From: Christensenellaceae bacterium | GTDB taxonomy: Bacteria > Bacillota > Clostridia > Christensenellales > CALMFG01 | NCBI GenBank assembly: GCA_963666035.2 | Contig: CAXXJI010000008.1 | Location: forward strand, 22,715 to 86,714 | Direction of reading: 5' to 3' | DNA length: 64,000 nucleotides | Shown here: positions 1 through 64,000 of the stretch, piece by piece | How the letters are laid out: each line of letters begins with the position of its first letter | How positions within the stretch are numbered: the first letter of the stretch is position 1 | Program-made: the position numbers and the translations under genes | Notes under the pieces: model-generated | Told to the model about the DNA's origin: nothing | The model's database searches: none | The model's input: the letters and a program-made list of their open reading frames with translations, nothing else

Positions 1-67
1 AAATGGAGAAGGGATGGATGAGACGTTTCAGTTGACGAGGATTGGGTATCGGGCGCGTAGTTATTAA
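1..67 (+). CDS. 3' fragment of a small phage-associated protein (paralog of 50715..50957), truncated by the window edge
   Basis: nt 1-54 match 50867-50920 with 4 mismatches. Reads NGEGMDETFQLTRIGYRARSY* versus NGEGMHESFLLTRIGYRARGIYGG in the paralog. Confidence 0.5.
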   Translation, partial: NGEGMDETFQLTRIGYRARSY

Positions 68-71
68 GAAT

Positions 72-105
72 ATGAAAAATAGAGCCATGCTGAAACAGCT
101 GGCTC
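72..105 (-). terminator. Rho-independent terminator of 140..1336
   Basis: Minus strand reads GAGCCAGCTGtttCAGCaTGGCTC followed by TATTTTT, directly after the stop codon. Confidence 0.55.
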
Positions 106-139
106 ATATTTTCTTATACATATTTTGTACATAATAGGA

Positions 140-1336
140 TTATGGTAATGTCGGACCTTTTGTCCAATGAGCGTAGAAAGTCCTATCAGTAGAAATTTGT
201 GTTGATTTAGAGATCTTCGCGCCAAAGAATTTATCGGTATACCAACCACTGAAAGTATAACCTTTGCGTGTTGGCTTTGGCAATGTTCCCACTTTAGCAT
301 TGTTCTTTACAGTTTTTGTTCTAGGCGAAACAGAACCGCCATTTGCGTCAAAAGTAACAGTTCTATTAATTGTCCATTGCGCGTAATAAGTAGTATCGGC
401 GGTGATTTTGGTAGAAGTAGAGATTTTTGTACCGCCAGTTTTCGCTGTGTACCAACCATTAAAAGAGTAGCCTGCACGATTGATTGAAGGTAACTCGCCG
501 ATGGCTGTGTTATTCTTCACGATTTTTGGCATAAGGCAAACGGACTTTCCATTGCCATCAAAACTAACCGTTCTGTTAACAGCCCATTGGGCGTAAAAAG
601 TTTTATCCGCAGTTATTCTTGTTGAAGTAGAGATTTTTGCGCCGCCAGTTTTCGCTGTGTACCAACCATTGAAAGAGTAGCCATTGCGTGAAGGCGAAGG
701 TAGTTTACCGATGGTAAAATACTTATCAATTTTTTTTGTTGTAGGAGAAACTTCCCCTCCATTGGCATTAAAATTTACATGGCATGTTTTAGTAACGGTC
801 TGATACGCATAAACTGTACTCCATGATAGAGAAGAATCATAATTATGAATTTGAGACATGGTTACGTTTTTCCCGGCAGCAGGATCATTAAAACGGATGT
901 CATTATCTTTATATTCAATAGCCACAATCATATGTTTTGAGCCATCTGCACGCTTGAATCTTATCAAAAGCCCTTGTGGATAATTGCCGGAGGTTAGTAG
1001 TTCCTTTATTTTTGCTTTCTGGGTACCTTCTTTGAAAGTGGTCTGATCACTTATATTAACATCGAAATGATTTGCAAGTGTGCCCCAACTTGCGTTTGCA
1101 TTTTTTCCATTAATAATATAAATGTCGAGAGGGAGTTTCTTATAACCCATGTCAGTAATGACCATTGCGAAACTAGTAAGGAAACACATATTATCCAAAG
1201 TTTTCCCATTGCAAACAATGCCATGTTGACTATAATAAGTATGGCTAGCTGCATATGCATCAACGGGGACAATGGAAAAAATCAGGCATATAATAAGCAT
1301 TACGATTACTGCCTTGCGTCTGTTGGCTTGCTTCAT
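140..1336 (-). CDS. Secreted papain-like (C39-like) cysteine peptidase with three Listeria-Bacteroides (InlB B-type) repeats
   Basis: Signal peptide ending VDAYA. Cys in NMCFLTSFAM and His in KHMIVAIEY..NDPA. Three ~70-aa repeats (GYSFNGWYTAKTGG.KISTST.ITAD.T.YAQW) with ~210-nt DNA periodicity. Confidence 0.6.
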   Translation of the reverse strand: MKQANRRKAVIVMLIICLIFSIVPVDAYAASHTYYSQHGIVCNGKTLDNMCFLTSFAMVITDMGYKKLPLDIYIINGKNANASWGTLANHFDVNISDQTTFKEGTQKAKIKELLTSGNYPQGLLIRFKRADGSKHMIVAIEYKDNDIRFNDPAAGKNVTMSQIHNYDSSLSWSTVYAYQTVTKTCHVNFNANGGEVSPTTKKIDKYFTIGKLPSPSRNGYSFNGWYTAKTGGAKISTSTRITADKTFYAQWAVNRTVSFDGNGKSVCLMPKIVKNNTAIGELPSINRAGYSFNGWYTAKTGGTKISTSTKITADTTYYAQWTINRTVTFDANGGSVSPRTKTVKNNAKVGTLPKPTRKGYTFSGWYTDKFFGAKISKSTQISTDRTFYAHWTKGPTLP

Positions 1337-1593
1337 TTTGTTTACCTCCTACATAATATATTTAAGTGATTATAGAGCATTTCACAAAGGAAGTAAATAG
1401 AAGAAACAGTCAAAATATGCTGTATTAGTTGAAGAAATAACTCAAGATAGATATTGATATTTATATGAAAATAGTACAAAATGAAAGTTATGTGATTGCT
1501 TTTTAATTAGTCAATTTTTTAAATCTATTTCTTTAGTGTAGAATTCGAAGTTTTTTGAGAGAAACTATATTTACAAGGTTATAAAAGCTTGAT

Positions 1594-1617
1594 TTTAACA
1601 CATTTTTAACACACAAG
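1594..1617. repeat. 24-nt motif TTTAACACATTTTTAACACACAAG, copy 1 (identical copy at 52996..53019)
   Basis: Exact 24/24 match, in both cases lying between AT-rich cargo and a hairpin terminator near a prophage end. Confidence 0.8.
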
Positions 1618-1655
1618 TTTTCGATAGAAACCTTATATAAACATACGAAACTATG

Positions 1656-1683
1656 CAAAAAGCCCTGTTTTAGGGCTTTTTTT
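1656..1683. terminator. Bidirectional hairpin terminator
   Basis: AAAAAGCCCTgtttTAGGGCTTTTTTT, with A-run and T-run flanking the stem. Confidence 0.6.
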
Positions 1684-1714
1684 GATGTTTCAGAACGAAT
1701 AAATACGTTTTAAA

Positions 1715-1735
1715 GGAATCCCTCTCTCTCCGCCA
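1715..1735 (+). repeat. Orphan tRNA-Ser-like 3' end fragment (probable att scar), copy 1
   Basis: GGAATCCCTCTCTCTCCGCCA resembles a T-arm 3' half, acceptor 3' strand, G discriminator and CCA. No foldable tRNA body lies upstream. Confidence 0.45.
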
Positions 1736-1897
1736 AAACAAAGGCACTCACACAATGGGGGTGTCTTTTGTTTTGATTGAGAAAGGATTTGAACCCTAAG
1801 AGGGCGCGAAACGTTAAGAAAACGCCACTGTGTTGGCGTTTTTAGTTGAGCGGGCGAGGAGGTACGACCGAAGCCGGCGGGCGCAAGAAGCGCCTGC

Positions 1898-1916
1898 ATC
1901 CCTCTCTCTCCGCCAA
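1898..1916 (+). repeat. Orphan tRNA-Ser-like 3' end fragment, copy 2
   Basis: ATCCCTCTCTCTCCGCCAA is identical over 19 nt to 1718..1736. No tRNA body lies upstream. Confidence 0.45.
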
Positions 1917-1922
1917 GCATAC

Positions 1923-1950
1923 AAAAAGCCCTTAATGCAAGGGCTTTTTT
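1923..1950 (-). terminator. Hairpin terminator downstream of the malic enzyme locus (bidirectional)
   Basis: AAAAAGCCCTTaatgcAAGGGCTTTTTT. Confidence 0.55.
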
Positions 1951-2094
1951 CGCTAAATAAGCGTAGTCAACCATATTTGATTGATATTATTTTTTCGCCA
2001 CGCCGCTTTTTCTTGCCGCCTCCGCCACAGCTTTGGCCACATTGCGGTTTATTATATTGGTAATTGGTTCATCCCCATAGGGCCGACGCGTTCA

Positions 2095-3204
2095 TCAAAG
2101 CTTTGGCAGGCAGGCGATGACATATTCGGGTGACAGATCATCATCGCTGACAAGATCGGCCAGTGCATAGGCGGCCGCGATTTTCATATCGTCATTGATG
2201 TCGCTGGCGCGCACATCCAAAGCCCCGCGAAAGATACCCGGGAAGGCGAGCACATTGTTAATTTGGTTGGCAAAATCGCTTCTGCCCGTGCCCACCACTT
2301 TGGCGCCGGCTTCAATCGCTAAATCTGGCATAATTTCAGGGGTCGGGTTGCTCATCGCAAAGATAATGGGGTCAGGGTTCATTCTCTTTACCATTTCGGG
2401 CGTAACGATGCCCGGCGCCGAAACGCCGATAAACACATCCGCGCTTTTCAGCACATCGGCCAAACTCCCTTTCTTGAAACTGCGGTTGGAAACTTCGGCT
2501 AAATGCTTCTTGAATGGATTCATCCCTTCGGTGCGCCCCTCATAGATGGCACCCTTGCTGTCGCACAGCACCACATTTTTAAGGCCCATCTTCATCAGAA
2601 GATTGGTGCACGCGACGCCCGCGGCACCCGCACCCGAAACCACCACTTCCAGATCGGAAAGCTGCCGTCCGGTCAGGCGCATGGCATTAATCATCGCGGC
2701 GGCGGTGACCACGGCGGTGCCGTGCTGATCGTCGTGAAAGATGGGGATATCACAGCGTTCTTTCAGTTTTTGTTCAATCTCGAAACAACGGGGCGCGGCG
2801 ATGTCCTCAAGGTTAACTCCGCCGAAACTGCCCGAGATTTGATAGACCGTTTCAACGATGGTATCGACGTCCTTGGATTGAACGCAGAGCGGAAACGCAT
2901 CCACGTCGCCAAACGCCTTAAAAAGCACGCATTTGCCCTCCATCACCGGCATGCCTGCTTCGGGTCCGATGTCGCCAAGGCCCAAAACTGCGGTGCCGTC
3001 TGTGATGACCAGAACCGTATTCCAGCGCCGGGTCAGCTCATAGGAAAGGTCAATATCTTTTTGAATTGCGAGGCAAGGCTCGGCCACACCGGGGGTATAA
3101 GCCAAACTCAAAGCGTCTTTTGTATCCGCTTTGACGGTGGCAATCACTTCAATCTTGCCCTTCCATTCGTAGTGCTTTTTTAAACTCTCTTTTCGGTAAT
3201 CCAT
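2095..3204 (-). CDS. NAD(P)-dependent malic enzyme (short form); 3' end appears disrupted
   Basis: Motifs TDGTAVLGLGDIGPEAGMPVMEGK, FHDDQHGTAVV and SGAGAAG. AAGGAG RBS 6 nt before ATG 3204. The ORF-track extension to 3588 is antisense to the neighbouring gene. Confidence 0.85.
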   Translation of the reverse strand: MDYRKESLKKHYEWKGKIEVIATVKADTKDALSLAYTPGVAEPCLAIQKDIDLSYELTRRWNTVLVITDGTAVLGLGDIGPEAGMPVMEGKCVLFKAFGDVDAFPLCVQSKDVDTIVETVYQISGSFGGVNLEDIAAPRCFEIEQKLKERCDIPIFHDDQHGTAVVTAAAMINAMRLTGRQLSDLEVVVSGAGAAGVACTNLLMKMGLKNVVLCDSKGAIYEGRTEGMNPFKKHLAEVSNRSFKKGSLADVLKSADVFIGVSAPGIVTPEMVKRMNPDPIIFAMSNPTPEIMPDLAIEAGAKVVGTGRSDFANQINNVLAFPGIFRGALDVRASDINDDMKIAAAYALADLVSDDDLSPEYVIACLPKL

Positions 3205-3427
3205 TAAACGCTCCTTATATATAAAATCATTGATTGTCAAAAAACTCACAACTATAGTTATATCGGGTTTTTGCGCTTTTTTCCAGCTTTTTTTGTCTTT
3301 ATGCGTAAGATGAAGCAAAAGTTCGTAAACAATTATGGTGCAGCGTGTAAACGAAAGCTCAGGATGCTTGACGCGGGCGAAGGGGTCTAATATACTGAAA
3401 AGAACGAGAAAAGAAACGGAGCAATGA

Positions 3428-4771
3428 ATGAAAAAAACGACACTCTTAATTATATTGATTGTTTTGCTGGGGCTGCTTTCAGCCTGCAGTTTGTTGCCTG
3501 ATGCGTGGACTGCGACACCCACACCCACACCCGAGCCGACAGCCACGCCGACGCCGGCACCTACGCCTTCGCCGACGCCGGTACCCACACCTTCGCCTAC
3601 GCCCGATCCCGGACCATACGGTGACGGTGCTTATGTGACCGAGCGTTATGATATCGGGTTCCCAGACGAACTCACGACGAATTTTATCTTTAACCATTCC
3701 AATCAGGAGCGGTTTTTGGATTATGTTGTGGTGATGGCGGATGGATTTATATACCCTGAAATGGACGCGAGCGCTGAGCCGATGGCTGAAGCCGATTATT
3801 CGGAGCGTTATTTGGCGTCGGCAAAGCTCGTGAAGGGAGAAGCCGAAACCGGAACATGGTACCGTATTCATTGGACGAAAACCGTGGATGATGAGGAAGT
3901 GATGTTTACCGGATACATCAACGACGAGATTGCGGATTATCGTGAGTTCCAGATTGAAGCGGCTTATGCGGATGTATTGTTTTTGGCGGGTAAGATCGAT
4001 GAAGGCGAATACTCTTATGTGGTCAACCGCAGCAATGAGGTGAGCAAATCCAGCGATATTGATATACCGTATGATGGACAGGTGAATGAATTTGGCAAGC
4101 CTGTGGATGATTACGGTACTTTGCAGGATCAGGCGGCACCTGTGTTCGAGAACGAAGATATGACGGGCGCGTATCGCTATGCACCGGATGGTTCTTTAGC
4201 GGATGTTTTGTCCGTGGGTGAAACCATGTGTAAGATATATCTCCCCGAGTTTGACGGAACCTATTACATCCCGCGCGAGTATTTGCGCCGGAGCTATGCC
4301 AAGGATAATATCGCCATCGAAAAGCTTTCGGAAGTGGCGGTGGTGGATCGCAAAAACCAGAACATCATGTATTTTGAGCTGAGCCGCGAGACGGACGAAT
4401 GGGAGCTGCTTTCCATGAGTTATGTCTCCACAGGCACTTCCAGCGAGTATGCCGACCCGACACCGCTCGGGTATTTTGCCGTCCAAAAAACACGGAGCAC
4501 ACAGCCCTATCCTTCTGATACCACGGGTGTTGAAGCGGGCTATATGCCCTATGCGATTCGCTTTTCCGGCGGTGCTTATATGCATGGTGTGCCGGTGAAT
4601 TACACTGTGGATGCGAACGGTAACCTCGTGAAACCCGGCCCGCGCGAAAGCCATATCAGTTTGGGCGTTCAACCCGAGAGCCATATGTGCGTCAGAAACT
4701 ATACGACACATGGAAAATTCCTTTTCGGCCGCATCTCGGTTGGTAAAGCGGCTGTAATTGTGATAGAATAA
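3428..4771 (+). CDS. Lipoprotein with a C-terminal L,D-transpeptidase (YkuD) domain
   Basis: Lipobox LLSAC, Pro/Thr-rich linker, and YkuD catalytic region YMHGVP...SHMCVRN. Confidence 0.75.
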   Translation: MKKTTLLIILIVLLGLLSACSLLPDAWTATPTPTPEPTATPTPAPTPSPTPVPTPSPTPDPGPYGDGAYVTERYDIGFPDELTTNFIFNHSNQERFLDYVVVMADGFIYPEMDASAEPMAEADYSERYLASAKLVKGEAETGTWYRIHWTKTVDDEEVMFTGYINDEIADYREFQIEAAYADVLFLAGKIDEGEYSYVVNRSNEVSKSSDIDIPYDGQVNEFGKPVDDYGTLQDQAAPVFENEDMTGAYRYAPDGSLADVLSVGETMCKIYLPEFDGTYYIPREYLRRSYAKDNIAIEKLSEVAVVDRKNQNIMYFELSRETDEWELLSMSYVSTGTSSEYADPTPLGYFAVQKTRSTQPYPSDTTGVEAGYMPYAIRFSGGAYMHGVPVNYTVDANGNLVKPGPRESHISLGVQPESHMCVRNYTTHGKFLFGRISVGKAAVIVIE

Positions 4772-4807
4772 TATGGATGATATGACTTAATTTTTAAGGA
4801 GAACATA

Positions 4808-5824
4808 ATGAAACAATCACATCCGACAAGAAAAACATTTGGTGAAATCTTTACGCTGACGTTTAGGATATACTTTAAAAACTTTTGGAAAAATTTAGGT
4901 ACGGGTACACTGATCGCCGCGGTCTGTCTGCTTTTCTTCGTACCATATTATGTGAGTTATCTTTCTTCGATTAATTTCTCGGGATACCCCTTTATGAATA
5001 GTTCCATGCCGCTGAGTGCAGGCACATGGATTTCTTACTTTTTGGCATTGGCGCTGATGACGGTGTTTGGGCACAGCTTGATAACGGGATATTTTGCGCC
5101 TAAAACGATTGATTTTTTAGAACAAAAGATGCGGGAAAAAGGCGAACGTTTAAATCTGGCGTTCCAAGTATTCGGCCGAATCAGCAGTGCCCAGACGGTA
5201 TTTTTTTTGATATATATGCTGCTGCTTGCGCCGTTGGGTTACCTGATAGTCTTGCAGGCGGGGAAACTGGATACCTTGAACGTGCTTTACGGTGGTTTTA
5301 AGGCATTTATTAGCTACTTTCTTCTTGTAGCGGGGGTTGGTGTTCTCGCAGCACTCATTAATATGCTTTGTGTATTTACCGCGCAAACTGCTTTATTTGA
5401 ACAAAAGCGATGGTTTGGCGCATTCGGAAAAGCGGTTAAGACCATGGTTTCGGGTAACTTTTGGATAACGGTGGGTTATTTTATCGTATTTGGTTTGGTT
5501 ATTTCGATCGGTTCGTACTTCATTAGTATATTTATTGGGTTAATTATGTTCTTGTTTGGAATGACCATTTTTGGGTTTGGTATGGGTCTTGAAAGCTTTA
5601 TGACGGCGCCCAGCGGTCCGATGATTGCCGTCGCGATTATATTGGGCCTGATTGTGTTTGCTTTGATTGCTGCGCTTGCCGGGGCAGCCATGGGTTTAAA
5701 ATCGGTTTTCACAACGCTGGTGTACTTCAATGCCAGAACCAGGAGTGAGAACATCCCTTATCCCGGGCAAACCGATGAAAAAACAGCAGCTTTAGCTGCG
5801 GCAGATGAAAACGAAAAGAAATAG
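4808..5824 (+). CDS. Polytopic membrane protein, function unknown
   Basis: 338-aa ORF with about 7 hydrophobic segments and a GGAGA RBS. No recognisable catalytic motif. Confidence 0.55.
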   Translation: MKQSHPTRKTFGEIFTLTFRIYFKNFWKNLGTGTLIAAVCLLFFVPYYVSYLSSINFSGYPFMNSSMPLSAGTWISYFLALALMTVFGHSLITGYFAPKTIDFLEQKMREKGERLNLAFQVFGRISSAQTVFFLIYMLLLAPLGYLIVLQAGKLDTLNVLYGGFKAFISYFLLVAGVGVLAALINMLCVFTAQTALFEQKRWFGAFGKAVKTMVSGNFWITVGYFIVFGLVISIGSYFISIFIGLIMFLFGMTIFGFGMGLESFMTAPSGPMIAVAIILGLIVFALIAALAGAAMGLKSVFTTLVYFNARTRSENIPYPGQTDEKTAALAAADENEKK

Positions 5825-5876
5825 TCTTGAGTGAAGATTAAAACAGCCGCTTTTAGCGGCTGTTTTTGTATATTCA

Positions 5877-6719
5877 TTATTCTTCAATAAAAGCAACAGC
5901 CACAGCACCTGGTCCGGCATGTGTGCCCACCACCGGACCGATGTCTGTCTCGATGATTTCGGTCGGTGCGTAATGCTTTTCAATCCATTCACGGAAGATA
6001 GCCAGATTCTCTCGGGCGTTGGTATGGCCAAGCACAAGGCGCTTGCCATCCAGCGTTTGATCGGAATGGCTGATGAGGTGAGCCACCTCGGCAAACGCTT
6101 TTTTCAAGCCCCTTGCCTTGGAGGCCGAATCGACCAATCCGTCAGAAATGGTCAAAATCGGTTTGACGTTTAAAACTTCGCCTACAGCCGCTGCCGATGC
6201 TTTAATACGGCCGCCTTTTTTGAGGTACTTTAGGGTATCAATGATAAAGTAAAGCCTCGCGTGACGCTTCATGGATTCCAAAATGGATACGATTTTGGTA
6301 CGGGTCTTGCCCTGATTGACAAGATCGATGGCTGTCAGCACCACGTGCATGGCGGCGATTGCGACTGTTTCGGTGTCGATCAGCGAGATTTTGTCGCTCT
6401 CCAAATTATTTTGGGCGATAAAGGCCGATTGGTATGTACCGGAAAGCTTTGATCCGATAAAGATACCGATAATCTCATCGCCTTCATCCAAAATCTTTTT
6501 AAAGATCGCCGTGAATTCTTCCGGGTTCACCTGCGCTGTCGAAGGCAGTTCTTCCACTGTCGCCAGCTTTTCATAGAACTCTTCTTTTGTAATATCCACA
6601 CCTTCCACGTATTCTTTTTCGCCGAAGATGACCTTAAGCGGGACGACTGTGATGTTATTCTTTTTTGCGATTGACTCGGGCAGGTCACACGTGGTATCCG
6701 TAACAATCCGTATAGCCAT
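5877..6719 (-). CDS. degV: DegV family fatty-acid-binding protein
   Basis: N-terminus MAIRIVTDTTCDLP and family-typical length and architecture. Confidence 0.85.
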   Translation of the reverse strand: MAIRIVTDTTCDLPESIAKKNNITVVPLKVIFGEKEYVEGVDITKEEFYEKLATVEELPSTAQVNPEEFTAIFKKILDEGDEIIGIFIGSKLSGTYQSAFIAQNNLESDKISLIDTETVAIAAMHVVLTAIDLVNQGKTRTKIVSILESMKRHARLYFIIDTLKYLKKGGRIKASAAAVGEVLNVKPILTISDGLVDSASKARGLKKAFAEVAHLISHSDQTLDGKRLVLGHTNARENLAIFREWIEKHYAPTEIIETDIGPVVGTHAGPGAVAVAFIEE

Positions 6720-6834
6720 GCGTTATTTCCTTTCTGCCGTTTAGGCAAGGCGGCTTAGGCCTTTCATATAAAATATTAATTATTTCAATCAGTGAAAAAA
6801 TCCACTATATTGTTAGCTATTCTAACAAGTTTCT

Positions 6835-6864
6835 AAAAAAAAAGCAAGCCTCCTAGGCCTGCTT
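6835..6864 (-). terminator. Rho-independent terminator of the 8540->6879 operon
   Basis: Minus strand reads AAGCAGGCCtaggaGGCTTGCTT plus a T-run. The G-U pair works only on the minus strand. Confidence 0.6.
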
Positions 6865-6878
6865 GTTGTACCGCCTGT

Positions 6879-7304
6879 TTAGTCGATGACATTTTCGGTG
6901 AAGGCCAGCCCTTTTTCGGACAAAAGCAGAGAGACTTCCAGCCATGTTTTCTGCTTGGCGGTGCCTTGATAGTCGGAAAGCGTCACGTCCATCAAATCGG
7001 CGTCATCCAGCTTGGCGCTGAGATCATTTAAGGTGATGCTTTCACCCATATAGTAGATATCGTATTCGGAAATGATAATTTCATCGCTGCTTTTTGCTGC
7101 AGATTTTAGGTTGTCTTCCGTATGGTTTGAAATGCTGTAGGTTTGCTGTTCCAAAAGGCTGTCGCGAAAATCATTCAGTCCTGGGAAGATATCTCCAAAC
7201 AGGGCGGCCAAAAACAGAACAACCGCCAAAAGAACGGTCACAAAAAAGTTTCTGATCGGATGCCGTTTTTTTCTGCTCTTCTTGGATTCAAATTCATTCA
7301 TCAT
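6879..7304 (-). CDS. Membrane-anchored protein, third gene of the MotA/ExbB-like operon
   Basis: Single N-terminal TM (FFVTVLLAVVLFLAALFG). Overlaps the upstream gene by 11 nt. Confidence 0.5.
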   Translation of the reverse strand: MMNEFESKKSRKKRHPIRNFFVTVLLAVVLFLAALFGDIFPGLNDFRDSLLEQQTYSISNHTEDNLKSAAKSSDEIIISEYDIYYMGESITLNDLSAKLDDADLMDVTLSDYQGTAKQKTWLEVSLLLSEKGLAFTENVID

Positions 7305-8037
7305 CAGTACGCTCCTTTATAAAAAGTTCGGCGCTGTAGTAATTTTTTGCACCGTATTTTTCAGTCAGCTCATTGATCGCCTGCCAGGTCAACGACCAGG
7401 CATAGTGGTAGACTTCGGGGTTATCGGTGGAGAGGGTGACAAAGACCATCGAAGATCCACCCGGCCGCGCGTCGATGACGCCCGAAATCGCATCCTTCAC
7501 CGACTGTTTTTTTTCGGCTTTGCTGTCCGCGGTGGTGATATCTGAGATGCGGATATTTACGGGTGTTTTTTCACCATTGATGACGATACGGTTGTCTTCG
7601 CCGCTTAAAACCACTTCGATGAAGTAGAATTCACGGGATAACAATTCATACATCACCATGCTTTTGGCCGTGACATCGGCATCGGTATATGACGAAAGAT
7701 AGGTGCTGACGCTCTGCGTTGTCTGTTGGGACAAAAGGGTTTCAAGTTCGTCATTATTCAGCGAGAAATAGCGGGCAATGCCTTCCGCAGTGATATCCAG
7801 TGTAGCGGCCTGCGCATCCAGCGCCGCCTCGAGATGTGAAACTTTCAACGATAGTGCTTCGTTTTCAGCTTCCAATACATCGATGGCCGCGGCGTTATCC
7901 GCTTCGCTTGAAGCCAGCCGGTTTTCGGTGTCGGCCAGTTTAGTATGGGTGGAAGCCAGAATAAACATAAACCCGAACACCAGAAGTAAAATGACATCAA
8001 GAAGGGGCGTTAAGTCGATATGCGCGCGTTTTCTCAT
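7294..8037 (-). CDS. ExbD/TolR-like protein with a long coiled-coil and an extra C-terminal domain
   Basis: N-terminus RKRAHIDLTPLLDVILLLVFGFMFIL matches the ExbD/TolR TM signature, followed by an Ala/Glu/Leu-rich coiled coil. 4-nt overlap with the upstream gene. Confidence 0.55.
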   Translation of the reverse strand: MRKRAHIDLTPLLDVILLLVFGFMFILASTHTKLADTENRLASSEADNAAAIDVLEAENEALSLKVSHLEAALDAQAATLDITAEGIARYFSLNNDELETLLSQQTTQSVSTYLSSYTDADVTAKSMVMYELLSREFYFIEVVLSGEDNRIVINGEKTPVNIRISDITTADSKAEKKQSVKDAISGVIDARPGGSSMVFVTLSTDNPEVYHYAWSLTWQAINELTEKYGAKNYYSAELFIKERTDDE

Positions 8038-8540
8038 TTGCTTTCGCCTTTAATCGCGGTTTTGACCAGCATGGAAAAGTTCTCCCGGTTGGCATCGGTA
8101 CGCGCCGCAATGGGCGCTTCCAGTGCTTTGCATAGGGTGGCACCCACCAACCCCCAGAAGGTGGAAGTTAAGGCGGCCATAAAGTTTAAGCCGACAGTCT
8201 CGGTAGTGAAACTGTCAATCCGCATCAGCGCAATCACCGTGCCGAGGATGCCGAGCAGCGGCAGAATGCTCGTGATGGAAATAAAAGAATAATAGAGGCG
8301 ATCTTCTTTTTCACGCATATGACGCAGTTTGTGCAGGTTAAACGCTTCGGGTTTGTCAGAAGCTACGGTTTTCAGTGCCTCGGCTACCGGCAGATACACC
8401 ACTTTTTTAAGGTGACTATCCAGCTGACTTGAGACCATCCGAAGCCGTACTGCAACGAAACCGATATTGATGGCAATCAGCGCCACCACCAGAATATCAT
8501 ACCCCTTTAAACCTTGTGCTATCGCCGAAAAGAAATTCAT
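8034..8540 (-). CDS. MotA/TolQ/ExbB proton-channel family protein (small, 3 TM)
   Basis: Three TM segments, with ILPLLGILGTVIALM and FMAALTSTFWGLVGA typical of the family. Confidence 0.6.
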   Translation of the reverse strand: MNFFSAIAQGLKGYDILVVALIAINIGFVAVRLRMVSSQLDSHLKKVVYLPVAEALKTVASDKPEAFNLHKLRHMREKEDRLYYSFISITSILPLLGILGTVIALMRIDSFTTETVGLNFMAALTSTFWGLVGATLCKALEAPIAARTDANRENFSMLVKTAIKGESK

Positions 8541-8742
8541 GCTTGCAGTCCCTTTCTGGTTCTTTTATCTATTATAGCATCCGATGCGCGAAATATAAAT
8601 GAAAACACGTTTTGCTTTGTTTTAGCGCAGAGAATCGAAAAAAGTGACCAAAATGTTAAGCTTGGCGAGTCTGCGCTTGTCAAGGATAAAGATTAAATAT
8701 ATAATCAATCACGAGCAAAAAGGTGTTTAAAAAAGAAGAGTT

Positions 8743-10557
8743 ATGGCAAATAAGAATAAAAAACCAATATATTATAAACCGAGTAAAAAGCCGGTTAAAA
8801 AGCGGTATTTCCTTTTGCTGCTGGTCATCCCCGTGGTCCTCGCAGGGTTTTGGCTGATCGTGCACGCCCGGGCGCGCTTGGAGGTGATTACCGAATCACC
8901 GACAGCGGATGCCGAGATGGCAGTACCGCCGACGCCGCAGGTATTGTCCGACAACGAAGGATATGCTGAGGAGGCGTTTGTTACCAAACCGACCGCATTT
9001 TCCTATTCTGATCCCAAAAATTTTGGGTTCAAGTCTTTTCTGATGTTTGCGGGAGAGGACGTGGAAGCATTTGATCGGGATACGGTTTTGCGCTACCCGA
9101 GATCGGAGGAGTATACCAGCCTCGCCGGCATCACCACCTATCGGGGAACCAATTATCGCGATTCCGCGACATTTGGCAGTGCGAGAATCAACGAGAAAAT
9201 CATGAGTATTCTGTGGACGCACGACCTGCCCGATTTTCCACTGACCGGCCAGCAGGACGGGACAGCCCAGCCGCTGATTGTTCAATGGCCGGCGGATGTG
9301 ATGGAGACCATGACATTTAAAACGGCCAAAAAGAACAAGATTCAACTGACCGAAGTGATTTTTGCCGATAAGTCCGGCGATATATATTTTGTCGATTTGG
9401 ACGATGGAGAATACACTCGCACACCCATGCCGACCATCGCCTATACCGAAGGTACGCCCACGCTGGATCCGCGCGGAATTCCGCTGTTGTTCGTGGGCCA
9501 GTCGATTCAGGAGGACGGGGATACCGAAAAGTCACATTACCAGTACCTGTATGTCTATGATCTGATCCAAAACAAGCGTGTTTATCGATTTGGCTCGTCT
9601 TCGATTGAGCCTTTTTCCAACAACACATGGCAGGGGTTCACCGGCTCTCCTTTGGTCTATGACGATCGTGTGGCGATACTGGGTGAGTCCGGTATCCTAT
9701 ACACCTACCGTATCGGGGCGGATTTTGATATGGCGGCGGGTGAGGTTTATATTGATGAAGAACCTGAATTAGGGAAATATAAATACGAGAACGAATCGAC
9801 GGGCTATTATGTGACCGATGATGAAACGACCGAAACGGAAGCCGACAGAATCAAAAGCGGTTCAATCGGTTCTCTGACCGGATATAAGGACTATGTGTTT
9901 TTTACAGACCGCTCGGGTTTTCTGCAGTGCGTTGATATCAATCATCTTTCTTTGGTTTATGCGGTCAATTTGGCGGGCGACGGAGACGCCACTTTGAACA
10001 TTGAGGACGATGGCGAAGACAGCGACGATTTTTATCTTTACTCGGGAACACGGCTGAGTTTTGAAACTGATGCGGATACGATTGCGGAAGCACAAACCGT
10101 GTATTTTAGGAAAATTGAGGGACTAACCGGGAAAGTGCTCTGGGAAAAGCCTTATGACGTGTATGCCAATGAGGACTACCGTGCCGGCATGGCGGAGACT
10201 GCGCTGATCGGTAAAAACAGCCTTTCTAAGTATATCTATTATGCGGTGATGGGGCAGCAGAGCACCGGATATACGACGGTGGTTTGCGCTAACAAGCGCA
10301 ACGGGGAAACGGTTTGGGAATATCCGATTTATGCGGGGGCGAAATCGGTTCCGGTTGCCATGTATGATAAAACGGGCAAAGGCTATGTCATCATGTGTGA
10401 TCTTGCCGGTCATGTGCATTTTCTGGACGGAGAAACAGGCGAAATCATCAACCGCTTGATATTGGAATCGGGCATTGACGGTTGCCCTGCGGTATTTAAC
10501 AATAAAATTGTGGTACATTTGAATAATGATACGCTGGTATGCGTAAAAGTAGAATAG
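8743..10557 (+). CDS. Membrane-anchored PQQ-like/BamB-like beta-propeller repeat protein
   Basis: N-terminal TM (YFLLLLVIPVVLAGFWLIV). Recurrent propeller-blade-like segments (..GDIYFVDL.., ..GFLQCVD.., ..GETVWEY.., ..GHVHFLDGETGE..). Confidence 0.45.
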   Translation: MANKNKKPIYYKPSKKPVKKRYFLLLLVIPVVLAGFWLIVHARARLEVITESPTADAEMAVPPTPQVLSDNEGYAEEAFVTKPTAFSYSDPKNFGFKSFLMFAGEDVEAFDRDTVLRYPRSEEYTSLAGITTYRGTNYRDSATFGSARINEKIMSILWTHDLPDFPLTGQQDGTAQPLIVQWPADVMETMTFKTAKKNKIQLTEVIFADKSGDIYFVDLDDGEYTRTPMPTIAYTEGTPTLDPRGIPLLFVGQSIQEDGDTEKSHYQYLYVYDLIQNKRVYRFGSSSIEPFSNNTWQGFTGSPLVYDDRVAILGESGILYTYRIGADFDMAAGEVYIDEEPELGKYKYENESTGYYVTDDETTETEADRIKSGSIGSLTGYKDYVFFTDRSGFLQCVDINHLSLVYAVNLAGDGDATLNIEDDGEDSDDFYLYSGTRLSFETDADTIAEAQTVYFRKIEGLTGKVLWEKPYDVYANEDYRAGMAETALIGKNSLSKYIYYAVMGQQSTGYTTVVCANKRNGETVWEYPIYAGAKSVPVAMYDKTGKGYVIMCDLAGHVHFLDGETGEIINRLILESGIDGCPAVFNNKIVVHLNNDTLVCVKVE

Positions 10558-10565
10558 AGGGAAAA

Positions 10566-11345
10566 ATGGAAAAAGAAAAATACAGCAATGAAACACAGGA
10601 CATCATTTTTGGGCGAAACAGTGTAAAAGAAGCGATTAAGTCGAGACGTCCGATCAATAAGGTTTTTGTCGCCAAAGGCAGTCATGACGGCAGTTTAGCC
10701 GAAATTGTGCGGCTGGCGAAGGACAATCGATTGGTGATCATTGAAGTTGCCAAGAGTAAATTGGACGAGATGTGCCTGCCTTTTGGTCACAGCGGACAGA
10801 CCGGGAACCATCAGGGCATCGCTGCCGCATTGTCGCCGCATGAGTATGTTGAGGTATCGGATATTTTGGATGCGGCCAAAGCCAAAAGTGAGTCTCCGTT
10901 TGTGATTGTACTGGATGGGGTGACAGATACTAATAATTTTGGGTCTATCATCCGCTCTGCCGAAGCGATGGGGGTACACGGCATTGTCATCGGCAAGCGG
11001 CGTTCAGCGCCGGTGAATGCGGCGGTGGATAAGGCTTCCTCGGGAGCGCTGAGCCACATGAAGATTGCCAGAGTGCCCAATATCACAGCGGCGATTAAAG
11101 AGCTGAAAGATGCGGGTGTTTGGGTGCTGGGCGCGGTACAGGGCGAAACTACATTGCGCCAAACCAATATGAAAGGTCCGCTGGCCATCGTTATCGGATC
11201 GGAAGAAGACGGCATCTCACGGCTGGTACGCGAGACATGCGACTATTTGGCTGCGATCCCGATGAAAGGTAAAACCGAATCGCTGAACGCGGCCGTGGCC
11301 GCGGCGATTGCCATCTATGAAAAATGTGAGCAGGATCGCGCATGA
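10566..11345 (+). CDS. rlmB: 23S rRNA (guanosine-2'-O)-methyltransferase, SpoU/TrmH family (RlmB-like)
   Basis: Motifs LDGVTDTNNFGSIIRSAEAMG, IVIGSEEDGISR and IPMKGKTESLNAAVAAAIAIYE. GAGGG RBS before ATG 10566. Confidence 0.8.
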   Translation: MEKEKYSNETQDIIFGRNSVKEAIKSRRPINKVFVAKGSHDGSLAEIVRLAKDNRLVIIEVAKSKLDEMCLPFGHSGQTGNHQGIAAALSPHEYVEVSDILDAAKAKSESPFVIVLDGVTDTNNFGSIIRSAEAMGVHGIVIGKRRSAPVNAAVDKASSGALSHMKIARVPNITAAIKELKDAGVWVLGAVQGETTLRQTNMKGPLAIVIGSEEDGISRLVRETCDYLAAIPMKGKTESLNAAVAAAIAIYEKCEQDRA

Positions 11346-11761
11346 ACCGAAGTCACACACTTCTGATCGTGGATGGATATAATATTCTAAACAGCTGGCA
11401 GTTGACGCGCGGTCGTATTAATCTGGAAGCAGCGCGGGAGGACCTGACCGAGATACTGTCTGATTTTGGCGGATACCGTGGGATGGATATCGTTTTGGTG
11501 TATGATGCACACCAAACGGATTCGGCAGGGATGGAGGAGATGTTAGGTAACTTGACAGTCATCTATACCCAGCCAGGTGAAACAGCGGACAGCCGCATCG
11601 AGCGGATGATACAATCGGTGGTGAAAAAATACCGGCAGGTGACGGTGGCGACCGCCGACTATGCGCTGCAAATGTTTGTACTGGGCGCGGGGGCGCTCCG
11701 TATGACCCCGCAGGAGCTGAAGATGCTGGTGGAGCAGGAACGGGGACGGATGATTGAGTAA
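11342..11761 (+). CDS. yacP: NYN-domain ribonuclease, YacP/Rae1 family
   Basis: LLIVDGYNILNSW N-terminus. Conserved rlmB-yacP synteny as in Bacillus. 4-nt overlap with rlmB. Confidence 0.75.
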   Translation: MNRSHTLLIVDGYNILNSWQLTRGRINLEAAREDLTEILSDFGGYRGMDIVLVYDAHQTDSAGMEEMLGNLTVIYTQPGETADSRIERMIQSVVKKYRQVTVATADYALQMFVLGAGALRMTPQELKMLVEQERGRMIE

Positions 11762-12632
11762 AACACCTTGGGCATATCAATGTGTGTGCGAAAACGGATG
11801 CGTTGTTGTACAGGATATCGGCATAGACCTTCACAATACGCTTGAATCGGGGCAGGTTTTCCGGTGGCGGGCGGGGGATGAAGGTTTTTTTGGTGTGGTG
11901 GCAGGACGAAGGATAAAAGCTGAAACGAGGGAAACGGATTTAATCCTTTCGGGTGTGGATGCGGACTTTTTTGAGTCCGTTCTTGCGCACTATTTTGACC
12001 TTGAAACTGATTACCGAAAAGTGCTGGCAGGTTTTAAAGAGGATGCAATCCTGGACGCCAGTATGGCGTTTGCGCCGGGCATCCGCATGCTGAATCAGGA
12101 ACCATTTGAGACGCTGATTTCATTTATCATCAGTGCAAATAACAATGTTAAGCGCATTATGTCCATCGTCCAGCGATTAAGCGAACGGTACGGTGAGGCA
12201 TTTATCAGCGGCGGGGAAACTCACTACGCTTTTCCTACGCCTCGGGCTTTGGCGAACGCGCACGAAGCCGATCTGCGGGCATGCGGTACAGGGTATCGGG
12301 CGCAGTATATTATCGGTTCGGCTCGAGCAGTTGCAGAGGGGTTTGATCTGAATGCGCAAAGAGAGCGCCCGTATCTGGAAGCGCGAAAGGCGTTGACGAC
12401 CTTACCGGGGGTGGGCAACAAGGTGGCCGACTGTATTTTACTATATGCGCTGGGGTTCAAAAACGCGTTTCCGATGGATGTGTGGGTCAAGCGTATTGTC
12501 CATGATCTATATGGATTCGGTTCTAAAAAGGATGCGGATGTGCTGAAGTTTGTGGCGGAAAAGTTTGGCGAGAATGCGGGAATTGCACAGCAATACCTGT
12601 TCTATTACGCAAAAGCGAACAAAATGCGCTAA
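11754..12632 (+). CDS. ogg: 8-oxoguanine DNA glycosylase/AP lyase (HhH-GPD, Ogg type)
   Basis: GQVFRW N-terminal motif, HhH-GPD LTTLPGVGNKVADCILLYAL with Lys, and downstream PMDVW Asp. Start codon (TTG 11754 or GTG further in) is uncertain. Confidence 0.75.
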   Translation: MSKTPWAYQCVCENGCVVVQDIGIDLHNTLESGQVFRWRAGDEGFFGVVAGRRIKAETRETDLILSGVDADFFESVLAHYFDLETDYRKVLAGFKEDAILDASMAFAPGIRMLNQEPFETLISFIISANNNVKRIMSIVQRLSERYGEAFISGGETHYAFPTPRALANAHEADLRACGTGYRAQYIIGSARAVAEGFDLNAQRERPYLEARKALTTLPGVGNKVADCILLYALGFKNAFPMDVWVKRIVHDLYGFGSKKDADVLKFVAEKFGENAGIAQQYLFYYAKANKMR

Positions 12633-12773
12633 AAAAAGCTTTTTCAGCGTAAGGAAAGGTGAAAACAGCGTATAAAAGTTTGTTAATGTTTGACAAAGCC
12701 GCTTTAAAAACGCTATAATGACCATATATATAGATAAAGTTCACGGAAAATCATGAAAGGATTTTAAAGTGAA

Positions 12774-14795
12774 ATGAAAAGGTCTTATTTATTTAAGGCC
12801 GTGGGGGTTTTAATCATACTGGTGCTCTTCTTTGCGTTGCCGACTGTGGCTTTTGCGGAGGACACCGAGACCGTCGATGATATCGGCGAGTTTCTTGATC
12901 GTATTCCGGGATTTGGCGATGGCGATACTTATATTCCGGATATTCCTGCGGACCTGGAACCAGGTACATTTTATATCAATATGTTTGCATACGAGCAGAG
13001 TGTGCTCGCAGACGAAAAGTTTGCGCTGATTATTTCTTATGCCTATTCAGGCCAATCCATCAGCGCGGCCAATAGCCCAACGCTCAAACTTACTCTATCA
13101 GAAGAAATTAAATACATTGAGTTTTATGATGAGGATCTTTCGCCCATCTCGGCGGAGGTGAGTATTTTGGATACCGACGAACAGTCGGTGATCTTCCATT
13201 TGGACGGCCCGATTGCAGCCGGCACCATCGGCAATATCATCGCGGTGGCCAAGCTGGACGGAGAGCTCTTGGACAGCACAGACACACCATATGCCGAGGC
13301 TGAAATATCGGCCACAGGAACCGGAATTGCCGAAACGGGACAAGTGTTTGTCGATCCGGTTACCAATCCTTCCGACTGGATGCTGCTGCTCTATAAGGAT
13401 TACCCATTGACCGATCCGGCACCGGACGGCGAAGTGACCTACGGCGTGACGCTGTACGGCAACTCGGAGGAAAATGGGCTTGACCTTGGAAACGTCGCGA
13501 TTGAGGTAAGCTACCCACAGTACGCGGAAGTGCTGGATGCGGGCGGGGGGACATTGGACGAGACCAATCATACGATTACCTGGCAGCACGGCAGTTTGCT
13601 GATTGAGGAAATGGCTGAACGCTGGTTTACCTTGCGGTATCCGGCCGAGTACTATACCAACGGCGCGGTGATGATCGGCGGAAAACTAAATTCGGCAGAC
13701 CTTTCGGCCAAAGCTTCGGCAAACGTCAGCGGGATGCAGGGCGTTTTTAATACCACAGCCAAACTATCACATGCATTCGCCGCACCGACGGTGAAATTAG
13801 GTGCAGTGCATTCGGGCGAATCGCTGGATGCGGATACCTATTGCGCCGGCGAGCTCGCGACATATACCATCTACGGGATGGAGAACAAAGGCAACGTCAA
13901 CTTCCAAAAAGCGACAATCATGGTGGATTTGCCGGATGACCTTTTTTTGCAGTATGTGGACACGGGTGAATTTAATATGGACGTCAATGTCAAGATTCAG
14001 TATCAGGTGGAAGGCATTGACGGTTGGAAGGACTGGGCAACGGTTTCGGCACTGAAAAGCACCCGACTTAAGGTAACCGATCTTGACTTTATCATCCCGC
14101 TGGATAAAATTCGGTGGGTGTTTACCGAGGGCAATGAGACGATTAAACCGGGGTTCTCAGGCAGGGATACCATCAAGTTCTACGCTAATGTCATTGGCAA
14201 TTACGGCAATGATACCGATGTTTCCGCACTGCTTCAAGCCTGGTCTTTCGAGAATACCGCAGTCAGCGCATACAGCGGTGACGTTCTAAAAATCCGCACC
14301 ATTCTGCCGGATGATCTGCCCGAATGGCGGCGCGAGATTGTGGAGACGTCGTTTATTCTGCAAGGCAAAGTGGAGTATTATCTCGGCGGAAAATCCTATG
14401 TGATCGGTTGGGACGACCGCTGGGGCGAAGTGCGGTACAACTCAAGTTCGGGCAAGACTGAACCCTATGGATTGGACTGCAGCGGATTTGCGGTCTGGGT
14501 TTTAATCAATGCAGGATTCAATTCGACCGAAGTGCGAAATAACTTTGGCATTGCGACATACTATCAGTGGCCAAACTGTTCGCCGCTGACTGTGGATGAA
14601 ATACTGCCCGGCGATATGGTGTTCCGTCAGCCGCCATCCGCAGGCGGCATGAACCACGTGGGCATCGTGGTGGGCAGGGACAAAAGCGGCACCTTGTTGG
14701 TGGCGCACTGTGCGGGCTCCTACAACACGGTAGTCGTGACACCATATGACGGGACGTTCTACTACATGAGAAGGCCGTATATTTATAACGACTAA
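12774..14795 (+). CDS. Secreted cell-wall hydrolase with a C-terminal NlpC/P60 domain
   Basis: Signal peptide ...TVAFA. C-terminal GLDCSGFAVWV (Cys) and HVGIVVG (His). Confidence 0.7.
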   Translation: MKRSYLFKAVGVLIILVLFFALPTVAFAEDTETVDDIGEFLDRIPGFGDGDTYIPDIPADLEPGTFYINMFAYEQSVLADEKFALIISYAYSGQSISAANSPTLKLTLSEEIKYIEFYDEDLSPISAEVSILDTDEQSVIFHLDGPIAAGTIGNIIAVAKLDGELLDSTDTPYAEAEISATGTGIAETGQVFVDPVTNPSDWMLLLYKDYPLTDPAPDGEVTYGVTLYGNSEENGLDLGNVAIEVSYPQYAEVLDAGGGTLDETNHTITWQHGSLLIEEMAERWFTLRYPAEYYTNGAVMIGGKLNSADLSAKASANVSGMQGVFNTTAKLSHAFAAPTVKLGAVHSGESLDADTYCAGELATYTIYGMENKGNVNFQKATIMVDLPDDLFLQYVDTGEFNMDVNVKIQYQVEGIDGWKDWATVSALKSTRLKVTDLDFIIPLDKIRWVFTEGNETIKPGFSGRDTIKFYANVIGNYGNDTDVSALLQAWSFENTAVSAYSGDVLKIRTILPDDLPEWRREIVETSFILQGKVEYYLGGKSYVIGWDDRWGEVRYNSSSGKTEPYGLDCSGFAVWVLINAGFNSTEVRNNFGIATYYQWPNCSPLTVDEILPGDMVFRQPPSAGGMNHVGIVVGRDKSGTLLVAHCAGSYNTVVVTPYDGTFYYMRRPYIYND

Positions 14796-14876
14796 TCAGA
14801 GGGCTTGAAAAAAAGAACCTCCAAACTTAAAAAAGACAGCGTTTGTGCTTGACGCTGCCTTTTGCTTTTTCGGTTA

Positions 14877-15497
14877 TTATGTGTATTTCACCACAAGCGT
14901 GGCGGCATCGATGCAAAACTGCATGTCTTTCTCGCCTAGACTGGCTTTATAGTATTGCTTTTCCGCATTGACTGCCGTGATTTTCTCCAGCATATCCTTT
15001 GCGTCCCCTTGGGCAATTTCCTCGGCCGAACGGTATCCTGCGTCATAGAACATCCGCGCCGCCACCGCGCCCACGCCGTTGATGCGCGTGAGATCACAAA
15101 GGCAAGTCAACTCCCAGTCCAGCGGCTTTTCGCTCTCAAACACGTCCTTGGCTGTCTTAATGCCCTGATTCTGCAAGCCTACGATCAGTGCGCTGTCCAG
15201 CCCCGGGAAGTCGGCGATCTTTACCGGATTGGCGGTAAGGCTCCCCATCTCCCGCCGCAGGATATTGAGGTATTCGGTCGGAACGCCGGTTTTTTCGGCA
15301 AACACTGCCAGCTTGTCCGGCTGGGCAAGCTTTTTTTTAAGTGTGTCCAGATCGGTGATGCCTTGGGCTTCAATCGCGGCAAATCGCGTATCGATCTCCT
15401 CCCATAGAATCTGACGGCTGGGGAGAAGATTTTGGGTTTTTAGCAATGCTTTGTATTCACTGAGTGATATTTTGGCTACGGGGATGCTGTAGGACAT
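14877..15497 (-). CDS. Helix-hairpin-helix (DUF4332-like) protein
   Basis: AAGGAG RBS 7 nt before ATG 15497. HhH-like segment LTRINGVGAVAARMFYDAGY. The longer ORF-track start has no RBS. Confidence 0.45.
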   Translation of the reverse strand: MSYSIPVAKISLSEYKALLKTQNLLPSRQILWEEIDTRFAAIEAQGITDLDTLKKKLAQPDKLAVFAEKTGVPTEYLNILRREMGSLTANPVKIADFPGLDSALIVGLQNQGIKTAKDVFESEKPLDWELTCLCDLTRINGVGAVAARMFYDAGYRSAEEIAQGDAKDMLEKITAVNAEKQYYKASLGEKDMQFCIDAATLVVKYT

Positions 15498-15705
15498 AGG
15501 GGGGCTCCTTAAAAAAGGCATATAAATTATTATACAGTATATTACAAATCGTATCAATGATTGCACATGACTATAAGTGTATGAGTATTTACAATGAAGG
15601 TTTATATGATATAATAATTTGATTATAAATCAGTATTATCTTTCGCATTTGCGATGCAGATTGAACTTCAAATTTGGTTTAATTACAGGACAGGGAAAAT
15701 AATGT

Positions 15706-17163
15706 ATGCTTTTTAACTCATTCCAGTACCTTATTTTTTTGCCCATGGTGGTGGTGGTCTATTATCTGTTGCCGCAAAAGTGGCGGTGGGTGCTGCTTTT
15801 GGAGGCCAGCTACTATTTCTATATGGTCTGGAACGCCAAGTATATCATTCTTATCGTCATATCCACTCTGATCGACTACTTTGCCAGCCTGATGATGGAA
15901 AAGCAGGACGCGAAAAAAAAGCGCCGGCTGTTTTTGTTGCTCAGTTTGTTTTCCAATCTGGGGCTGTTATTTGTTTTTAAGTATTTCAACTTTTTCAGCG
16001 GTGCCTATAATCAATTGATGGACATCCTGTTTCATCGCGGGCAGGATGCCTACAGCCTGAATATTCTGCTGCCTATGGGCATCTCTTTTTATACCTTCCA
16101 GACACTAAGTTATACCATCGACGTTTATCGGGGCGTACGTCCGGCCGAAAAGCACTTGGGCTATTTTGCGCTGTACGTCAGCTTTTTCCCGCAGCTGGTG
16201 GCGGGGCCCATCGAGCGCAGTGAGCGCTTACTGCCGCAGTTTAAGGTCAAGCATACCCTCACCTATGAGGAATTTTTGCAGGCCATGATGCGTATCGTGT
16301 GGGGCTTCTTTAAAAAAGTGGTCATCGCCGACCGTGTCGCCGTTTTGGTCAATACGGTCTATAATGATGTGTATAGCTATGATGGCATCTATCTGTATGC
16401 GGCAACGCTCGGGTTCGCTGTGCAGATCTACTGCGATTTCTCGGCCTATTCGGATATCGCTATCGGTTCGGCCAGACTGCTCGGCATCGAGCTGATGGAA
16501 AACTTTAAGATGCCGTATTTCTCCCGTTCGGTGGGCGAGTTTTGGAGCCGCTGGCACATCTCACTTTCCACATGGTTTCGGGACTATCTGTATATTCCGC
16601 TGGGCGGAAATCGAAACAACCGAGTTTGGATGACGTACCGCAATCTTTTGATTGTCTTTGTGGTCAGCGGGCTTTGGCACGGCGCCAACTGGACGTTTAT
16701 CCTATGGGGACTGATGCACGGGCTTGCGTTGGCGGCGGAAAAACTGCTCGAGCGCGGACGGGAAACTCACCCCCAAAGCAAATGGAGCCGGATAAAAATC
16801 CCGTCATTTATCCATCAGCTTTTGACCTTTGTGTTTGTCTCGCTTTCCTGGGTGCTGTTTCGGGCGAACAGCCTGAAGGATGCGGTCTATATCTATGGGC
16901 ACTTAAAGCTGAACAACGTACGGCAGATGCTGGTGCCCGGGCACCTTGGCGTGGGGCTTGACAAGAAGGAAATCATTCTGCTGGCGGGCTGCGTGCTTGG
17001 CTTGTTTGCCTATGAAGCCTATCGATTTTTTGGGAGAAAGGAGCGAAAGATTGAAAATGATACATTGCAGGGGATTGCGGTGGTGATTCTGGCCGCTTTT
17101 GTTCTGCTGTTCGGATACTATGGGCTGTACGAGCCTTCCGAATTTATATATTTTCAATTTTAG
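15706..17163 (+). CDS. MBOAT family O-acyltransferase (AlgI/DltB-like)
   Basis: FWSRWHISLSTWFRDYLYIPLGGNR with the catalytic His. Polytopic membrane protein. Confidence 0.85.
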   Translation: MLFNSFQYLIFLPMVVVVYYLLPQKWRWVLLLEASYYFYMVWNAKYIILIVISTLIDYFASLMMEKQDAKKKRRLFLLLSLFSNLGLLFVFKYFNFFSGAYNQLMDILFHRGQDAYSLNILLPMGISFYTFQTLSYTIDVYRGVRPAEKHLGYFALYVSFFPQLVAGPIERSERLLPQFKVKHTLTYEEFLQAMMRIVWGFFKKVVIADRVAVLVNTVYNDVYSYDGIYLYAATLGFAVQIYCDFSAYSDIAIGSARLLGIELMENFKMPYFSRSVGEFWSRWHISLSTWFRDYLYIPLGGNRNNRVWMTYRNLLIVFVVSGLWHGANWTFILWGLMHGLALAAEKLLERGRETHPQSKWSRIKIPSFIHQLLTFVFVSLSWVLFRANSLKDAVYIYGHLKLNNVRQMLVPGHLGVGLDKKEIILLAGCVLGLFAYEAYRFFGRKERKIENDTLQGIAVVILAAFVLLFGYYGLYEPSEFIYFQF

Positions 17164-17172
17164 GTGTTTTGT

Positions 17173-18225
17173 ATGAGAATCAAGCATACCGTGAAAATCT
17201 TACTGCTCTTTTTGTTGTTTTTTGGGCTGCTTTTCTGGCTGAACCAGATCACAACGCCCGACCGTGTCGGCGATGCGCCCTGGGGCGAGTATTATGCGTT
17301 GCCGGATGATACGCTGGATGTATTGTTCGTCGGGTCTTCCAAAGTCAACCACACGTTTAATCCGGTGGTGATCAACAACGCACTGGAGATGGATGCCTAC
17401 AGCCTGTCCGCGCATGGCATCGGGATGGACGAAAGCTATTATGTGCTAAGGGAAGCGTTTAAGACTCAGTCGCCTAAAATCGTGGCGCTTGAGCTGTATT
17501 CGGCTAAACCGGTCGCTGAAAATAGCAACGACCGCGCACCACTGCACCGCGTTTATGATGACATGCGACTTTCGCCGAATAAAGCTGAGGCGATTTTGAG
17601 TAAAGTGCCGATAAAAGAGAGCCTGGAGTACTTTATCCCGTTTACCATCAATCATAGCCGTTGGAAGGATTTGAGTTTTCAGGACTTCTTCCTACTTGGC
17701 AGAAAAGCGCCTGCGTATACACGGTTTTTTGGGTATTATATCGTGGAATACAATGTCCCGCCAAGTGAGTTTACGATTCCGCCGCAAGATTATATGGATG
17801 ATACCGCAAAGATTATGCCGGACAGCGGAACCATGCAAACGCTGGAGCGAATCACTGCACTTTGTAAGGAAAACGGTGCACAGTTGGTCTATGTGGTCTC
17901 TCCGGGTTACGGCGAGGAAAAGTTCGGCTATGCAGATATGCATCGTCTGGTAAATGGATTGACACCTTATGCCGAAGCCGAAGGTATTATGATATGGGAT
18001 TACCATCGTCTGCTGCTGGATGGCGAGATGCAATATCAAGACTTCACCGACTCGCATCATACAGACACCCTTGGTGCGGACAAGGTCAGCCGCGCTTTCG
18101 CTGAGGATGTCGGCTATACTTTTGACGGTCTTTTGGCGGGATGTACTCAGGATTGGGATATCTCGGAGATGGCTGAGAAGTATACGGGGATTTTTGAGGA
18201 GCTGCAAAAAGGGAAAGAGGAATAG
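17173..18225 (+). CDS. AlgJ/DHHW/DltD-like partner of the MBOAT acyltransferase
   Basis: N-terminal TM, FTDSHHTD motif, and location immediately downstream of the MBOAT gene. GGTG RBS before ATG 17173. Confidence 0.5.
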   Translation: MRIKHTVKILLLFLLFFGLLFWLNQITTPDRVGDAPWGEYYALPDDTLDVLFVGSSKVNHTFNPVVINNALEMDAYSLSAHGIGMDESYYVLREAFKTQSPKIVALELYSAKPVAENSNDRAPLHRVYDDMRLSPNKAEAILSKVPIKESLEYFIPFTINHSRWKDLSFQDFFLLGRKAPAYTRFFGYYIVEYNVPPSEFTIPPQDYMDDTAKIMPDSGTMQTLERITALCKENGAQLVYVVSPGYGEEKFGYADMHRLVNGLTPYAEAEGIMIWDYHRLLLDGEMQYQDFTDSHHTDTLGADKVSRAFAEDVGYTFDGLLAGCTQDWDISEMAEKYTGIFEELQKGKEE

Positions 18226-18258
18226 CCATAATAAACTGAGCGTCTGTATATACTAAAA

Positions 18259-18284
18259 GCCACTAGAATCATAGTGGCTTTTTT
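18259..18284 (+). terminator. Rho-independent terminator of the MBOAT operon
   Basis: GCCACTAgaatcaTAGTGGC plus TTTTTT. The T-run abuts the att repeat. Confidence 0.65.
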
Positions 18285-18331
18285 GGTACACCCGACAAGA
18301 TTTGAACTTGCGACCTTACGAGTCGGAGTCG
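18282..18331. repeat. att repeat (distal copy): 50 bp identical to the 3' part of tRNA-Arg at 56058..56107
   Basis: 50/50 identity; sequence diverges immediately on both sides. Confidence 0.9.
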
Positions 18332-18385
18332 GTATCGAAGCCCTTAAAATGGGGATTTTTTGACTAATTGAGGACAGTTTTAGGA

Positions 18386-18410
18386 CTAAAAATGAAAGAA
18401 CGGATGTTCT
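18386..18410 (-). terminator. Possible short terminator after the ~600-aa gene
   Basis: Minus strand reads AGAACatccGTTCT then TTCATTTTT, overlapping the stop codon. Confidence 0.35.
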
Positions 18411-20208
18411 AATCAAACTCATACTCGATAATAAAGCCTGAGGATTCATCAATGTTAAGAACCAGATTGAAAAACACTGTCTCTACTATCAAATACTCTT
18501 GGGTATAAACTTTGATTTCATCGTAAGACATAGTTGTAAAATCAATTTCATAAACATCTTCAGCTATTTTTCTAGATTGAATCCATTCTTCTGCTTCCTC
18601 AAAAGAAAGGTCTCGCGATTCATAATTGATAACCGCAAAATTGAATTCAAAACTATCGACATTTAGAAACACGTTATAAGTACCATTAATTGGCGCAACT
18701 TTTATATCGTTAAGTGCTGTTTTTAAACTCAGATACTCTTTGGAGTCTTTTACTTGTTGACTAAATCCGTATTCATAATCCAAAATAAAACTTGTGATTT
18801 TAATGCTGTTTTTTACCAATAGATTTTCCAACAACGCTAAGCCGCTTTCAGAGAAATCAATACTTTGTACTGGCAGAACTTTGTGGATTGCTTGCCAAAT
18901 ATAGTTATAAAGGTTGTTAGTAAAAACATCAATAAGGAAACTATTGGTTGAGAATTGTCTATGCTTAATATTTGGAGTCAGGTACATTTTGCTTGATTCA
19001 TTAAAGAGTAGACTTGGATTGAATGCGCTTCCAGCCTTTTGCGATAGCGTTGCCTTTATTGATTTGTTTATTTTTTCAATTTCAATTTGCGGGTTGTCGT
19101 TTTGATATGTTGTAATTAAGGATTTCTTACGCATATTATTAAAAAACAAATACAATGATTTTTGGGTATGGGTTCCTTTATTAATGAATAATGGTTTTAA
19201 TCTCTCAACATCTTGTTTCGTTTTTGGGCTTAGGTCACTAGTTCGGTTATCAAAACATTGTAGAGCTGATAAACAAATACGTTCGAGAAAATGGTTATCC
19301 GGAATTGGACCACTTTGAAAATGCTTCGAAAATTCCGTTACCACATTAGATGAAAACTCAAAAAGGTATGATAAAGCAATAATTATCCTTACATTTCTAT
19401 TTTCGGGAACTTCGCGTACTTGAACACCACCACCATCAGGGAAAAAGTCAAATAACCAAAAATGATAATGCTCCGAAAATAAGTTTTCTATATAGTACTT
19501 AATCACTTCTGTAATATTTTCTTCAATAAGCCTGCTTAGACTAATTCGCACGTTGCTGGGTGTATTAATATTATAACTTAAAAGCGCTCTAAGACTCTCG
19601 ACATGAGATTCTTTAATCGACTGATCTTCATAAAATGAGTAGATATATAAAGCAAGAAACATCTCGGATATTGTGGCAATAAAGTTATGCTTGGAATACG
19701 TTTGATTATTTATCGCTAATGAGTATATGATTTTCTCATAGAAATGTTTTTGCATTTCTATGTCTTGATTCAACAGGACAAAATCTTTAAAAAAGTATAG
19801 CAATGATTTTTTATGGATTTCACTTTGGCCATCTTTATATCGAGAAAACTCGCAGAGCGATTCTAACATTTCATCGATTTTATTCCGTTTGAGATTGATA
19901 TCTATTACATAGTTTTTAAGAATGCATGAGAAATGCTGAAATGTGATGTAAATTTTATAATCTTCATCAATTAAGTCACTATTAATAATGTTTGGCAAAT
20001 TACTTTGCAAATTGTATTGAGATAAATCTTTTGTGCTCATTGACAAAAAAGAACTGAACACTTCCGAGAGAATAGCTTCTTTCTCCGAAGAACTCTTATT
20101 GTTTAACACATCGCGATATGCAGCCACGAACCCAAAACTTTTCATGGTAGATAAGAATATCCGTGTGTTGGCATTGCGCAATTCGATTTTTAATTCGCTA
20201 TGATTCAT
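18409..20208 (-). CDS. Unknown ~600-aa soluble protein (AT-rich cargo), partner of the 4TM protein
   Basis: Long ORF with no motif I can assign. ATG 20208 overlaps the upstream stop by 11 nt; the alternative ATG is 20226. Confidence 0.7.
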   Translation of the reverse strand: MNHSELKIELRNANTRIFLSTMKSFGFVAAYRDVLNNKSSSEKEAILSEVFSSFLSMSTKDLSQYNLQSNLPNIINSDLIDEDYKIYITFQHFSCILKNYVIDINLKRNKIDEMLESLCEFSRYKDGQSEIHKKSLLYFFKDFVLLNQDIEMQKHFYEKIIYSLAINNQTYSKHNFIATISEMFLALYIYSFYEDQSIKESHVESLRALLSYNINTPSNVRISLSRLIEENITEVIKYYIENLFSEHYHFWLFDFFPDGGGVQVREVPENRNVRIIIALSYLFEFSSNVVTEFSKHFQSGPIPDNHFLERICLSALQCFDNRTSDLSPKTKQDVERLKPLFINKGTHTQKSLYLFFNNMRKKSLITTYQNDNPQIEIEKINKSIKATLSQKAGSAFNPSLLFNESSKMYLTPNIKHRQFSTNSFLIDVFTNNLYNYIWQAIHKVLPVQSIDFSESGLALLENLLVKNSIKITSFILDYEYGFSQQVKDSKEYLSLKTALNDIKVAPINGTYNVFLNVDSFEFNFAVINYESRDLSFEEAEEWIQSRKIAEDVYEIDFTTMSYDEIKVYTQEYLIVETVFFNLVLNIDESSGFIIEYEFD

Positions 20209-20818
20209 TTGAGATACCTTTCTCAATTTCTTCTAAACATTTAAAAGCAGAAGGAAGCGACTCTTTGCTTCGTTTATCAGTCTGATCACAGATATAGCAG
20301 GATATTCTCTGAATAAAAAGTGAAATCTGTTGATACTCATCATGTATTAAGCAAAATTCTATTTCGAGTAATATCAACTTCTCTTTTTCCGTGTCCTTTA
20401 TTATAAAGAGCCACAGTATGTAGCTATTCACGCCAATATATACAATTATACAGAAGAGCACTGCTGTTGAGGCGTTAGGGAAACCAAGAAACAGTAGCCC
20501 AACAGAAAGACTCATTGCCATGAAGACATGTTTTATTAAGGACAACATATCAACTGGAGATGAATTAAACTCAATCAAAGATTTAATTTCAAATCCAATG
20601 TATTCTCTCGAAATAGAATTAAGTGCAATGGACATTAAAGTAATGCCAAGGACACCAACTGTAATGATTGCTGAAAAGACATAATAAATATAATTTCCAT
20701 CCACCGCGAATATGTAGAAACAACGAAAATTCGTGAAAAAGGCAATAGAAATATCATATATAAGGAGTAACGGTATGAGTATATAACTGAAAATCTTTAT
20801 CGATTTAATGAGTTTCAC
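20198..20818 (-). CDS. Unknown 4-TM membrane protein with a ~65-aa cytoplasmic tail (AT-rich cargo)
   Basis: GTG start immediately after the int stop (TAAGTG), with GGAGGT RBS inside the int 3' end. Four hydrophobic segments (IFSYILIPLLLIY.., IYYVFSAIITVGVLGITLMSIAL, VFMAMSLSVGLLFLGF, AVLFCIIVYIGVNSYILWLFII). Confidence 0.7.
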   Translation of the reverse strand: MKLIKSIKIFSYILIPLLLIYDISIAFFTNFRCFYIFAVDGNYIYYVFSAIITVGVLGITLMSIALNSISREYIGFEIKSLIEFNSSPVDMLSLIKHVFMAMSLSVGLLFLGFPNASTAVLFCIIVYIGVNSYILWLFIIKDTEKEKLILLEIEFCLIHDEYQQISLFIQRISCYICDQTDKRSKESLPSAFKCLEEIEKGISNES

Positions 20819-20819
20819 T

Positions 20820-21875
20820 TTATACCTCCAACCTCATAATCGCCTCTCTCTTCGCATCCATACTCTCATGCACATAAATCTTGGCGGTGACATTGATATC
20901 CGAGTGTCGCATCAGCTTTGAGGTGATGTAGATATCCTTTGTTGCCTCATAGACCAGACTGCCAAAGGTGTGCCGGAGCTCGTGGGTCGATAGAATCGGG
21001 ATATCCGGATTCGCCTTGTGCATATCCGCCATAAACGGGCGGTAGGTGCGGTTAAACCAGGTCGAGGGGCTCTGCAGCTTGTCCTTGGTGTTCGGGAACA
21101 CATAGCCGCTGATTGATCGCGGCAGGGAAGCGAACAGACGCTTCAACTCATTATCGAATGGGATGTCAGCAATGCTGGCTTTTGTTTTAGGCGGGCCAAT
21201 CGTGGTGCCGTATTTGGTCTCAGCCACTGACATATTCACCGACAAAAGATTATTAGACAAATCAATATCACTCCAGCGCAAAGCCAGCAGTTCACTTCTT
21301 CTGAGGCCTGCTTTCAGCAGTACAATGATAGGCGCGCCATGGCGGTGGCCTTTGGCGAATTCGATCACACGTTCGACTTGCTCTTTTGTATATACTCGTT
21401 TCTCTTTGGCTTCAGCTTTAGATTGTATCGACACATTTTTGACCGGGTTTTTCACAATCAAATCATTATCGATGGCGGCTTCAAAGAGCGCGTTCAACGT
21501 AATCTTCATTTTGTTGAGCGAAGACTTGGAGTAGTGCGCGTTCTCATTGAAGAAATTACGGATGTCAATCTGTTTGATATCGGCCAGCCGGGCATTTTTG
21601 AAGTGTGGCACAATCTGATTGCGCACGGGCGCTAGATACGAGTTCTGATAAGTCAGCTCGCTCACATTGCCATGCTTATAGACTTCCAGCCACTTCTCGG
21701 CCCATTCGGCCAACGTGATGGTTTTATCCACTGGGCCAAAGGAGTTATTAATGATATACTCTTGGGCCTTGGCGTTGGCTTCTTTCTTTGTACGGCCATA
21801 AAAACCCTTCCGGATGGGTGTGCCGTCCGGATTGTGGCCGACTGTGATTTTGATTTGAATTCTTGGTTTTGACAT
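20820..21875 (-). CDS. int: Tyrosine recombinase / phage integrase
   Basis: Motifs LKAGLRRSELLALRW, HELRHTFGS and LMRHSDINVTAKIYVH (catalytic Tyr), plus an N-terminal SAM-like domain. Confidence 0.9.
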   Translation of the reverse strand: MSKPRIQIKITVGHNPDGTPIRKGFYGRTKKEANAKAQEYIINNSFGPVDKTITLAEWAEKWLEVYKHGNVSELTYQNSYLAPVRNQIVPHFKNARLADIKQIDIRNFFNENAHYSKSSLNKMKITLNALFEAAIDNDLIVKNPVKNVSIQSKAEAKEKRVYTKEQVERVIEFAKGHRHGAPIIVLLKAGLRRSELLALRWSDIDLSNNLLSVNMSVAETKYGTTIGPPKTKASIADIPFDNELKRLFASLPRSISGYVFPNTKDKLQSPSTWFNRTYRPFMADMHKANPDIPILSTHELRHTFGSLVYEATKDIYITSKLMRHSDINVTAKIYVHESMDAKREAIMRLEV

Positions 21876-21884
21876 AATAGTTCC

Positions 21885-22850
21885 TTAAACGATTTGATAT
21901 ACTAATTTTTTTGTTTTAATATTTAAACCCCATTCAAATTTGTTATTTGAATAATTATAAACGATAATATCGGGGTGGAAGTGCTGTGTTTCTCTTCCTA
22001 GCGAAAAAGCAACTGAAGTTGAGATTGTTGCAAATATATGAATTTCATCAGTGCCGTTTTTTTGTAGAGTATTAATTAGTTCTTTGAACTTTTGGGTGAT
22101 TATTTCAATATCATTATAATAATAGACAGGATATTTGATCTTAAACCTCACTATTGTTGGGTTAGGTATTGTTTTAGCAATATCATCGTCAGATATTGAA
22201 TATGTTTGCTCCACAGCTATTACAACAATATTGCTACTTGGAACTTCTGAAGATATGTCAACTAATCTTTTACCAGCTTGAACATTGGTTAACTCAAAAA
22301 AACCACGTTCCTTATCAGTATATCGTCCATCATTATATTCAAATAATTTTACGTGACGAATATTTTTAAAGGTATAACCATCTAGAAAGGCATAAGGGAT
22401 ATTAGGAAATCCTATGTATATAAAATTGCCGTTAGCCTTAGTTTGTTTAAAGGCTTGTAATATTTCCTTTTCTCTTCTAGATGAATACCTTTCTATAATT
22501 TTTCTGGTATTTTCTTTTGAAGTGAATACTATCTTTTTTCCTGCCTTTCTTAATTCGAGCTGGTAGATTGAGATTCCGTTAGAAAAATACTGAGAAAGGG
22601 CTTCTTTACAATTGCATTGTTTTACATCACTAGACGAGAAAACAACGGTCTTTGCTTTTATTTGTAAAAGTCTATACAACCACGCTTTTATATCTTTTGT
22701 ATGCTCGCTGCTGGCTTTTCGTAAAGATAGTACTATTATTAAAACTGCGATAATTGTAATAGTGAATAAAGTTGCTAAAAACGGATGCTCAATAAAAAGG
22801 TTGAATACTGAACTGGTTGAATCTATAATTTCGCTATAATCATTTGGCAT
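21885..22850 (-). CDS. CBASS effector candidate: N-terminal TM + SAVED-like sensor (Cap14-like)
   Basis: TM FLATLFTITIIAVLIIVLSL. Two CARF/SAVED-like units (FIYIGFPNIPYAFLDGY and IHIFATISTSVAFSLGRE). Overlaps Cap3 by 11 nt. Confidence 0.5.
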   Translation of the reverse strand: MPNDYSEIIDSTSSVFNLFIEHPFLATLFTITIIAVLIIVLSLRKASSEHTKDIKAWLYRLLQIKAKTVVFSSSDVKQCNCKEALSQYFSNGISIYQLELRKAGKKIVFTSKENTRKIIERYSSRREKEILQAFKQTKANGNFIYIGFPNIPYAFLDGYTFKNIRHVKLFEYNDGRYTDKERGFFELTNVQAGKRLVDISSEVPSSNIVVIAVEQTYSISDDDIAKTIPNPTIVRFKIKYPVYYYNDIEIITQKFKELINTLQKNGTDEIHIFATISTSVAFSLGRETQHFHPDIIVYNYSNNKFEWGLNIKTKKLVYQIV

Positions 22851-23322
22851 GATTTACCTCTCCAATCTTAATTATTTCATTAGCATTTATATGGCCAATC
22901 CAAAAACCAATACTTTCAGTTCCAAGAATTATAAAAACTAGTATTCTAGAGTCTGTTTTGCAGTTATTTAGGAGTGCCTTCCAGTTATTAATATCTTGAT
23001 ATGAAGGCGTTGGATGGGCAGTAGGGTGAGTGTGCCATTCTCCAAGATACATTTTTGTTTTTCCACTTTTTCGCCACAACCCGTGTAGGGTTTTGTTGTG
23101 GTTTATGCTACGAAAGTAAAAAAACCTATCTCTTCTATCACTATCAATTGGGGAGGTACAATCTTCAATTATAATTGCTCCCGTGTTTTTTATTATTGAG
23201 CCTATTAGCATGCCGCCTGATTCAGGTTTGTTCTTTTGATTTTGAATATTGCTATAAATGCAACTAAGAACGTTACTTTCTATTTTTATAATTTCTTTAC
23301 TGGCTTGAAGAGTTATGTCCAT
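22840..23322 (-). CDS. cap3: CBASS Cap3, JAB/JAMM isopeptidase
   Basis: ESGGMLIG and EWHTHPTAHPTPSYQD (HxHx7SxxD). ORF track allows a start at 23376; ATG 23322 gives a shorter overlap with Cap2. Confidence 0.8.
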   Translation of the reverse strand: MDITLQASKEIIKIESNVLSCIYSNIQNQKNKPESGGMLIGSIIKNTGAIIIEDCTSPIDSDRRDRFFYFRSINHNKTLHGLWRKSGKTKMYLGEWHTHPTAHPTPSYQDINNWKALLNNCKTDSRILVFIILGTESIGFWIGHINANEIIKIGEVNHAK

Positions 23323-24994
23323 CCTTTGCCCCCACACTACAGATTTTGCATGCTGAATTAATGAAGTCTTCGTCAATCATGTTTTTAGAGTTGTAAGCAT
23401 TTTTGAATCTGTCTGAAAGTTTATGGCCATTTGCTAGTAATTCCTTAGGATTGCCTCGCCATGAATAGAGTGCATTTTTTTGAATTTGTAATGAGGAATT
23501 TAAAAAATCGACGGTTATATTTGCAGCCATTGTTGCTGTTTCCATGACGCTAACACTTCCGTAAGGCGTAAAGGCACCTGCACATCCGCCAGTGTTTTTA
23601 ACAAAGGGTTGTTCACCTTCTATTGCAAACGCTTCTTTATTTTGGATATCATCAAATAGACATTCGAAACAACCTGGATATTCTGGATTAATGTATAATG
23701 CATGACCGCCTATTCCATAGGCTTCTATCCATGTTATAATATATGGAACCGATGAGGTTATTAGATATTCGTTTACTATTTTATTCTTGTTTGGTTCTCC
23801 AATCGCTGAGATTATTAGGTCGTATTCTTTGAGGTCTAAATCACTCCCTATAATTGAAAAAACATCATTAGAAAAGCATTTTATTTCACAATAGGGATAC
23901 CGTCTTGTTAACTCTTTTCTAAGTGCTTCTACTTTGTAATCTAAGAAACGGGAATAGTTAAGCCCTAAAAAATGTCTATACGAGTTCTCGGGACGCAATC
24001 TTTTATTATCTACGAAAGTTAAATGATTAATACCTGAGCGCGCTAAAAGAAAGGCAATATCACTGCCAAGAGAACCACATCCGATAATAAGCACTTTTGC
24101 TTCTGAAATATCTTCTGGCAATCGCTTACATAAATGCACTTTGTCATATCGCTGTATAACAAAAGGAGTTTTTGTAAACTCTGTTTCATATTTATTTGCG
24201 ATAATCGGATGAGTTTTTTTCAGCAGCTTAGATTTTTTTGATTTCTCATATCTAATTCCAAATATGACTTTTTCGTTGGTCAAGAGCTTTAAGCATATGA
24301 TATATTTATAATATCGTTTATTCTTTTTAATCTTTAATAAGTCTCTTAGATTTTTATAGCCAATATGGCATAATATTAATTTGGTTATGTTTTTCTGATA
24401 TGAAAAAAAATTGGAATCTAGAATTGGGCCAACATACTTTTTTTTCAATGGAATAAACACTGTCTCTTCATAATAATGAATGTCTTCCTTGAAAATAATG
24501 TTTTGGAGAGCTTTTTTGCTATTCTCATCTAAATCGCAAAAATAGGTGATATCATTATACTTGGCTGAGGCAACTTTTTTCACATAATCAGTGAGCTGGA
24601 AAATAGAAAAAAACAAATTACTCGTAATTTCCTTCTCAAAATAAACATTGAATTCTCGGTGATACTCATAAGTGATGTTATCAATATTAAAAATATTATC
24701 TATATTTTCCAAAACAAAAAGTAGTGCAAGTTCTGGATCGGAGCTCCAAGATTGACCTTCTGTTTCAATATAACAGATTTGATTTTCAAAAATATGCGGC
24801 AATTTACCAACTTCAGTTAAAATTCTAACTTGCGGCAGACTTCTTGGAAAATGAGCATCAAAACAAAATCGGAAATCTAAAGTATCACCTGAATAAGTAG
24901 TATATGATACGTCATAACAACTAGGTTCACCATCAACCGCGCGGATATTAAATAAAAGCTTGTTTGATTTTAATAAACTAAAAAAATCAATCAT
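23297..24994 (-). CDS. cap2: CBASS Cap2, E2-E1 (ubiquitin-transferase-like) fusion
   Basis: E2-like LPHIFENQICYIE, ThiF/E1 Rossmann LIIGCGSLGSDIAFLLARSG, and CxxC pairs (PGCFEC, ACKIC). Confidence 0.85.
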   Translation of the reverse strand: MIDFFSLLKSNKLLFNIRAVDGEPSCYDVSYTTYSGDTLDFRFCFDAHFPRSLPQVRILTEVGKLPHIFENQICYIETEGQSWSSDPELALLFVLENIDNIFNIDNITYEYHREFNVYFEKEITSNLFFSIFQLTDYVKKVASAKYNDITYFCDLDENSKKALQNIIFKEDIHYYEETVFIPLKKKYVGPILDSNFFSYQKNITKLILCHIGYKNLRDLLKIKKNKRYYKYIICLKLLTNEKVIFGIRYEKSKKSKLLKKTHPIIANKYETEFTKTPFVIQRYDKVHLCKRLPEDISEAKVLIIGCGSLGSDIAFLLARSGINHLTFVDNKRLRPENSYRHFLGLNYSRFLDYKVEALRKELTRRYPYCEIKCFSNDVFSIIGSDLDLKEYDLIISAIGEPNKNKIVNEYLITSSVPYIITWIEAYGIGGHALYINPEYPGCFECLFDDIQNKEAFAIEGEQPFVKNTGGCAGAFTPYGSVSVMETATMAANITVDFLNSSLQIQKNALYSWRGNPKELLANGHKLSDRFKNAYNSKNMIDEDFINSACKICSVGAKDGHNSSSQ

Positions 24995-26054
24995 TCGATA
25001 TCATTACCGCCGAAGATGAAGAATTCGCATGTGATTTTGAAGTTTTAACTCGAACTTCTTGAGGTTCAGGAACCTCAAAGTTTGGTCCGAAATATTGAGA
25101 CATAATCTTGCAAGCCTTATGAGTATCTGCTTCATTCAGAACACTTTCTAAAGCAGAGGACAATTTAGTTATTGATTCATAGAAATAAGTCATTTGTTTT
25201 AGCGTCATCTTCTCATATACATTTTTCCCAGGCTTAACTGGCAATAGCCTTGAAATGGAGTATGTTTCACTTGTGAAATCATATATAAACATGTTTTTTA
25301 TTCCATTTACTACTTGGATTAATGCGTTTAAGTCATCATATTCGGTTTTATCTTTTATTTGATTATATTTTGTTATTGGTGAAAAACTATAAAGGACGTC
25401 TAAAGTCAACCCAATACTTGGCGGTTCAGCGTTTCCTGTTTGAGAGAATTTTATATCTTTCCAAACTTTTAAATATCTAACAATTCGTCTAAATTGAGCT
25501 CGATCATCACCACTGAAGTTGTTTAAAATAGTATCTGATAATCCTCTGGGGTCACACTCTAACCAAGTTTTTTCTTCATCAGATGTTGAGGGTTTCCCCC
25601 AAGATAAATACAGTGAGTCGTTATATTTTGACTTAAAATAAACTGGAAGATCAACATGGAAGGTTGGTTCTCCGCTTAATGAATACGTTATAGTCAAACA
25701 AGGACGTTTAATCTTAGGCGGAACTGTAGTATGATTTTTAATTATTTCAAATATCAATTCTTTAATTTGAATTGGATCGGGAAAATCTTCTTTGTGTAAA
25801 TCAATAAGTATTCCTACATCAATGTCATAATCTTTATTTGGAGGGTTAATGCCTGTGCCAAGCTTATAGCTACCTTGATTAATATAGGAAATTGAAGAAC
25901 AAGAAATTTCCATCTCTTTAAACTTCTCTTTAAGGCCTGCTTTAATCTTATTGAAAACAATATCGCGTTTTTGACACAATGTTTGGTTTTCATCGAAAGT
26001 ACCAAGTTTGATCTTATCATGGAAATTGTTTAAATAATTTTGAATATAAGCCAT
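24987..26054 (-). CDS. cdnX: CBASS CD-NTase (cGAS/DncV-like nucleotidyltransferase)
   Basis: GS...DxD signature QGSYKLGTGINPPNKDYDIDVGI with a downstream third acidic residue (HVDLPVY). GGAGG RBS. 8-nt overlap with Cap2. Confidence 0.85.
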   Translation of the reverse strand: MAYIQNYLNNFHDKIKLGTFDENQTLCQKRDIVFNKIKAGLKEKFKEMEISCSSISYINQGSYKLGTGINPPNKDYDIDVGILIDLHKEDFPDPIQIKELIFEIIKNHTTVPPKIKRPCLTITYSLSGEPTFHVDLPVYFKSKYNDSLYLSWGKPSTSDEEKTWLECDPRGLSDTILNNFSGDDRAQFRRIVRYLKVWKDIKFSQTGNAEPPSIGLTLDVLYSFSPITKYNQIKDKTEYDDLNALIQVVNGIKNMFIYDFTSETYSISRLLPVKPGKNVYEKMTLKQMTYFYESITKLSSALESVLNEADTHKACKIMSQYFGPNFEVPEPQEVRVKTSKSHANSSSSAVMISND

Positions 26055-26114
26055 AATTCCTCCAATAATTTAATTCTATATTTTATAATAAAGGAAGCAT
26101 AGATGTAGTATAAA

Positions 26115-26235
26115 TTAACAACGCATTAACATCACTTTGAAAGACACAGCCTTTCCCAGCATCCTCACATTAATAATCTCTTTACCCCGGTTACTCAATA
26201 GCCTTATAACTGGACGACCAGTAGCCAGGGCAAAA
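26115..26235 (-). pseudogene. Fossil 3' end of a second S24/CI-type repressor gene
   Basis: Translates ALATGRPVIRLLSNRGKEIINVRMLGKAVSFKVMLMRC*, colinear with the CI C-terminus LVAENPAYKPLVYQGEEMNNVRILGKAVAFQSDVR*. DNA 26128..26186 resembles 27017..27075. No N-terminal part is present. Confidence 0.7.
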
Positions 26236-26246
26236 GAAGTTTTTGT

Positions 26247-26909
26247 TTACCACTCAGTCCCGCAGTTATTAACCCCATACTCAGCTTGAGCGTTCGAGAA
26301 GCCTTCAAACTTTAACTGATCAATCAGCCCGCTTTTTGAAAAAGTCATAGAATCCAAATACTCACGTGCTTTTTTTGCTGCCTGTTCGTTCCAATCAGCA
26401 CCACAGTTCGAAACGCCGTAAGTAGCTTCATCATCTGAAAAGCCTTCATATTTTAGCTGATCAATGAGCCCACTTTCGGAGAAAGACATAGTGGATAAAT
26501 ACTCCATAGCTTTTGTTAACGCCTGCTCGTTCCAGTCAGCTCCACAGTTTTCAACAGCGTATATGGCTTCTTCATTGGTATAGCCTTCATACTCCAATTG
26601 CTCAACCAAGCCGTTTTTTGAGAAACTCATAAGTGATAAATAATCATTCGCGGTTGTTAATGCATTTCGCATGCCCAGCGGAATATCTGATGCAGGCTCT
26701 GGTGTTGCGACTACCGCGACTTCCTCCAAAACAGTTTCTGATGCATCAGCTTGCGTTGGCTCATCAATAACTGCTTGAACAGGGGAACTCTTCTCGGCTG
26801 TATCGGATGTATCTCCGCCACATGAGCCAATAGCCGCCATCAGGACGATGACAACGATTACCCAGAACCACCATTTTTGATAGAATTTCTTTTTATCTTT
26901 TTCTTCCAT
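26247..26909 (-). CDS. ltp: Ltp-family surface lipoprotein (superinfection-exclusion type) with three Ltp repeats
   Basis: TM plus lipobox AAIGSCGG. Three ~47-aa repeats (SFS.SGLIDQLKYEGFS..EA.YGV.NCGADWNEQA). Confidence 0.75.
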   Translation of the reverse strand: MEEKDKKKFYQKWWFWVIVVIVLMAAIGSCGGDTSDTAEKSSPVQAVIDEPTQADASETVLEEVAVVATPEPASDIPLGMRNALTTANDYLSLMSFSKNGLVEQLEYEGYTNEEAIYAVENCGADWNEQALTKAMEYLSTMSFSESGLIDQLKYEGFSDDEATYGVSNCGADWNEQAAKKAREYLDSMTFSKSGLIDQLKFEGFSNAQAEYGVNNCGTEW

Positions 26910-26948
26910 AGATACAACCGTCCTCTCTGAATTCCATTTTTTATCTAT

Positions 26949-26977
26949 ATATTACAATTTCACGAAACAACATTCAA
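26949..26977 (-). promoter_or_regulatory. Candidate sigma-A promoter of ltp
   Basis: Minus strand reads TTGAAT, 17 nt, TAATAT, upstream of a GAGAGGA RBS. Confidence 0.45.
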
Positions 26978-27010
26978 TAAAATATAGAAAAAAAGTAATT
27001 CTTTAAGTGA

Positions 27011-27637
27011 TTATCGAACATCACTCTGAAAAGCCACAGCTTTCCCAAGTATTCTCACATTATTCATCTCTTCACCCTGATAAACCAACGGTTTATACGC
27101 CGGATTCTCAGCCACCAAGGTGATGTTGTTTTCGTTGATATAAACACGCTTCAGCGTGGCTTCGTCATCGATGAGCACGGCGGCAATTTCCCCATCGTTC
27201 ACCGTGGGCTGCTGCCGGATAAACACCAGGTCACCGTCTTGGATGCGGGCGTTTATCATACTGTCGCCTTTTACCTGAAGGCAGAAGTCGGCCTGTATTT
27301 CGGCACCGACTTGAACATAGTATTCAAAGTTCTGTTCAGCAAAAGTTGGTGTACCCGCGGCGATAGTGCCGAGCACGGGAATCTTGCGCTTTTCGATTTT
27401 ATAGATATTATCAGGCGCTTTTGCGAGTCCGATTTCTTTTGTATCTATTCTTCCTATAAGGTAGTCGGTAGATACATCAAACAAATCTGCCAATTGTTTC
27501 ATAGTTTCTGGATTAGGGGTGGAATCTCCATTTTCCCATTTTGCATATGCTTGCTGAGACACGAACAATTCTTTTGCAACTTGTGCTTGTGATAACCCAA
27601 GATCGCCCCTACATTCTTTTAAACGTTCTCTTAACAT
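27011..27637 (-). CDS. cI: CI-type repressor: XRE HTH + S24 (LexA-like) autopeptidase
   Basis: HTH LSQAQVAKELFVSQQAYAKWENG. S24 Ser in VKGDSMINARIQDGDLVFI and Lys in ATLKRV. Confidence 0.9.
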   Translation of the reverse strand: MLRERLKECRGDLGLSQAQVAKELFVSQQAYAKWENGDSTPNPETMKQLADLFDVSTDYLIGRIDTKEIGLAKAPDNIYKIEKRKIPVLGTIAAGTPTFAEQNFEYYVQVGAEIQADFCLQVKGDSMINARIQDGDLVFIRQQPTVNDGEIAAVLIDDEATLKRVYINENNITLVAENPAYKPLVYQGEEMNNVRILGKAVAFQSDVR

Positions 27638-27660
27638 ATATTCCCACCTCTTTCAAGACC

Positions 27661-27688
27661 ATTCTACTACAATATGTTGTAAATGCAA
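27661..27688 (-). promoter_or_regulatory. Candidate cI (maintenance) promoter
   Basis: Minus strand reads TTGCAT, 16 nt, TAGAAT, upstream of the AGAGGTGGG RBS. Confidence 0.4.
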
Positions 27689-27698
27689 ACAAAAAGTG

Positions 27699-27750
27699 TT
27701 GACAACAACCAAAAGTAGTAGTATCATGCACGTATAACAACTAAAGGTTG
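27699..27750 (+). promoter_or_regulatory. Candidate early rightward promoter with GTTG/CAAC operator-like palindromes
   Basis: TTGACA (27699), 17 nt, TATCAT (27722). Palindromes GTTGaCAAC overlapping the -35 and ACAACtaaagGTTGT downstream. Confidence 0.5.
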
Positions 27751-27801
27751 TCAAGTGTGCTGATAACTACACATAGTAGTTCAGCAACAGGGAGAAAAGT
27801 C

Positions 27802-28029
27802 TTGAGATCATGGCTAAAGAAATACCGAAAGAAAAATAAGCTATCACAGCAAGAGATGGCAAATAAACTTGAAATATCACAGCAGTACTATGCATTCATT
27901 GAAAATGGAGAAAGACAAGCTGAACTGCGAGCCAACATGCTGGTCAAGCTGGCGCAACTATTCGGCTGTACCGTGGACGAGCTACTAAAGATGGAAGCGA
28001 AAGGGAACGAGCCGGATGATGTGGCTTAG
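27802..28029 (+). CDS. cro: Cro-like XRE-family HTH regulator
   Basis: KLSQQEMANKLEISQQYYAFIENGER. AGGGAGA RBS 6 nt before TTG 27802; ORF track allows 27748. Confidence 0.75.
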   Translation: MRSWLKKYRKKNKLSQQEMANKLEISQQYYAFIENGERQAELRANMLVKLAQLFGCTVDELLKMEAKGNEPDDVA

Positions 28030-28038
28030 GTGCGGAAA
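28026..28038. repeat. 13-bp direct repeat TTAGGTGCGGAAA, left copy (right copy at 28707..28719)
   Basis: Exact repeat bracketing an AT-rich ~670-bp cassette. The left copy contains the cro stop codon and the right copy precedes the RBS of the next gene. Confidence 0.7.
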
Positions 28039-28106
28039 ATATTTTTTCAGCTAGGATGAATTCTTTGAAAGTATAAAACTAATTCAAATTCAGGAGGGGA
28101 AAAGCT

Positions 28107-28205
28107 ATGTCAAGCTGGATGAAAGAAATATTAGAAATGTTGGTAAGCATTATTGTAAGTATAGCAACATCATTATTGATTTTGAAAATGTTGGGGCTCA
28201 TTTAA
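28107..28205 (+). CDS. 32-aa hydrophobic peptide (type I toxin-like or small membrane protein)
   Basis: AGGAGGGG RBS 6 nt before the ATG. Sequence MSSWMKEILEMLVSIIVSIATSLLILKMLGLI. Its 3' end overlaps the convergent gene. Confidence 0.4.
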   Translation: MSSWMKEILEMLVSIIVSIATSLLILKMLGLI

Positions 28206-28545
28206 AAACACCAGATATAAAGAGCGTGATAAAAGTTGTAAGTATAGCAACTATTATCGGGACAATAACGCTCTTCATCAGGAAGGCTCTGAACTCTAGC
28301 CACATAAATGCTTTGTAATTGCAGCCTTTGTGAGTAATATGGAAGTCTGCGCCACCACCGCGAAACTCGGAAATGTCATCAACATATCCGTGTTCTTCTA
28401 AATAGTGAAGTATGTTGCTGGTATTTCCACATGGCATAACTTTTGAATGATAAATGAATTCATTTTTATTAATAGAGCAGTAATTATCTTCGTTTCTCTT
28501 ATTAATAGAAAAGTTGAGTAATTTTCTAGTCTTTGAATCAAGCAT
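28198..28545 (-). CDS. 115-aa protein with a C-terminal TM anchor, unknown function
   Basis: GAGGTG RBS 6 nt before ATG 28545. TATAAT box upstream on the minus strand. C-terminal SVIVPIIVAILTTFITLFISGVF. The ORF-track N-terminal extension is unsupported. Confidence 0.55.
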   Translation of the reverse strand: MLDSKTRKLLNFSINKRNEDNYCSINKNEFIYHSKVMPCGNTSNILHYLEEHGYVDDISEFRGGGADFHITHKGCNYKAFMWLEFRAFLMKSVIVPIIVAILTTFITLFISGVFK

Positions 28546-28706
28546 AACGTTCACCTCAGTATTATTACCACAATTATACAGGGGTGAAACTGCAAAAACA
28601 ATAAAAAAGCTAAACACCTTATAGGGGAGAATATAGTGTATTGTCCTGCGGGTCTTGCGTATAGGGGCGTATGGCCTGCAGGGGGATATACCACAACAAA
28701 AACACA

Positions 28707-28719
28707 TTAGGTGCGGAAA
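28707..28719. repeat. 13-bp direct repeat TTAGGTGCGGAAA, right copy
   Basis: Identical to 28026..28038. Confidence 0.7.
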
Positions 28720-28728
28720 GGGAAGGGC

Positions 28729-28977
28729 ATGGGAACACCGCAATCAATCGAACAACTGGATAATAAATTGATGGCGCTGTTGGATGCCGATGATCTTCCG
28801 TACTTAAAGATAGAGGATGTGGCCAAGTTCCTCGGCATCGATAAGATGGTACTCCGGCGCATGATGTATGCCGGCACTTGCCCGTTTGGGTTTGGTATGG
28901 CGGGGGATAAATACGGTAATGGATTTAGCAAGATATCCAAGCTTGCATTTTATAATTGGATCACAAAACGATATTAA
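28729..28977 (+). CDS. Excisionase-family / HTH_17-like DNA-binding protein
   Basis: YLKIEDVAKFLGIDKMVLRRMMYAGTCPFGF resembles MerR-type excisionase HTH. Position is right after cro. Confidence 0.45.
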   Translation: MGTPQSIEQLDNKLMALLDADDLPYLKIEDVAKFLGIDKMVLRRMMYAGTCPFGFGMAGDKYGNGFSKISKLAFYNWITKRY

Positions 28978-28993
28978 AACGGGAGGTTAAAAC

Positions 28994-29299
28994 ATGTTTG
29001 ATTATCCGGCATTCCTTAGAGAATGGAACGAAAAAGCAAACCTCGAACGATTAACCTATCTGACAATACAGCAGAGAATGACCTTAGAGATGTTGACTGA
29101 TAAGTTTGGGGAAGAAAGTCTGCATACGGTGATCAGCAATTTGGCTGAATCTAACTTTCTGCAGGGCAAGAACAAACTTTCACACGGCTGGAAAGCGCAC
29201 ATCAATTGGGTGATTCATCCGGTGAACTTCGAGAAGGTGCTGAATGGAGTTTATAACCAAAGTCAAATCACCAACAAGGGTTGTTTCAAACAAATATAA
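28994..29299 (+). CDS. Phage early protein, unknown
   Basis: 101-aa ORF with GGGAGG RBS. No motif assigned. Confidence 0.55.
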   Translation: MFDYPAFLREWNEKANLERLTYLTIQQRMTLEMLTDKFGEESLHTVISNLAESNFLQGKNKLSHGWKAHINWVIHPVNFEKVLNGVYNQSQITNKGCFKQI

Positions 29300-29456
29300 A
29301 ATCGGGACGGGCGGGTGGTTCCCGTCCCATTAAAGGGGGTAGACATGCTGGTTAATATCATCGGTGACAGGCTGACCATAGGACAGTGCCGCATGCTATA
29401 TCGTATCGGATTCATTATTCAAATCAATGAAGGAAAGGTAAAGGTATTAAGGGAAG

Positions 29457-29705
29457 ATGAAATACATCATCGGGAAAATCAAAGACGAACTGCTGGCCGA
29501 TATCGGCAAGATAGCCAACACGGTGAGTGAACTCGGCAAAGCAAAAACTGACGAGGATTTAGCCGAGATCATGAGTTGTGGCAGTTATGGATGTCCATCA
29601 TATTACGGACTACTGGATACCGGATGTAAGAACCATACTAAAGCCATGTGCAAGCGCTGTTGGCTTCGCGCCTTGAAAGAACTGCACAAGACGGAAAAAG
29701 CGTAA
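29457..29705 (+). CDS. Phage early protein with a Cys-rich C-terminus, unknown
   Basis: 82 aa. Cysteines in SCGSYGCPSYY...GCKNH...CKRCW suggest zinc binding. Confidence 0.5.
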   Translation: MKYIIGKIKDELLADIGKIANTVSELGKAKTDEDLAEIMSCGSYGCPSYYGLLDTGCKNHTKAMCKRCWLRALKELHKTEKA

Positions 29706-29740
29706 ACGAAAATTTAGGGGGAGAAAGTAAAGGGAGCACA

Positions 29741-30460
29741 TTGAAAAACGAGAATTTCTGCAAGCTGATCCACGGCGATTGCCTGAAAGTGATGGACGAT
29801 TTAATTGACAAGGGCATTCAGGTGGACGCGATCATCACCGACCCGCCGTACCTCATCAACTACAAAAGCGGCTTTCGCAAGGATAAGGATCATGACTTTT
29901 GCACGCCGATCGCCGGCGACGATGATGAGAATCTCATCAAAGCCTATATCCAAAAGTGCTTTGACCTCATGAAAGACAACACGGCCATGTATATGTTTTG
30001 TTCTTCAACCCGGGTGGATATTTTCAAACGGGAACTGGAGAAATACTTCAAGGTTAAGAACATGATCATCTGGAAGAAAAACAACCATACGGTGGGCGAT
30101 CTGAAAGCCGCTTTCGGCCGATGTTATGAAGTGTTGTTTTTGGCCAACAAGGGCCGCAAGTTTTTTAACGGCCATCGATTGACCGACATTTGGGAGTTTA
30201 AAAGAGTATCACCCAAGTACCAGATCCATCAGAACCAAAAGCCGATTGAACTGATTGAACTGGCTATCGAGAAACACACCGATGAGGGAGATCTCATTTT
30301 TGACGGGTTTATGGGTAGCGGCACCACCGGGGTGGCCGCCCGGAAGCTAAACCGTAAGTTTATCGGGGTAGAAATTGAAAAGATGTATTTTGATATGGCC
30401 ATTCACCGGGTACACGAGGAAGCCGACTCGGAGATGCCCGTTATATTGGAAACCGACTAA
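29741..30460 (+). CDS. Orphan DNA methyltransferase (N6-adenine/N4-cytosine, beta class)
   Basis: Motif IV IITDPPY precedes motif I FDGFMGSGTTGVAA. AAAGGGAG RBS before TTG 29741. No adjacent endonuclease. Confidence 0.8.
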   Translation: MKNENFCKLIHGDCLKVMDDLIDKGIQVDAIITDPPYLINYKSGFRKDKDHDFCTPIAGDDDENLIKAYIQKCFDLMKDNTAMYMFCSSTRVDIFKRELEKYFKVKNMIIWKKNNHTVGDLKAAFGRCYEVLFLANKGRKFFNGHRLTDIWEFKRVSPKYQIHQNQKPIELIELAIEKHTDEGDLIFDGFMGSGTTGVAARKLNRKFIGVEIEKMYFDMAIHRVHEEADSEMPVILETD

Positions 30461-30577
30461 ACATCGGCTTAAAGCAGCAACAGAAACTTAAAAACCAACC
30501 GCATCAAAAATCATCCTCCATAAAATAAATTACGGATAGTGGTTTGTTGGTTCCACTTCCCAATTATGAGGAATAAC

Positions 30578-30850
30578 ATGACAGATTATTCAAATCGCAG
30601 ATTACTAAGCGAACTCAACCGTATCGCGGCCGTATCCAAAGCCGAATATGAAGATGCGCAAGCACGCCTTGAGTATTACCGTTCGATACCGGATGACAGC
30701 CCGATGCAGAAAGCGTTCAACGTGCTGGCTGGGATGATTGAGAAGCGAGAAAAGCGAAGTTATCTTCCGGATGCGTATTGGGAACTGCTGGCCGAAGCCA
30801 AACGCCGCGGGCTGGTCAAGAGAAAGGAAAGCGATGAAACAGACAGATGA
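30578..30850 (+). CDS. Phage early protein, unknown
   Basis: GAGGA RBS before ATG 30578; 90 aa. Confidence 0.5.
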   Translation: MTDYSNRRLLSELNRIAAVSKAEYEDAQARLEYYRSIPDDSPMQKAFNVLAGMIEKREKRSYLPDAYWELLAEAKRRGLVKRKESDETDR

Positions 30851-31058
30851 ATGGGATGCACTCGCGGCATTCGGCAGAACGACAAAGCAAATCAGTCAAT
30901 CGATGCGTGACTTTGCGATGTTCATCCTCATTGTCACCACCTTCGGGCTGAACCCGCGGTGGAAGCACCTGTGGCGCAACAGTAAAAGATTGCGGATCCG
31001 CAAGAAGTATCAAAACCTACTATATAAAGAAGCATGTAACGTTTGCCGGCAAAAATAA
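30834..31058 (+). CDS. Small phage protein with one TM, unknown
   Basis: AAAGGAAAG RBS. Hydrophobic FAMFILIVTTFGL and a basic C-terminus. Confidence 0.45.
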   Translation: MKQTDEWDALAAFGRTTKQISQSMRDFAMFILIVTTFGLNPRWKHLWRNSKRLRIRKKYQNLLYKEACNVCRQK

Positions 31059-31238
31059 ACTCCTTTGCGCACACAGGTGCGGCCCGCCGGCGGCCGCGCC
31101 ATATTTTTTAGCATTAAAGCGATTCGCTTTTCTTCTATATATATAACTGGATAGGATTGGGGCATACTCTAGCCCTAACCGTCCTCGTGATGAGTATTAG
31201 ATTTACGACCATAACAGGTAAACAAGAGGTTGTTTGAA

Positions 31239-32084
31239 ATGGCGCACAATCAAGATGATATTTTTGATCTATTTGATATTAAAGCATTCGATACCCGGGA
31301 AGCCGAGATACAATCCATTAAGGGCAAAGATATCATGCAATATAAGACCAAGACGATTGTCTCAGGCCCCATGCTCGAGAGTGAAATCTATCCGGTATGG
31401 CGAATCCCCTTGGGAGGAAGAGGGAAGTCCTGTAATCCGTCACGTGAAGCCCAGCGGAACCTCAACAACAAGAACGCGGTGAAGCGCGTCATCCGACTGA
31501 TCAACACCAACTTTGATGCCAGGCATATCTGGGCAACGCTGACTTATCATCCAGACCACCTGCCCGAAACGCCCGAGCAAGCCAAACGCGACATGCAGAA
31601 TTATATTCGCCGGATTAAAAGGCAGATGGAGAAAGCCGGACTGGGTGAATTGAAATATATTTATGTGACTGAATATGCGGAAGCTGGACCCGGAGTACCC
31701 AAGAAACGGGTACATCACCATATCGTCATGAACTTGACCGACCGGGATATCGCCGAGAGAATGTGGAACGGCGGCGGCCGTACGCAAGCCCGGCGATTAC
31801 AGCCGGATGATTACGGCCTTGAAGGTATGGCGCGGTACATCACCAAGGATCCAAAAGGGTTTAAACGATATAGCTGTAGTCGGAACTTGAAACAGCCCAT
31901 CGTGTATGAATCCATGCACCGATTCACCAAGCGCAAAGCCGAGAAGCTGGCCAGTGATTTGGACGGCGCCAAGGCGATGTTCGAGAAGATGTACCCGAAG
32001 TATGTGTTCAAAGACCTTGAAATCCGTTACAGCCAGTTTGTTTCGGGCGTGTATATCTACGCTAAGATGCGGCGATTGAATTAA
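31239..32084 (+). CDS. rep: HUH-superfamily rolling-circle replication initiator (Rep)
   Basis: All three RCR motifs in order: I WATLTY, II VHHHIVMN, III ARYITKD. AGAGG RBS 9 nt before ATG 31239. Confidence 0.7.
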   Translation: MAHNQDDIFDLFDIKAFDTREAEIQSIKGKDIMQYKTKTIVSGPMLESEIYPVWRIPLGGRGKSCNPSREAQRNLNNKNAVKRVIRLINTNFDARHIWATLTYHPDHLPETPEQAKRDMQNYIRRIKRQMEKAGLGELKYIYVTEYAEAGPGVPKKRVHHHIVMNLTDRDIAERMWNGGGRTQARRLQPDDYGLEGMARYITKDPKGFKRYSCSRNLKQPIVYESMHRFTKRKAEKLASDLDGAKAMFEKMYPKYVFKDLEIRYSQFVSGVYIYAKMRRLN

Positions 32085-32099
32085 ACAAAGGGGGAAACC

Positions 32100-32492
32100 A
32101 TGACACTGGAACGCTTAAAGAACTACCGTCAGCTGGTATTCAGCATTTGCCGAATGGAAGAACAGCTGGCCGAAATCGACACCAAGCTGACCCGTACCAC
32201 AACGACCTTAACCGGGATGCCCAAGTGCAAAACACCGAAAGATATCACCAATGAGCTCTTAGCCCAGCGGGTGGATTTGCATGACTTAATCAACAAGAAG
32301 CTGGTGAGCGCATCAGTTGAAGTGGCACAGATTAGCCAGGCGATACTGGAACTGCCCGAGCCTGCCCGGAGTATTTTTCGCATGCGGTATCTCGACGGAC
32401 AGCAATGGGCGATTATTGCGGTTGCGCTTAACTATGGACGGTCTCAAGTGTTCAAAATTCACTATGACACTGTCAGCGAGATGGGCTGGTAA
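32100..32492 (+). CDS. Phage late-gene regulator, sigma-70 region-4-like (DUF1492/ArpU-like)
   Basis: FRMRYLDGQQWAIIAVALNYGRSQVFKIHYDTV resembles a region 4 HTH. Positioned before the packaging genes. Confidence 0.55.
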   Translation: MTLERLKNYRQLVFSICRMEEQLAEIDTKLTRTTTTLTGMPKCKTPKDITNELLAQRVDLHDLINKKLVSASVEVAQISQAILELPEPARSIFRMRYLDGQQWAIIAVALNYGRSQVFKIHYDTVSEMGW

Positions 32493-32540
32493 AGAGCGGA
32501 CACCATCGGACTATGTTCTGTGGTATGATGGCACTGTAGA

Positions 32541-32567
32541 AGGTGACGGAAATACCGCCGCCTTTTT
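32541..32567 (+). terminator. Hairpin terminator, upstream copy of a duplicated pair
   Basis: AGGTGACGGaaataCCGCCGCCTTTTT, near-identical to 33825..33850. Confidence 0.6.
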
Positions 32568-32608
32568 GCTTAATAGCAAGATAATGAGTAGTTATGAAAT
32601 AACAAATA

Positions 32609-32637
32609 TTTACTTTAAGCAAAGCATTCGGTATAAT
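32609..32637 (+). promoter_or_regulatory. Candidate sigma-A promoter of moron 32655..33800
   Basis: TTTACT, 17 nt, TATAAT, then a GAGGTG RBS. Confidence 0.5.
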
Positions 32638-32654
32638 TTTGATTGAGGTGAATT

Positions 32655-33800
32655 ATGAAAAAATTATATCGAGTTTTAGTAATAGCTATATTGTCATTTG
32701 TCGTTTTATTTTCAGGTATTGTAGTTTTTGCTGAGGAGAATCCTACTGCCGAAGAGTTACAAGGGGTTAAAGATAAACAATCGGAGATCGAGCAGAAAAT
32801 TGAAGACATTCTTAACTGGCAAGAACAAAATAATATTGACATGATTGTGGAAAGCTACGAAGCCGCGAAAACTGCATATGACGAAATCTCTTTAAAACTT
32901 GATAGAAGAACAACTTGGTTAGCAATTCTAGTAACTATTTGGACAATACTCGGAGTAGCTCTACCGATTTATGATAGGTTATCATTTTCGAAGACTAATG
33001 AGAAGCTCAAGGCCACCTCGAATAAGTTGAAGAAACTGGAAGATAGTGAAAAAGAAATGAATAAACGCTTTGTCATATCATCTCAAGAACAATACATTCA
33101 AGAATTGAAATTAAGACGAGAGATATCAAGAAGCAAAAACTCTAAGATGAACACGCAGGCCATTCAGGACTGGGATTCTATGATTATTAATAGCATAAGA
33201 ACATTGTTATTAGTTGACTCATTGACAAGAGAACAGCGTATTTCTTGGCATAGAAATTTAGCAAAAGAGTATGCTAATATAGGCAAATTCAATGAGTTTT
33301 CGGAAAACATGGAATGTGCTTACGCAATTGCGGAAAGTAATAACGATAAGTACATGATTGTTTTTGAAAAGGCGGAGGAATTATTCTCTTGCTGTATTTT
33401 TGATTCTCATGCAACGAACAGCGAAGTGAAACAAGCGGTTAATGAGTTCAAACGAGCACAGGCGCTGAGCGATGAGGGAAGCGAGAAATTTTTTTTCGAG
33501 ATATGTTGGTGTTATTCAATTCTCTTTAAAGAAGACGATTACATTGTGAACAAAATCATTGATTTTGAGGATTACTTATACTATGTTGAACAGGAATTTG
33601 ACGATTTAAAAACGCAAGAAAATCCTAAACAAGAAATAGCCAATGCAGTCAACGAAGTCGGGAAGTTGTTTTATTCGAAATTTGGGATTCTAGAAGATGA
33701 CTTGTTTAGTGTAGAGAGACTTAACGAACTGTACGATAGGGTAGGAGTTGAAGAGTTTATCAAAGAAAATATCTCTCAGCTTAAAAGGCTAATCAAGTAA
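32655..33800 (+). CDS. AT-rich moron: 381-aa two-TM protein with a coiled coil and helical C-terminal domain, unknown
   Basis: Signal/TM VLVIAILSFVVLFSGIVVFA and a second TM WLAILVTIWTILGVALPIY. Has its own promoter and terminator. Confidence 0.7.
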   Translation: MKKLYRVLVIAILSFVVLFSGIVVFAEENPTAEELQGVKDKQSEIEQKIEDILNWQEQNNIDMIVESYEAAKTAYDEISLKLDRRTTWLAILVTIWTILGVALPIYDRLSFSKTNEKLKATSNKLKKLEDSEKEMNKRFVISSQEQYIQELKLRREISRSKNSKMNTQAIQDWDSMIINSIRTLLLVDSLTREQRISWHRNLAKEYANIGKFNEFSENMECAYAIAESNNDKYMIVFEKAEELFSCCIFDSHATNSEVKQAVNEFKRAQALSDEGSEKFFFEICWCYSILFKEDDYIVNKIIDFEDYLYYVEQEFDDLKTQENPKQEIANAVNEVGKLFYSKFGILEDDLFSVERLNELYDRVGVEEFIKENISQLKRLIK

Positions 33801-33824
33801 GGAGTAAAATAATAAATACAATTG

Positions 33825-33850
33825 AGGTGACGGATAACCGCCGCCTTTTT
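33825..33850 (+). terminator. Hairpin terminator, downstream copy of the duplicated pair
   Basis: AGGTGACGGataaCCGCCGCCTTTTT. Confidence 0.6.
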
Positions 33851-33882
33851 TATTTATCTATCACGCGGTAAGGAGTGCGCCT

Positions 33883-34254
33883 ATGCTTAAAGGCCCCAAG
33901 CGCCCATGCGCACATATTGGGTGCAATCGCCTGGTCACCGCGCCGGAACGCTATTGCCCGGAGCATAGGGAACAACACAGCCCGGACGCGAACCGCCCGA
34001 ACAGCTACCGCCGAGGTTACACCAAAGCATGGCAGCGGTACCGCGTCCAATTCCTCGCCGAGCACCCTGTGTGTGTGGTGTGCCTAAGGCAAGGACAATT
34101 GCGTGAAGCCACGGTGGTGGACCATATCATCCCGCACAAAGGGAACATGAAACTGTTCTGGGACAAGACTAACCACCAAGCGCTGTGTAAGCGTTGTCAT
34201 GATAGCAAAACCGCCAAGCAAGACGGTGGCTTTGGTAAACCCGCCCAAAAGTGA
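33883..34254 (+). CDS. Phage HNH endonuclease (packaging-associated)
   Basis: CVVCLRQG...VDHIIPHKGN...ALCKRCHDSKT. AAGGAG RBS. Confidence 0.85.
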   Translation: MLKGPKRPCAHIGCNRLVTAPERYCPEHREQHSPDANRPNSYRRGYTKAWQRYRVQFLAEHPVCVVCLRQGQLREATVVDHIIPHKGNMKLFWDKTNHQALCKRCHDSKTAKQDGGFGKPAQK

Positions 34255-34260
34255 TATAAT
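34232..34260 (+). promoter_or_regulatory. Candidate promoter with extended -10 for 34283..34495
   Basis: TTGGTA, 17 nt, TGaTATAAT, lying inside the HNH 3' end. Confidence 0.5.
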
Positions 34261-34282
34261 ACCACTATGGGGAGGTGATATC

Positions 34283-34495
34283 ATGGATACCAATCGAGAA
34301 ATAGAGATATTATCGTTCTTAGCGTATGGCGATCATTATGGGGGACCCACACTGAAGGACATGGATTTCACGAAAGAAGAACTGAATGAGTTGGAAAATG
34401 AAGAGTATATTACCTGCATCAATCTTGTCCCATTAAAATATAAAATAACTATTAAAGGTTCCAAGCATTTAAAGAAAATAGCTAAGAAGAGATAG
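34283..34495 (+). CDS. AT-rich mini-moron: 70-aa protein, unknown
   Basis: GGGGAGGTG RBS; followed by a strong terminator. Confidence 0.55.
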   Translation: MDTNREIEILSFLAYGDHYGGPTLKDMDFTKEELNELENEEYITCINLVPLKYKITIKGSKHLKKIAKKR

Positions 34496-34524
34496 ATAAT
34501 CAGCTGCAATTTAATTTAAAAGCA

Positions 34525-34557
34525 CAAAAAACGCATTGATTTGATGCGTTTTTTTCA
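34525..34557 (+). terminator. Rho-independent terminator
   Basis: AAAAAACGCATtgatttgATGCGTTTTTTT. Confidence 0.7.
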
Positions 34558-34681
34558 TGCATTTTTATCGACAGAGGGGGTAGGGGGTGCAAAAAAGTAT
34601 AAAGTAAGCGGTGCCGGAAACCGTCCGCCCTTAGTTTGTGAAAAAAATTCCCTAAATCGAGGTCGAAAGGAGTGATTTTAG

Positions 34682-35215
34682 ATGGGGAGACCGTCGGACA
34701 GCACCAAAGTGATTGAAATGAAAGGACGATCTCACCGGACCAAAGCGGAACTTGAGCAAAGAAAACAGCACGAGGAAGCGTCGCTCTCAAAAATCAAGCT
34801 GAAGGAAAAACCCGAGGTCAAAGCCAACGAACGAGCGCACGCCGAGTTCCTTCGGTTGAAGCGCCTGCTCACTGCCATTGAGAAATGCGACGGCCTGTAC
34901 GAAAACGCGATTAACCGTTATTGTCTGCTGTTCGCCGAGTGCTTTGAGTTTGAGGAAAAGTGTGAGCAGTTTTATGACGGCGTAATCGGCCTCGAGGAAT
35001 CCTGGGCGAATGGCGAAATCAAGGATGTTGAGTATTACGGGCTTCGCACCAAGATGCAAAGCCAGATCATCGCGCTGGATAAGCAGGTGATGGCCAAGCG
35101 CAATATGATGCTGGCCATCGAGAAAGAACACTTGATGACCATCGCCGCGGCGCTTCGCTCGGTACCCAAAAAGCAGGAGAAGAAAAAGGACAAAAATGAT
35201 GACCTTTTCTCATAA
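34682..35215 (+). CDS. terS: Terminase small subunit (P27-like)
   Basis: MGRPSDSTKVIEMKG..HRTK N-terminus typical of the P27 family. Located between HNH and TerL. Confidence 0.6.
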   Translation: MGRPSDSTKVIEMKGRSHRTKAELEQRKQHEEASLSKIKLKEKPEVKANERAHAEFLRLKRLLTAIEKCDGLYENAINRYCLLFAECFEFEEKCEQFYDGVIGLEESWANGEIKDVEYYGLRTKMQSQIIALDKQVMAKRNMMLAIEKEHLMTIAAALRSVPKKQEKKKDKNDDLFS

Positions 35216-37025
35216 AGACTTAGGTGCGGTTTGTGACCTAAATCATCCGACGCATCTTTACGCGCTCGAAGTGGTGGAAGGCAAACGCATCGCGGGTGAG
35301 TGGGAAAAGCGATCCTGCGAAAGGCACCTATCCGACCTGCTCCGGCAGGGTACGGATGACTTCCCGTATGTGTTCGACGAATCGCGGGCCGATCGCATCT
35401 TTCGCTGGTTCGTCGTCGCGTGCGTGCATGTCCGCGGTGTGTTCACCGGTAAGACTATTCAGCTTTTGCCGTTTCAGCAGTACGACTACGGCAGTATCTT
35501 CGGCTGGGTGCACCAAGACACCGGCCGGCGGCGATTCACCTATGCGTTTATCGAGATTGCCAGAGGTCACGCGAAATCCACCGGCCAGTCGGGCATCGCC
35601 AATTACGGGCTCTGCTCGGACTGCTACTACCCGCCCGGGCATCCGGAGGAACGTATCTTCGAGATGAACCCGCACATCGAGTGCGCGGCGTATGATAAGG
35701 GGCAGGCCAAGATCGTCTGGAAGGACGCGCTTTCCATGGCCGAAGCCAGCCCACGGATCCGTGAGCAGTTGGACATCGGCCGAACGTTTATCCGTCACAA
35801 AACCCGCGGCGGGCACATTGACCCGCTATCCAAGGAAACGGCCAACAAGGACGGGCTTGCGCCATCCATCGCGGTCATCGATGAGTACCATGCCTGGAAG
35901 TCATCTAAGCTGTACGATAAGATCACCTCATCTTTGGGTAAGCGCGCCCAGTCGCTGGTCAGCATCATCACCACCGCCGGCGACGATGCCGAGAATAATC
36001 CGTGCAAAAAAGAGGAGGAACTGTGTAAGAAAATCCTATCGGGTGAAGTTATCGATGAAACATATTTTATCAACATCCGGCAGCTGGACGAGGGCGACAG
36101 CCCGCATGACAAATCGGTCTGGCCGAAAGCTAACCCGATGCTTTCTGAGGATAATGAGTACACGCGGATCCTTCGGGCGCAAATCGAGAACGACTACAAG
36201 AAAGCCTACGGTTCAGGCTTGTACTCTAAAATCCATGAGTTTCTGATCAAGCGGATGAACCTGTGGCAAGCCGAAAGCGAAAAACGCTTTATGAGCGGTC
36301 ATATGGATAAGTTTAAAAGCCTGGCCATCCCACGCAAAGACTTCTTAGCGCTGGTCCGCGGCCGTGAAGCGTATAACGGACTTGACCTTTCCAAGACCAT
36401 TGACTTAACCGCCAGCGCCTATGTGTTTAACCTTGACGACGGCCGGGTCGCAGTTACCGCGCATGGGTTTATTCCTGAAGACCGGGTCAAGGAACATGAA
36501 CAGAGCGACCAGGTGGAATACCGCGAATGGTCGAAACAAGGCTGGTGCACTTTAACGCCCGGCGCCGTCGTGGACTACAAACTGGTGCTGGATCATATCC
36601 ACCGGATGGAGATTGAGCAGGGCTGGGTGATGAAAGAGATCTGCTATGACCCGTACAGCGCCGAGTACCCCACACAGGACTTGGAGCGCGAAGGGTACAC
36701 CCGGGTGGAGATCCTGCAGGTGATGTCCGTTTTGTCCGAGCCGACCAAGTTTTTCAGAACTTTGGTGCTGGAAGGCAAGCTGGTACACGACGGAAGTCCC
36801 TTGCTGACATGGTGTGTCGGAAACGCCATGGAGATTACGGACACCAACGAGAACATCAAACTATCCAAACGCAATAAAGATGACAGCCAGCGGATTGACC
36901 TTTTGGCCGCCGCCATCAACGCTTTGGTGCGCGCCATGGTTGACGCGCAAGTCCCGGCATTGCCGGAATTAACGGAGGCATACCTTGAAGAATTCTACCG
37001 GGAAGGCTCGGGAAAAGAAGAATAA
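35196..37025 (+). CDS. terL: Terminase large subunit
   Basis: Walker-A-like IARGHAKST and Walker B IAVIDEYHAW. 609 aa with a C-terminal nuclease region. Confidence 0.85.
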   Translation: MMTFSHKDLGAVCDLNHPTHLYALEVVEGKRIAGEWEKRSCERHLSDLLRQGTDDFPYVFDESRADRIFRWFVVACVHVRGVFTGKTIQLLPFQQYDYGSIFGWVHQDTGRRRFTYAFIEIARGHAKSTGQSGIANYGLCSDCYYPPGHPEERIFEMNPHIECAAYDKGQAKIVWKDALSMAEASPRIREQLDIGRTFIRHKTRGGHIDPLSKETANKDGLAPSIAVIDEYHAWKSSKLYDKITSSLGKRAQSLVSIITTAGDDAENNPCKKEEELCKKILSGEVIDETYFINIRQLDEGDSPHDKSVWPKANPMLSEDNEYTRILRAQIENDYKKAYGSGLYSKIHEFLIKRMNLWQAESEKRFMSGHMDKFKSLAIPRKDFLALVRGREAYNGLDLSKTIDLTASAYVFNLDDGRVAVTAHGFIPEDRVKEHEQSDQVEYREWSKQGWCTLTPGAVVDYKLVLDHIHRMEIEQGWVMKEICYDPYSAEYPTQDLEREGYTRVEILQVMSVLSEPTKFFRTLVLEGKLVHDGSPLLTWCVGNAMEITDTNENIKLSKRNKDDSQRIDLLAAAINALVRAMVDAQVPALPELTEAYLEEFYREGSGKEE

Positions 37026-37167
37026 ATGGCCTGAAGCACTGATTCTGCTCGGGCTTATCGGCACGGTCGCAGTGACCGCTGTTTTAAGCTGGATTGCGGC
37101 CGGCTATCTTACGAGCGCACTGCTGATCGGTGCCGGGCTGATGATCGCCGTTTATGGAAGGAGGTGA
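36985..37167 (+). CDS. Possible small two-TM protein between terL and portal
   Basis: TTG start, hydrophobic ALILLGLIGTVAVTAVLSWIAAGYLTSALLIGAGLMIAVY. Overlaps terL by 41 nt. Confidence 0.3.
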   Translation: MKNSTGKAREKKNKWPEALILLGLIGTVAVTAVLSWIAAGYLTSALLIGAGLMIAVYGRR

Positions 37168-38435
37168 GCACCATCGAGCTATTTGGCATGCCTATCCGGC
37201 CGCCTGCGATTCAAAGCGCCGTATCTTTAAGCGACTCTGAGTTTTTAAGCTACTTCGGCATCGATACCGACGGGATGACTCGGAAGGAAATCAATGAAAT
37301 CACATACTTTGTGTGCTTAAAACACCTGTCCGAGAGCGTGGCTAAGCTGCCGGTGCATCAGTACAACCTCACCGAAAAAAAGGGGCGCGAGCGGGTATCG
37401 GATGAAAACATCTATCGGATTTTAAACGTCCAACCCAACCCGTACATGACTGCGTCCGACTTCTGGCGGGCGATTGAGCTGAACCGTAACCATCACGGCA
37501 ACGGGTATGCGCTGATTAAGTGGTACACCTACGGCCCGAAAAAAGGCAGGTTGAAAAGCCTGTGGCCGCTGGACAGCGGCGCCATGACGATGTATGTCGA
37601 TGATGCCGGTTGGCTGAATCGGAAAAATGCGATCTGGTACGTGTACACCGAAAACGGCAAGGCGTGGGTATTAAGCCCGCGTGAGGTGTTGCACTTCAAA
37701 TCGAGCACCACGTTTAACGGGCTCATCGGCTTGGCCGTTAAAGACATCCTAAAAACCCAAATCATGACCGCGAACTATGCCGAGGATTACCTGCAGAAAC
37801 TGTACCGGGGCAATATGTTCGGCGGCAAGGTGATCTTGCAGTATACGGGCGACCTTGATAAAACGGCCAAAGATACGCTCATTAAAAACACCGAGCGGTA
37901 TGCCAACTCGGTCGGTACGGGCAAGTTCCTGCCCATCCCGATGGGCGTTAAGGCCGAATCGATGGACATGAAACTGTCCGACGCCGAGTTTACCGAGCTG
38001 AATAAACTCAATGCCCTGCAGATTGCATCGGCGTTCGGGATCAAACCGAATATCTTAAACAACTACGAAAAGTCCAGTTATTCAAACTCGGAAACGCAAC
38101 AGCTCGACTTTTATATCAACTCGTTGATGCCGATCTTAAAGCATTACCGGGAAGAGATGACCCGCAAACTGCTGTACAAGGGCTTTTTGGAGCATGACAA
38201 CAAAGAGCTGTTTAAGCTCGACCCGGTCAAGCAGATGACGGTCCTAAAACAGGGTATGAACAACTTCATGTACACCATCAATGACGTGCGTGAGGAGCTC
38301 GGGAAACCCTACATCGACCATCCGAAAGCCAACCTGCCCATGGGCAACGGCAACTATATCACGCTGGACCAAGTCGGTGAGCAGCAGAAAGGAGCAAAAA
38401 CAATTGAAACAACTGAACCTAGCAAAGAACGGTGA
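37164..38435 (+). CDS. Portal protein, HK97 family
   Basis: 423 aa in the position after TerL. GGAAGGAGG RBS before the GTG start. Confidence 0.8.
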   Translation: MSTIELFGMPIRPPAIQSAVSLSDSEFLSYFGIDTDGMTRKEINEITYFVCLKHLSESVAKLPVHQYNLTEKKGRERVSDENIYRILNVQPNPYMTASDFWRAIELNRNHHGNGYALIKWYTYGPKKGRLKSLWPLDSGAMTMYVDDAGWLNRKNAIWYVYTENGKAWVLSPREVLHFKSSTTFNGLIGLAVKDILKTQIMTANYAEDYLQKLYRGNMFGGKVILQYTGDLDKTAKDTLIKNTERYANSVGTGKFLPIPMGVKAESMDMKLSDAEFTELNKLNALQIASAFGIKPNILNNYEKSSYSNSETQQLDFYINSLMPILKHYREEMTRKLLYKGFLEHDNKELFKLDPVKQMTVLKQGMNNFMYTINDVREELGKPYIDHPKANLPMGNGNYITLDQVGEQQKGAKTIETTEPSKER

Positions 38436-39108
38436 GCAGGGGAGCCTGACCATCAAAAACCAGACCGATACCTCAGCGGATCTCTTGATTTTCGGCACCA
38501 TTGCCGATACCAAATGGTGTGACGATGATGTGATACCCAAGGACGTCAAGACCCTGCTTGATGAGATCAAGGACGTCAAAACCTTGAACATCTACATCAA
38601 CTCAGGCGGCGGCTCGGTGTTTGCCGGCATGGCGATTTATAATATGCTGAAACGCTTTAAAGCCCAAAAGAACGTATACGTCGAGGGGCTGGCCGCCAGC
38701 GCCGCCTCGGTGATCGCGATGGTCGGGGACACGCTCGTTATCCCGGCCAATGCTTTCTTGATGGTCCATAAAGCGTGGACGTGGACGATCGGTAACATGG
38801 ACGATATGCTAAAATCGGCTGAGGTATTGGAGACCATCGACATCGGCATGCTGGCCGTGTATGAAGAGAACTTAAACGCCGGGGTATCCATCGCGGACTT
38901 CAAAACGCTGGTGGATGCCGAGACCTGGCTCACCGGTGAGCAGGCGGCCGAATACTTTGATGTGACCGTGGCGCCCGCCACCGAAGCCGCGGCATATACC
39001 GGCCCATTAAACTACCAAAACATCCCGAAGGGCCTGAAGCGTGAAGCGCCGAATGGGAAAAAGCAAAAGCAAGCGCTGGCCAGACTCAAAGCACAAGCGG
39101 ACCTGTAA
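38404..39108 (+). CDS. Prohead maturation protease, ClpP-like (S14)
   Basis: INSGGGSVFAGMAIYN, GLAASAASVI (Ser) and LMVHKA (His). AAAGGAG RBS before TTG 38404. Confidence 0.8.
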   Translation: MKQLNLAKNGEQGSLTIKNQTDTSADLLIFGTIADTKWCDDDVIPKDVKTLLDEIKDVKTLNIYINSGGGSVFAGMAIYNMLKRFKAQKNVYVEGLAASAASVIAMVGDTLVIPANAFLMVHKAWTWTIGNMDDMLKSAEVLETIDIGMLAVYEENLNAGVSIADFKTLVDAETWLTGEQAAEYFDVTVAPATEAAAYTGPLNYQNIPKGLKREAPNGKKQKQALARLKAQADL

Positions 39109-39151
39109 AAGGTCTTTTTTTAATTTAAAACACGAAAGGAAAACGAAAAAA

Positions 39152-40312
39152 GTGAATAAGTTATTGGAACTCAACGCGAAGCTGGATACGCTTCGCACCG
39201 AAATTGAAGGGTTTACCGATGAAACGCCCATTGAGACGATTGAAGCGAAGCATCAGGAGCTGAAACGCGTCCGAGCCGAGATCGTCCTGCTCGAGGAGCT
39301 GGAGGAAGACGCCAAAGCCAAGGTGGTGGTCTCGGAAGACGGCAAGACCTATACCGCCATGCGAGCGGACATGGAAGAACCCGAGGAACAGGACATTTTG
39401 GCGACCCCGCAGTATGCCAAGGCGTTCTACCGCATGGTTAGAAACCAGGCATTAACGCCCGACCAGCACCAGATTTTAGGCACCATCGGTTCGGCGGGCG
39501 TACCGATTCCAAAGTCCTTCCAGAACAAACTGGTCATCGCGCTCGAGAACAACAATGTGATGCGCTCGCTGGCAACGGTCATCAAGACCGAAACCGACAA
39601 GGACATCCCGTTTGTGGCGTCCCGCGGCACCGCGGCATGGACGGATGAGAGTACGGACTTTAACGATTCGGATGACGGCTTTGATGTGATCACCTTAACC
39701 GCATGGAAGCTGACCCGAATTGTCAAAGTGCCCGAAGAGGTACTGGAGGACGTCACGTTTGACCTTGAGGGGTATCTGGTTCAGTCGTTCGCGCAGACCT
39801 TTGCGATCCCGGAAGAGGCCGGGTTTGTCATCGGCGACGGCGTGAAAAAGCCCACTGGTGTGATGGTCGATGCGGGTGTCGGCGTGATCGCGGCCAGTAC
39901 TTTGGTGATCACCGCGGATAATATCATCGACCTTTACTACTCGCTCAAGCGCGTATACCGCAAGAAAGCGACGTGGCTGTTGAACGACGAAACGGTCAAG
40001 TCGGTTAGAAAGTTAAAAGACAGCGACGGTAACTATCTCTGGGCTAGAGGCTTCGGCGAAGAGCCTGAGACCCTGCTCGGCCGGCCGATTGAAACCACCG
40101 ACGCGGCACCGACCATCGCGGCCGACGCCAAGATCATGGCGTTCGGCGATATGTCCTTTTATATGATCGGCGATCGGAGCTCCAGGCGTTTCCATCGGTT
40201 AAACGAGCTGTTTGCCGCCAAGGGCCAGATCGGCTTTCGAGGTTATGAGCGCGTGGACGGCAAGCTGATCCTGCCCGAAGCGGTCAAAGTCTTAAAGATG
40301 GCGTCGGAATAG
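39152..40312 (+). CDS. Major capsid protein, HK97 fold, with an N-terminal coiled-coil delta domain
   Basis: Position after the protease. N-terminal LLELNAKLDTLRTEIEG coiled coil. GTG 39152. Confidence 0.8.
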   Translation: MNKLLELNAKLDTLRTEIEGFTDETPIETIEAKHQELKRVRAEIVLLEELEEDAKAKVVVSEDGKTYTAMRADMEEPEEQDILATPQYAKAFYRMVRNQALTPDQHQILGTIGSAGVPIPKSFQNKLVIALENNNVMRSLATVIKTETDKDIPFVASRGTAAWTDESTDFNDSDDGFDVITLTAWKLTRIVKVPEEVLEDVTFDLEGYLVQSFAQTFAIPEEAGFVIGDGVKKPTGVMVDAGVGVIAASTLVITADNIIDLYYSLKRVYRKKATWLLNDETVKSVRKLKDSDGNYLWARGFGEEPETLLGRPIETTDAAPTIAADAKIMAFGDMSFYMIGDRSSRRFHRLNELFAAKGQIGFRGYERVDGKLILPEAVKVLKMASE

Positions 40313-40324
40313 GAGGATTAAACG

Positions 40325-40570
40325 ATGAAGATCAAAATGCTTGAAAACTGTGTGGGGAACCGATTCTCCTACACTAAAGGCGCGACCTTGACCGTCACCG
40401 ATAAGGTCGGCAAGGACCTCGTCAAGGCAGGCTATGCCGAATTCTTGGATAAAAAAAGCCAGCCGGCAGATGAAGAAACTGAGCAGACCCAGACGGCTCA
40501 AGTTAAAGCAGAGATGACTGAAACTGAGGCCGAAAGCAAATCGGCTCAAAAAGCGGGTAAAGCGAAATAA
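40325..40570 (+). CDS. Small head-associated protein, unknown
   Basis: 81 aa with an acidic/Lys-rich tail, between the capsid and connector genes. Confidence 0.5.
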   Translation: MKIKMLENCVGNRFSYTKGATLTVTDKVGKDLVKAGYAEFLDKKSQPADEETEQTQTAQVKAEMTETEAESKSAQKAGKAK

Positions 40571-40857
40571 TGGCACTGGTAACCTTAGCGGAGGCCAAGG
40601 CCTACCTGAAAATCGAGATCGATGACGATGATGTGATGCTGTCCATGCAACTGCAAGCGGCCGAAGCGTACCTGACCGGGGCGACAGGGCAGACCTACGC
40701 CCCGGACACGGACGTTTTGGCTAAACTGTACTGCCTGATGCTGACCCAGCACCTTTATGATAACCGGACGTTGGTCGTCACGGGTAATGAGAGTTTAAGC
40801 ACCACCGCATCGGCGATCATGCTCCAATTGCAGTGTCAGGTGGATGAAACGCTATGA
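40570..40857 (+). CDS. Head-tail connector (gp6-like)
   Basis: MALVTLAEAKAYLKIEIDDDD N-terminus is typical of the family. Confidence 0.65.
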   Translation: MALVTLAEAKAYLKIEIDDDDVMLSMQLQAAEAYLTGATGQTYAPDTDVLAKLYCLMLTQHLYDNRTLVVTGNESLSTTASAIMLQLQCQVDETL

Positions 40858-41207
40858 AGATTAATCCGGGCAGTTTAAACAAGCGTATCAAAATCTACGG
40901 GTTTCTCGACGCTAACGTGGACGTGGAAGACGGCGGCGGGGGCTATGAAGACCGCTGGGGTGAGGCGTATGGCTGGGAGCTTATCTGCGATGCCTGGGCG
41001 AGCATTCGCCCGGCGGGTGAGCGCGCACAAACATTGGCAGACCAAACGGCGGTCATCATCACACATACCGTCTTGATCCGGTACAATCCGGCGGTGAAGG
41101 TATCGCATGTGATTAACTTCGGCGGCCGTCGGCTGGATATCCGCACGATTCGTAATTTTGATGAGGAAAACCAGTACCTGCAGCTGATGTGCGAGGAGGA
41201 AGCATGA
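40854..41207 (+). CDS. Head-closure / head-tail adaptor protein (SPP1 gp16-like)
   Basis: Size, gene order and 4-nt overlaps. LNKRI.I N-terminus is typical. Confidence 0.6.
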   Translation: MKINPGSLNKRIKIYGFLDANVDVEDGGGGYEDRWGEAYGWELICDAWASIRPAGERAQTLADQTAVIITHTVLIRYNPAVKVSHVINFGGRRLDIRTIRNFDEENQYLQLMCEEEA

Positions 41208-41635
41208 AAGCGAACATCACCATTCTAGGTCAGAAAGAAACCGTTCAAAAGCTATGGTTGTATCACGCGAAATTTAATGAAAGCGCAAAGCGTATTATGC
41301 GTACCGCCTCCAAGATGGTGGAAACCGCATACAAAAGGCGCGCGCCGGTCGGCAAAACGGGGAACTTGCGGGATTCTGTAAAAGCCAAAAACATTTACAC
41401 ATTCACAAGCGGACCTGCCGCCACTGTGATGTCCAGAGCGACAAGAGCGGGATTTGGATCCGGATGGCATCGGCATATTGTGGCCTATGGCACACAGCCG
41501 CGGACACAGCGTAAAACTGGGCGGTATACCGGCGTGATGCCCAAGAACAATTACGCGGACGGCGTGGAGGATGCAGGCAGTGCATACTTTAACAGCGCAA
41601 TCCGTGCGGAGGTAGAAAAGCATGTTGTTATTTAA
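41204..41635 (+). CDS. HK97 gp10-like neck protein
   Basis: Gene order; GAGGAGGA RBS; ATGA overlap with the upstream gene. Confidence 0.55.
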   Translation: MKANITILGQKETVQKLWLYHAKFNESAKRIMRTASKMVETAYKRRAPVGKTGNLRDSVKAKNIYTFTSGPAATVMSRATRAGFGSGWHRHIVAYGTQPRTQRKTGRYTGVMPKNNYADGVEDAGSAYFNSAIRAEVEKHVVI

Positions 41636-41993
41636 CTTACAAAAAGCGATTTTCGCCGCGATCAATGTGCCCGCGGTAAAAGGCACGGCGGGCATCTACG
41701 ATTATGTGCCCGAAAAAGTGCCGTTTCCCTTTGTGGTCATCGGCGACGACAGCGCGGCCGAGCTGAACACCAAAACCGAAAAAGGCTATGAAACCACATC
41801 GATGATCCATATCTGGGGCAAGGACCGGAGCATGAAAACGGTCAAGACCCTGATCGGGACGCTGGAAGGCCTGCTGTCAAAGGACCTGGGGGATTTCGAG
41901 TTTTTTAAGATTTCGGCGATGTCGGTTCGGCGGGAAACGCTGGAGCTCGTTAAAGGCACATTGGAAGTGAAATACAGAGTATCGGAGGATTAA
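41622..41993 (+). CDS. Tail completion protein (DUF3168-like)
   Basis: Gene order and size; YDYVPE motif near the N-terminus. Confidence 0.5.
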   Translation: MLLFNLQKAIFAAINVPAVKGTAGIYDYVPEKVPFPFVVIGDDSAAELNTKTEKGYETTSMIHIWGKDRSMKTVKTLIGTLEGLLSKDLGDFEFFKISAMSVRRETLELVKGTLEVKYRVSED

Positions 41994-41997
41994 AAAA

Positions 41998-42399
41998 TTG
42001 GCAAAGATAAAAGGATGTGTGGTCAAGGTAAAGGTAGACGGCACCGTCATCGGCGGTCAGCGCGGCGCCACCTTGAACCGCTCGGCAGAAACGATGGATG
42101 AAACGTCCAAGGACTCGGCCGGCTGGAAGGAAAACGGCATCGGCTACAAGGAATGGGGCGTGGACTGCGACGGGCTTTTGATTGAGAGCAACGCCGGGTA
42201 TGACGCGCTGGAGGATGCGTTTGAAAACGACACCCCGGTGGAGCTGGACATCACCGAACCCAGCGGCAAGAAGTATACTGGCAGTGCGTTCGTGACCGAT
42301 TTTCCGGTCGAGTACCCATACGATGACTATTCGACCTATTCGATGAGCTTTGTCGGCACTGGGGCGCTGACGCGTACGGCGGCACCCGCCGGCGAATAG
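41998..42399 (+). CDS. Major tail protein
   Basis: 133 aa immediately upstream of the G/GT chaperone pair. GGAGGA RBS before TTG. Confidence 0.65.
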   Translation: MAKIKGCVVKVKVDGTVIGGQRGATLNRSAETMDETSKDSAGWKENGIGYKEWGVDCDGLLIESNAGYDALEDAFENDTPVELDITEPSGKKYTGSAFVTDFPVEYPYDDYSTYSMSFVGTGALTRTAAPAGE

Positions 42400-42410
42400 G
42401 AGGATAAAAG

Positions 42411-42749
42411 ATGCCAAAACAGATATGCTTGATTGATGCGGACACACCGCGGGAACTCAGATTCGACGTCAACGCGTTTTGCCTGATGGAGGATCTTATG
42501 GGCAAAACGGTCAATCAGATGGACGACAATCCGGGGATGAAAGATCTTCGGATTATTTTCTATTGCGGACTTCGTTGGATGAACAAAGCCATGAAGCTGG
42601 ACGAGGTTGGCGAGATCATGGACGCCGCGCTGGAAAAGAATACGCTGGAGGAACTCGGCGAAACGCTGACGAAAGCCATGAGCCAGGCTTTGGGGCAGGA
42701 CACCGAGGAACACCCGGCAAAAAAGCGGCGTGGGGGAAAGAAAGGTTAG
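42411..42749 (+). CDS. Tail assembly chaperone G
   Basis: Position between the major tail and tape measure genes; ends just after the slippery site. Confidence 0.7.
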   Translation: MPKQICLIDADTPRELRFDVNAFCLMEDLMGKTVNQMDDNPGMKDLRIIFYCGLRWMNKAMKLDEVGEIMDAALEKNTLEELGETLTKAMSQALGQDTEEHPAKKRRGGKKG

Positions 42750-43021
42750 ACTTCGAAGCGGCGTTTAAGTACTACACGGGCGGGATCGGCATCTCGCCCG
42801 AAGAATTCTATTCAAGTACCCCGAATGAACTGCACCTGAAAGCCGAAGGCTACTTAGAAGCGCTAAAGCGCGACGCCGAGATGCAGGCCGCGGTGACAGC
42901 CGTCGGCGTGCATAACGCGATGAGCAAAAAGAAAGTCAAATTGTTCAAGGAAGATCAATCGATCGGCCGGATCGGCAGAGCGGAAAAAGAAAAGGAACTA
43001 AAAGAGATATTGGAGACGTAA
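42411..43021 (+). CDS. Tail assembly chaperone GT (-1 programmed frameshift product)
   Basis: The -1 frame ORF (42479..43021) is open across the A_AAA_AAG site at 42719 and continues for 272 nt beyond the G stop. Confidence 0.6.
42719..42725 (+). promoter_or_regulatory. -1 ribosomal frameshift slippery heptamer A_AAA_AAG
   Basis: Zero-frame codons are GCA AAA AAG; I verified that the downstream ORF is in the -1 frame. Confidence 0.65.
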
Positions 43022-43056
43022 GAAAAACACGTCTCCTTTATTTTTAAGGGGAAACC

Positions 43057-45192
43057 ATGGGTCTACTCATCAAAGTCGGTGCGGATTTAAGCGGCTTTAA
43101 CAAGAATTTTAAAAAAGCATCGAAGGATGTCACATACTTCGGCACGCAGATCGCATCGGCCGGGATGGGCATGACCCGCGGGATCACCCTGCCCTTGCTG
43201 GGCATGGCGGTGGCTGCCGGCAAGGTCGGCATGGACTTTGAAGCGCAGATGAACCGCGTGAAAGCGATTACCGGCGCAACCGGCGAAGAGTTTCAAAAGC
43301 TCGAAGACAAAGCACGCGAGCTCGGCGCTTCGACCATGTTTACCGCCACCCAGAGCGCGGAAGGCTTAGAGAAATTCGCCCGGGCGGGCTTTTCAGTACA
43401 GGAGAGCTTAGACGCGATTGAACCGTCGATCAACCTTGCCATTGCTACGGGTTCGGACCTTGCGACGGTGACCGATATTGTGGCGTCCGCAATTCGCGGG
43501 TTTGGCTTAGACGCCAAGGACACCGCGAAACTGACTGACCTTTTGGCCAGCACGGCGGCGAGTTCGAACACCAACTTAGAAGAGCTTGGCGAAGCGTTCA
43601 ACTATGTGGCGCCGCTGGCGGCCGCCTACGGGTACTCCACTGAGGATGTGGCCGAAGCGTTGGGGCATATGGCCAACGCGGGTATCAAGGGCAGTATGGC
43701 GGGCACAACCCTACGCCGTGCGATGAGTAACCTCGTCGGCGCATCCGGAGAAGCCAAGGCCAAGCTGGAAGAACTCGGCATAGAGGTGTCGGATACCGAG
43801 GGCAATATGCTGCCGCTTGAGAGCGTCATCGATGACTTGCGTCAAGGTTTTGCCGGCATGTCCGAAGAGGAACAAGCCTTGACGGCGAACCTGTTGTTCG
43901 GTGAACGGGCGCAGGCCGGGATGCTGGCCGTGATCAACGCGACCGAGGACAGCATCAACACACTGGCTGACGCGACCACGAATTACAGCGGTACCGTGAA
44001 AGAACAGGCTGACATCATGCAGTCGGGCACCAAGGGTGCACTGATGCGGTTTAAGTCGGCAGTGCAGGAGCTCGGCATCAAACTGTCCGAAGTGCTTTTG
44101 CCTGCGTTTAACAAGATCATTGAGAAGATACAAGGGTTTGTCGATAAGCTGAATCAGCTGACTCCGGCGCAGATGCAGACCATTGTCAAAGTGCTGGGGC
44201 TGGTCGCGGCCATCGGCCCGCTGTTGGTGATCGTTGGTAAGGGTATCACCATTTTCGGGAAGCTCCAAGCGCTCTTTACCACCATCGGAGGCAGTGTGTC
44301 GTTATTCTCCACGCTGATGAGTAGTGTGGCGCTTCCAGTCCTCGCCGTAGTGGCCGCGGTGGCGGCGCTGGTGGCGGTGTTTGTGTACCTCTTTAACACC
44401 AATGAAGCATTCCGGAATAAGGTCATGGAGATATGGGAGCAGATCAAAGCGATGTTCAGCGCGGCGTTTGAGTTTATCAAAGCCCTGCTGACGGCGCTGG
44501 GTCAGCTGTTCACCTGGCTGTGGCAGAACAACTTCTTAAACGTGCAAGGTATTATTCAGGCAGGCTGGCAGTATATCACCGAAATTTTTTCGTTTGCCAT
44601 TCAGCTGATTACCGACATCTTCAAGGTCTTCACCGCGCTTCTTCAGGGCGACTGGCAGGGTGCGCTGGATGCACTGATCGTGCTCTGGCAGAACCTTTGG
44701 GCGGGTCTAAAAAAGGTGCTGATCACTGGGATCAATTTTGTGCTGAATATCTTCGGCACCAACTTAGATGAGCTTGTATCCAAGGTCACCGACCGGATCA
44801 ACCAGATCAAGCAGACATTTGAGGATCTAAAAGCCAAGATTAAAGCGATTATCGATCGGATCATCGCGATATGGAAGGGCTTTAAGCTGCCGACGTTTAC
44901 GCTGAAGATGGCGGTCAAGACCTTTCTTGGTAAGACCATCACCTTCCCGACTGGGTTTAGCATCAACTGGCATGCGGACGGTGGTATCTTCACGCGACCG
45001 ACGATTTTGGGTAATCATGGATTCGGCGATAATCCGGGCGGCAAGGAAGCCATTCTGCCGCTAAACCGTCTGCCCGGGTTATTGGGGCTGGACGGCGAAA
45101 AACAGACGATCATCCAGGTGATACTGGACGGTGAAGTGATCTATGAGCACACGGATAGAAAGCTCGGCAAACTCCTGCAGGGAGGATACTAG
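43057..45192 (+). CDS. Tape measure protein
   Basis: 711 aa, Ala/Leu-rich helical with a central hydrophobic stretch, positioned after G/GT. Confidence 0.85.
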   Translation: MGLLIKVGADLSGFNKNFKKASKDVTYFGTQIASAGMGMTRGITLPLLGMAVAAGKVGMDFEAQMNRVKAITGATGEEFQKLEDKARELGASTMFTATQSAEGLEKFARAGFSVQESLDAIEPSINLAIATGSDLATVTDIVASAIRGFGLDAKDTAKLTDLLASTAASSNTNLEELGEAFNYVAPLAAAYGYSTEDVAEALGHMANAGIKGSMAGTTLRRAMSNLVGASGEAKAKLEELGIEVSDTEGNMLPLESVIDDLRQGFAGMSEEEQALTANLLFGERAQAGMLAVINATEDSINTLADATTNYSGTVKEQADIMQSGTKGALMRFKSAVQELGIKLSEVLLPAFNKIIEKIQGFVDKLNQLTPAQMQTIVKVLGLVAAIGPLLVIVGKGITIFGKLQALFTTIGGSVSLFSTLMSSVALPVLAVVAAVAALVAVFVYLFNTNEAFRNKVMEIWEQIKAMFSAAFEFIKALLTALGQLFTWLWQNNFLNVQGIIQAGWQYITEIFSFAIQLITDIFKVFTALLQGDWQGALDALIVLWQNLWAGLKKVLITGINFVLNIFGTNLDELVSKVTDRINQIKQTFEDLKAKIKAIIDRIIAIWKGFKLPTFTLKMAVKTFLGKTITFPTGFSINWHADGGIFTRPTILGNHGFGDNPGGKEAILPLNRLPGLLGLDGEKQTIIQVILDGEVIYEHTDRKLGKLLQGGY

Positions 45193-45194
45193 CC

Positions 45195-46370
45195 ATGTGG
45201 CAATTCTATATCAATGGCATCGAGCAGATCGATAAGGCGATATCTGCGACCGCATCCACACAGCTGGATCGGCAGAACAATACGTTCAGCGTAAACTTAA
45301 AAGATATCCATGAAACCTATCACTTTTTGGAAAGCGTGATCCGTATCGACGGCGAGGACATCGTGTCCGGTATCATCACCGGCCAGCGGTTTAAGGACAA
45401 AGGCAGCAAGCGCGCGGACCTCACGGTGGAGGATCATTACTATATTCTCCAGCGACGGTGCGTGGCCGAGCGGTACACGGACATGACGGTCTCGGATATC
45501 CTGATTCATGCCTTGACCAAGTACGCGCCCGAATTTTCGACTGCGTTTATCGATCCGACGCCCAAGGTGGTGGCAAGTTTCCCTTGCGACTATATCTACC
45601 TGTCCGAGCTTATCACCAAGCTCATCGCCTACCTGCCCGGATGGCATTACTACATCGATGCCGATCGGGCGTTTCACTTGTTTGAAACTTACGAAGCGGA
45701 TGGGGTGCGCTTTGAGCCGGTGGACGGCAAATGGAACTATCTTCGCAACTCGCTGGAAGTGGACTATGAAGCCGAGAACGTGGTTTCCCGGGTGTGGGTG
45801 ATCGGTGCCAAACAGGCGGCCGAACAGCCCATCACTCAGTATTTTACCGGAGACGGACAGAACCGCTATTTCACGCTAGCGTATGAGCCGAACTATGCCG
45901 AGGTGTACTTGGACGATGTACTGAAGAACAGTCTCTTGGATTCCAATGATGACGGCGCGCAGGATTTCCTGATCAGCAAAACGGGCAAAGCGCTGTATAT
46001 CCCGGCCAATATTGAGACGCCGTTCACCGGGGAAATCAAGATCGTGTACCGTCCGACTATGCAGTATATCGACTACTTTGCGCGAAGCGATGCGGACAAC
46101 CCGTATTTGCTGGAAGCAATCATCAAAAACAAAGACGTGGCGAACAAGCTGGAGACGCGGGGCTACGGCAAAGCCGAGATCCAGCGCCGGCGAAGCATTC
46201 AGCGCACGGTACGTTTAAAAACCTATGAGAAGGTCTGGATCGGACAGCGGCACTATGTCAAGGATCCAGATTACGACGTGGACGGCTTTTATTTGGCCAC
46301 GAAAGTCAGCGTGTCCTTCCCGACGGTGGGACGGCCGCTGTTTACCGTGACATTGGAGGAAATCACATGA
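45195..46370 (+). CDS. Tail tip/baseplate protein (distal tail or Gp37-like)
   Basis: First gene after the tape measure gene; 391 aa. Confidence 0.5.
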   Translation: MWQFYINGIEQIDKAISATASTQLDRQNNTFSVNLKDIHETYHFLESVIRIDGEDIVSGIITGQRFKDKGSKRADLTVEDHYYILQRRCVAERYTDMTVSDILIHALTKYAPEFSTAFIDPTPKVVASFPCDYIYLSELITKLIAYLPGWHYYIDADRAFHLFETYEADGVRFEPVDGKWNYLRNSLEVDYEAENVVSRVWVIGAKQAAEQPITQYFTGDGQNRYFTLAYEPNYAEVYLDDVLKNSLLDSNDDGAQDFLISKTGKALYIPANIETPFTGEIKIVYRPTMQYIDYFARSDADNPYLLEAIIKNKDVANKLETRGYGKAEIQRRRSIQRTVRLKTYEKVWIGQRHYVKDPDYDVDGFYLATKVSVSFPTVGRPLFTVTLEEIT

Positions 46371-46594
46371 GCAGTTTAACCGAATTACTGCAGGGGCAGA
46401 ACGATCGCATCACCGCGCTGGAGGATGCCACGCTGGATGAGAACTTGATCTTGCCGAAGATCCAAAAGGTCTATGACGGCATCGAAGTGTCGGCGCGGAT
46501 CCGCGTTAAGCGCGCGAAATATTATTTATGCGGGCAGATCACTTGCGGCCCTGACCAAAACAACTGCATGGAATATGCGGAGGTGGTGTACTGA
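46367..46594 (+). CDS. Small tail-associated protein, unknown
   Basis: 75 aa, translationally coupled on both sides. Confidence 0.45.
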   Translation: MSSLTELLQGQNDRITALEDATLDENLILPKIQKVYDGIEVSARIRVKRAKYYLCGQITCGPDQNNCMEYAEVVY

Positions 46595-46926
46595 TGATAT
46601 CCGATCGACTGTTGACTTTTGTGGCACAAGCATTAAGCGCTGAGATCACGCACCTCGGTGTGGGTGATGGCGCGGCGCCGGATGTGGATGATGCGAGCCT
46701 GCCGGATGAGGTACTGCGCAAAACCGCTAATTCATATCTGGACGGCGTGGAGATCATCAAAGAGATCTATCTCGACGAGACTGAGTTGAACGGAACCACC
46801 ATAAAAAGCGCCGGGGTGTATGGGGGCGACAACACCGTGCTGTATGCCGGCGGTGCCTTTGAAGTCTTAAAGCAGGCGGGCGAGAGCCTGACCATCTCGG
46901 TGGAACTGACAGTGGGGAGAGAGTAA
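46594..46926 (+). CDS. Tail-associated protein, unknown
   Basis: 110 aa, coupled (ATGA overlap). Confidence 0.45.
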   Translation: MISDRLLTFVAQALSAEITHLGVGDGAAPDVDDASLPDEVLRKTANSYLDGVEIIKEIYLDETELNGTTIKSAGVYGGDNTVLYAGGAFEVLKQAGESLTISVELTVGRE

Positions 46927-46928
46927 GT

Positions 46929-48248
46929 ATGGGATACGATAAGCAAACTTGGGTGGATAACGAAACCCACTTAACCGCCGCACGACTGAACCATATGGAA
47001 GGCGGCATCGAGGAAGCCGGACGCTCCGGGAATATCTTAAACATCCCAGCGGGCGATCTTATGTCCGGGGACGCGATCGCCTTTAACGGCAGCGGCTTTA
47101 TCAAGACCGCTCAGGCTAATTACCTGTATGACGGCCGGGACGCCGTCAATCACGGGGTGATGGCCTATACGTCGCCTTCGGCAGATATCGGGTACACCCT
47201 GTTTGTCCAGCCGGATGGAAACCTGGACTTTGGCACCACCCCCGTGCCATGCGCGCTGGTGCTGTCCGCCATCACCATCTTTGTGGACTTCAACCCGCCG
47301 TTTACCAATCCCAAGGTCTACAGCGGCGTGATGCAGGGCTTGCTCGCCATGCCGGGCGTCAGCGGGTACGTCCGCATCAAAGTCCATCTGCCCGAAGACG
47401 CGGACGGGGTCGAAATTCGGGTGAAGGGTTCTGCGTGGACTGAGGGCGATGATATCCATACAGGATACCGGGTTGCGGATATCACGGACGATACCGGCCT
47501 TTACGGGGTCAACCAATGGTATGAAGCGGATATCCATACCGCCTCAGGCGGGACCCTCTCGGACGGCGATCTGGCCTATATCAAATGCTTCCCGTACGCG
47601 GGCACGGTGGCCAATGCCGAAATCGGCGAGAATGAGATCACATCCACCATGGGTATCCTGGAGCTGGAATACCTGCCCGGCAATATCTCGGGCAGTACGG
47701 TCATGGACAGCGCAGGCACTAACGACGGAACCCTGACCAATGTGATATTGGGGTCGGGCACCGGCATGGTTGCGGACAGCTTCGATATGATAGCGGGGGA
47801 TATTGAGTTATCTTCCGATATTGATATGTCCGGCAAAACCATTGTGGCTGGCATCAATGTGACCGGCGGCGCAGACCGCGGGTTTTGGGGATACAAGGGT
47901 TCAAGGCATATCTGGGGTTTATACCGGGGCGGCAATATCTGTATTGGCGGCGATAACAATACCGGATACTTCTCAGCGGCACAGACGGCCGCGGAGTGGT
48001 TCTTCATCGGCGCACATTATCTACCCGGGCACGCGCTGAAAGTTTGGATTGACGATGCTGACCCGGACACCAGCGGGGACTGGTCCGGGGTTTCCACCTT
48101 AAACGCCATTGGGCAGGCGAGTCCGTATTCGATACTAGGCGGGGCCGCGATCAAGATGACGGGCAAGATGGATACGATTCGGATATTTAGCGAGGAATTG
48201 AAGGATATCGATTTTGAGAACCTGCGAAACGGAGGGAGCTGGTGCTGA
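46929..48248 (+). CDS. Tail fibre / receptor-binding protein with a LamG-like C-terminal domain
   Basis: N-terminus KQTWVDNETHLTAARLNHMEGGIEEA is typical of fibre proteins. The C-terminus has a LamG-like pattern (GTNDGTL...IRIFSEEL). Confidence 0.55.
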   Translation: MGYDKQTWVDNETHLTAARLNHMEGGIEEAGRSGNILNIPAGDLMSGDAIAFNGSGFIKTAQANYLYDGRDAVNHGVMAYTSPSADIGYTLFVQPDGNLDFGTTPVPCALVLSAITIFVDFNPPFTNPKVYSGVMQGLLAMPGVSGYVRIKVHLPEDADGVEIRVKGSAWTEGDDIHTGYRVADITDDTGLYGVNQWYEADIHTASGGTLSDGDLAYIKCFPYAGTVANAEIGENEITSTMGILELEYLPGNISGSTVMDSAGTNDGTLTNVILGSGTGMVADSFDMIAGDIELSSDIDMSGKTIVAGINVTGGADRGFWGYKGSRHIWGLYRGGNICIGGDNNTGYFSAAQTAAEWFFIGAHYLPGHALKVWIDDADPDTSGDWSGVSTLNAIGQASPYSILGGAAIKMTGKMDTIRIFSEELKDIDFENLRNGGSWC

Positions 48249-48556
48249 TGATGGCGATTAAGACAAGGGCTGAGAACTGGACGTCTGAGTTTCTACTCGG
48301 GCAAATCGGGGCGATGGTGGTATTGGAAGTGGAGACACTCCCGACCTATACCCATATCGTCATTCATGACGAAACGTTTACCCAGCGGTGCGTGCCGGGT
48401 AAATTTGGTGAGTCACTCACCTATGCCGAATTGAATGAAATCCGAACGCTTTTAGAAGAGCTCGGCGATTACGGACAGGCCGCGGGGAGTGTCAGCGAGC
48501 TGAAGCTTCGAAAAGAAATCACGGATATCCAGCTGGCGCTGGTGGAAGGGAGCTAG
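48242..48556 (+). CDS. XkdW-like small tail-fibre-associated protein
   Basis: 104 aa between the fibre gene and the XkdX-like gene. Confidence 0.4.
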   Translation: MLMMAIKTRAENWTSEFLLGQIGAMVVLEVETLPTYTHIVIHDETFTQRCVPGKFGESLTYAELNEIRTLLEELGDYGQAAGSVSELKLRKEITDIQLALVEGS

Positions 48557-48559
48557 GAC

Positions 48560-48664
48560 ATGGCTAAAATATGGGCGGCACTGATCAGTAAGGGCAGAAA
48601 GACCATCGACGATGTACCCGAAGGGTTACGGTTCGCGGTACAGGCGATACTAAACGAGGAGTAA
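48560..48664 (+). CDS. XkdX/CD1375-like mini-protein (not in the ORF track)
   Basis: MAKIWAALISKGRKTIDDVPEGLRFAVQAILNEE; 34 aa, located before the lysis genes. Confidence 0.45.
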   Translation: MAKIWAALISKGRKTIDDVPEGLRFAVQAILNEE

Positions 48665-48671
48665 AGCACAT

Positions 48672-49337
48672 ATGGAATTAAAGATGCGAAGCCGCGGCAG
48701 GGCGGTGAAGAAACTGCAGGAAGATTTAAAGGCCTTAGGGTACAAGGTGGCGCCGGACGGGATATTCGGCCTAAACACCTTAAGGGCGGTCAGGAACTTT
48801 CAGGAAGACAATGATATGAAGGTGGACGGAGTAGCAGGTCATTTCACGCAGATGGCCATTTTTAATGCCCTCAACAAAGTGGCAAAACCCGAGCCGCCCC
48901 AAAGCGCACACTTTACCATGGGTGACTTTATATCACCGGCCGATGCGGATGCGGTGAACCGCGGGATACCACAAAGTTATTGGCCCAACATTCAAACGGT
49001 CATGGATCGGCTGGAAGTGGTGCGAAAATCGATCGGTGATCAAGATATTATTATCCGGTCCGGATACCGATCCCCCAAGTACAACCGAAGGGTCGGCGGT
49101 GCCGCGGGCAGTCAGCACCTGTATGGTAAAGCGGTGGATATCTATGTGAAAGATCGCATCATCACCTGCAGTGACCTCGCGAATCAGATCTATTTTGATG
49201 ATGGCCTTAAAGTGCTGTTCGGCGGGTACGGTCTCGGCTCGGACACCAATGTGCATTTGGATATCCGAGAGAGAAAAGACCCGTCAAAGCCGATCATCTG
49301 GTGGTACGGCAAGAAAAGCTGGAAGGAATGGAGATAG
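48672..49337 (+). CDS. Endolysin: PG_binding_1 + peptidase M15 (D-Ala-D-Ala/L-Ala-D-Glu peptidase)
   Basis: N-terminal LQEDLKALGYKVAPDGIFG..T..AV..FQ and SGYRSPKYNRRVGGAAGSQHLYGKAVDI. Confidence 0.8.
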   Translation: MELKMRSRGRAVKKLQEDLKALGYKVAPDGIFGLNTLRAVRNFQEDNDMKVDGVAGHFTQMAIFNALNKVAKPEPPQSAHFTMGDFISPADADAVNRGIPQSYWPNIQTVMDRLEVVRKSIGDQDIIIRSGYRSPKYNRRVGGAAGSQHLYGKAVDIYVKDRIITCSDLANQIYFDDGLKVLFGGYGLGSDTNVHLDIRERKDPSKPIIWWYGKKSWKEWR

Positions 49338-49339
49338 CT

Positions 49340-49558
49340 ATGGACACGATGACAAATGCGGCATTCAGTCAAATCGGCACATATATCGTTATCTTCATGG
49401 GTGTGATACTGGTTTTCTTTTTCAACTGGGTGGTGAACCGCATCAAGCTGTTAGTGCTCTGCATGATGGCGGTGATGGACGGCTTAAAGGAACTTGGGGT
49501 CAACGGCGAAGTGAAAAAGCGCTTTGATGCGCTGAGAGAGCAGATTGTAAAGGACTAG
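49340..49558 (+). CDS. Putative holin (one TM plus amphipathic tail)
   Basis: FSQIGTYIVIFMGVILVFFFNWVV, located between the two lysins. Confidence 0.5.
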   Translation: MDTMTNAAFSQIGTYIVIFMGVILVFFFNWVVNRIKLLVLCMMAVMDGLKELGVNGEVKKRFDALREQIVKD

Positions 49559-49563
49559 GATAT

Positions 49564-50436
49564 ATGACAGCACAAGAATGGGTCAAGGTCTATGAAAAGC
49601 AGGGCAGGGAAGCGGCGTTTGATATCTTGGCGGGCATCGCCAAGCCGTATGAGGGCTACGGGGTACGCATCAGTTTGATGATCGCGCAATTCCTGCAGGA
49701 AAGCTACAAGGGCGGCGGCCGGTGGTCGGGGCTTTTTTTAAACCAAAACAATATGCATGGCATCAAGAGCGACAAAGGGGCTTTACTGCCGACGCAGGAG
49801 GAAGTGGGCGGCGAGCTGTTTGATATGAACAGCACCTTTGCGGTTTACACCAGCATCGATGACGCGATTCTCGCCTATATCAAGCTGATGTGCGGCTCAC
49901 GGTACTTCGAAGTCCGGGCGGCTGCTACGTGGCCGGGCGCGGTCAAGCAGCTGGGCTTATCGCCTTATGCGACAGCGTCCGATTATGGCGCGGCAGTGCG
50001 GTACTGGATGGAGAAGTACGAGCTGTACCGATACGACACCTACGAGTTCTATGACCGCCGTGATGAGGTGTTTAACACCACGCGCTTTCGGGACCGGGGC
50101 GGCCGGGTGTTCCGGGTGCAGATGCTGTTGATGGAAGTGGGGTATGATATCCAGCCGAACAGCATTTATGACCTAACGACCTTCGCCATGGTGAAGGACT
50201 TCCAAGCGAAAACTGGCCTTTTGGTGGATGGGGTCTGCGGTATCAACACGTTTTTGATGCTGCAGGAGTTGATCATCGCGCAGAGCACGGGAAACACGGT
50301 TCTGCAGGATGATCCGATTGAGGAAGTGCAGATCGACAAACCAGAGATGGATGCGCTATTACGCATGCTGAAGATAGAAAAAAAGAGACAAGTGATCATT
50401 GGCGAATCGGCCAAAGAAAGTGAGGTAATGAAATGA
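49564..50436 (+). CDS. Second endolysin: N-acetylglucosaminidase (GH73) + PG_binding_1
   Basis: MIAQFLQESYKGG...NNMHGIK. C-terminal VQMLLMEVGYDI...VKDFQAKTGLLVDGVCG. Confidence 0.8.
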   Translation: MTAQEWVKVYEKQGREAAFDILAGIAKPYEGYGVRISLMIAQFLQESYKGGGRWSGLFLNQNNMHGIKSDKGALLPTQEEVGGELFDMNSTFAVYTSIDDAILAYIKLMCGSRYFEVRAAATWPGAVKQLGLSPYATASDYGAAVRYWMEKYELYRYDTYEFYDRRDEVFNTTRFRDRGGRVFRVQMLLMEVGYDIQPNSIYDLTTFAMVKDFQAKTGLLVDGVCGINTFLMLQELIIAQSTGNTVLQDDPIEEVQIDKPEMDALLRMLKIEKKRQVIIGESAKESEVMK

Positions 50437-50621
50437 CGCAAGAAAAATGGAGAAGCCCGGTGGTCTGGGTGACGCTGGCCACGGCGGTGGTGGGTTTTTT
50501 GGTCAACACCTTGGAGCTGAATATCAACTCCGAGTTGGTGCTGGCCATGGTGAACGCCGGGGTGACTTTGCTGGTTGGGTTCGGGATTTTGAACAATCCG
50601 ACCAACAAGACGGGGTTTTAA
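50433..50621 (+). CDS. Holin, phi-LC3-like (two TM)
   Basis: 62 aa with two TM segments and a C-terminal NNPTNKTGF resembling the DPTTKG tail of the LC3 family. Confidence 0.6.
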   Translation: MTQEKWRSPVVWVTLATAVVGFLVNTLELNINSELVLAMVNAGVTLLVGFGILNNPTNKTGF

Positions 50622-50651
50622 AATTTAAGGCGAACAGAATATCAACAATGG

Positions 50652-50679
50652 GGCTCTCGCATTTGCGAGGGCTTTTTTT
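50652..50679 (+). terminator. Terminator of the late operon
   Basis: GGGCTCTCGCatttGCGAGGGCT plus TTTTTT. Confidence 0.7.
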
Positions 50680-50714
50680 AGTGCTAAAATATATTTCCAA
50701 GGAGGCGAAAGGTT

Positions 50715-50957
50715 ATGAAACTGGTATACAAAGAGTTGAGCATCTATGAGGTGCTGTGGTTATTTGAAATGGGTGAGCCGATCACATTAAGTGAGCTGAT
50801 CGCTAAAGGCGCAAAAGAAATGAGGGTGATAGACGCCAAGTGCAAGGGCTGGATTGAGCGGTGCGGAAATGGAGAAGGGATGCATGAGTCGTTTCTGTTG
50901 ACTAGGATTGGGTATCGGGCAAGGGGGATATATGGAGGTGTGTATAGAAATGCGTGA
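50715..50957 (+). CDS. 80-aa conserved phage-end protein, unknown (paralog fragment at 1..67)
   Basis: GGAGG RBS; 3' end conserved with the window start. Confidence 0.6.
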   Translation: MKLVYKELSIYEVLWLFEMGEPITLSELIAKGAKEMRVIDAKCKGWIERCGNGEGMHESFLLTRIGYRARGIYGGVYRNA

Positions 50958-51354
50958 ATGGATCGGCAAACAAATGAAAAAGCTTCCTTAAATACGTGCA
51001 ATGTTACATGCATTATTCTTTTAGAAGATAATAGTTGAAAGAAGAATAGATGACTGATACAATTAACAAATACAAATTAAAGTATTTATTACCAATATAG
51101 CTAAAGCGTGTAAACATCTGCTGGTGAGGCTTGTGCAATTCTAATAGTTGTACCAATAAAAAAATTAAATGTTTAAAATTCATTAAGGGTTTTCGAAAGG
51201 GATGTTATCAAATTAACAAAGAAAATTTATATTAATTTTTTGATAATATCAGTAATAGTAAAATGGTAGTGTATAATTGATTACACTGCAAGTACGAATT
51301 TGCTATATCAAGCATAAAATTAATCAAATTTCTTTGAAGGGATTACTAAAGGAA

Positions 51355-51879
51355 ATGAATCAAAATAGGCGTTGGGGTTGGGTGATTTTTTTATTAGCCG
51401 CTGCGATTGTGGTTATAATAACAAGCCATTCTAGAATAAAACTAAGTACAGACATTGCAGAAAGCAGGGCAGAAAGACAAAATGCAGAAGAAACTGCATT
51501 TATGGAGAATATTGATATAAACCAAATGCTTGGTGATTGGTCAGCAAGATATAATGATAGAAATGGAACAGTTCAAAAAACGATACACATACAAAACTGC
51601 ACGTATGAAGGTAATTATATCGTTGGAATTTATGGTTATATTGAAGTTGGATTGGTGGACAATTCAGAAGTATACGGTTCTTATGAATTTGTTGGAACTG
51701 TAAACTATTATGGACATCCTGATATGAAGTATATGCCGATTGAAATCAATGCTACAAAAACCATTCAAGATAGTAATCAAGTAGAAAAAGTATCTCTTGA
51801 GGGTAGTTTTCGAGGAAAAGATATAGAACTTAGGAGATCTACTGAAATTATAGATAGTCAAATCTTTAGACGAGAATAA
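51355..51879 (+). CDS. AT-rich cargo: membrane-anchored protein with a beta-rich ectodomain, unknown
   Basis: TM WGWVIFLLAAAIVVIITS. Start ambiguous (ATG 51355 or TTG 51334). Confidence 0.55.
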   Translation: MNQNRRWGWVIFLLAAAIVVIITSHSRIKLSTDIAESRAERQNAEETAFMENIDINQMLGDWSARYNDRNGTVQKTIHIQNCTYEGNYIVGIYGYIEVGLVDNSEVYGSYEFVGTVNYYGHPDMKYMPIEINATKTIQDSNQVEKVSLEGSFRGKDIELRRSTEIIDSQIFRRE

Positions 51880-51920
51880 TTTAATTTTCTGAAATCCCGA
51901 AGAAAGGGTGGAGATTTATC

Positions 51921-52016
51921 ATGCGTAAGAATAGAAAAAACGAATGGATGATTTTTGCAATATCACTAATTGCAATAAGTGTTATAGTATTGATTTGTAA
52001 GCTATATCCCGTATAG
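51921..52016 (+). CDS. 31-aa TM peptide (not in the ORF track)
   Basis: GGGTGGAG RBS 7 nt before the ATG. Sequence MRKNRKNEWMIFAISLIAISVIVLICKLYPV. Confidence 0.4.
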   Translation: MRKNRKNEWMIFAISLIAISVIVLICKLYPV

Positions 52017-52247
52017 AAATCATATTATATTTATGTAAAAGCAGTATGCATTAGAAAAGCAAAGCAAAGTAGCAGCTATATATATGCTAGTTATATTCTC
52101 AAATGATGCTTTGAATATTATAAACAGACTACTTGAGAGAACATCAAAAACAAAGAATCTTCTCAGATTAAAATCAGGAACCGAAATATCTAGAGAAAAA
52201 TATAACTTCAGTTTTAAAAAGATGTATGAAATGGAGATTGCTGTACT

Positions 52248-52904
52248 ATGGATAATGATGTTCAAAAACTATTTAAATTAGAGAAAGATTATCAAACGTT
52301 AAGAGAATATGAATCTGAAATCTCATCAGTTTATGGTAGGCAAGACTTACCAAAGACTACATTGATGTCATATGTTGTTTTCTTTATGGTCTTAATGTAT
52401 CTAATATTCTTCATATCTGAAAAGATCGCATATTTCCCGCTTGTCAGTGCTTGGACTCTGTCATTAGTACTTATTTGGATCGTGAATTTTAGAGAGAAAT
52501 ACTATTTGTCAGATGAATACAGAATAATTGTTGAAGAATCAAATGCAGAAATTGCGGACCTGAATGTTGTAAAAAATCAATTGAACAAAGAAATAGGTTT
52601 AAACAATGTAATTGGTGGGAAATATAAGAAACGAGAAATCGTAAATGAGTTGTGTTCGTATATAAGGTCGGGTAGAGCTAAGTCGGTGCAAAGAGCAATT
52701 GACGTTTATGAGTATGAACTTAGACTGGAAAGAGAGCGTCAAGAGCAACTAGAGAGGCAAAGAGCTGAGCAAATGAGAGTGCAAAAAATGAATGAAGAAT
52801 TAAAAAGATTGGAAGAGCGCAAAAAATATGAAGAAAAGCAAAAAAGATGGAGAGAAGAGGAAGAAAGAATCCGAGAAGCAGACGAGGATGCTGGATATTT
52901 TTAA
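52248..52904 (+). CDS. AT-rich cargo: two-TM protein with a highly charged coiled-coil tail, unknown
   Basis: TMs LMSYVVFFMVLMYLIFFI and FPLVSAWTLSLVLIWIVNF. C-terminal RLERERQEQLERQRAEQMR... Confidence 0.6.
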   Translation: MDNDVQKLFKLEKDYQTLREYESEISSVYGRQDLPKTTLMSYVVFFMVLMYLIFFISEKIAYFPLVSAWTLSLVLIWIVNFREKYYLSDEYRIIVEESNAEIADLNVVKNQLNKEIGLNNVIGGKYKKREIVNELCSYIRSGRAKSVQRAIDVYEYELRLERERQEQLERQRAEQMRVQKMNEELKRLEERKKYEEKQKRWREEEERIREADEDAGYF

Positions 52905-52995
52905 GCGCAAGAAGAGGATGATTAAAAGGGGTCTTATCCAAAAGGTGATTTGAAGTTTGATGAAGCAAGCATCAATTGACAATTGTGGAGGTTGC

Positions 52996-53019
52996 TTTAA
53001 CACATTTTTAACACACAAG
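52996..53019. repeat. 24-nt motif TTTAACACATTTTTAACACACAAG, copy 2
   Basis: Identical to 1594..1617. Confidence 0.8.
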
Positions 53020-53061
53020 ATTTGATTGACTCCATCCAAATCATCTATACGATTGGATTGT

Positions 53062-53087
53062 CCTTGCATTTGCAGGGGCTTTTTTTA
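53062..53087 (+). terminator. Hairpin terminator upstream of the STAND gene
   Basis: CCTTGCAtttGCAGGGG then CTTTTTTT. Confidence 0.45.
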
Positions 53088-53146
53088 TTGGAATCATCAA
53101 TGTTATATGGTACGATAAACATAATATGGGTTTTCGGGAGAACGCG

Positions 53147-55867
53147 ATGGGAATTACGCGCAATCAAAAAAGCAACCTCGATGATTTTGTTGGCGTTACT
53201 ACATCTATGCTAACGATTGCAGGAGCTTTCCCAGCCCTTGGAGATTTTGGCATTGCGGCAAATGCGCTTTCTGCAGGTTTTGAATTGCTATATATTGCGC
53301 TCCAAAGAGTGGGAGCTTTTCAAATAGACAAAATTAAATCACTGCAGTTGGAATATGAAGAAGTGATTAAAAAATCATTTGATTGCGCTAAAGGGGAATT
53401 TACATCACATAGTACTAAACAACTTTTCGATGAAGTTAATTTAAAAATCAGTAATCAAATTGAACAAAAAGTGCTGGATAAAGATTCATCGCTTGATGAT
53501 ATATATAATGCTGTACTTAAAGCCGTTATGGGATATTATAAAATCGAACAAGAAACACCAAGCGGGAATGGTATTAAATCTTTTTTTGAGCAATTTTGGC
53601 ATTGTTTTGATGTTGAATTGTCGGCAAAGCCGGAACTTTCATCTTACATTCAAATCAAAGAGCTGCGCAAAATCAAAGACCAGATCCAAAAGCATGAAGA
53701 ATGGCTAATTAGGCATGACGAAGAAATCGAAGAAACAAATAGAATTATTAAAGAAAGCACGTTTATACAACATGAAATTGTTTTTAAACGGCCAGGATTG
53801 CCTGTAAAAGAATATGTTGAGCCTGAAGGCATTGTATTTAAAATCGATAGCAAACTTATGCAGGGACGACCACTACTGATTTGCTCGCCGGGTGGTATAG
53901 GTAAATCTGAGTTGTGCAGGAAATACTATGCGGAGAAAAAAGAAGATGGTGAATTTGTATGGTTTAACTTCATCGACTCGATAGAGACAACGCTTTTGTC
54001 TGTTGCTGATCAAAGCAAATTAGCAGACCCAATAATTAGAAGCATGGAACTGAACAGAGTTTTAGAAAAGCTTAAAATATTGGGGAAATCGGCAACGATT
54101 ATTATTGATAATGTGATTTTTATGCGATCAGAAGATGTGGACTTATTATCTAATATGGGATGCAAGATAATAATTTCTTCGCGAGAGAGGCGTGAGGCGC
54201 TGGAGTGCAATCTTGAGAGATTGGAACTGGATTATCTTCCTATCCCGCTATGTCGAGAAGTTTTTAAAAGATACTCGAAAAAAACAGGTTTAGAAAATGA
54301 GATGGTTGAGTTAGATGAGGTGATAAGCCTTGCTGGCCGGCATACGCTAGCGATTCAGCTTCTAGCCAAAATTTTCGCACAATCACCGAAATATAATAAC
54401 CTTAGAACATTATTGAATGAATTAAATGATAATGGATTCATGCTACCGGAATTGGTCACACAGAACCGCGATGACGAATATCGAGAATTTATAGCGCATT
54501 TCAGAAAACTATTTGACCTTGCTGGAGTATCAGATGATGCTGACAAGATGCGCGTTCTGAAAAATATGGCCATTATTGGTTCAACTCCCACGCCGCGTGA
54601 GCAATTGTTTAGATGGATTGGCGAAGAATACCAAAAAGCATATAAGGAGTTGGTGAATAGTAGTTGGATTTCTGAGCAGAATTACATGACAAGTATGCAC
54701 GACATGATAAGCGAAGCGATAAAAGCACAAGCTACGCCAGTATACAGCGAATACAAAAAAATAATTGAGGTTATGGCGGAAGAATTGGAATTTGAAGATA
54801 CAGATGCAGCAAAATACAGACCACAATATTTCCAGCAGAATAGGGCAGTGAGTGAAAATATATTGTTATTTGGAGTACGTAACAAAGAAATTGCTCGGCT
54901 ATATCATAACATTGCTGGTGTATACTTTGATAAGGGTGAGTATGAGTCCTCGCTAGAGTATTATAAACAAGCGTTGGAGATAAGAGAGACAGAGCTGGGC
55001 AAGCAGAACGTTGATACAGCTACGACGTATAATGATATTGGATTAGTCTATAAAATCAAAGGTGAATATGATGAAGCGATAAAATATTATAAAAAAGCTT
55101 TATCAATTAGAGAAGAAGTGTTGGGGAGACTACACTCAGATACCGCAACAGTATATAACAATATTGCAGGAGTAAACGGGGCCAAAGGTGAGAATGATAA
55201 GGCGTTAAAGTACTATATGCAAGCCTTGGAGATATGTGAGGCAGTACTAGGTAAACAGGATCCACTAACAGCAACAACATATAACAACATAGCGATAGTA
55301 TATAAAGCCAAGCGAGACTACAGAAAGGCTCTAAATTACTATCATCAAGCATTAGAGATAAGTGAAGCAGTACTGGGAAAGCAACACCCGAATACCGCTA
55401 CGATGTATAATAATATAGGAATAGTATATAAAATCAAAGGTGAATATGATGAAGCGATAAAATATTATAAACAAGCTTTAGTGATTAGGGAAGCTGTACT
55501 GGGGAAGCAGCATCCATTTACAGCTTCAACATATAATAACATTGCGGGAGTAAAGGGCGCTAAAGGTGAGAATGAAGAAGCGCTAAAGTACTATATGCTG
55601 GCATTGGAGATAAATAAAACCGTGCTAGGTAAACAACATCCGCGAACGGCTACGGTAACTCATAATATTGCAGGAGTATTTAAAGCTATTGGTAAGTATG
55701 AAATTTCACTAGAATATTATAAAAAATCTTATAATGTTTTGCTTGAGGTGCTTAGCAAAGATCATTCCAATACACGTACAGTTTATAAGAATATGAAATT
55801 ATGCTTTATCGAAAGTGGCCGGGACCAAGACAAATTTGAATCGTGGTTGGATGAGAATATTAAATAG
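53147..55867 (+). CDS. STAND (NB-ARC-like) P-loop NTPase with C-terminal TPR array and an unassigned N-terminal domain (Avs/NLR-like)
   Basis: Walker A SPGGIGKSE (53891..53908) and Walker B TIIIDNV. About 9 kinesin-light-chain-type TPRs (TATTYNNIG.VYK.KG.Y.EA..YY..AL.I.E). GGGAG RBS before ATG 53147. Confidence 0.8.
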   Translation: MGITRNQKSNLDDFVGVTTSMLTIAGAFPALGDFGIAANALSAGFELLYIALQRVGAFQIDKIKSLQLEYEEVIKKSFDCAKGEFTSHSTKQLFDEVNLKISNQIEQKVLDKDSSLDDIYNAVLKAVMGYYKIEQETPSGNGIKSFFEQFWHCFDVELSAKPELSSYIQIKELRKIKDQIQKHEEWLIRHDEEIEETNRIIKESTFIQHEIVFKRPGLPVKEYVEPEGIVFKIDSKLMQGRPLLICSPGGIGKSELCRKYYAEKKEDGEFVWFNFIDSIETTLLSVADQSKLADPIIRSMELNRVLEKLKILGKSATIIIDNVIFMRSEDVDLLSNMGCKIIISSRERREALECNLERLELDYLPIPLCREVFKRYSKKTGLENEMVELDEVISLAGRHTLAIQLLAKIFAQSPKYNNLRTLLNELNDNGFMLPELVTQNRDDEYREFIAHFRKLFDLAGVSDDADKMRVLKNMAIIGSTPTPREQLFRWIGEEYQKAYKELVNSSWISEQNYMTSMHDMISEAIKAQATPVYSEYKKIIEVMAEELEFEDTDAAKYRPQYFQQNRAVSENILLFGVRNKEIARLYHNIAGVYFDKGEYESSLEYYKQALEIRETELGKQNVDTATTYNDIGLVYKIKGEYDEAIKYYKKALSIREEVLGRLHSDTATVYNNIAGVNGAKGENDKALKYYMQALEICEAVLGKQDPLTATTYNNIAIVYKAKRDYRKALNYYHQALEISEAVLGKQHPNTATMYNNIGIVYKIKGEYDEAIKYYKQALVIREAVLGKQHPFTASTYNNIAGVKGAKGENEEALKYYMLALEINKTVLGKQHPRTATVTHNIAGVFKAIGKYEISLEYYKKSYNVLLEVLSKDHSNTRTVYKNMKLCFIESGRDQDKFESWLDENIK
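55049..55093 (+). repeat. 45-nt perfect intragenic repeat (TPR unit), copy 1
   Basis: TATAAAATCAAAGGTGAATATGATGAAGCGATAAAATATTATAAA, identical at 55427..55471. Confidence 0.85.
55427..55471 (+). repeat. 45-nt perfect intragenic repeat (TPR unit), copy 2
   Basis: Identical to 55049..55093; offset of 378 nt equals three 42-aa TPR units. Confidence 0.85.
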
Positions 55868-56033
55868 TCTTTTATTTTGGTATTGTTGGATTATTAGCGA
55901 AATTGAGGACACTTTGAGGACAAAAAGTCTCGAAAAGCCCCGAAAAGTGCCGAAAGTACAAACGCGTGTACGTAAAATCAGGCCATTTTGGAAAATCAAT
56001 ATATTGATGCGAACACGCCAATAAAAACACAAA

Positions 56034-56057
56034 AACCACCATATATGGTGGTTTTTC
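56034..56057 (+). terminator. Terminator of the STAND gene
   Basis: AACCACCATatATGGTGGTT plus TTT, directly abutting the att repeat. Confidence 0.6.
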
Positions 56058-56107
56058 TTTGGTACACCCGACAAGATTTGAACTTGCGACCTTACGAGTC
56101 GGAGTCG
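56058..56107. repeat. att repeat (tRNA-proximal copy)
   Basis: Identical to 18282..18331; covers tRNA-Arg from the anticodon stem to CCA plus 2 nt. Confidence 0.9.
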
Positions 56108-56136
56108 TACGCTCTATCCAGCTGAGCTACGGGTGC
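56060..56136 (-). tRNA. tRNA-Arg (anticodon CCG)
   Basis: Manual cloverleaf of 77 nt: acceptor GCACCCG/CGGGTGT (G1-U72), D arm GCTC/GAGC, anticodon stem TACGA/TCGTA with loop CTCCGAC, T arm GCAAG-TTCAAAT-CTTGT, A73 and encoded CCA. Confidence 0.9.
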
Positions 56137-56313
56137 AAATATTGTTTTAGCAGTCTAAACGTTATTATACCGTTATGAGCCACGTACGTCAATTTATAAT
56201 CATAAAATTTATTAAATCGGATTTTTTTGTGCACATTTTGCATGGTGATGAGCTTGGATACAGGCTTTTAACAGGTTATGTTTAAAAAAAGATATAAGTA
56301 TAAAATAAATACC

Positions 56314-56342
56314 TTGCAATAAACAGTAGTGTGTGTTATATT
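56314..56342 (+). promoter_or_regulatory. Candidate sigma-A promoter of the padR operon
   Basis: TTGCAA, 17 nt, TATATT, about 30 nt before the AAGGAGG RBS. Confidence 0.5.
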
Positions 56343-56370
56343 GTATTCAAGCAACATAAGGAGGTGTTCC

Positions 56371-56688
56371 GTGAATATCCAGTTTAAAAAAGGAATTCTG
56401 GAACTGTTAGTTCTCTCTTTGCTCCTTGAAAAAGACAGATACGGGTATGAACTAGTGAACGAGATCTCGAAAAACATATCCATATCCGAAGGGACGATTT
56501 ATCCGCTGCTCAGACGATTAAATAACGACGGATATTTTGAAACGTACTTAAAGGAATCTTCCGAAGGCCCGCCGCGAAAGTATTATCGCATCACAGAAAG
56601 CGGCAAGGAAGCCTTAAAGGATTTAAGCGAAGAATGGGACAAGTTCTTGGTAGGTGTAGGAAAAATTTTAAAAGGAGATAAGAAATGA
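56371..56688 (+). CDS. padR: PadR family transcriptional regulator
   Basis: [21 protein letters not shown]...[13 protein letters not shown] 56371 after AAGGAGG. Confidence 0.85.
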
Positions 56689-58349
56689 ATAAAAATGAGT
56701 TTATGAGAAAGCTGAAAGACGGACTTGTTGGTTTAAACCAAACCGACAAGCGCGAGATTCTGCTGGACTATGAAGAACATTTTTTAGACGGCATAAAGCT
56801 TGGCAGAACGGAAGAGGAAATCTGCGAGAGTCTGGGAGATCCGGTTGAGATTGCTGCAAACATTAAAAAAGAAGGAAGAAGCGCGAGCGAGACAGCGAAC
56901 GACGGCGTCAATACCGCCGCTTACATTATTGGTATCATCGCTTTGGCGGTGGGCAGCCTATGGCTGGTTGGATTTGCGTTTAATGTCCTCGGCGCACTAT
57001 TTGGCGCCTTTATCGGTATCTTTGCGGTACTGGCCTTTCCTTTAACAGTGGGCGTCAAGATATTGGCGGTCAGCGCTCTTGTTTTGACCATTGCGGTTTC
57101 GACCATGATTATCCTTGGTCTCATCATGCTTTGCATCATGATTTTACGATGGTTCAAACAGATGATTAACGGCCTTACAAAAGATGAGGATAAAAAGATC
57201 AAACGTGAATTTAAGATGTTCAAGGTAAAAGGCATGGTTTGGGTAACGCTTGCGATTATCGCGGTTCTGGCATTTGGCGGCATCCTGTATGGAGCGCTTT
57301 CCACGGGTGCAGGCGTAGCGCGTGCCGCATTCAACGGCGATTTCAACACGTTTATCAACAGTGTAGAAGGTATGGAAGATATCGACAGTGAATCGGAGTT
57401 TTTCGAATTTGTTGAAGAAAATGAAGATTTTCCTTTTGGACTGATCTTTGATGAAAGCAAAGTCAATGCCAGCGATTTCCGCTTTACTACATGGTTTGGC
57501 GGAAGAAAAATGATCAATCAGACTGAAGGGCTGGACATGACCAATGTGGATACCGTTATCATCAGTGCCGGCTCGGCAGGTATCGACGTGATCGGCGGCG
57601 GCAAGGCGGAGGCCAAACTGACCGGTCGTTCGCGCTACGGGACTGAAAAGCTGGAAGTGAGCAAAAGCGGCTCCATGCTGGAAATCAAAGTTATACCGGC
57701 TTTTGGGCCCTTCAACAACGGATGGGTGAATCTGGACGTAACCTTGCCGGATGAAATACTGGAGAATGTGACCGTAAAGAACGCTTCGGGCAGTATCGAG
57801 GTGGAAGGCGTGATGGCGGAAGCATTGGAGGTGATGGGTTCCTCGGGCAGTATTAAAATTGATGGTGATGGTTACGCATACGATGTGCTCTCGGTGGATA
57901 ATACCTCAGGCAAAATCACTGTGGAGGACGTGACCGACGCACAAGTTGTGTATGTGGAAAATACTTCGGGTACCATCGTCCTTAATAATATTGTGTGTGA
58001 CAGCTTAAAGGTGAAAAACACTTCGGGCCGCATTGAAGGCCAGATGCTGGAAGGTGACATGGAAGTGACCAACACTTCGGGCACCATCAGCCTGTATGCG
58101 GACTTGGGTGAGGGTGCCAGTACGGTGCGGTGTTCATCCGGCCGGATTGAGCTGAGTTTAAAGCAAGAGCCGATGGATATCACAGCCAATGCGACATCAG
58201 GATCAATCAGTGTGGCCGAAAACGAGCTGCTTTTGGTTAGCATGGACAGCCGTACGGGATATGTCGGAGAATATGCTGACGAAAGTGTATCAACGCCCAG
58301 CATTGAAGTCAAAGCCACCAGCGGTAATGTAGACATCCTGTTTCATTAA
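56685..58349 (+). CDS. Membrane protein: DUF1700-like N-terminus, TM block and DUF4097-like beta-helix C-terminus
   Basis: N-terminus [27 protein letters not shown]. Four TM segments. C-terminal repeats NTSG(K/T/R)I. Typical PadR partner. Confidence 0.7.
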
Positions 58350-58367
58350 AGAATAAAAAATCAGAAG

Positions 58368-58393
58368 AGTGTGAACTCGCTTCACACTTTTTT
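58368..58393 (+). terminator. Rho-independent terminator
   Basis: AGTGTGAActcgcTTCACACT plus TTTTT. Confidence 0.7.
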
Positions 58394-58442
58394 ATTTTGC
58401 ACATTTATAGTATAGTATAGAGACGAAAAAAAGGAGAGAAGC

Positions 58443-59528
58443 ATGGCGGAACAGGGTTTGAAAGGCCGCGTGGTTGTGGGCATGAGCGGCGGTGTAGATT
58501 CGGCGGTGGCGGCGTATCAGCTTAAGAAAGCGGGATACGATGTAGTCGGCGTGTTTATGAAAAACTGGGACGAGACGCTGGACAGCGGTGAATGCACGGC
58601 TACAGCCGATTTTCGGGATGTTCAGTCGGTTTGTGATGCCATCGATATCCCTTACTATACGGTCAATTTTCAACAGGAGTATTACGACCGTGTATTTACG
58701 TATTTCTTAGAGGAATACAGAAACGGACGTACGCCTAATCCGGATGTAATGTGCAATTCTGAGATCAAGTTTGACGCTTTTTTGGAATTTGCGTATAAAA
58801 CCGGCGCTTCGACGATCGCAACCGGGCATTACGCCAGATTGGATAAAACCGACGGGATTAAGCTTTTAAAAGGCAAGGACGCAGGGAAAGATCAGTCCTA
58901 TTTTCTCTGTATGCTGACGCAAGACCAGCTAAAGGATGTGGTGTTTCCAGTTGGGGATATGGAGAAGCCTGAGGTGCGCAGGATTGCGGAAGAATTGCAT
59001 CTGTCGGTGGCGGACAAAAAAGACAGTACAGGCATTTGTTTTATCGGTGAACGCAAGTTTAAGGAATTTCTAAAACAGTTTTTGCCCGCCAAACCGGGGG
59101 AGATTCGCAGTATTTCCGGCGAATACATTGGAAAGCATGACGGGCTGATGTATTACACATTGGGGCAGAGACGGGGCTTGGATATTGGCGGACGGGGCAC
59201 AGGCGAGCGATGGTTTGTGGCGGAAAAGGATTTGAAAAAAAATATACTATACGTGGTACAGGGCGATCAAACACCGCTGTATTCCAAAGCGCTGAAAACT
59301 GCGGGGTTTAACTGGATATCCGGAAAAGCGCCGACCAAAGCCTTTGACTGTACCGCCAAGTTCCGGTACCGGCAGGCCGACCAACAAGTGCGTGCGACGC
59401 CGGAAAAAGACGGAACATACATAGAATTTGCAGAACCCCAGCGCGCGGTGACCCCCGGACAATATGCTGTGCTGTATGACGGCGAAGTTTGCCTGGGCGG
59501 CGGGGTGATTAATACCGTTATAAAATAA
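58443..59528 (+). CDS. mnmA: tRNA 2-thiouridine(34) synthase MnmA
   Basis: PP-loop [16 protein letters not shown] and [10 protein letters not shown]. Full-length family architecture. Confidence 0.9.
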
Positions 59529-59559
59529 AAGCACTTACGCTCAATAAGTGCTTTAATAA

Positions 59560-60252
59560 TCAATAACCCAAGTACGGGTCTACAATAATGCGGTTCCCTT
59601 TAATGCCCATACTTTTAAGCCGTTTAATATATGCGCTGTTCATTTTGGTCGGGCCGGATACATAATAGTACGCGCGGCTGCCGTATTCGGCGGCCAGATC
59701 ATCGATAATACCCGCAGTGACGTCTCTTTCATGCATAAAGTGCATATCCACATGCTTCCGCTTCTTTTTTTCCAATACATCCTGATACATGTGATATCCG
59801 GATGCGATATGTACCAGATGAATTTTACGGTCTGTATCGGCAAGACCTTGGGTCAGTACAGCCCGTGCCGCTGTGATGCCCGCACCACCTGCGATCAGGA
59901 TTATGGGGGAAGCATCGTCTTTCAATGTGTACCAGCCGAATGGGCCGTGTAAGCGAACCGTTTCACCGGGAGTCAGTGCGGCAAGCGCCTGCTTAAAACC
60001 CGATGCGGGCGTACCGGCATGTGTGCCAATACGTACAATGCCATCTTCGGGCGTGCTCGCGATCGAGAAAGCGCGCCATTTTCTGCCCACAAAGCTTTTG
60101 CTTGGCAGCGTGAAGATGCCATGCTCTCCCGGTCGCCAATTCAATCCGCCCGCACTAAACTCAACGCTGAGATATCCTTCCGGCAGGGGGGTGACCGATT
60201 GCACTATTAAATCATGTGTATTCAAAACACCTTTAAAATCCGATAGTTTCAT
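59560..60252 (-). CDS. Ferredoxin-NADP reductase-like FAD/NAD(P)-binding oxidoreductase
   Basis: RAFSIAS (RxYS-like FAD motif) and ILIAGGAGITA (NAD motif). AAGGAG RBS before ATG 60252. Confidence 0.65.
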   Translation of the reverse strand: MKLSDFKGVLNTHDLIVQSVTPLPEGYLSVEFSAGGLNWRPGEHGIFTLPSKSFVGRKWRAFSIASTPEDGIVRIGTHAGTPASGFKQALAALTPGETVRLHGPFGWYTLKDDASPIILIAGGAGITAARAVLTQGLADTDRKIHLVHIASGYHMYQDVLEKKKRKHVDMHFMHERDVTAGIIDDLAAEYGSRAYYYVSGPTKMNSAYIKRLKSMGIKGNRIIVDPYLGY

Positions 60253-60354
60253 GGCTTTGCTCCTTAATAAAACCTTTTTATAATATGAGTATACAAACAA
60301 AAAAAGACAAAACCAAGCGATTTTGTCAGGATTTACGGCTTATTCAAGTAATGT

Positions 60355-60777
60355 TTAACGTGTGTTCAAATATTGCGCCAGGAGGGCGGGCTGAATGTCG
60401 GGATAGGTGAGATTTTCAGGCAAAACTTCGAAGCATTTGGTTTCGGCGATTTCGCTTTCGGGAAGAGCTCCCAGTGTTTCGATGGATGCGGTATATAGTC
60501 TGCCGTGTTTGGTGACCCCGTCCATTGTCACTGAATAATCACATATCGGAGCGATATGATATTTGGCCGCACCGGTTTCCTCATACAGCTCACGCCGGGC
60601 CGCATCATCGGCCGCTTCTCCCGGTTCAATATGCCCGCCGGGGATCTCCCATGTTATGCGTTCACGATGTCGCACCAGCAGCCACTGTTCTCGGTATTGT
60701 GTGATCATAACGACGTAGGTCAGCAAATGATCTGCGAATCTGCCAACAGGGGAATAAACGATTTCTATCGGCATCAA
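60355..60777 (-). CDS. NUDIX hydrolase
   Basis: Nudix box GGHIEPGEAADDAARRELYEETG. Confidence 0.85.
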   Translation of the reverse strand: MMPIEIVYSPVGRFADHLLTYVVMITQYREQWLLVRHRERITWEIPGGHIEPGEAADDAARRELYEETGAAKYHIAPICDYSVTMDGVTKHGRLYTASIETLGALPESEIAETKCFEVLPENLTYPDIQPALLAQYLNTR

Positions 60778-61481
60778 TAATCGGCCTCATCTTTCAGTGC
60801 AAAATCCACAGCGGCTGTTGCATGCAATAGCGTGGTGTTGAAAAGCGGCACCGATACATCCGACGACCCAATCAGCAGCGGGATTTCGGTACAGCCCAAT
60901 ATGACGCCCTCGGCACCTTCGCCGACAAGGCGGTCAATGATGGCGGTATATTTTTGCCGTGAAGCATCTGAGATGATGCCTTGGATCAGCTCGTTAAAAA
61001 TAACCGCGTGAATCACTTCGCGTTCATCGGCTTTTGGGATCATCACATCAAGCCCGTATTTTTCTTCAAGGATACGGGTGTAAAAATCGCCCTCCATCAC
61101 ATATTTGGTACCAAGCAGGACGACTTTTTTTATACCCTGACGAACAACAGCTTTACCTGTGACGTCTGCGATATGCAGAACGGATATGCCCGCATTTTTT
61201 GCGACAGCAGGGGCCATGCGGTGCATGGTGTTGGCGCAGATGACGATAAAATCGGCGCCTGCGGTTTTCAGCGCTTTGGCCCGCATCACCATAATGTCCG
61301 ACAGCTCATCCCAGCGCCCGGCGGTCTGCAGCTCTTCCACCTCGGCAAAATTAAACGAATACATGAGGATTTCGGCTGACACGGTGCCGCCAAGCCTGTT
61401 TTGCGTTTCTCGATTGATGATATCGTAATACTGGGCGGTGGATTCAAACGAAAGTCCGCCGATCATGCCGATGGTCTTCAT
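60774..61481 (-). CDS. Aspartate/glutamate racemase family protein
   Basis: IGMIGGLSFEST, ICANTMH and LGCTEIPLL (two catalytic Cys regions). Confidence 0.8.
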   Translation of the reverse strand: MKTIGMIGGLSFESTAQYYDIINRETQNRLGGTVSAEILMYSFNFAEVEELQTAGRWDELSDIMVMRAKALKTAGADFIVICANTMHRMAPAVAKNAGISVLHIADVTGKAVVRQGIKKVVLLGTKYVMEGDFYTRILEEKYGLDVMIPKADEREVIHAVIFNELIQGIISDASRQKYTAIIDRLVGEGAEGVILGCTEIPLLIGSSDVSVPLFNTTLLHATAAVDFALKDEADY

Positions 61482-61915
61482 AGCATCTCCTTTTCGTGCG
61501 GGTCATCGTGATTGACGAAATAGAACATGCCTGCTGATTCGGGTGCGGTCAGCTTAAATCCAAACTTCTCATAGAGGTATTTAGTATCACCTTCAGCGAT
61601 CAGGCTGATATAACATGTATCGGGAAGATGATGGTCGATATAGTGCATAATGTGGCTTAAGATCATTCTGCCGACGCCCTGATTTTGGTTTTCAGGCAGC
61701 ACGCAGATATCCACTACCTGGCAGGCTGTACCGCCGTCGCCGATCAGCCGCCCCATTCCGATGACGGTTTCGTGGTTTTTGACCAACACCGAATACAGTG
61801 TGTTTTTAAGCCCTGCTTCCGCTGCCTCTGCGGATTTAGCCGAAAGTCCGCACGCTGCACGGGTTTCGCGGTAGATATCGACCGGGATGGGTTGTTCCAA
61901 AACATGATATTTCAT
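61478..61915 (-). CDS. GNAT family N-acetyltransferase
   Basis: Acetyl-CoA motif ENQNQGVGRMIL; 145 aa. Confidence 0.8.
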   Translation of the reverse strand: MKYHVLEQPIPVDIYRETRAACGLSAKSAEAAEAGLKNTLYSVLVKNHETVIGMGRLIGDGGTACQVVDICVLPENQNQGVGRMILSHIMHYIDHHLPDTCYISLIAEGDTKYLYEKFGFKLTAPESAGMFYFVNHDDPHEKEML

Positions 61916-61967
61916 ATAAGCTTCCTTTTCGTATATTTACAGTTAAAATCTATCATTCAACTTGACG

Positions 61968-62831
61968 TTATTTTAACATATTTTTGAGCGTAATATCAGG
62001 GTGATGATACTTGATGTTTTCTTTTCGGCTCCAATGCTGCACCGCGCCTGCCGGGCACCATTCGTCACAGGCAAAGCACATCTCGCAAGCATGCTGAAAA
62101 ACAGGCGTTTTCGCAGTGATTTTGATATTTTCCGCCGGACAAACTTTTGCGCAGATGCCGCATCCCGTACATTGGTCATTGACCGCGATACTTTTGTCGG
62201 TTAGGGGAATCAGTTCATAAACGCTTAAAGACAAATCATCGGTCTGCGCTTTCTCCCGCAGGGCGTTCATAGCCAGCGGGCCGATCGCCTTGAAAACCGG
62301 TTTCATCAGCCAGAGAAAAATGGTTTTTAAAATGGGGAAACGGGTTTTGCTGTTGCAGTCAAGCTGACGGCAGATTTTTTCTATTTTGCGCTTGCTTTTG
62401 TTGATGATTTTGCCGCTGTGTTTTTGAATTGGAATCGGGATATGGTCGTAATCGAGATTATTCATGGGCAGACGCACCGAGTAAGACGCGCGGCAATGCC
62501 CGCCGGCAGATTTAACCGCTTTTTCAAATGCCTGCAGTGCGGGCAGGGCATTAACACTGCGGTATCCACCGCAGGTGCATACCGCAAAAATACGGTTCTG
62601 ATCCGATAGTTCAAGCGCTTGAATAAACCGAAGCACGATGCTGGGAAGTCCGGCGATAGGAGCAAGATAGGCGGGAAAGACGATACCGATACGGTCGGCA
62701 TCACAATTCGTTTTTTTGGCGCGCATCGCTTCGGGTATGGATATCAAACCGGCATCCAGATGCTTTGCGATTTTTTGGGCGACAGCCAGCGAGTTGCCGG
62801 TGCCTGAGAAGTAGAATATCGCGGTTGACAA
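61968..62831 (-). CDS. EFR1-family flavodoxin-like / 4Fe-4S ferredoxin fusion
   Basis: IFYFSGTGNS N-terminus, with CTGCGICAKVCP and CEMCFACDEWCP clusters. Confidence 0.75.
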   Translation of the reverse strand: MSTAIFYFSGTGNSLAVAQKIAKHLDAGLISIPEAMRAKKTNCDADRIGIVFPAYLAPIAGLPSIVLRFIQALELSDQNRIFAVCTCGGYRSVNALPALQAFEKAVKSAGGHCRASYSVRLPMNNLDYDHIPIPIQKHSGKIINKSKRKIEKICRQLDCNSKTRFPILKTIFLWLMKPVFKAIGPLAMNALREKAQTDDLSLSVYELIPLTDKSIAVNDQCTGCGICAKVCPAENIKITAKTPVFQHACEMCFACDEWCPAGAVQHWSRKENIKYHHPDITLKNMLK

Positions 62832-62947
62832 ACGTTTATATTCCTTTTACTTTGCATTGAATTAAATATCTATAAATAAATTATACCACAAAAAAAAGAA
62901 ACCGATTTTGGTTTCTTACAGCCATATCGAATTCGGATTGTTAAATA

Positions 62948-63979
62948 TCAGTAAACCTGAATGGTATTACGCGTCTGTTTAGCAATATAAAGCGCCTTGT
63001 CCGCGGAGATGAAAAGCTCTGCGGCGCTCATCGTAGAAGCACAGGATGCCAAACCGAAAGAAACCGTATGCTTTATTTCTGGATGGTCGTCAATGGCGAT
63101 GTTTTTAATACCTTTTTGCACTTGCTTGCAGATGGCAACGGCTTTTTTTATATTAGTATTCTTAAAGATCAGGCAGAATTCATCACCACCATAGCGATAA
63201 ACATCTTCGCCGCACTGATCATTGAGAATTTTCGCGAATTGATTGAGATACTGATCACCAATATGATGGCCGTACTGATCGTTAATCGCTTTAAAATGAT
63301 CAATATCCGCAATTGCAAATACACACGTTGATTGATGTTCGCCCTGTTCTAAATCGATCATTGTTTCGTGCAGGGCCTGACGACTGAGCACTCCGGTGAG
63401 TTCGTCAAATTTCAGCTTGCGTTTTAAAAGCTGACGGTCAAGCTCTTTTTGGACGATAACTTCGTTTTTCCTACGGTTGTATAGAATTTCAACCAGACTG
63501 ACGGCAAAAACTGCGAGCAGGATAAAGACGGAGATCAAAAATTCGCCCAGCCGTTGTGCACTGTCAAATACGCTGACTTTATCGAGATCCCATACAATGA
63601 ATAATTCAGAAAAAGTCATACTCAGAAGACTGGCCAAAGCGGTGAGGGCGGTCAGAATATAGTTGGTGTAAATGGTGGTCAGCATGATGGCAAAAATGAA
63701 AAATATAAAAGTAGCGGCAAAGACGTTATGCGCGGTAAACAGGATGGCAGCGATGAGTACGAAAATGTGAGAAACCGCATAGATTTTCTTTTCCTGCGAA
63801 AGACGTTTGGAGCGCACAATCAGCGCACCGGTGATGATGCTAAGGAAGTTCAAACCGCTCGGGGCGATGATAAATTTTAAAACATAGCGTTCAAATGTTG
63901 TTGTTACGACATCGGTGTTCATCAGGACAAATGCCATCAGGCATTCGGTCAAGAACACGAAAATAACCAGTCCGACCAT
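62948..63979 (-). CDS. Membrane-bound diguanylate cyclase (GGDEF)
   Basis: About 5 N-terminal TM segments; C-terminal RYGGDEFCLIF active site. Confidence 0.85.
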   Translation of the reverse strand: MVGLVIFVFLTECLMAFVLMNTDVVTTTFERYVLKFIIAPSGLNFLSIITGALIVRSKRLSQEKKIYAVSHIFVLIAAILFTAHNVFAATFIFFIFAIMLTTIYTNYILTALTALASLLSMTFSELFIVWDLDKVSVFDSAQRLGEFLISVFILLAVFAVSLVEILYNRRKNEVIVQKELDRQLLKRKLKFDELTGVLSRQALHETMIDLEQGEHQSTCVFAIADIDHFKAINDQYGHHIGDQYLNQFAKILNDQCGEDVYRYGGDEFCLIFKNTNIKKAVAICKQVQKGIKNIAIDDHPEIKHTVSFGLASCASTMSAAELFISADKALYIAKQTRNTIQVY

Positions 63980-64000
63980 GATTCTGAAATGCAGATGTAG

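What the first reader, a model, noticed from the sequence alone, without database searches (positions are those of the whole stretch)
18409..20818. Uncharacterised two-gene module (4TM protein + ~600-aa protein) between the integrase and the att site: candidate new defence/Abi system
Two visibly AT-rich genes sit in the roughly 2.4-kb gap between the 3' end of int and the att repeat. That position is normally almost empty in temperate phages. The genes are tightly coupled. The 4TM gene starts with GTG directly after the int stop (TAAGTG), and its GGAGGT RBS lies inside int. The ~600-aa gene overlaps the 4TM stop by 11 nt. I could find no catalytic or family motif in either protein: no P-loop, nuclease, HEPN, TIR, SIR2 or NTase signature. 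The architecture of a small 4TM protein followed by a large soluble partner recalls Kiwa (KwaA/KwaB) and other membrane-sensor plus effector pairs, but the soluble protein is about twice the size of KwaB and I cannot show homology. The module lies in a prophage that already carries CBASS, Ltp and a STAND NTPase, on the same strand as the CBASS operon, which is typical context for an anti-phage or exclusion function expressed in the lysogen.
Basis: partly seen in the sequence, partly recalled or inferred. Interest (0 to 1): 0.78.

Follow-up and report, generated by a model that had tools for sequence, protein, structure and literature searches.

The report
Split membrane-anchored candidate phage-defence protein
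The two genes between the prophage integrase and its attachment site are the two halves of one rare, uncharacterised ~800-residue membrane protein family that usually sits next to known anti-phage genes, so it is a plausible but untested new defence gene, not a Kiwa-like two-gene system.

Summary
Two AT-rich, translationally coupled minus-strand genes (4TM protein 20198-20818; 599-aa protein 18409-20208) lie between a tyrosine integrase and the tRNA-Arg att repeat of a 37.8-kb prophage that also carries type II CBASS and Ltp. Neither protein matches Pfam, PADLOC, PHROGs, NCBIfam (2026), PDB sequences or any solved or viral predicted fold.

The main new result is that this is not a true two-component system. 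A profile search of 1.84 billion proteins found about 98 clusters. Nearly all are single ~800-aa proteins whose residues ~210-800 match the 599-aa protein. Their residues ~20-190 match the 4TM protein (hhalign 99.4%). The window and one related phage contig (L001, 46%/38% identity) carry the same clean split.

The predicted architecture is an N-in/C-in 4TM domain, a cytoplasmic HEAT/ARM-like solenoid and an unmatched alpha/beta domain, with no catalytic motifs.

Fused homologues sit beside type I and IIG R-M systems, STAND/NACHT proteins, PDC-S41 and a toxin-antitoxin pair, and on mobile elements. Several copies are decayed.

My best reading (about 0.5) is an abortive-infection or exclusion protein with a cytoplasmic sensor and a membrane effector, working like RexAB but unrelated to it. 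Function is untested.

The parts
20198..20818 (-). Gene for the 206-aa membrane half. It has 4 TM helices (about residues 9-29, 44-66, 97-113 and 118-139) with N-in/C-in topology, plus a 67-residue cytoplasmic helical tail. It corresponds to residues ~20-190 of the fused ~800-aa family.
   Evidence: ORF. hhalign to family profile A2: probability 99.4%, E 2.9e-21. BLASTP to P0004: 3e-14. 38% identity to the L001 homologue overall, and 62% in TM2 plus the cytoplasmic loop. Topology by the positive-inside rule. No Pfam, PADLOC, PHROGs or NCBIfam hit.
18409..20208 (-). Gene for the 599-aa cytoplasmic half. Residues 1-~395 form an all-alpha HEAT/ARM-like solenoid and residues ~400-599 form an alpha/beta domain. 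It corresponds to residues ~210-800 of the fused family.
   Evidence: ORF. 46% identical to P0001 over the full length. The profile search gave 98 hits at E<=1e-3 and 28 at E<=1e-30, mostly ~800-aa proteins matched at ~210-800. AF2 pLDDT 81, pTM 0.68. Foldseek against PDB and BFVD gave nothing at E<=1e-3. No catalytic motifs.
20198..20208 (-). Split junction. The ATG of the 599-aa gene lies inside the last codons of the 4TM gene (TCAAATGAATCATAG), an 11-nt overlap in the +1 frame. A purine-rich GAGAAAGG lies at 20224-20217.
   Evidence: L001 has the same junction (TCAAATGAATAA, 8-nt overlap, same +1 frame, GGAGAG upstream). There is no slippery site, so I read it as translational coupling and not frameshifting (inference).
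20824..20829 (-). GGAGGT ribosome-binding site of the 4TM gene, inside the 3' end of int, 5 nt before the GTG at 20818.
   Evidence: In L001 the int stop and the 4TM start overlap as ATGA.
20820..21875 (-). Tyrosine integrase (context). It lies directly upstream and is coupled to the module. It is 9 nt downstream of the CBASS SAVED-TM effector gene.
   Evidence: Pfam Phage_integrase 4.6e-18 and Phage_int_SAM_3 1.5e-11. No promoter or terminator signal above shuffled expectation between CBASS, int and the module.
18279..18331 (.). att repeat (context): the displaced 3' part of tRNA-Arg(CCG), marking the left end of the prophage. Its partner is at 56055-56107.
18366..18390 (-). Arm-type repeat (TAGTCCTAAAACTGTCCTCAA) between the stop of the 599-aa gene and the att core. 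It is a probable integrase arm site, so the module lies between int and the P' arm of attP.
   Evidence: Related repeats (GTCCTCAAAGTGTCCTCAA) occur at the right prophage end, and repeats flank the core contiguously on both sides in L001. Their function as Int sites is inferred.

Best explanation
Shown:
- The two genes encode the N-terminal membrane part and the C-terminal cytoplasmic part of one rare, unnamed protein family that is normally a single ~800-aa polypeptide.
- The family architecture is a 4TM domain (N-in, C-in, with a near-invariant Asp in TM1 and a highly conserved TM2 plus cytoplasmic loop), a ~400-residue HEAT/ARM-like alpha-solenoid, and a ~200-residue alpha/beta domain with no recognisable relative.
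- In this phage lineage the gene is split inside the first solenoid helices. Both halves are complete, collinear and translationally coupled.

Inferred:
- The two halves reassemble non-covalently.
- The module is AT-rich cargo carried between int and attP of a temperate phage. It is probably transcribed with the cI-Ltp-CBASS-int gene string in the lysogen.
- It acts as a stand-alone abortive-infection or exclusion device. The cytoplasmic solenoid and alpha/beta domain would recognise a component of an infecting phage or a state it causes. They would pass this, through the conserved cytoplasmic loop, to the 4TM domain.
- The 4TM domain would then compromise the membrane by ion leak or depolarisation, which stops the infection.

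This is the logic proposed for RexA/RexB and Sbash gp30/gp31, reached with unrelated proteins.
For: Family and split:
- Profile search: 98 hits, nearly all ~800 aa, with the query matching ~210-800.
- The 4TM protein matches family positions 23-191 (hhalign 99.4%).
- The seven-sequence alignment is collinear, with no missing segment.
- The same split, with the same junction sequence and frame, is found in L001 at 46%/38% identity.

Architecture and topology:
- AF2 models.
- K+R counts by segment: N-terminus 3.5, loop1 0.55, loop2 3.3, loop3 0.1, post-TM4 3.5.
- The split soluble half has no signal peptide or TM segment.

The membrane domain is more than an anchor:
- TM2 plus loop2 is the most conserved block in the family.
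- It is 62% identical between the window and L001, against 24-35% for the rest of that protein.
- D23, T51 and G73 are conserved at >=90%.

Non-enzymatic: no catalytic motifs or domains.

Defence and mobile-element association of independent loci:
- Window: CBASS and Ltp.
- L002/L003/L005: type I hsdMSR, downstream of glmS.
- L009: STAND NTPase, MobA/MobL, resolvase and a split type IIG R-M system.
- L011: NACHT protein with an LmuA-like N-terminus.
- L012: PDC-S41 at 2.3e-86, plus Bro-N.
- L013: RelB plus a nucleotidyltransferase.
- L017: a large serine recombinase. L020/L021: IS21.

Other:
- Foreign composition.
- Patchy, rare distribution with decayed copies.
- The functional analogy to RexAB and Sbash gp30/31, including the role of a central cytoplasmic loop of the 4TM partner, comes from PMC6426596.
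Against: - There is no experimental phenotype.
- Only about 13 independent contexts could be inspected. About half have recognised defence neighbours. L004, L008 and L015/L016 do not (ABC-F/HTH, DUF7255 and GntR-ABC transporter/APH respectively).
- No formal enrichment statistic was computed.
- The family was not found in IMG/VR, INPHARED phages or PLSDB plasmids. Phage carriage is therefore documented only for the window and L001, with L012 a possible third.
- No promoter specific to the module was detected, so expression in the lysogen is assumed.
- Pore or channel activity of the 4TM domain is pure inference.
- An all-alpha solenoid is equally compatible with a scaffold or adaptor role.
Confidence: 0.5

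Rival explanations
1. It is a superinfection-exclusion protein acting at the membrane, not an Abi. The 4TM domain would sit at or near the host channel or receptor that incoming phages use. It would block DNA entry without killing the cell, and the cytoplasmic part would stabilise or regulate it.
For: It lies in a prophage lysogeny-side gene string next to Ltp, a known injection blocker. It is a membrane protein with a strongly conserved TM core. It has no catalytic domain.
Against: Known Sie proteins are small and mostly extracytoplasmic or membrane-only. Here about 650 of about 800 residues are cytoplasmic. There is no PHROGs or Pfam Sie/Ltp/Imm-type hit. Most homologues are chromosomal or island-borne and not in prophages.
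Confidence: 0.15
2. It is accessory mobile-element cargo unrelated to phage defence. It could be an addiction or stabilisation module, an immunity or export-associated membrane protein for a peptide toxin (bacteriocin/RiPP), or a membrane-anchored scaffold of unknown cellular role.
For: One homologue is fused or adjacent to a SkfB/AlbA-like radical SAM/SPASM peptide maturase. Some loci have transporter or regulator neighbours and no defence genes (L004, L015). The family is frequently decayed and close to IS elements or recombinases, which fits any dispensable cargo.
Against: The rSAM locus is itself degraded: the rSAM is broken by a stop and the family gene lacks its 4TM part. It is the only such case among about 98 clusters. 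Defence neighbours recur in independent, unrelated loci. No RiPP precursor or transporter genes flank the window copy.
Confidence: 0.25
3. The split is a pseudogenising frameshift, so the window copy is a dead remnant of the ~800-aa gene.
For: Other TM-less or truncated copies clearly are remnants. L017 has a TM1 stub ORF followed by a 661-aa ORF, while a 90%-identical sibling is 827 aa. L020/L021 are cut next to IS21.
Against: Both halves are full-length, collinear and free of internal stops in two lineages that have diverged to 46% and 38% identity. They share the same junction, frame, start codon and upstream purine-rich site. Conservation is concentrated in the same blocks as in the fused family. 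A dead gene would not keep 1.8 kb plus 0.6 kb open in 32% GC DNA.
Confidence: 0.05
4. The module is functionally tied to integration or excision, as an integrase accessory or directionality factor, or to the neighbouring CBASS operon.
For: It is tightly translationally coupled to int in both the window and L001. It is on the same strand and only 9 nt plus int away from the CBASS effector.
Against: Fused homologues occur without any integrase or CBASS nearby (L002-L005, L011, L013, L015). A membrane-anchored 800-aa protein is unlike any known RDF. It has no DNA-binding domain.
Confidence: 0.05

Closest known systems
Lambda RexA/RexB and mycobacteriophage Sbash gp30/gp31 (prophage-expressed exclusion; PMC6426596)
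   Same: Both are prophage-borne and pair a four-TM membrane protein with a cytoplasmic partner. The model proposed for those systems is that the cytoplasmic sensor activates the membrane protein, causing depolarisation and aborted infection. [quoted passage not shown] In the family here, the equivalent loop is the most conserved segment.
   Different: There is no sequence or fold relationship: no DUF4747/RexA or RexB Pfam hit, no PADLOC hit, and no PDB fold hit. The gene order is reversed (membrane gene first). The soluble part is about twice as large and is a solenoid plus an alpha/beta domain. The ancestral state here is a single fused polypeptide.
Kiwa (KwaA 4TM + KwaB DUF4868)
   Same: A small 4TM protein is encoded first, followed by a larger soluble protein. 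Both are found in a defence-island context.
   Different: There is no KwaA or KwaB (PADLOC) or DUF4868 (Pfam) match at E<=1, nor among 42 fused family members. The two genes here are halves of one protein, not two distinct families.
TM-domain effectors fused to cytoplasmic sensor domains (for example CBASS SAVED-TM/Cap14-15-type effectors and CRISPR type III CARF-TM effectors such as Cap1 and Csx23)
   Same: The one-polypeptide logic is the same: N-terminal TM helices plus a cytoplasmic ligand or partner-binding domain, producing membrane damage. A real example (SAVED-1TM, 21885-22850) lies three genes upstream in the same prophage.
   Different: There is no SAVED, CARF or other nucleotide-sensor domain, and no associated signal synthase among homologues. 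The sensor candidate is a HEAT/ARM-like repeat, which more often binds proteins.
The unnamed ~800-aa 4TM-solenoid family itself (for example P0003, P0004 and P0100; Bacillota and Oscillospiraceae MAGs and metagenomes)
   Same: Full-length collinear homology of both window proteins (E down to 6e-58 for the 599-aa profile; hhalign 99.4% for the 4TM half).
   Different: The window and L001 encode it as two overlapping genes. Some residues that are near-invariant in fused members differ in the split lineage: K469 becomes Q (window) or R (L001), and D683 becomes E in both. N677 becomes S in the window but is kept in L001.

Membership tests
Unnamed ~800-aa 4TM-solenoid-alpha/beta family (defined here) | The C-terminal ~600 residues (solenoid plus alpha/beta domain) are homologous over their full length. 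| tested here: met
   Profile A1 against 1.84e9 proteins: 98 hits at E<=1e-3 and 28 at E<=1e-30. Query residues 1-599 align to ~210-800 of ~800-aa proteins. Collinear alignment.
Unnamed ~800-aa 4TM-solenoid-alpha/beta family (defined here) | The N-terminal 4TM domain carries the conserved TM1 Asp, the TM2 TV..LG motif and the cytoplasmic G-F..K loop. | tested here: met
   hhalign of the window 4TM protein against A2: probability 99.4%, E 2.9e-21, aligned to positions 23-191. D21, T and G are present.
Unnamed ~800-aa 4TM-solenoid-alpha/beta family (defined here) | Single polypeptide. | tested here: not met
   The protein is split into two overlapping ORFs in the window and in L001. It is therefore a split variant of the family.
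Kiwa | KwaB homologue (DUF4868). | tested here: not met
   No Pfam or PADLOC hit at E<=1 for the 599-aa protein. None among 42 fused relatives.
Kiwa | KwaA homologue (4TM). | tested here: not met
   No PADLOC hit at E<=1 for the 206-aa protein. Only the number of TM helices is shared.
RexAB / Sbash gp30-gp31 | Cytoplasmic partner with the RexA/DUF4747 domain. | tested here: not met
   No Pfam hit at E<=1. No PDB sequence hit with the family profile A2, made of fused relatives. No significant PDB fold hit. The DUF4747 criterion is taken from PMC6426596.
RexAB / Sbash gp30-gp31 | Four-TM membrane partner encoded adjacently in a prophage. | tested here: met
   Four TM helices are present and the genes overlap inside the prophage. 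This is an architectural resemblance only, with no RexB homology.
RexAB / Sbash gp30-gp31 | Infection-triggered loss of membrane potential and abortive infection. | not testable with these tools
   This needs phage challenge and membrane-potential assays.
STAND/AVAST-type NTPase defence proteins | P-loop NTPase domain. | tested here: not met
   No Walker A motif. No AAA, NACHT or NB-ARC Pfam hit.
Phage superinfection-exclusion proteins (Ltp, Sie, Imm) | Homology to known Sie families. | tested here: not met
   No PHROGs or Pfam hit. The true Ltp of this prophage is a different gene (26247-26909).
Defence-island gene (operational definition: recurrent neighbourhood with known defence systems) | A large share of homologues lie within about 10 genes of known defence systems. 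| tested here: inconclusive
   About 6 of about 13 independent loci have R-M, STAND/NACHT, PDC-S41, CBASS or TA neighbours. The sample is small, many contigs are short, and no background was computed.

The most novel reading that the evidence does not exclude
This would be a previously unrecognised family of self-contained anti-phage proteins. A HEAT/ARM-like cytoplasmic sensor and a new alpha/beta domain would gate the protein's own four-helix membrane effector. The window would then show a natural split into separate sensor and pore genes, meaning a RexAB-like two-gene exclusion system caught arising from a single-gene ancestor by gene fission.
Probability: 0.35. Interest if true: 0.65.

Novelty: new variant of a known kind. 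Interest (0 to 1): 0.55.

Why it matters
If the function is confirmed, this adds a defence family from gut-type Bacillota, a group poorly covered by the E. coli and Bacillus screens that produced most known systems. The family has no homology to any catalogued system and no enzymatic domain. The fused and split forms are a ready-made experiment on how membrane effectors are coupled to cytoplasmic sensors. They may also illustrate how two-gene systems of the RexAB type can originate. For annotation, the result links two adjacent hypothetical proteins to a single family of about 100 clusters, and shows that the int-attP junction of this phage lineage is a cargo slot.

Tried and rejected
- **Homology to known systems.** I tested Kiwa, RexAB and all other PADLOC 2.0, Pfam 2025, PHROGs v4 and NCBIfam 2026 models. 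Neither protein matched, and neither did 42 fused relatives.
- **Structure.** PDB sequence profile search: nothing. Foldseek against PDB with two models returned only generic karyopherin/ARM solenoids, with TM<0.3 normalised to the query. Foldseek against BFVD put HK97-type capsid proteins on top, but at E 5e-3 and TM ~0.3, so I rejected this as unconvincing.
- **Effector swapping.** P0035 carries a radical SAM/SPASM domain in place of the 4TM domain. The locus looks degraded: the rSAM is interrupted by a stop and resembles a peptide maturase, not a viperin. I do not use it as evidence.
- **Multiple independent splits.** P0016, P0028, P0072 and P0098 lack TM segments. P0072 is a truncated copy with a TM1 stub and an 827-aa sibling. 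P0028 is cut near IS21 and a contig end. P0016 and P0098 could not be inspected. Only the window/L001 split is verified.
- **Programmed frameshifting at the junction.** There is no slippery sequence and both lineages have their own ATG and purine-rich site, so I rejected it.
- **Wider sampling of loci.**
  - The search for related loci with the 42-sequence alignment failed because it was too diverse.
  - Genome scans: the first, with A1, found no relative; the second, with A5, gave 3 loci.
  - The metagenome scan gave 3 loci.
  - IMG/VR (three scans with family queries), INPHARED and PLSDB gave none.
- **Dedicated promoter or terminator for the module.** The scan found no more promoter-like sites than shuffled sequence and only slightly more terminator-like sites, and no convincing site between CBASS, int and the module.
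- **Literature.** Searches found no described HEAT-repeat/TM defence protein.
Full report
**1. Observation**

The region holds two minus-strand ORFs. One is 20198-20818: 206 aa, GTG start. The other is 18409-20226, whose real start is the ATG at 20208, giving 599 aa.

They follow a tyrosine integrase at 20820-21875 (Pfam Phage_integrase 4.6e-18). The integrase stop is TAA at 20822-20820. One base separates it from the GTG at 20818. GGAGGT lies at 20829-20824, inside int. The ATG of the 599-aa gene sits inside the last codons of the 4TM gene (TCAAATGAATCATAG), an 11-nt overlap.

A 53-nt direct repeat at 18279-18331 and 56055-56107 is the 3' part of tRNA-Arg(CCG) at 56060-56136. It delimits a 37.8-kb prophage. 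The prophage contents:

- terminase, portal, major capsid protein, tape measure protein and lysin;
- a cI-like repressor;
- Ltp;
- a complete type II CBASS: CD-NTase, E1/E2, JAB and a SAVED-TM effector.

The two genes are 32-33% GC. By comparison, int is 48%, the structural genes 54-55% and the host flank 49%.

**2. No known family**

Neither protein hits Pfam, PADLOC 2.0, PHROGs or NCBIfam (June 2026), even at E<=1. Motif scans find no Walker A, HEPN, PD-(D/E)xK, HExxH or similar motif. The Kiwa and RexAB comparisons therefore fail as homology claims.

**3. What the genes are**

The word-indexed search found a single relative of the 599-aa protein, P0001 at 46% identity. P0001 sits on contig L001 with the same layout: integrase 3' end, a 208-aa TM protein (38% identical to the window's), the 599-aa protein, then a tRNA-Arg-like att core.

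An exhaustive profile search against 1.84 billion representatives gave 98 hits at E<=1e-3 and 28 at E<=1e-30. Almost all are ~800-aa proteins in which the query aligns to residues ~210-800.

The N-terminal ~200 residues of these proteins contain four hydrophobic helices. They are homologous to the window's 4TM protein: hhalign probability 99.4%, E 2.9e-21, profile positions 23-191; BLASTP 3e-14 to P0004.

A seven-sequence alignment is collinear, with nothing missing at the break. The 'two-gene module' is therefore a gene fission of a family that is normally one polypeptide.

The fission is not a recent lesion. The window and L001 share the junction sequence, the +1 frame, an ATG and an upstream purine-rich site, yet the proteins have diverged to 46% and 38% identity with both halves intact. 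There is no slippery site, so I infer translational coupling and two polypeptides.

**4. Architecture**

AlphaFold2 of the 599-aa protein (7-sequence alignment) gives pLDDT 81 and pTM 0.68. Residues 1-~395 are all-alpha and residues ~400-599 are alpha/beta.

The fused P0100 model (pLDDT 67) shows helices 2-31, 42-67, 90-109 and 113-139, followed by the same solenoid and alpha/beta domain.

Structure and sequence searches found no meaningful relative:

- Foldseek against PDB found nothing at E<=1e-3. Hits were only generic ARM/HEAT/karyopherin repeats with TM<0.3 normalised to the query.
- Foldseek against BFVD gave nothing significant. The top hits, HK97 capsid proteins at TM ~0.3, are not convincing.
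- A PDB sequence profile search found nothing.

Across 42 members, lysine plus arginine counts are 3.5 (N-terminus), 0.55 (loop 1), 3.3 (loop 2), 0.1 (loop 3) and 3.5 (after TM4). This gives an N-in/C-in topology. It agrees with the split soluble half having no signal peptide or TM segment, so the ~650 non-membrane residues are cytoplasmic.

The most conserved block of the whole family is TM2 plus the cytoplasmic loop 2, residues 41-80. That block is 62% identical between the window and L001, against 24-35% for the rest of the protein. The C-terminal alpha/beta domain is 52-58% identical, against 32-45% for the solenoid.

Residues conserved at >=90% include an Asp in TM1, a Thr in TM2 and a Gly in loop 2. 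The conserved polar residues do not form a catalytic motif. The membrane domain therefore looks functional and not a mere anchor, and the protein looks non-enzymatic.

**5. Where the family lives**

The family is rare. Clusters have 1-3 members. Hits per collection:

| Collection | Loci found |
|---|---|
| 185,579 species-representative genomes | 3 (a Bacillota MAG, an Oscillospiraceae MAG and a weak Bacteroidales fragment) |
| JGI metagenomes | 3 |
| IMG/VR | 0 |
| INPHARED phages | 0 |
| PLSDB plasmids | 0 |

The independent contexts I could inspect:

| Locus | Context |
|---|---|
| Window | Prophage with CBASS and Ltp |
| L001 | Phage in attP configuration (see below) |
| L002/L003/L005 | Island downstream of glmS with type I hsdMSR |
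| L009 | Mobilisable element: MobA/MobL and resolvase, with a STAND NTPase and a split type IIG R-M flanking the gene |
| L011 | Directly after a 1165-aa NACHT protein with an LmuA-like N-terminus |
| L012 | Directly after PDC-S41 (2.3e-86) and before a Bro-N protein |
| L013 | Before RelB plus a nucleotidyltransferase |
| L017 | Beside a large serine recombinase |
| L020/L021 | Beside IS21 |
| L004, L008, L015/L016 | No recognisable defence neighbour |

Several copies are decayed. L017 keeps only a TM1 stub ahead of a 661-aa ORF, while a 90%-identical sibling is 827 aa. L020/L021 are truncated. L018/L019 fuse a broken radical SAM/SPASM maturase to the TM-less part.

Taken together, the pattern is of an accessory, mobile, fast-turnover gene that often sits in defence islands. 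This is typical of anti-phage genes, but the sample is small and I computed no background.

**6. Position in the phage**

The ~190 nt after the att core in L001 match the phage-side sequence at the right end of the window's prophage. The match includes arm-type repeats (GTCCTCAAAGTGTCCTCAA). A related repeat (AAACTGTCCTCA) lies between the 599-aa stop and the core in both sequences.

L001 is therefore in attP configuration. The module is real phage cargo, inserted between int and the P' arm.

In the window, the genes cI, Ltp, CD-NTase, Cap2, Cap3, SAVED-TM, int, the 4TM gene and the 599-aa gene all lie on one strand. The last three junctions are 9 nt, 1 nt and an 11-nt overlap. Between them the consensus scan found no convincing promoter or terminator; overall, promoter-like sites were no more frequent than in shuffled sequence and terminator-like sites only slightly more. 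Expression with the lysogenic CBASS genes is plausible but not shown.

**7. Mechanism (inferred)**

The best-supported reading is a self-contained abortive-infection or exclusion protein:

- The cytoplasmic solenoid plus alpha/beta domain senses an infecting phage. Repeat solenoids typically bind proteins.
- The signal passes through the conserved cytoplasmic loop to the 4TM domain.
- The 4TM domain damages membrane integrity.

In the split lineage, the 67-residue helical tail of the 4TM protein corresponds to the first solenoid helices of the fused proteins. It would dock onto the 599-aa protein.

[quoted passage not shown] Here it would have been reached with unrelated proteins.

I put this reading at about 0.5. 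The rivals and my confidence in each:

- non-lethal exclusion at the membrane: 0.15;
- non-defence cargo, including a possible link to peptide toxins suggested by the single rSAM locus: 0.25;
- pseudogene: 0.05;
- an int- or CBASS-linked role: 0.05.

**8. Verdict**

The family is new in the sense that it matches none of the libraries searched here. The kind of system it most resembles, a membrane effector coupled to a cytoplasmic sensor, is known. I therefore rate it a new variant of a known kind, with interest 0.55. The fused-versus-split pair is its most distinctive and testable feature.

Noticed in passing
window 1-54 and 50867-50920; window 1-2000: A 54-nt sequence just downstream of the prophage lysis genes is repeated (93%) at the very start of the window. 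It is followed there by AT-rich DNA that encodes a 398-aa secreted repeat protein (140-1336, -). This looks like the cargo end of a second, related element.
   Followed up: partly
window 1594-1621 and 52996-53023: A 28-nt motif, TTTAACACATTTTTAACACACAAG(T/A)TTT, occurs in both AT-rich cargo regions. It may be a shared regulatory site.
   Followed up: no
window ~18366-18390 and ~55800-55860; L001 2610-2640 and ~2860-2880: Arm-type repeats (AAACTGTCCTCA / GTCCTCAAAGTGTCCTCAA) flank the att core. In L001 both arms are contiguous with the core, so that contig is a phage in attP (unintegrated) configuration.
   Followed up: partly
window 20820-27637 (-): The integrase sits in the middle of a same-strand gene string: cI, Ltp, four CBASS genes, int, then the module. 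Intergenic gaps around int are 9 nt and 1 nt, with no predicted terminator, which implies int may be transcribed with lysogenic defence genes.
   Followed up: partly
window 53126-55867 (+), with tandem repeat 54953-55630: The 913-aa right-end cargo protein has an NB-ARC-type P-loop (SPGGIGKS) followed by TPR units of 126 nt, which fits a STAND-like NTPase. The AT-rich ORFs at 51277-51879 and 52248-52904 have no hit in Pfam or NCBIfam.
   Followed up: partly
L018 631-3641 and L019 348-3358: In two independent samples, a SkfB/AlbA-like radical SAM/SPASM maturase is joined to the TM-less part of the family protein. The maturase has its CxxxCxxC motif in a separate 144-aa ORF that ends in TAG. This is either a degraded locus or a real domain swap. 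A Ser/Thr kinase gene lies downstream.
   Followed up: partly
L017 1518-3655; L020 and L021: These are decayed family copies. In L017 a 59-aa ORF keeps only TM1, with its conserved Asp, ahead of a 661-aa ORF, while a 90%-identical sibling is 827 aa. In L020/L021 a 667-aa copy lies next to IS21.
   Followed up: yes
model of window 18409-20208 (residues ~400-599): The best BFVD Foldseek hits are HK97-type major capsid proteins (E 5e-3, TM ~0.3). This is too weak to accept, and the C-terminal domain could not be searched in isolation.
   Followed up: no
protein collection, cluster of window:18409-20208: In the 90% clustering the window's 599-aa protein is filed under a 49-aa representative. This is why the word-indexed search did not return it as its own hit.
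   Followed up: yes

Follow-up and report, generated by a model that had tools for sequence, protein, structure and literature searches.

The window analysed here, 64,000 nucleotides of a Christensenellaceae genome, contains a prophage in which a single large gene lies close to the attachment site. The question raised by this locus is whether the gene product is an immune sensor and, if so, what its N-terminal domain (N-domain) might do. The original prediction described a 906-aa protein with an N-terminal domain, a STAND/NB-ARC NTPase and TPRs. The listed open reading frame (53126..55867, plus strand) comprises 913 aa, but its first ATG is not the true start: translation begins at 53147, from a second ATG preceded by a ribosome-binding site (GGGAG, 53136-53140); from the upstream ATG at 53126 an in-frame stop is reached in two related phages, L001 and L083. 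The predicted length of 906 aa was thus borne out, and an identical protein (P0001) is present in the protein database. The features of the locus are collected in Table 1.

Table 1. Positions of the STAND gene, its domains and motifs and the surrounding prophage features in the window
Feature	Position	Strand	Evidence
24-nt motif TTTAACACATTTTTAACACACAAG, two TTAACACA copies 11 nt apart	52996..53019	+	exact second copy 1594-1617
Intrinsic-terminator-like hairpin and T-run, closing upstream transcription unit	53060..53079	+	terminator scan; equivalent precedes L083 cassette
Cassette leader conserved in related phages	53083..53146	+	BLAST/alignment with L001 5395-5460; reading of L083 9940-10002
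Promoter-like TTGGAA in cassette leader	53088-53093	+	sequence reading
Extended -10-like AATGTTATA box	53099-53107	+	conserved in all three phages
STAND gene, N-domain + NB-ARC + TPR	53147..55867	+	906 aa plus stop; exact database match P0001
Orphan helical N-domain, aa 1-205	53147..53761	+	AlphaFold2 models; 11 representative clusters; no Pfam, PDB, Foldseek match
Helix alpha1, aa 12-31, DDFVGVTTSMLTIAGAFPAL, P-x-L-G turn at end	53180..53239	+	family alignment; hydrophobicity survey, 12 members
Divergent NB-ARC (NBD-ARC-WHD), aa 206-582	53762..54892	+	invariant alignment columns; profile vs PDB; homologs pass PF00931
Walker A SPGGIGKS, aa 247-254	53885-53908	+	sequence motif
Walker B TIIIDNV, aa 317-323	54095-54115	+	sequence motif
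Sensor-1 IIISSR	54167-54184	+	sequence motif
GLPL-position motif AGRHTLAI	54332-54355	+	sequence motif
MHD motif SMHDMI, MHD aa 517-519	54692-54709	+	sequence motif
TPR sensor array, 7 full 42-aa TPR_10/TPR_12 units and partial C-terminal cap	54893..55864	+	Pfam; repeat periodicity; unit table
45-nt perfect repeat, copy 1, TPR unit 2	55049..55093	+	exact match; chance test
45-nt perfect repeat, copy 2, TPR unit 5	55427..55471	+	exact match; chance test
TTGAGGACACTTTGAGGAC, candidate arm-type site of resident integrase (P arm)	55903..55921	+	partner 18368-18386, P' arm
Hairpin flanked by T-runs, between STAND gene and att core	56031..56056	.	scan called minus strand
attR core, 50-nt exact repeat, overlaps 3' part of tRNA-Arg(ccg)	56058..56107	.	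exact direct repeat; tRNA at 56060-56136 minus
attL core, identical 50 nt	18282..18331	.	exact direct repeat; empty site in L003

The prophage spans 37.8 kb, is bounded by the 50-nt att repeat in tRNA-Arg and encodes an integrase, a terminase and lysis genes. The STAND gene does lie between the right arm of the phage and attR, as predicted; a related MAG (L003) has an empty att site and lacks the prophage. Two further cargo items of this prophage, a type II CBASS operon and an Ltp gene, form with the STAND gene one low-GC block around attP (37% GC for the STAND gene versus 54% for the phage structural genes). The insertion had been thought specific to this prophage, a claim that did not survive comparison with L001 and L083, where homologous cassettes directly follow the lysis genes. 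The cassette lies upstream, not downstream, of the 24-nt motif in L001, and among the related phages its place with respect to the att-arm motif and other morons varies. In L083 the STAND copy is split over four reading frames, which may reflect long-read assembly errors. Situated inside the att-bounded prophage, foreign in GC content, equipped with a terminator and a conserved leader and variable in placement, the cassette has the properties of a moron.

The 24-nt motif is shared exactly with the sibling prophage arm, as had been noted, and is probably a vestigial integrase arm-type site. In L001 and L090-L098 a 23-mer of it adjoins integrase genes and att cores of the tRNA type. As a marker of this phage group alone the motif was ruled out, since integrative elements widely carry it in their att arms. 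The pattern TTGAGGACACTTTGAGGAC has only two matches in the window, 55903-55921 and 18368-18386, and its reading as an arm-type site is suggestive only, because the same two copies had served to define the pattern. DNA similarity to the L001 leader starts at window position 53082, and the leader, with its promoter-like elements, would act as the cassette promoter. The hairpin at the far end of the gene, called on the minus strand, also has a T-run on the plus strand and can be read as a candidate bidirectional terminator, which would end STAND transcription as well.

Both nucleotide-binding motifs named in the original prediction, GGIGKS and IIIDNV, were present, as SPGGIGKS and TIIIDNV. In the family alignment the GGIGK and the Ser/Thr of Walker A are invariant; at the first consensus Gly the window protein and P0002 have Ser. 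The Asp and Asn of the Walker B IIIDN are also invariant (D113/N114 in alignment numbering; the Asp is D321), as is the Arg of the sensor-1 SSR/TSR motif, and the MHD His is nearly invariant. A variant motif, G-R-HTLAI (G-x-HTLAI), occupies the GLPL position. In its P-loop, Walker B, sensor-1 Arg and MHD His the module fits a divergent member of the NB-ARC clade, and no residue of the nucleotide switch is missing (the Lys of Walker A, the Asp of Walker B, the sensor-1 Arg and the His of MHD); hydrolysis may be weak, because the first Walker A Gly is Ser and Walker B reads DN rather than DD/DE. The Pfam NB-ARC model (PF00931; gathering score 23.5 bits) gave no hit to the window protein, its isolated central region included, even at E<=10. 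It was passed by relatives sharing both the N-domain and the NTPase (P0003, P0029 and P0023, at 51.8, 46.8 and 45.8 bits). A profile of the central module matched PDB entries for the NLRs Roq1 (4.4e-15), Sr35 (1e-9), ZAR1 (1.6e-8) and MLA13 and for PH0952 (5.3e-10), and more weakly AfsR (7.6e-7) and the Avs4 structure 8dgf (1.8e-6). The match to the NB-ARC of plant NLRs, and the Pfam scores of the relatives that share the N-domain, uphold the tripartite layout.

The TPR array was recovered by Pfam (TPR_12, E=2.7e-97; TPR_10, E=2.3e-75) and is built on a 126-nt periodic repeat family, but the predicted count of about nine repeats fell to seven full units (aa 583-876) and a partial cap. Pfam TPR_MalT matched only weakly (44 versus a cutoff of 45), and the RNPP_C match was likewise weak. 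The reported 45-nt perfect repeat is real and far above chance: such a run within 70%-identical blocks arose in 0 of 20,000 simulations. It had been taken as recent unit duplication; the duplication involves two units, 2-3 and 5-6, at 82% and 77% nucleotide identity, and because these blocks are no more similar than that, the run resembles the outcome of local gene conversion more than that of a fresh duplication. P0002 is 66% identical to the window protein with the same SPGGIGKS, its NBD being the best-conserved part at 75%. In the closest homolog the TPR array is only 41% identical, with indels, versus 75% for the NBD, so that the sensor is the fastest-diverging part of the protein, as the prediction of a fast-evolving sensor had it; besides the apparent gene conversion it shows changes in repeat number.

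The predicted N-terminal domain of ~250 aa corresponds to the ~245 aa that precede Walker A, but the new helical domain accounts for only ~205 of them. AlphaFold2 models place alpha1 and alpha2, both at low confidence, before a four-helix core (aa 60-159) and a long linker helix (aa 162-205). The family is rare, with 11 representative clusters among 1.84 billion proteins, and searches of Pfam, PADLOC, PDB sequences and Foldseek found no relative of the domain. Models for nucleases, SIR2, TIR, proteases, HeLo, Rx_N, RPW8 and SLATT, and solved and predicted-viral folds, all failed to match it, and the Pfam search of 12 family N-domains returned no Helo_like_N, HeLo, Rx_N, RPW8, SLATT, EAD, Death or CARD hit. 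The N-domain profile matched no PDB sequence below E=0.04, what it did match being unrelated, and the best Foldseek values were 0.54-0.77 against the PDB and 0.27 against BFVD, with no significant HeLo, MLKL, CC or pore-former fold and no death-fold match. The earlier statement that the domain falls in no known effector class therefore stood up to these Pfam, PDB-sequence and Foldseek comparisons. NRG1 CC-R appeared at a Foldseek E of about 4 and was dismissed as noise.

The family alignment contains no invariant polar residue, for which reason we consider that the N-domain is not an enzyme. Its sole conserved feature is the first helix. Hydrophobic and small-residue-rich in every one of the 12 members, this helix sits atop a hydrophilic core and ends in a turn with the family consensus P-G-L. 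The hydrophobic stretch of the original prediction, GVTTSMLTIAGAFPALGDFGIAANALSAGFELLYIAL, was located at aa 16-52. The best 19-aa Kyte-Doolittle value of alpha1 ranges from 1.07 to 2.05 across the 12 members, around the 1.6 threshold, and is borderline in the window protein (1.3-1.5). Alpha1 does not start until residue 12-14; the leader in front of it is charged, and acidic residues immediately precede the helix. In several members, among them P0003, P0023 and P0024, alpha2 is amphipathic and rich in Lys, and it is not conserved as hydrophobic; accordingly the two conserved transmembrane helices of SLATT or 2-TM effectors were not found among the 12 N-domains. Of the membrane-inserting helical hairpin that had been proposed, alpha1 is consistently hydrophobic and remains a candidate membrane-inserting element, but alpha2 does not share this character, and the model confidence is low (pLDDT <52 for residues 1-56). 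The analogy with HeLo and CC domains is a reasonable hypothesis, for which Bell domains offer a published precedent.

The N-domain is fused to three types of P-loop NTPase, namely NB-ARC-TPR, a NACHT-like P-loop (P0026) and AAA_14 with other repeats (P0030), and, judged by these fusions, it behaves like an exchangeable N-terminal unit. Other N-termini, true TM anchors among them, are found on the nearest NB-ARC relatives. One family member is ICE cargo beside a Piwi pair, a TIR-like gene and HepT/MNT, another lies on a serine-recombinase element and another in a Clostridium diolis island with EAD7-trypsin and helicases. P0023 and P0028 have ordinary chromosomal neighbourhoods of metabolic genes. 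Most informative contexts are prophages, ICEs or defence islands, no neighbouring gene is conserved across the 9 informative loci, and the distribution of the STAND gene is patchy, with singleton clusters.

Like Avs/AVAST proteins (Avs2, Avs4) and prophage STANDs, the window protein combines a putative effector, a STAND module and a repeat sensor in a single gene with a swappable N-terminus, and like Avs and bNACHT systems it is carried on a mobile element or in defence islands. The family NTPase profile matches Avs4, as noted above, but plant NLR NB-ARC domains and PH0952 are nearer to the window NTPase. The STAND protein differs from Avs and bNACHT in that neither model was found in it by PADLOC, whose hits were confined to generic TPR models (PDLC01169 and PDLC01171) and, weakly, to mad8 (E=0.0056), and in an N-domain outside the described effector classes. 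Bell-type NB-ARC/TPR NLRs and Bab/Agp, from the Bell/HeLo/Hell/CC/MLKL-4HB superfamily of membrane-targeting domains, have in common with it an NB-ARC with TPRs of highly similar internal repeats, and a hydrophobic, small-residue-rich first helix on a four-helix core that bears no enzymatic signature. Bell-type domains are, however, about 80-100 aa long with 5 helices, as against about 205 aa and 7 helices here, the compact bundles of the Bell/HeLo/CC class as a whole measuring ~80-130 aa, and Bell and HeLo domains start immediately with hydrophobic sequence and an acidic residue at position 2-3, whereas only 2 of the 12 family N-domains have Glu/Asp at position 2. No sequence or fold similarity of the N-domain to Bell, HeLo, CC, MLKL or Bab was detectable in the Pfam, PDB-sequence and Foldseek searches, and the window locus has no amyloid (BASS) partner gene. 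Bell domains and NLR architectures have been reported as rare or absent in Clostridia, whereas the window N-domain occurs in Clostridia and their phages.

The plant CC-NLR resistosomes (ZAR1, Sr35, NRC, MLA13) and the TIR-NLR Roq1 share the P-loop, hhhhD, TxR-type sensor-1 and MHD motifs with the window protein. They differ in an LRR rather than TPR sensor and in the Walker B and GLPL positions, and the homology is limited to the NTPase module, the N-domain not being a recognisable Rx_N/RPW8 CC. PH0952, an archaeal TPR-STAND of Pyrococcus, and AfsR/MalT likewise have a STAND NTPase followed by TPRs, but they lack the window N-domain or have DNA-binding outputs, and they are chromosomal regulators, not mobile cargo.

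Taken together, these comparisons suggest that the STAND gene quite likely has a role in defence or conflict and that its product is probably an anti-phage sensor. The fuller proposal, of a prophage-borne single-gene NLR-like immune sensor that acts by abortive infection with the N-domain as effector, is our preferred explanation, and we hold it to be about as likely as not. In such a scheme the lysogen would transcribe this moron from the cassette's own promoter, and the fast-diverging TPR array would, by analogy with Avs, bind a protein of an infecting phage. The ligand would free the ADP-locked NB-ARC switch for oligomerisation, as expected from the family, and thereby cluster the ~205-aa helical N-domains as effectors. 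As the likeliest form of effector action, alpha1 might then leave the four-helix core and insert into the membrane in the manner of Bell, HeLo, CC (ZAR1) or MLKL-4HB domains, a step suggested by sequence character; oligomerisation, exposure of the N-terminal helix and insertion would follow the logic of ZAR1. Helical membrane-targeting Bell-type domains at NLR N-termini execute abortive infection (bioRxiv 10.1101/2020.01.06.895854; 10.1101/2024.11.07.622273), and prophage-encoded STANDs, as well as STANDs with TM or unknown effectors, have been described (PMC13581612). We lean slightly towards the N-domain being an effector rather than an adaptor, and its targeting of the membrane is a tentative proposal that falls somewhat short of even chances. 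The more general idea is doubtful but possible: a previously unrecognised family of cell-death execution modules, carried on Clostridia phages and ICEs and recombined onto at least three P-loop sensor chassis, whose STAND-clustered helical bundles would free a hydrophobic first helix to breach the membrane, either convergent with HeLo, Bell, CC and MLKL or too diverged from them for a link to be seen.

That the N-domain of a defence NLR instead serves as an adaptor or oligomerisation module, like a death-fold or EAD, and recruits or activates a separate effector encoded elsewhere is unlikely, if worth taking seriously. The domain is all-helical (about six helices and a linker), has no catalytic-type conserved residues and in half of the members is not hydrophobic enough for a firm TM call; EAD adaptors are common in such conflict systems according to the literature, and an EAD7 gene lies near P0027. 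An adaptor would sit uneasily, however, with the lack of a conserved neighbour gene and with the absence of EAD, Death and CARD hits and of a Foldseek death-fold. The AfsR match, the weak TPR_MalT and RNPP_C matches and the metabolic neighbours of P0023 and P0028 could instead point to a non-immune STAND signalling or regulatory ATPase, a MalT/AfsR/RNPP-like housekeeping TPR regulator carried as passive phage cargo. We consider this improbable, given that no DNA-binding or output domain was found in the STAND protein, that TPR_MalT stays below its cutoff and that the contexts are mostly mobile or defensive, the distribution patchy and the GC foreign.

Because the cassette always follows the holin-endolysin genes, a position kept in all three related phages, and because the N-terminal helix is hydrophobic, a part in the phage life cycle (lysis timing, membrane superinfection exclusion or induction sensing) might be proposed, but it is very improbable. 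A terminator and a separate promoter-like leader split the lysis genes from the cassette, whose position shifts relative to other morons and the att-arm motif; the same N-domain and NTPase family is found outside phages, and a post-lysis, att-proximal slot is the classic site of a moron. Least credible of all is a decaying or inactive copy, an idea prompted by the non-canonical Walker A (SPGGIGKS in place of GxGGxGK[ST]) and by the fragmented L083 copy. The frame is intact over 906 aa, the key Lys, Ser, Asp, Arg and His are all present, P0002 keeps the same Walker A in a well-conserved NBD, and the L083 frameshifts have the possible technical origin given above.

Returning to the immune-sensor reading, the architecture is of an already known kind, whereas the N-domain, as far as sequence and fold searches reach, is a very rare family with no detected relative. 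Prophage-borne STANDs with unannotated effectors are numerous (589 clades, 198 of them defence-associated; PMC13581612), and for this reason a specialist would expect the STAND gene rather than be surprised by it. If the N-domain were a self-sufficient killing module, the NLR toolkit would gain a new executioner domain, and death by helix insertion would reach Clostridia and their temperate phages, where NLR and Bell architectures are reported as rare. The coupling between NB-ARC oligomerisation and a non-enzymatic effector could then be studied in a compact single-gene system. The prophage itself stacks at least three protective modules near its attachment site, the type II CBASS, the Ltp gene and the STAND gene; this is another case of defence genes clustered beside the attachment site of a temperate phage (compare the P2/P4 hotspots, PMC9122126).

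The prophage carries an NB-ARC/TPR STAND gene, and its true start is the second ATG of the long ORF, at 53147, giving a protein of 906 aa, because this codon has a GGGAG Shine-Dalgarno sequence 6 nt 5' of it, a public protein collection holds an exact 906-aa entry (P0001) and the upstream ATG meets a stop within a few codons in both related phages. The P-loop and Walker B motifs quoted in the original prediction are present (SPGGIGKS, aa 247-254; TIIIDNV, aa 317-323), as is its hydrophobic stretch (aa 16-52).

Pfam readily recognized the TPRs of this protein (TPR_12, E=2.7e-97; TPR_10, E=2.3e-75). The Pfam NB-ARC model gave no match, even with the central region alone at E<=10. With Pfam, NCBIfam and PADLOC, TPR models were the only matches, whether the entire protein or its N-terminal and central parts were scanned. 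Distant relatives, most of them pre-annotated with PF00931, were recovered when residues 1-583 of the 913-aa translation served as query. Among proteins having both the NTPase and the N-terminal helical domain (N-domain), the PF00931 gathering score (23.5 bits) was passed by P0003 (51.8 bits), P0029 (46.8 bits), P0023 (45.8 bits) and P0025 (36.9 bits). In a 12-sequence alignment of the NTPase module, GG-GK, the Walker B D-N, the sensor-1 Arg (S/T-S-R) and the H-T of G-x-HTLAI at the GLPL position are invariant, and the His of the MHD motif is nearly so (SMHDMI in the window protein). The profile of this alignment matched the solved NLRs Roq1 (4.4e-15), Sr35 (1e-9), MLA13 (4.9e-9), ZAR1 (1.6e-8) and also NRC4, together with PH0952 (5.3e-10), AfsR (7.6e-7) and Avs4 (1.8e-6). 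Because of the PF00931-annotated relatives, the invariant motifs and the profile matches to solved NLRs, we assign the central module to a divergent NB-ARC-type STAND, a homology that we regard as solid, and the proposed STAND/NB-ARC-TPR layout is upheld, with the TPRs assigned by Pfam. The first Gly of Walker A is Ser in the window protein and in its 66%-identical homolog P0002. Judged by the alignment, the nucleotide-switch residues are intact; the presence of D-N rather than D-D/E in Walker B of all 12 members (window aa 321-322) hints at slow or absent hydrolysis, i.e. at a binding switch.

The AlphaFold2 model of the N-domain, built from a 12-sequence alignment, is all-helical with a mean pLDDT of 70.7; its helices are listed in the table. 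The prediction that this domain belongs to no recognized effector class was confirmed by searches with Pfam, PADLOC, NCBIfam, a PDB profile and Foldseek, none of which gave a significant match. Pfam yielded noise only for the window N-domain and scattered single-member noise across all 12 members at E<=5, PADLOC and NCBIfam had no match in the region, and the N-domain profile scored against PDB sequences gave non-significant coiled-coil matches confined to the last helix. Foldseek with two AlphaFold2 models reached best E values of 0.54 and 0.77 in the PDB and 0.27 in BFVD, none significant; its matches to BAR domains, chemoreceptors, designed bundles and the NRG1 CC-R were dismissed as generic helical noise. 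The alignment has no invariant column, which argues against an enzyme, and one nearly invariant residue, Phe154. What is conserved is physico-chemical. The first helix (alpha1) spans ~20 residues after a short charged leader, is rich in Gly, Ala, Ser, Thr and hydrophobic residues, usually has acidic residues before it and closes with a P-G-L turn. Its highest Kyte-Doolittle score over 19 residues is 1.07-2.05, depending on the member, and the core mean is -0.2 to -1.0. The second helix (alpha2) is hydrophobic in the window protein, whereas it is Lys-rich and amphipathic in P0003, P0023 and P0024, and a two-TM hairpin is therefore not a feature of the family. Of the membrane-inserting helical hairpin originally proposed, the conserved hydrophobic alpha1 thus stands and the two-TM hairpin as a family feature does not.

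To determine the spread of the N-domain, we searched all 1.84 billion representative proteins with a profile built from residues 1-206, at E<=0.001. Eleven clusters were recovered, the match in every case starting no later than about residue 40, and every cluster looked up was a singleton, one of them from Clostridium diolis. The N-domain is mostly carried on NB-ARC-TPR proteins; P0026 has it on a NACHT-like P-loop module (NPHP3_N) without TPRs, and P0030 on an AAA_14 NTPase, C-terminal to which lie ~1,100 residues of other repeats, so that it behaves as a transferable N-terminal module. It is a swappable, non-enzymatic, helical domain with a conserved hydrophobic first helix. The nearest NB-ARC-TPR relatives without it have other N-termini, some of them genuine TM anchors (Kyte-Doolittle 2.8-3.5), and hhalign found no relationship between the N-domain profile and the N-termini of two such relatives (P0014 and P0007). 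No locus was confirmed by N-domain alignments against GTDB genomes and IMG/VR, and the domain was not found in 50,697 phage (INPHARED) and 72,556 plasmid (PLSDB) records, where tblastn returned distant NTPase matches only. A protein homology search with the 12-sequence profile returned P0022 alone; this 141-aa protein was rejected as a stand-alone N-domain protein, since it is the initial piece of a full-length gene broken up by frameshifting.

No recurring neighbor gene was found across the N-domain loci, the contexts of P0023-P0028 included. P0024 is cargo of an ICE (relaxase, coupling protein) beside a Piwi gene pair, a TIR-like gene and HepT/MNT. P0026 adjoins a large serine recombinase, P0027 belongs to a Clostridium diolis island that also carries an EAD7-trypsin gene and two helicases, P0025 is near a transposase, and P0023 and P0028 have ordinary chromosomal surroundings. 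The ICE cargo around P0024 (L089 1-16100) is a dense defense island, in which a 2,266-aa Eco57I/helicase protein, the TIR-like gene and the HepT/MNT pair accompany the N-domain STAND; a gene of 434 aa and the Piwi-domain gene after it (634 aa) are possibly a pAgo system.

At the other end of the protein, the TPR array has a period of 126 nt, and we counted seven full 42-aa units and a truncated cap, fewer than the "about 9" first estimated. The 45-nt perfect repeat was found as described (55049-55093 = 55427-55471) and lies in units 2 and 5; the unit pairs 2/5 and 3/6 share 82% and 77% DNA identity, respectively. Since no perfect 45-nt run arose in 20,000 simulations at 70% identity of blocks, the run marks local gene conversion or partial re-duplication, and the original reading as recent unit duplication is only partly upheld. 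The array was also expected to be a fast-evolving sensor, and the TPR end does diverge fastest among the protein parts: identity to P0002 is 41% with 56 gap columns for the TPRs, 75% for the NBD, 64% for the N-domain and 60% for the ARC/WHD. In a third related phage (L083) the TPR region is ~1.9 kb versus 0.97 kb in the window copy, so that repeat number varies between phage copies.

Read from these sequences, a possible mechanism is that the STAND gene would be expressed in the lysogen, the TPR array would recognize a phage protein and the STAND protein would oligomerize, whereupon the clustered N-domains would act as the effector. The sequence character of the N-domain suggests helix release and membrane insertion as the most economical effector model, a mode of action established for ZAR1, HeLo and MLKL and later for the bacterial Bell-type Bab, whose conserved N-terminal region is also found in Avs2 and several bNACHTs (bioRxiv 10.1101/2020.01.06.895854; 10.1101/2024.11.07.622273). 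The main rival is that the N-domain serves as an adaptor. Much of this picture is already in the literature: helical membrane-targeting NLR N-domains are published (bioRxiv 10.1101/2020.01.06.895854; 10.1101/2024.11.07.622273), as are prophage-encoded STANDs, and STAND clades with TM or unknown effectors number in the hundreds (PMC13581612). The additions made here are an N-domain family that is very rare and without a fold match, its presence on Clostridial phages and ICEs and its fusion to three NTPase chassis.

Features of the prophage and of the STAND N-domain (window positions in nt unless marked aa)
Feature	Position	Strand	Remarks
605-aa and 206-aa ORFs, overlapping	18409-20226, 20198-20818	-	between attL and integrase; GC ~0.31-0.37
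Tyrosine integrase	20820-21875	-	between att repeats
Type II CBASS, complete, four genes	21885-26054	-	in prophage, adjoining integrase
CBASS 1TM-SAVED effector	21885-22850	-	
CBASS JAB Cap3-like	22840-23376	-	
CBASS E1/E2 Cap2-like	23297-24994	-	
CBASS CD-NTase	24987-26054	-	
Ltp-type surface lipoprotein	26247-26909	-	three Lipoprotein_Ltp repeats; adjoins S24/HTH repressor
S24/HTH repressor	27011-27637		adjoins Ltp gene
174-aa and 218-aa ORFs, low GC	51355-51879, 52248-52904	+	between lysis genes and STAND cassette
STAND ORF	53126..55867	+	one long ORF, 913 aa
tRNA-Arg(ccg)	56060-56136	-	ARAGORN and Rfam
N-domain first helices	aa 5-26, 34-54		low confidence, pLDDT 37-52
N-domain four-helix core	aa 60-159		confident, pLDDT 84-92
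N-domain long helix into NTPase	aa 162-209		AlphaFold2

The tRNA-Arg is the single tRNA found, and the Rfam scan revealed no other structured RNA. The predicted attR was borne out: the 3' 48 nt of the tRNA lie inside a 50-nt sequence (56058-56107) repeated exactly at 18282-18331. The host belongs to the uncultured Clostridia/Eubacteriales. In a related MAG contig (L003), from a genome whose MnmA is 88% identical to the window MnmA, window segments 16768-18161 and 56020-59528 adjoin around an intact tRNA-Arg, and this empty site is proof that the segment ~18.3-56.06 kb was inserted. Between the att repeats there are also a terminase, two cell-wall hydrolases and a holin. The STAND gene is the last before attR and has a GC content of 0.371; the accessory blocks 50960-56057 and 18332-26909 are each ~0.35, whereas the structural genes are at 0.537 and the host flanks at 0.47-0.49. 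As these blocks are contiguous in the circular phage, the STAND gene, attP, the two ORFs next to attL, the integrase, CBASS and the Ltp gene form one low-GC accessory island. The Lipoprotein_Ltp family acts in superinfection exclusion. The 605-aa and 206-aa ORFs had no Pfam, PADLOC or PHROGs match and are, as phage cargo by attP, a candidate new defense or accessory pair.

The STAND gene had been taken for an insertion specific to this prophage, a claim contradicted by the presence of the cassette in two related phages. L001, which encodes the closest homolog (P0002, 66%), is syntenic with window 45765-50932, tail through lysis genes, and jumps from the lysis genes straight to the cassette (window 53082 onward). 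The segment missing from L001, window 50933-53081, includes two TM ORFs and the 24-nt motif. In L083 a frameshifted full-length homolog with ~2x the TPR length lies directly 3' of the holin; this copy (10007-13603) is split over frames 2/3/1/2, through pseudogenization or long-read indel errors. All three copies have the same upstream layout of terminator, conserved AATGTTATA extended -10-like box, RBS and start codon, which makes the cassette a moron common to this phage group and probably transcribed on its own. The two TM ORFs (174 and 218 aa), each with a hydrophobic, TM-like segment in translations read by eye and no family match, are probably further morons; as partners of the STAND protein they were rejected, being absent from L001 and L083.

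The position of the cassette relative to the 24-nt motif differs between the phages. The motif is exact at 1594 and 52996, as originally noted, and TTAACACATTTTTAACACACAAG (window 1594-1617 and 52996-53019) occurs exactly in at least 10 other contigs (L001, 8295-8317; L090-L098). Its 23-mer was found in 2 contigs of IMG/VR and 7 of metagenomes; several of these have it ~110-150 nt from tRNA-3'-type att sequences, and in two it lies directly 3' of a tyrosine integrase gene. A role as a STAND-linked regulatory site was rejected, since the motif stands beside att cores and integrases in unrelated elements without a STAND match. With two TTAACACA copies spaced by one helical turn, the motif probably represents two integrase arm-type sites in tandem. 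It is exactly conserved across elements that target different tRNAs.

A direct repeat, TTGAGGACAnTTTnAGGAC, has only two copies in the window, one per arm (18368-18386, 37 nt inside attL; 55903-55921, 155 nt inside attR), which may serve the resident tRNA-Arg integrase as arm-type sites. The presence of this different motif around the tRNA-Arg core suggests a replaced integration module, or a cassette inserted between an old arm and the core. In L001 the STAND gene is followed by the 24-nt motif, a terminator and a tRNA-3'-like core, a stretch that shares 90% identity with window 1595-1721. The tRNA-3'-end-like ATCCCTCTCTCTCCGCCA has two copies ~180 nt apart (1712-1736 and 1895-1916), at which ARAGORN and Rfam found no intact tRNA. 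Directly adjoining the first copy is a 125-nt block with 90% identity to the right end of L001, and the region appears to be the attR, or a scar, of a second element running left of the window.
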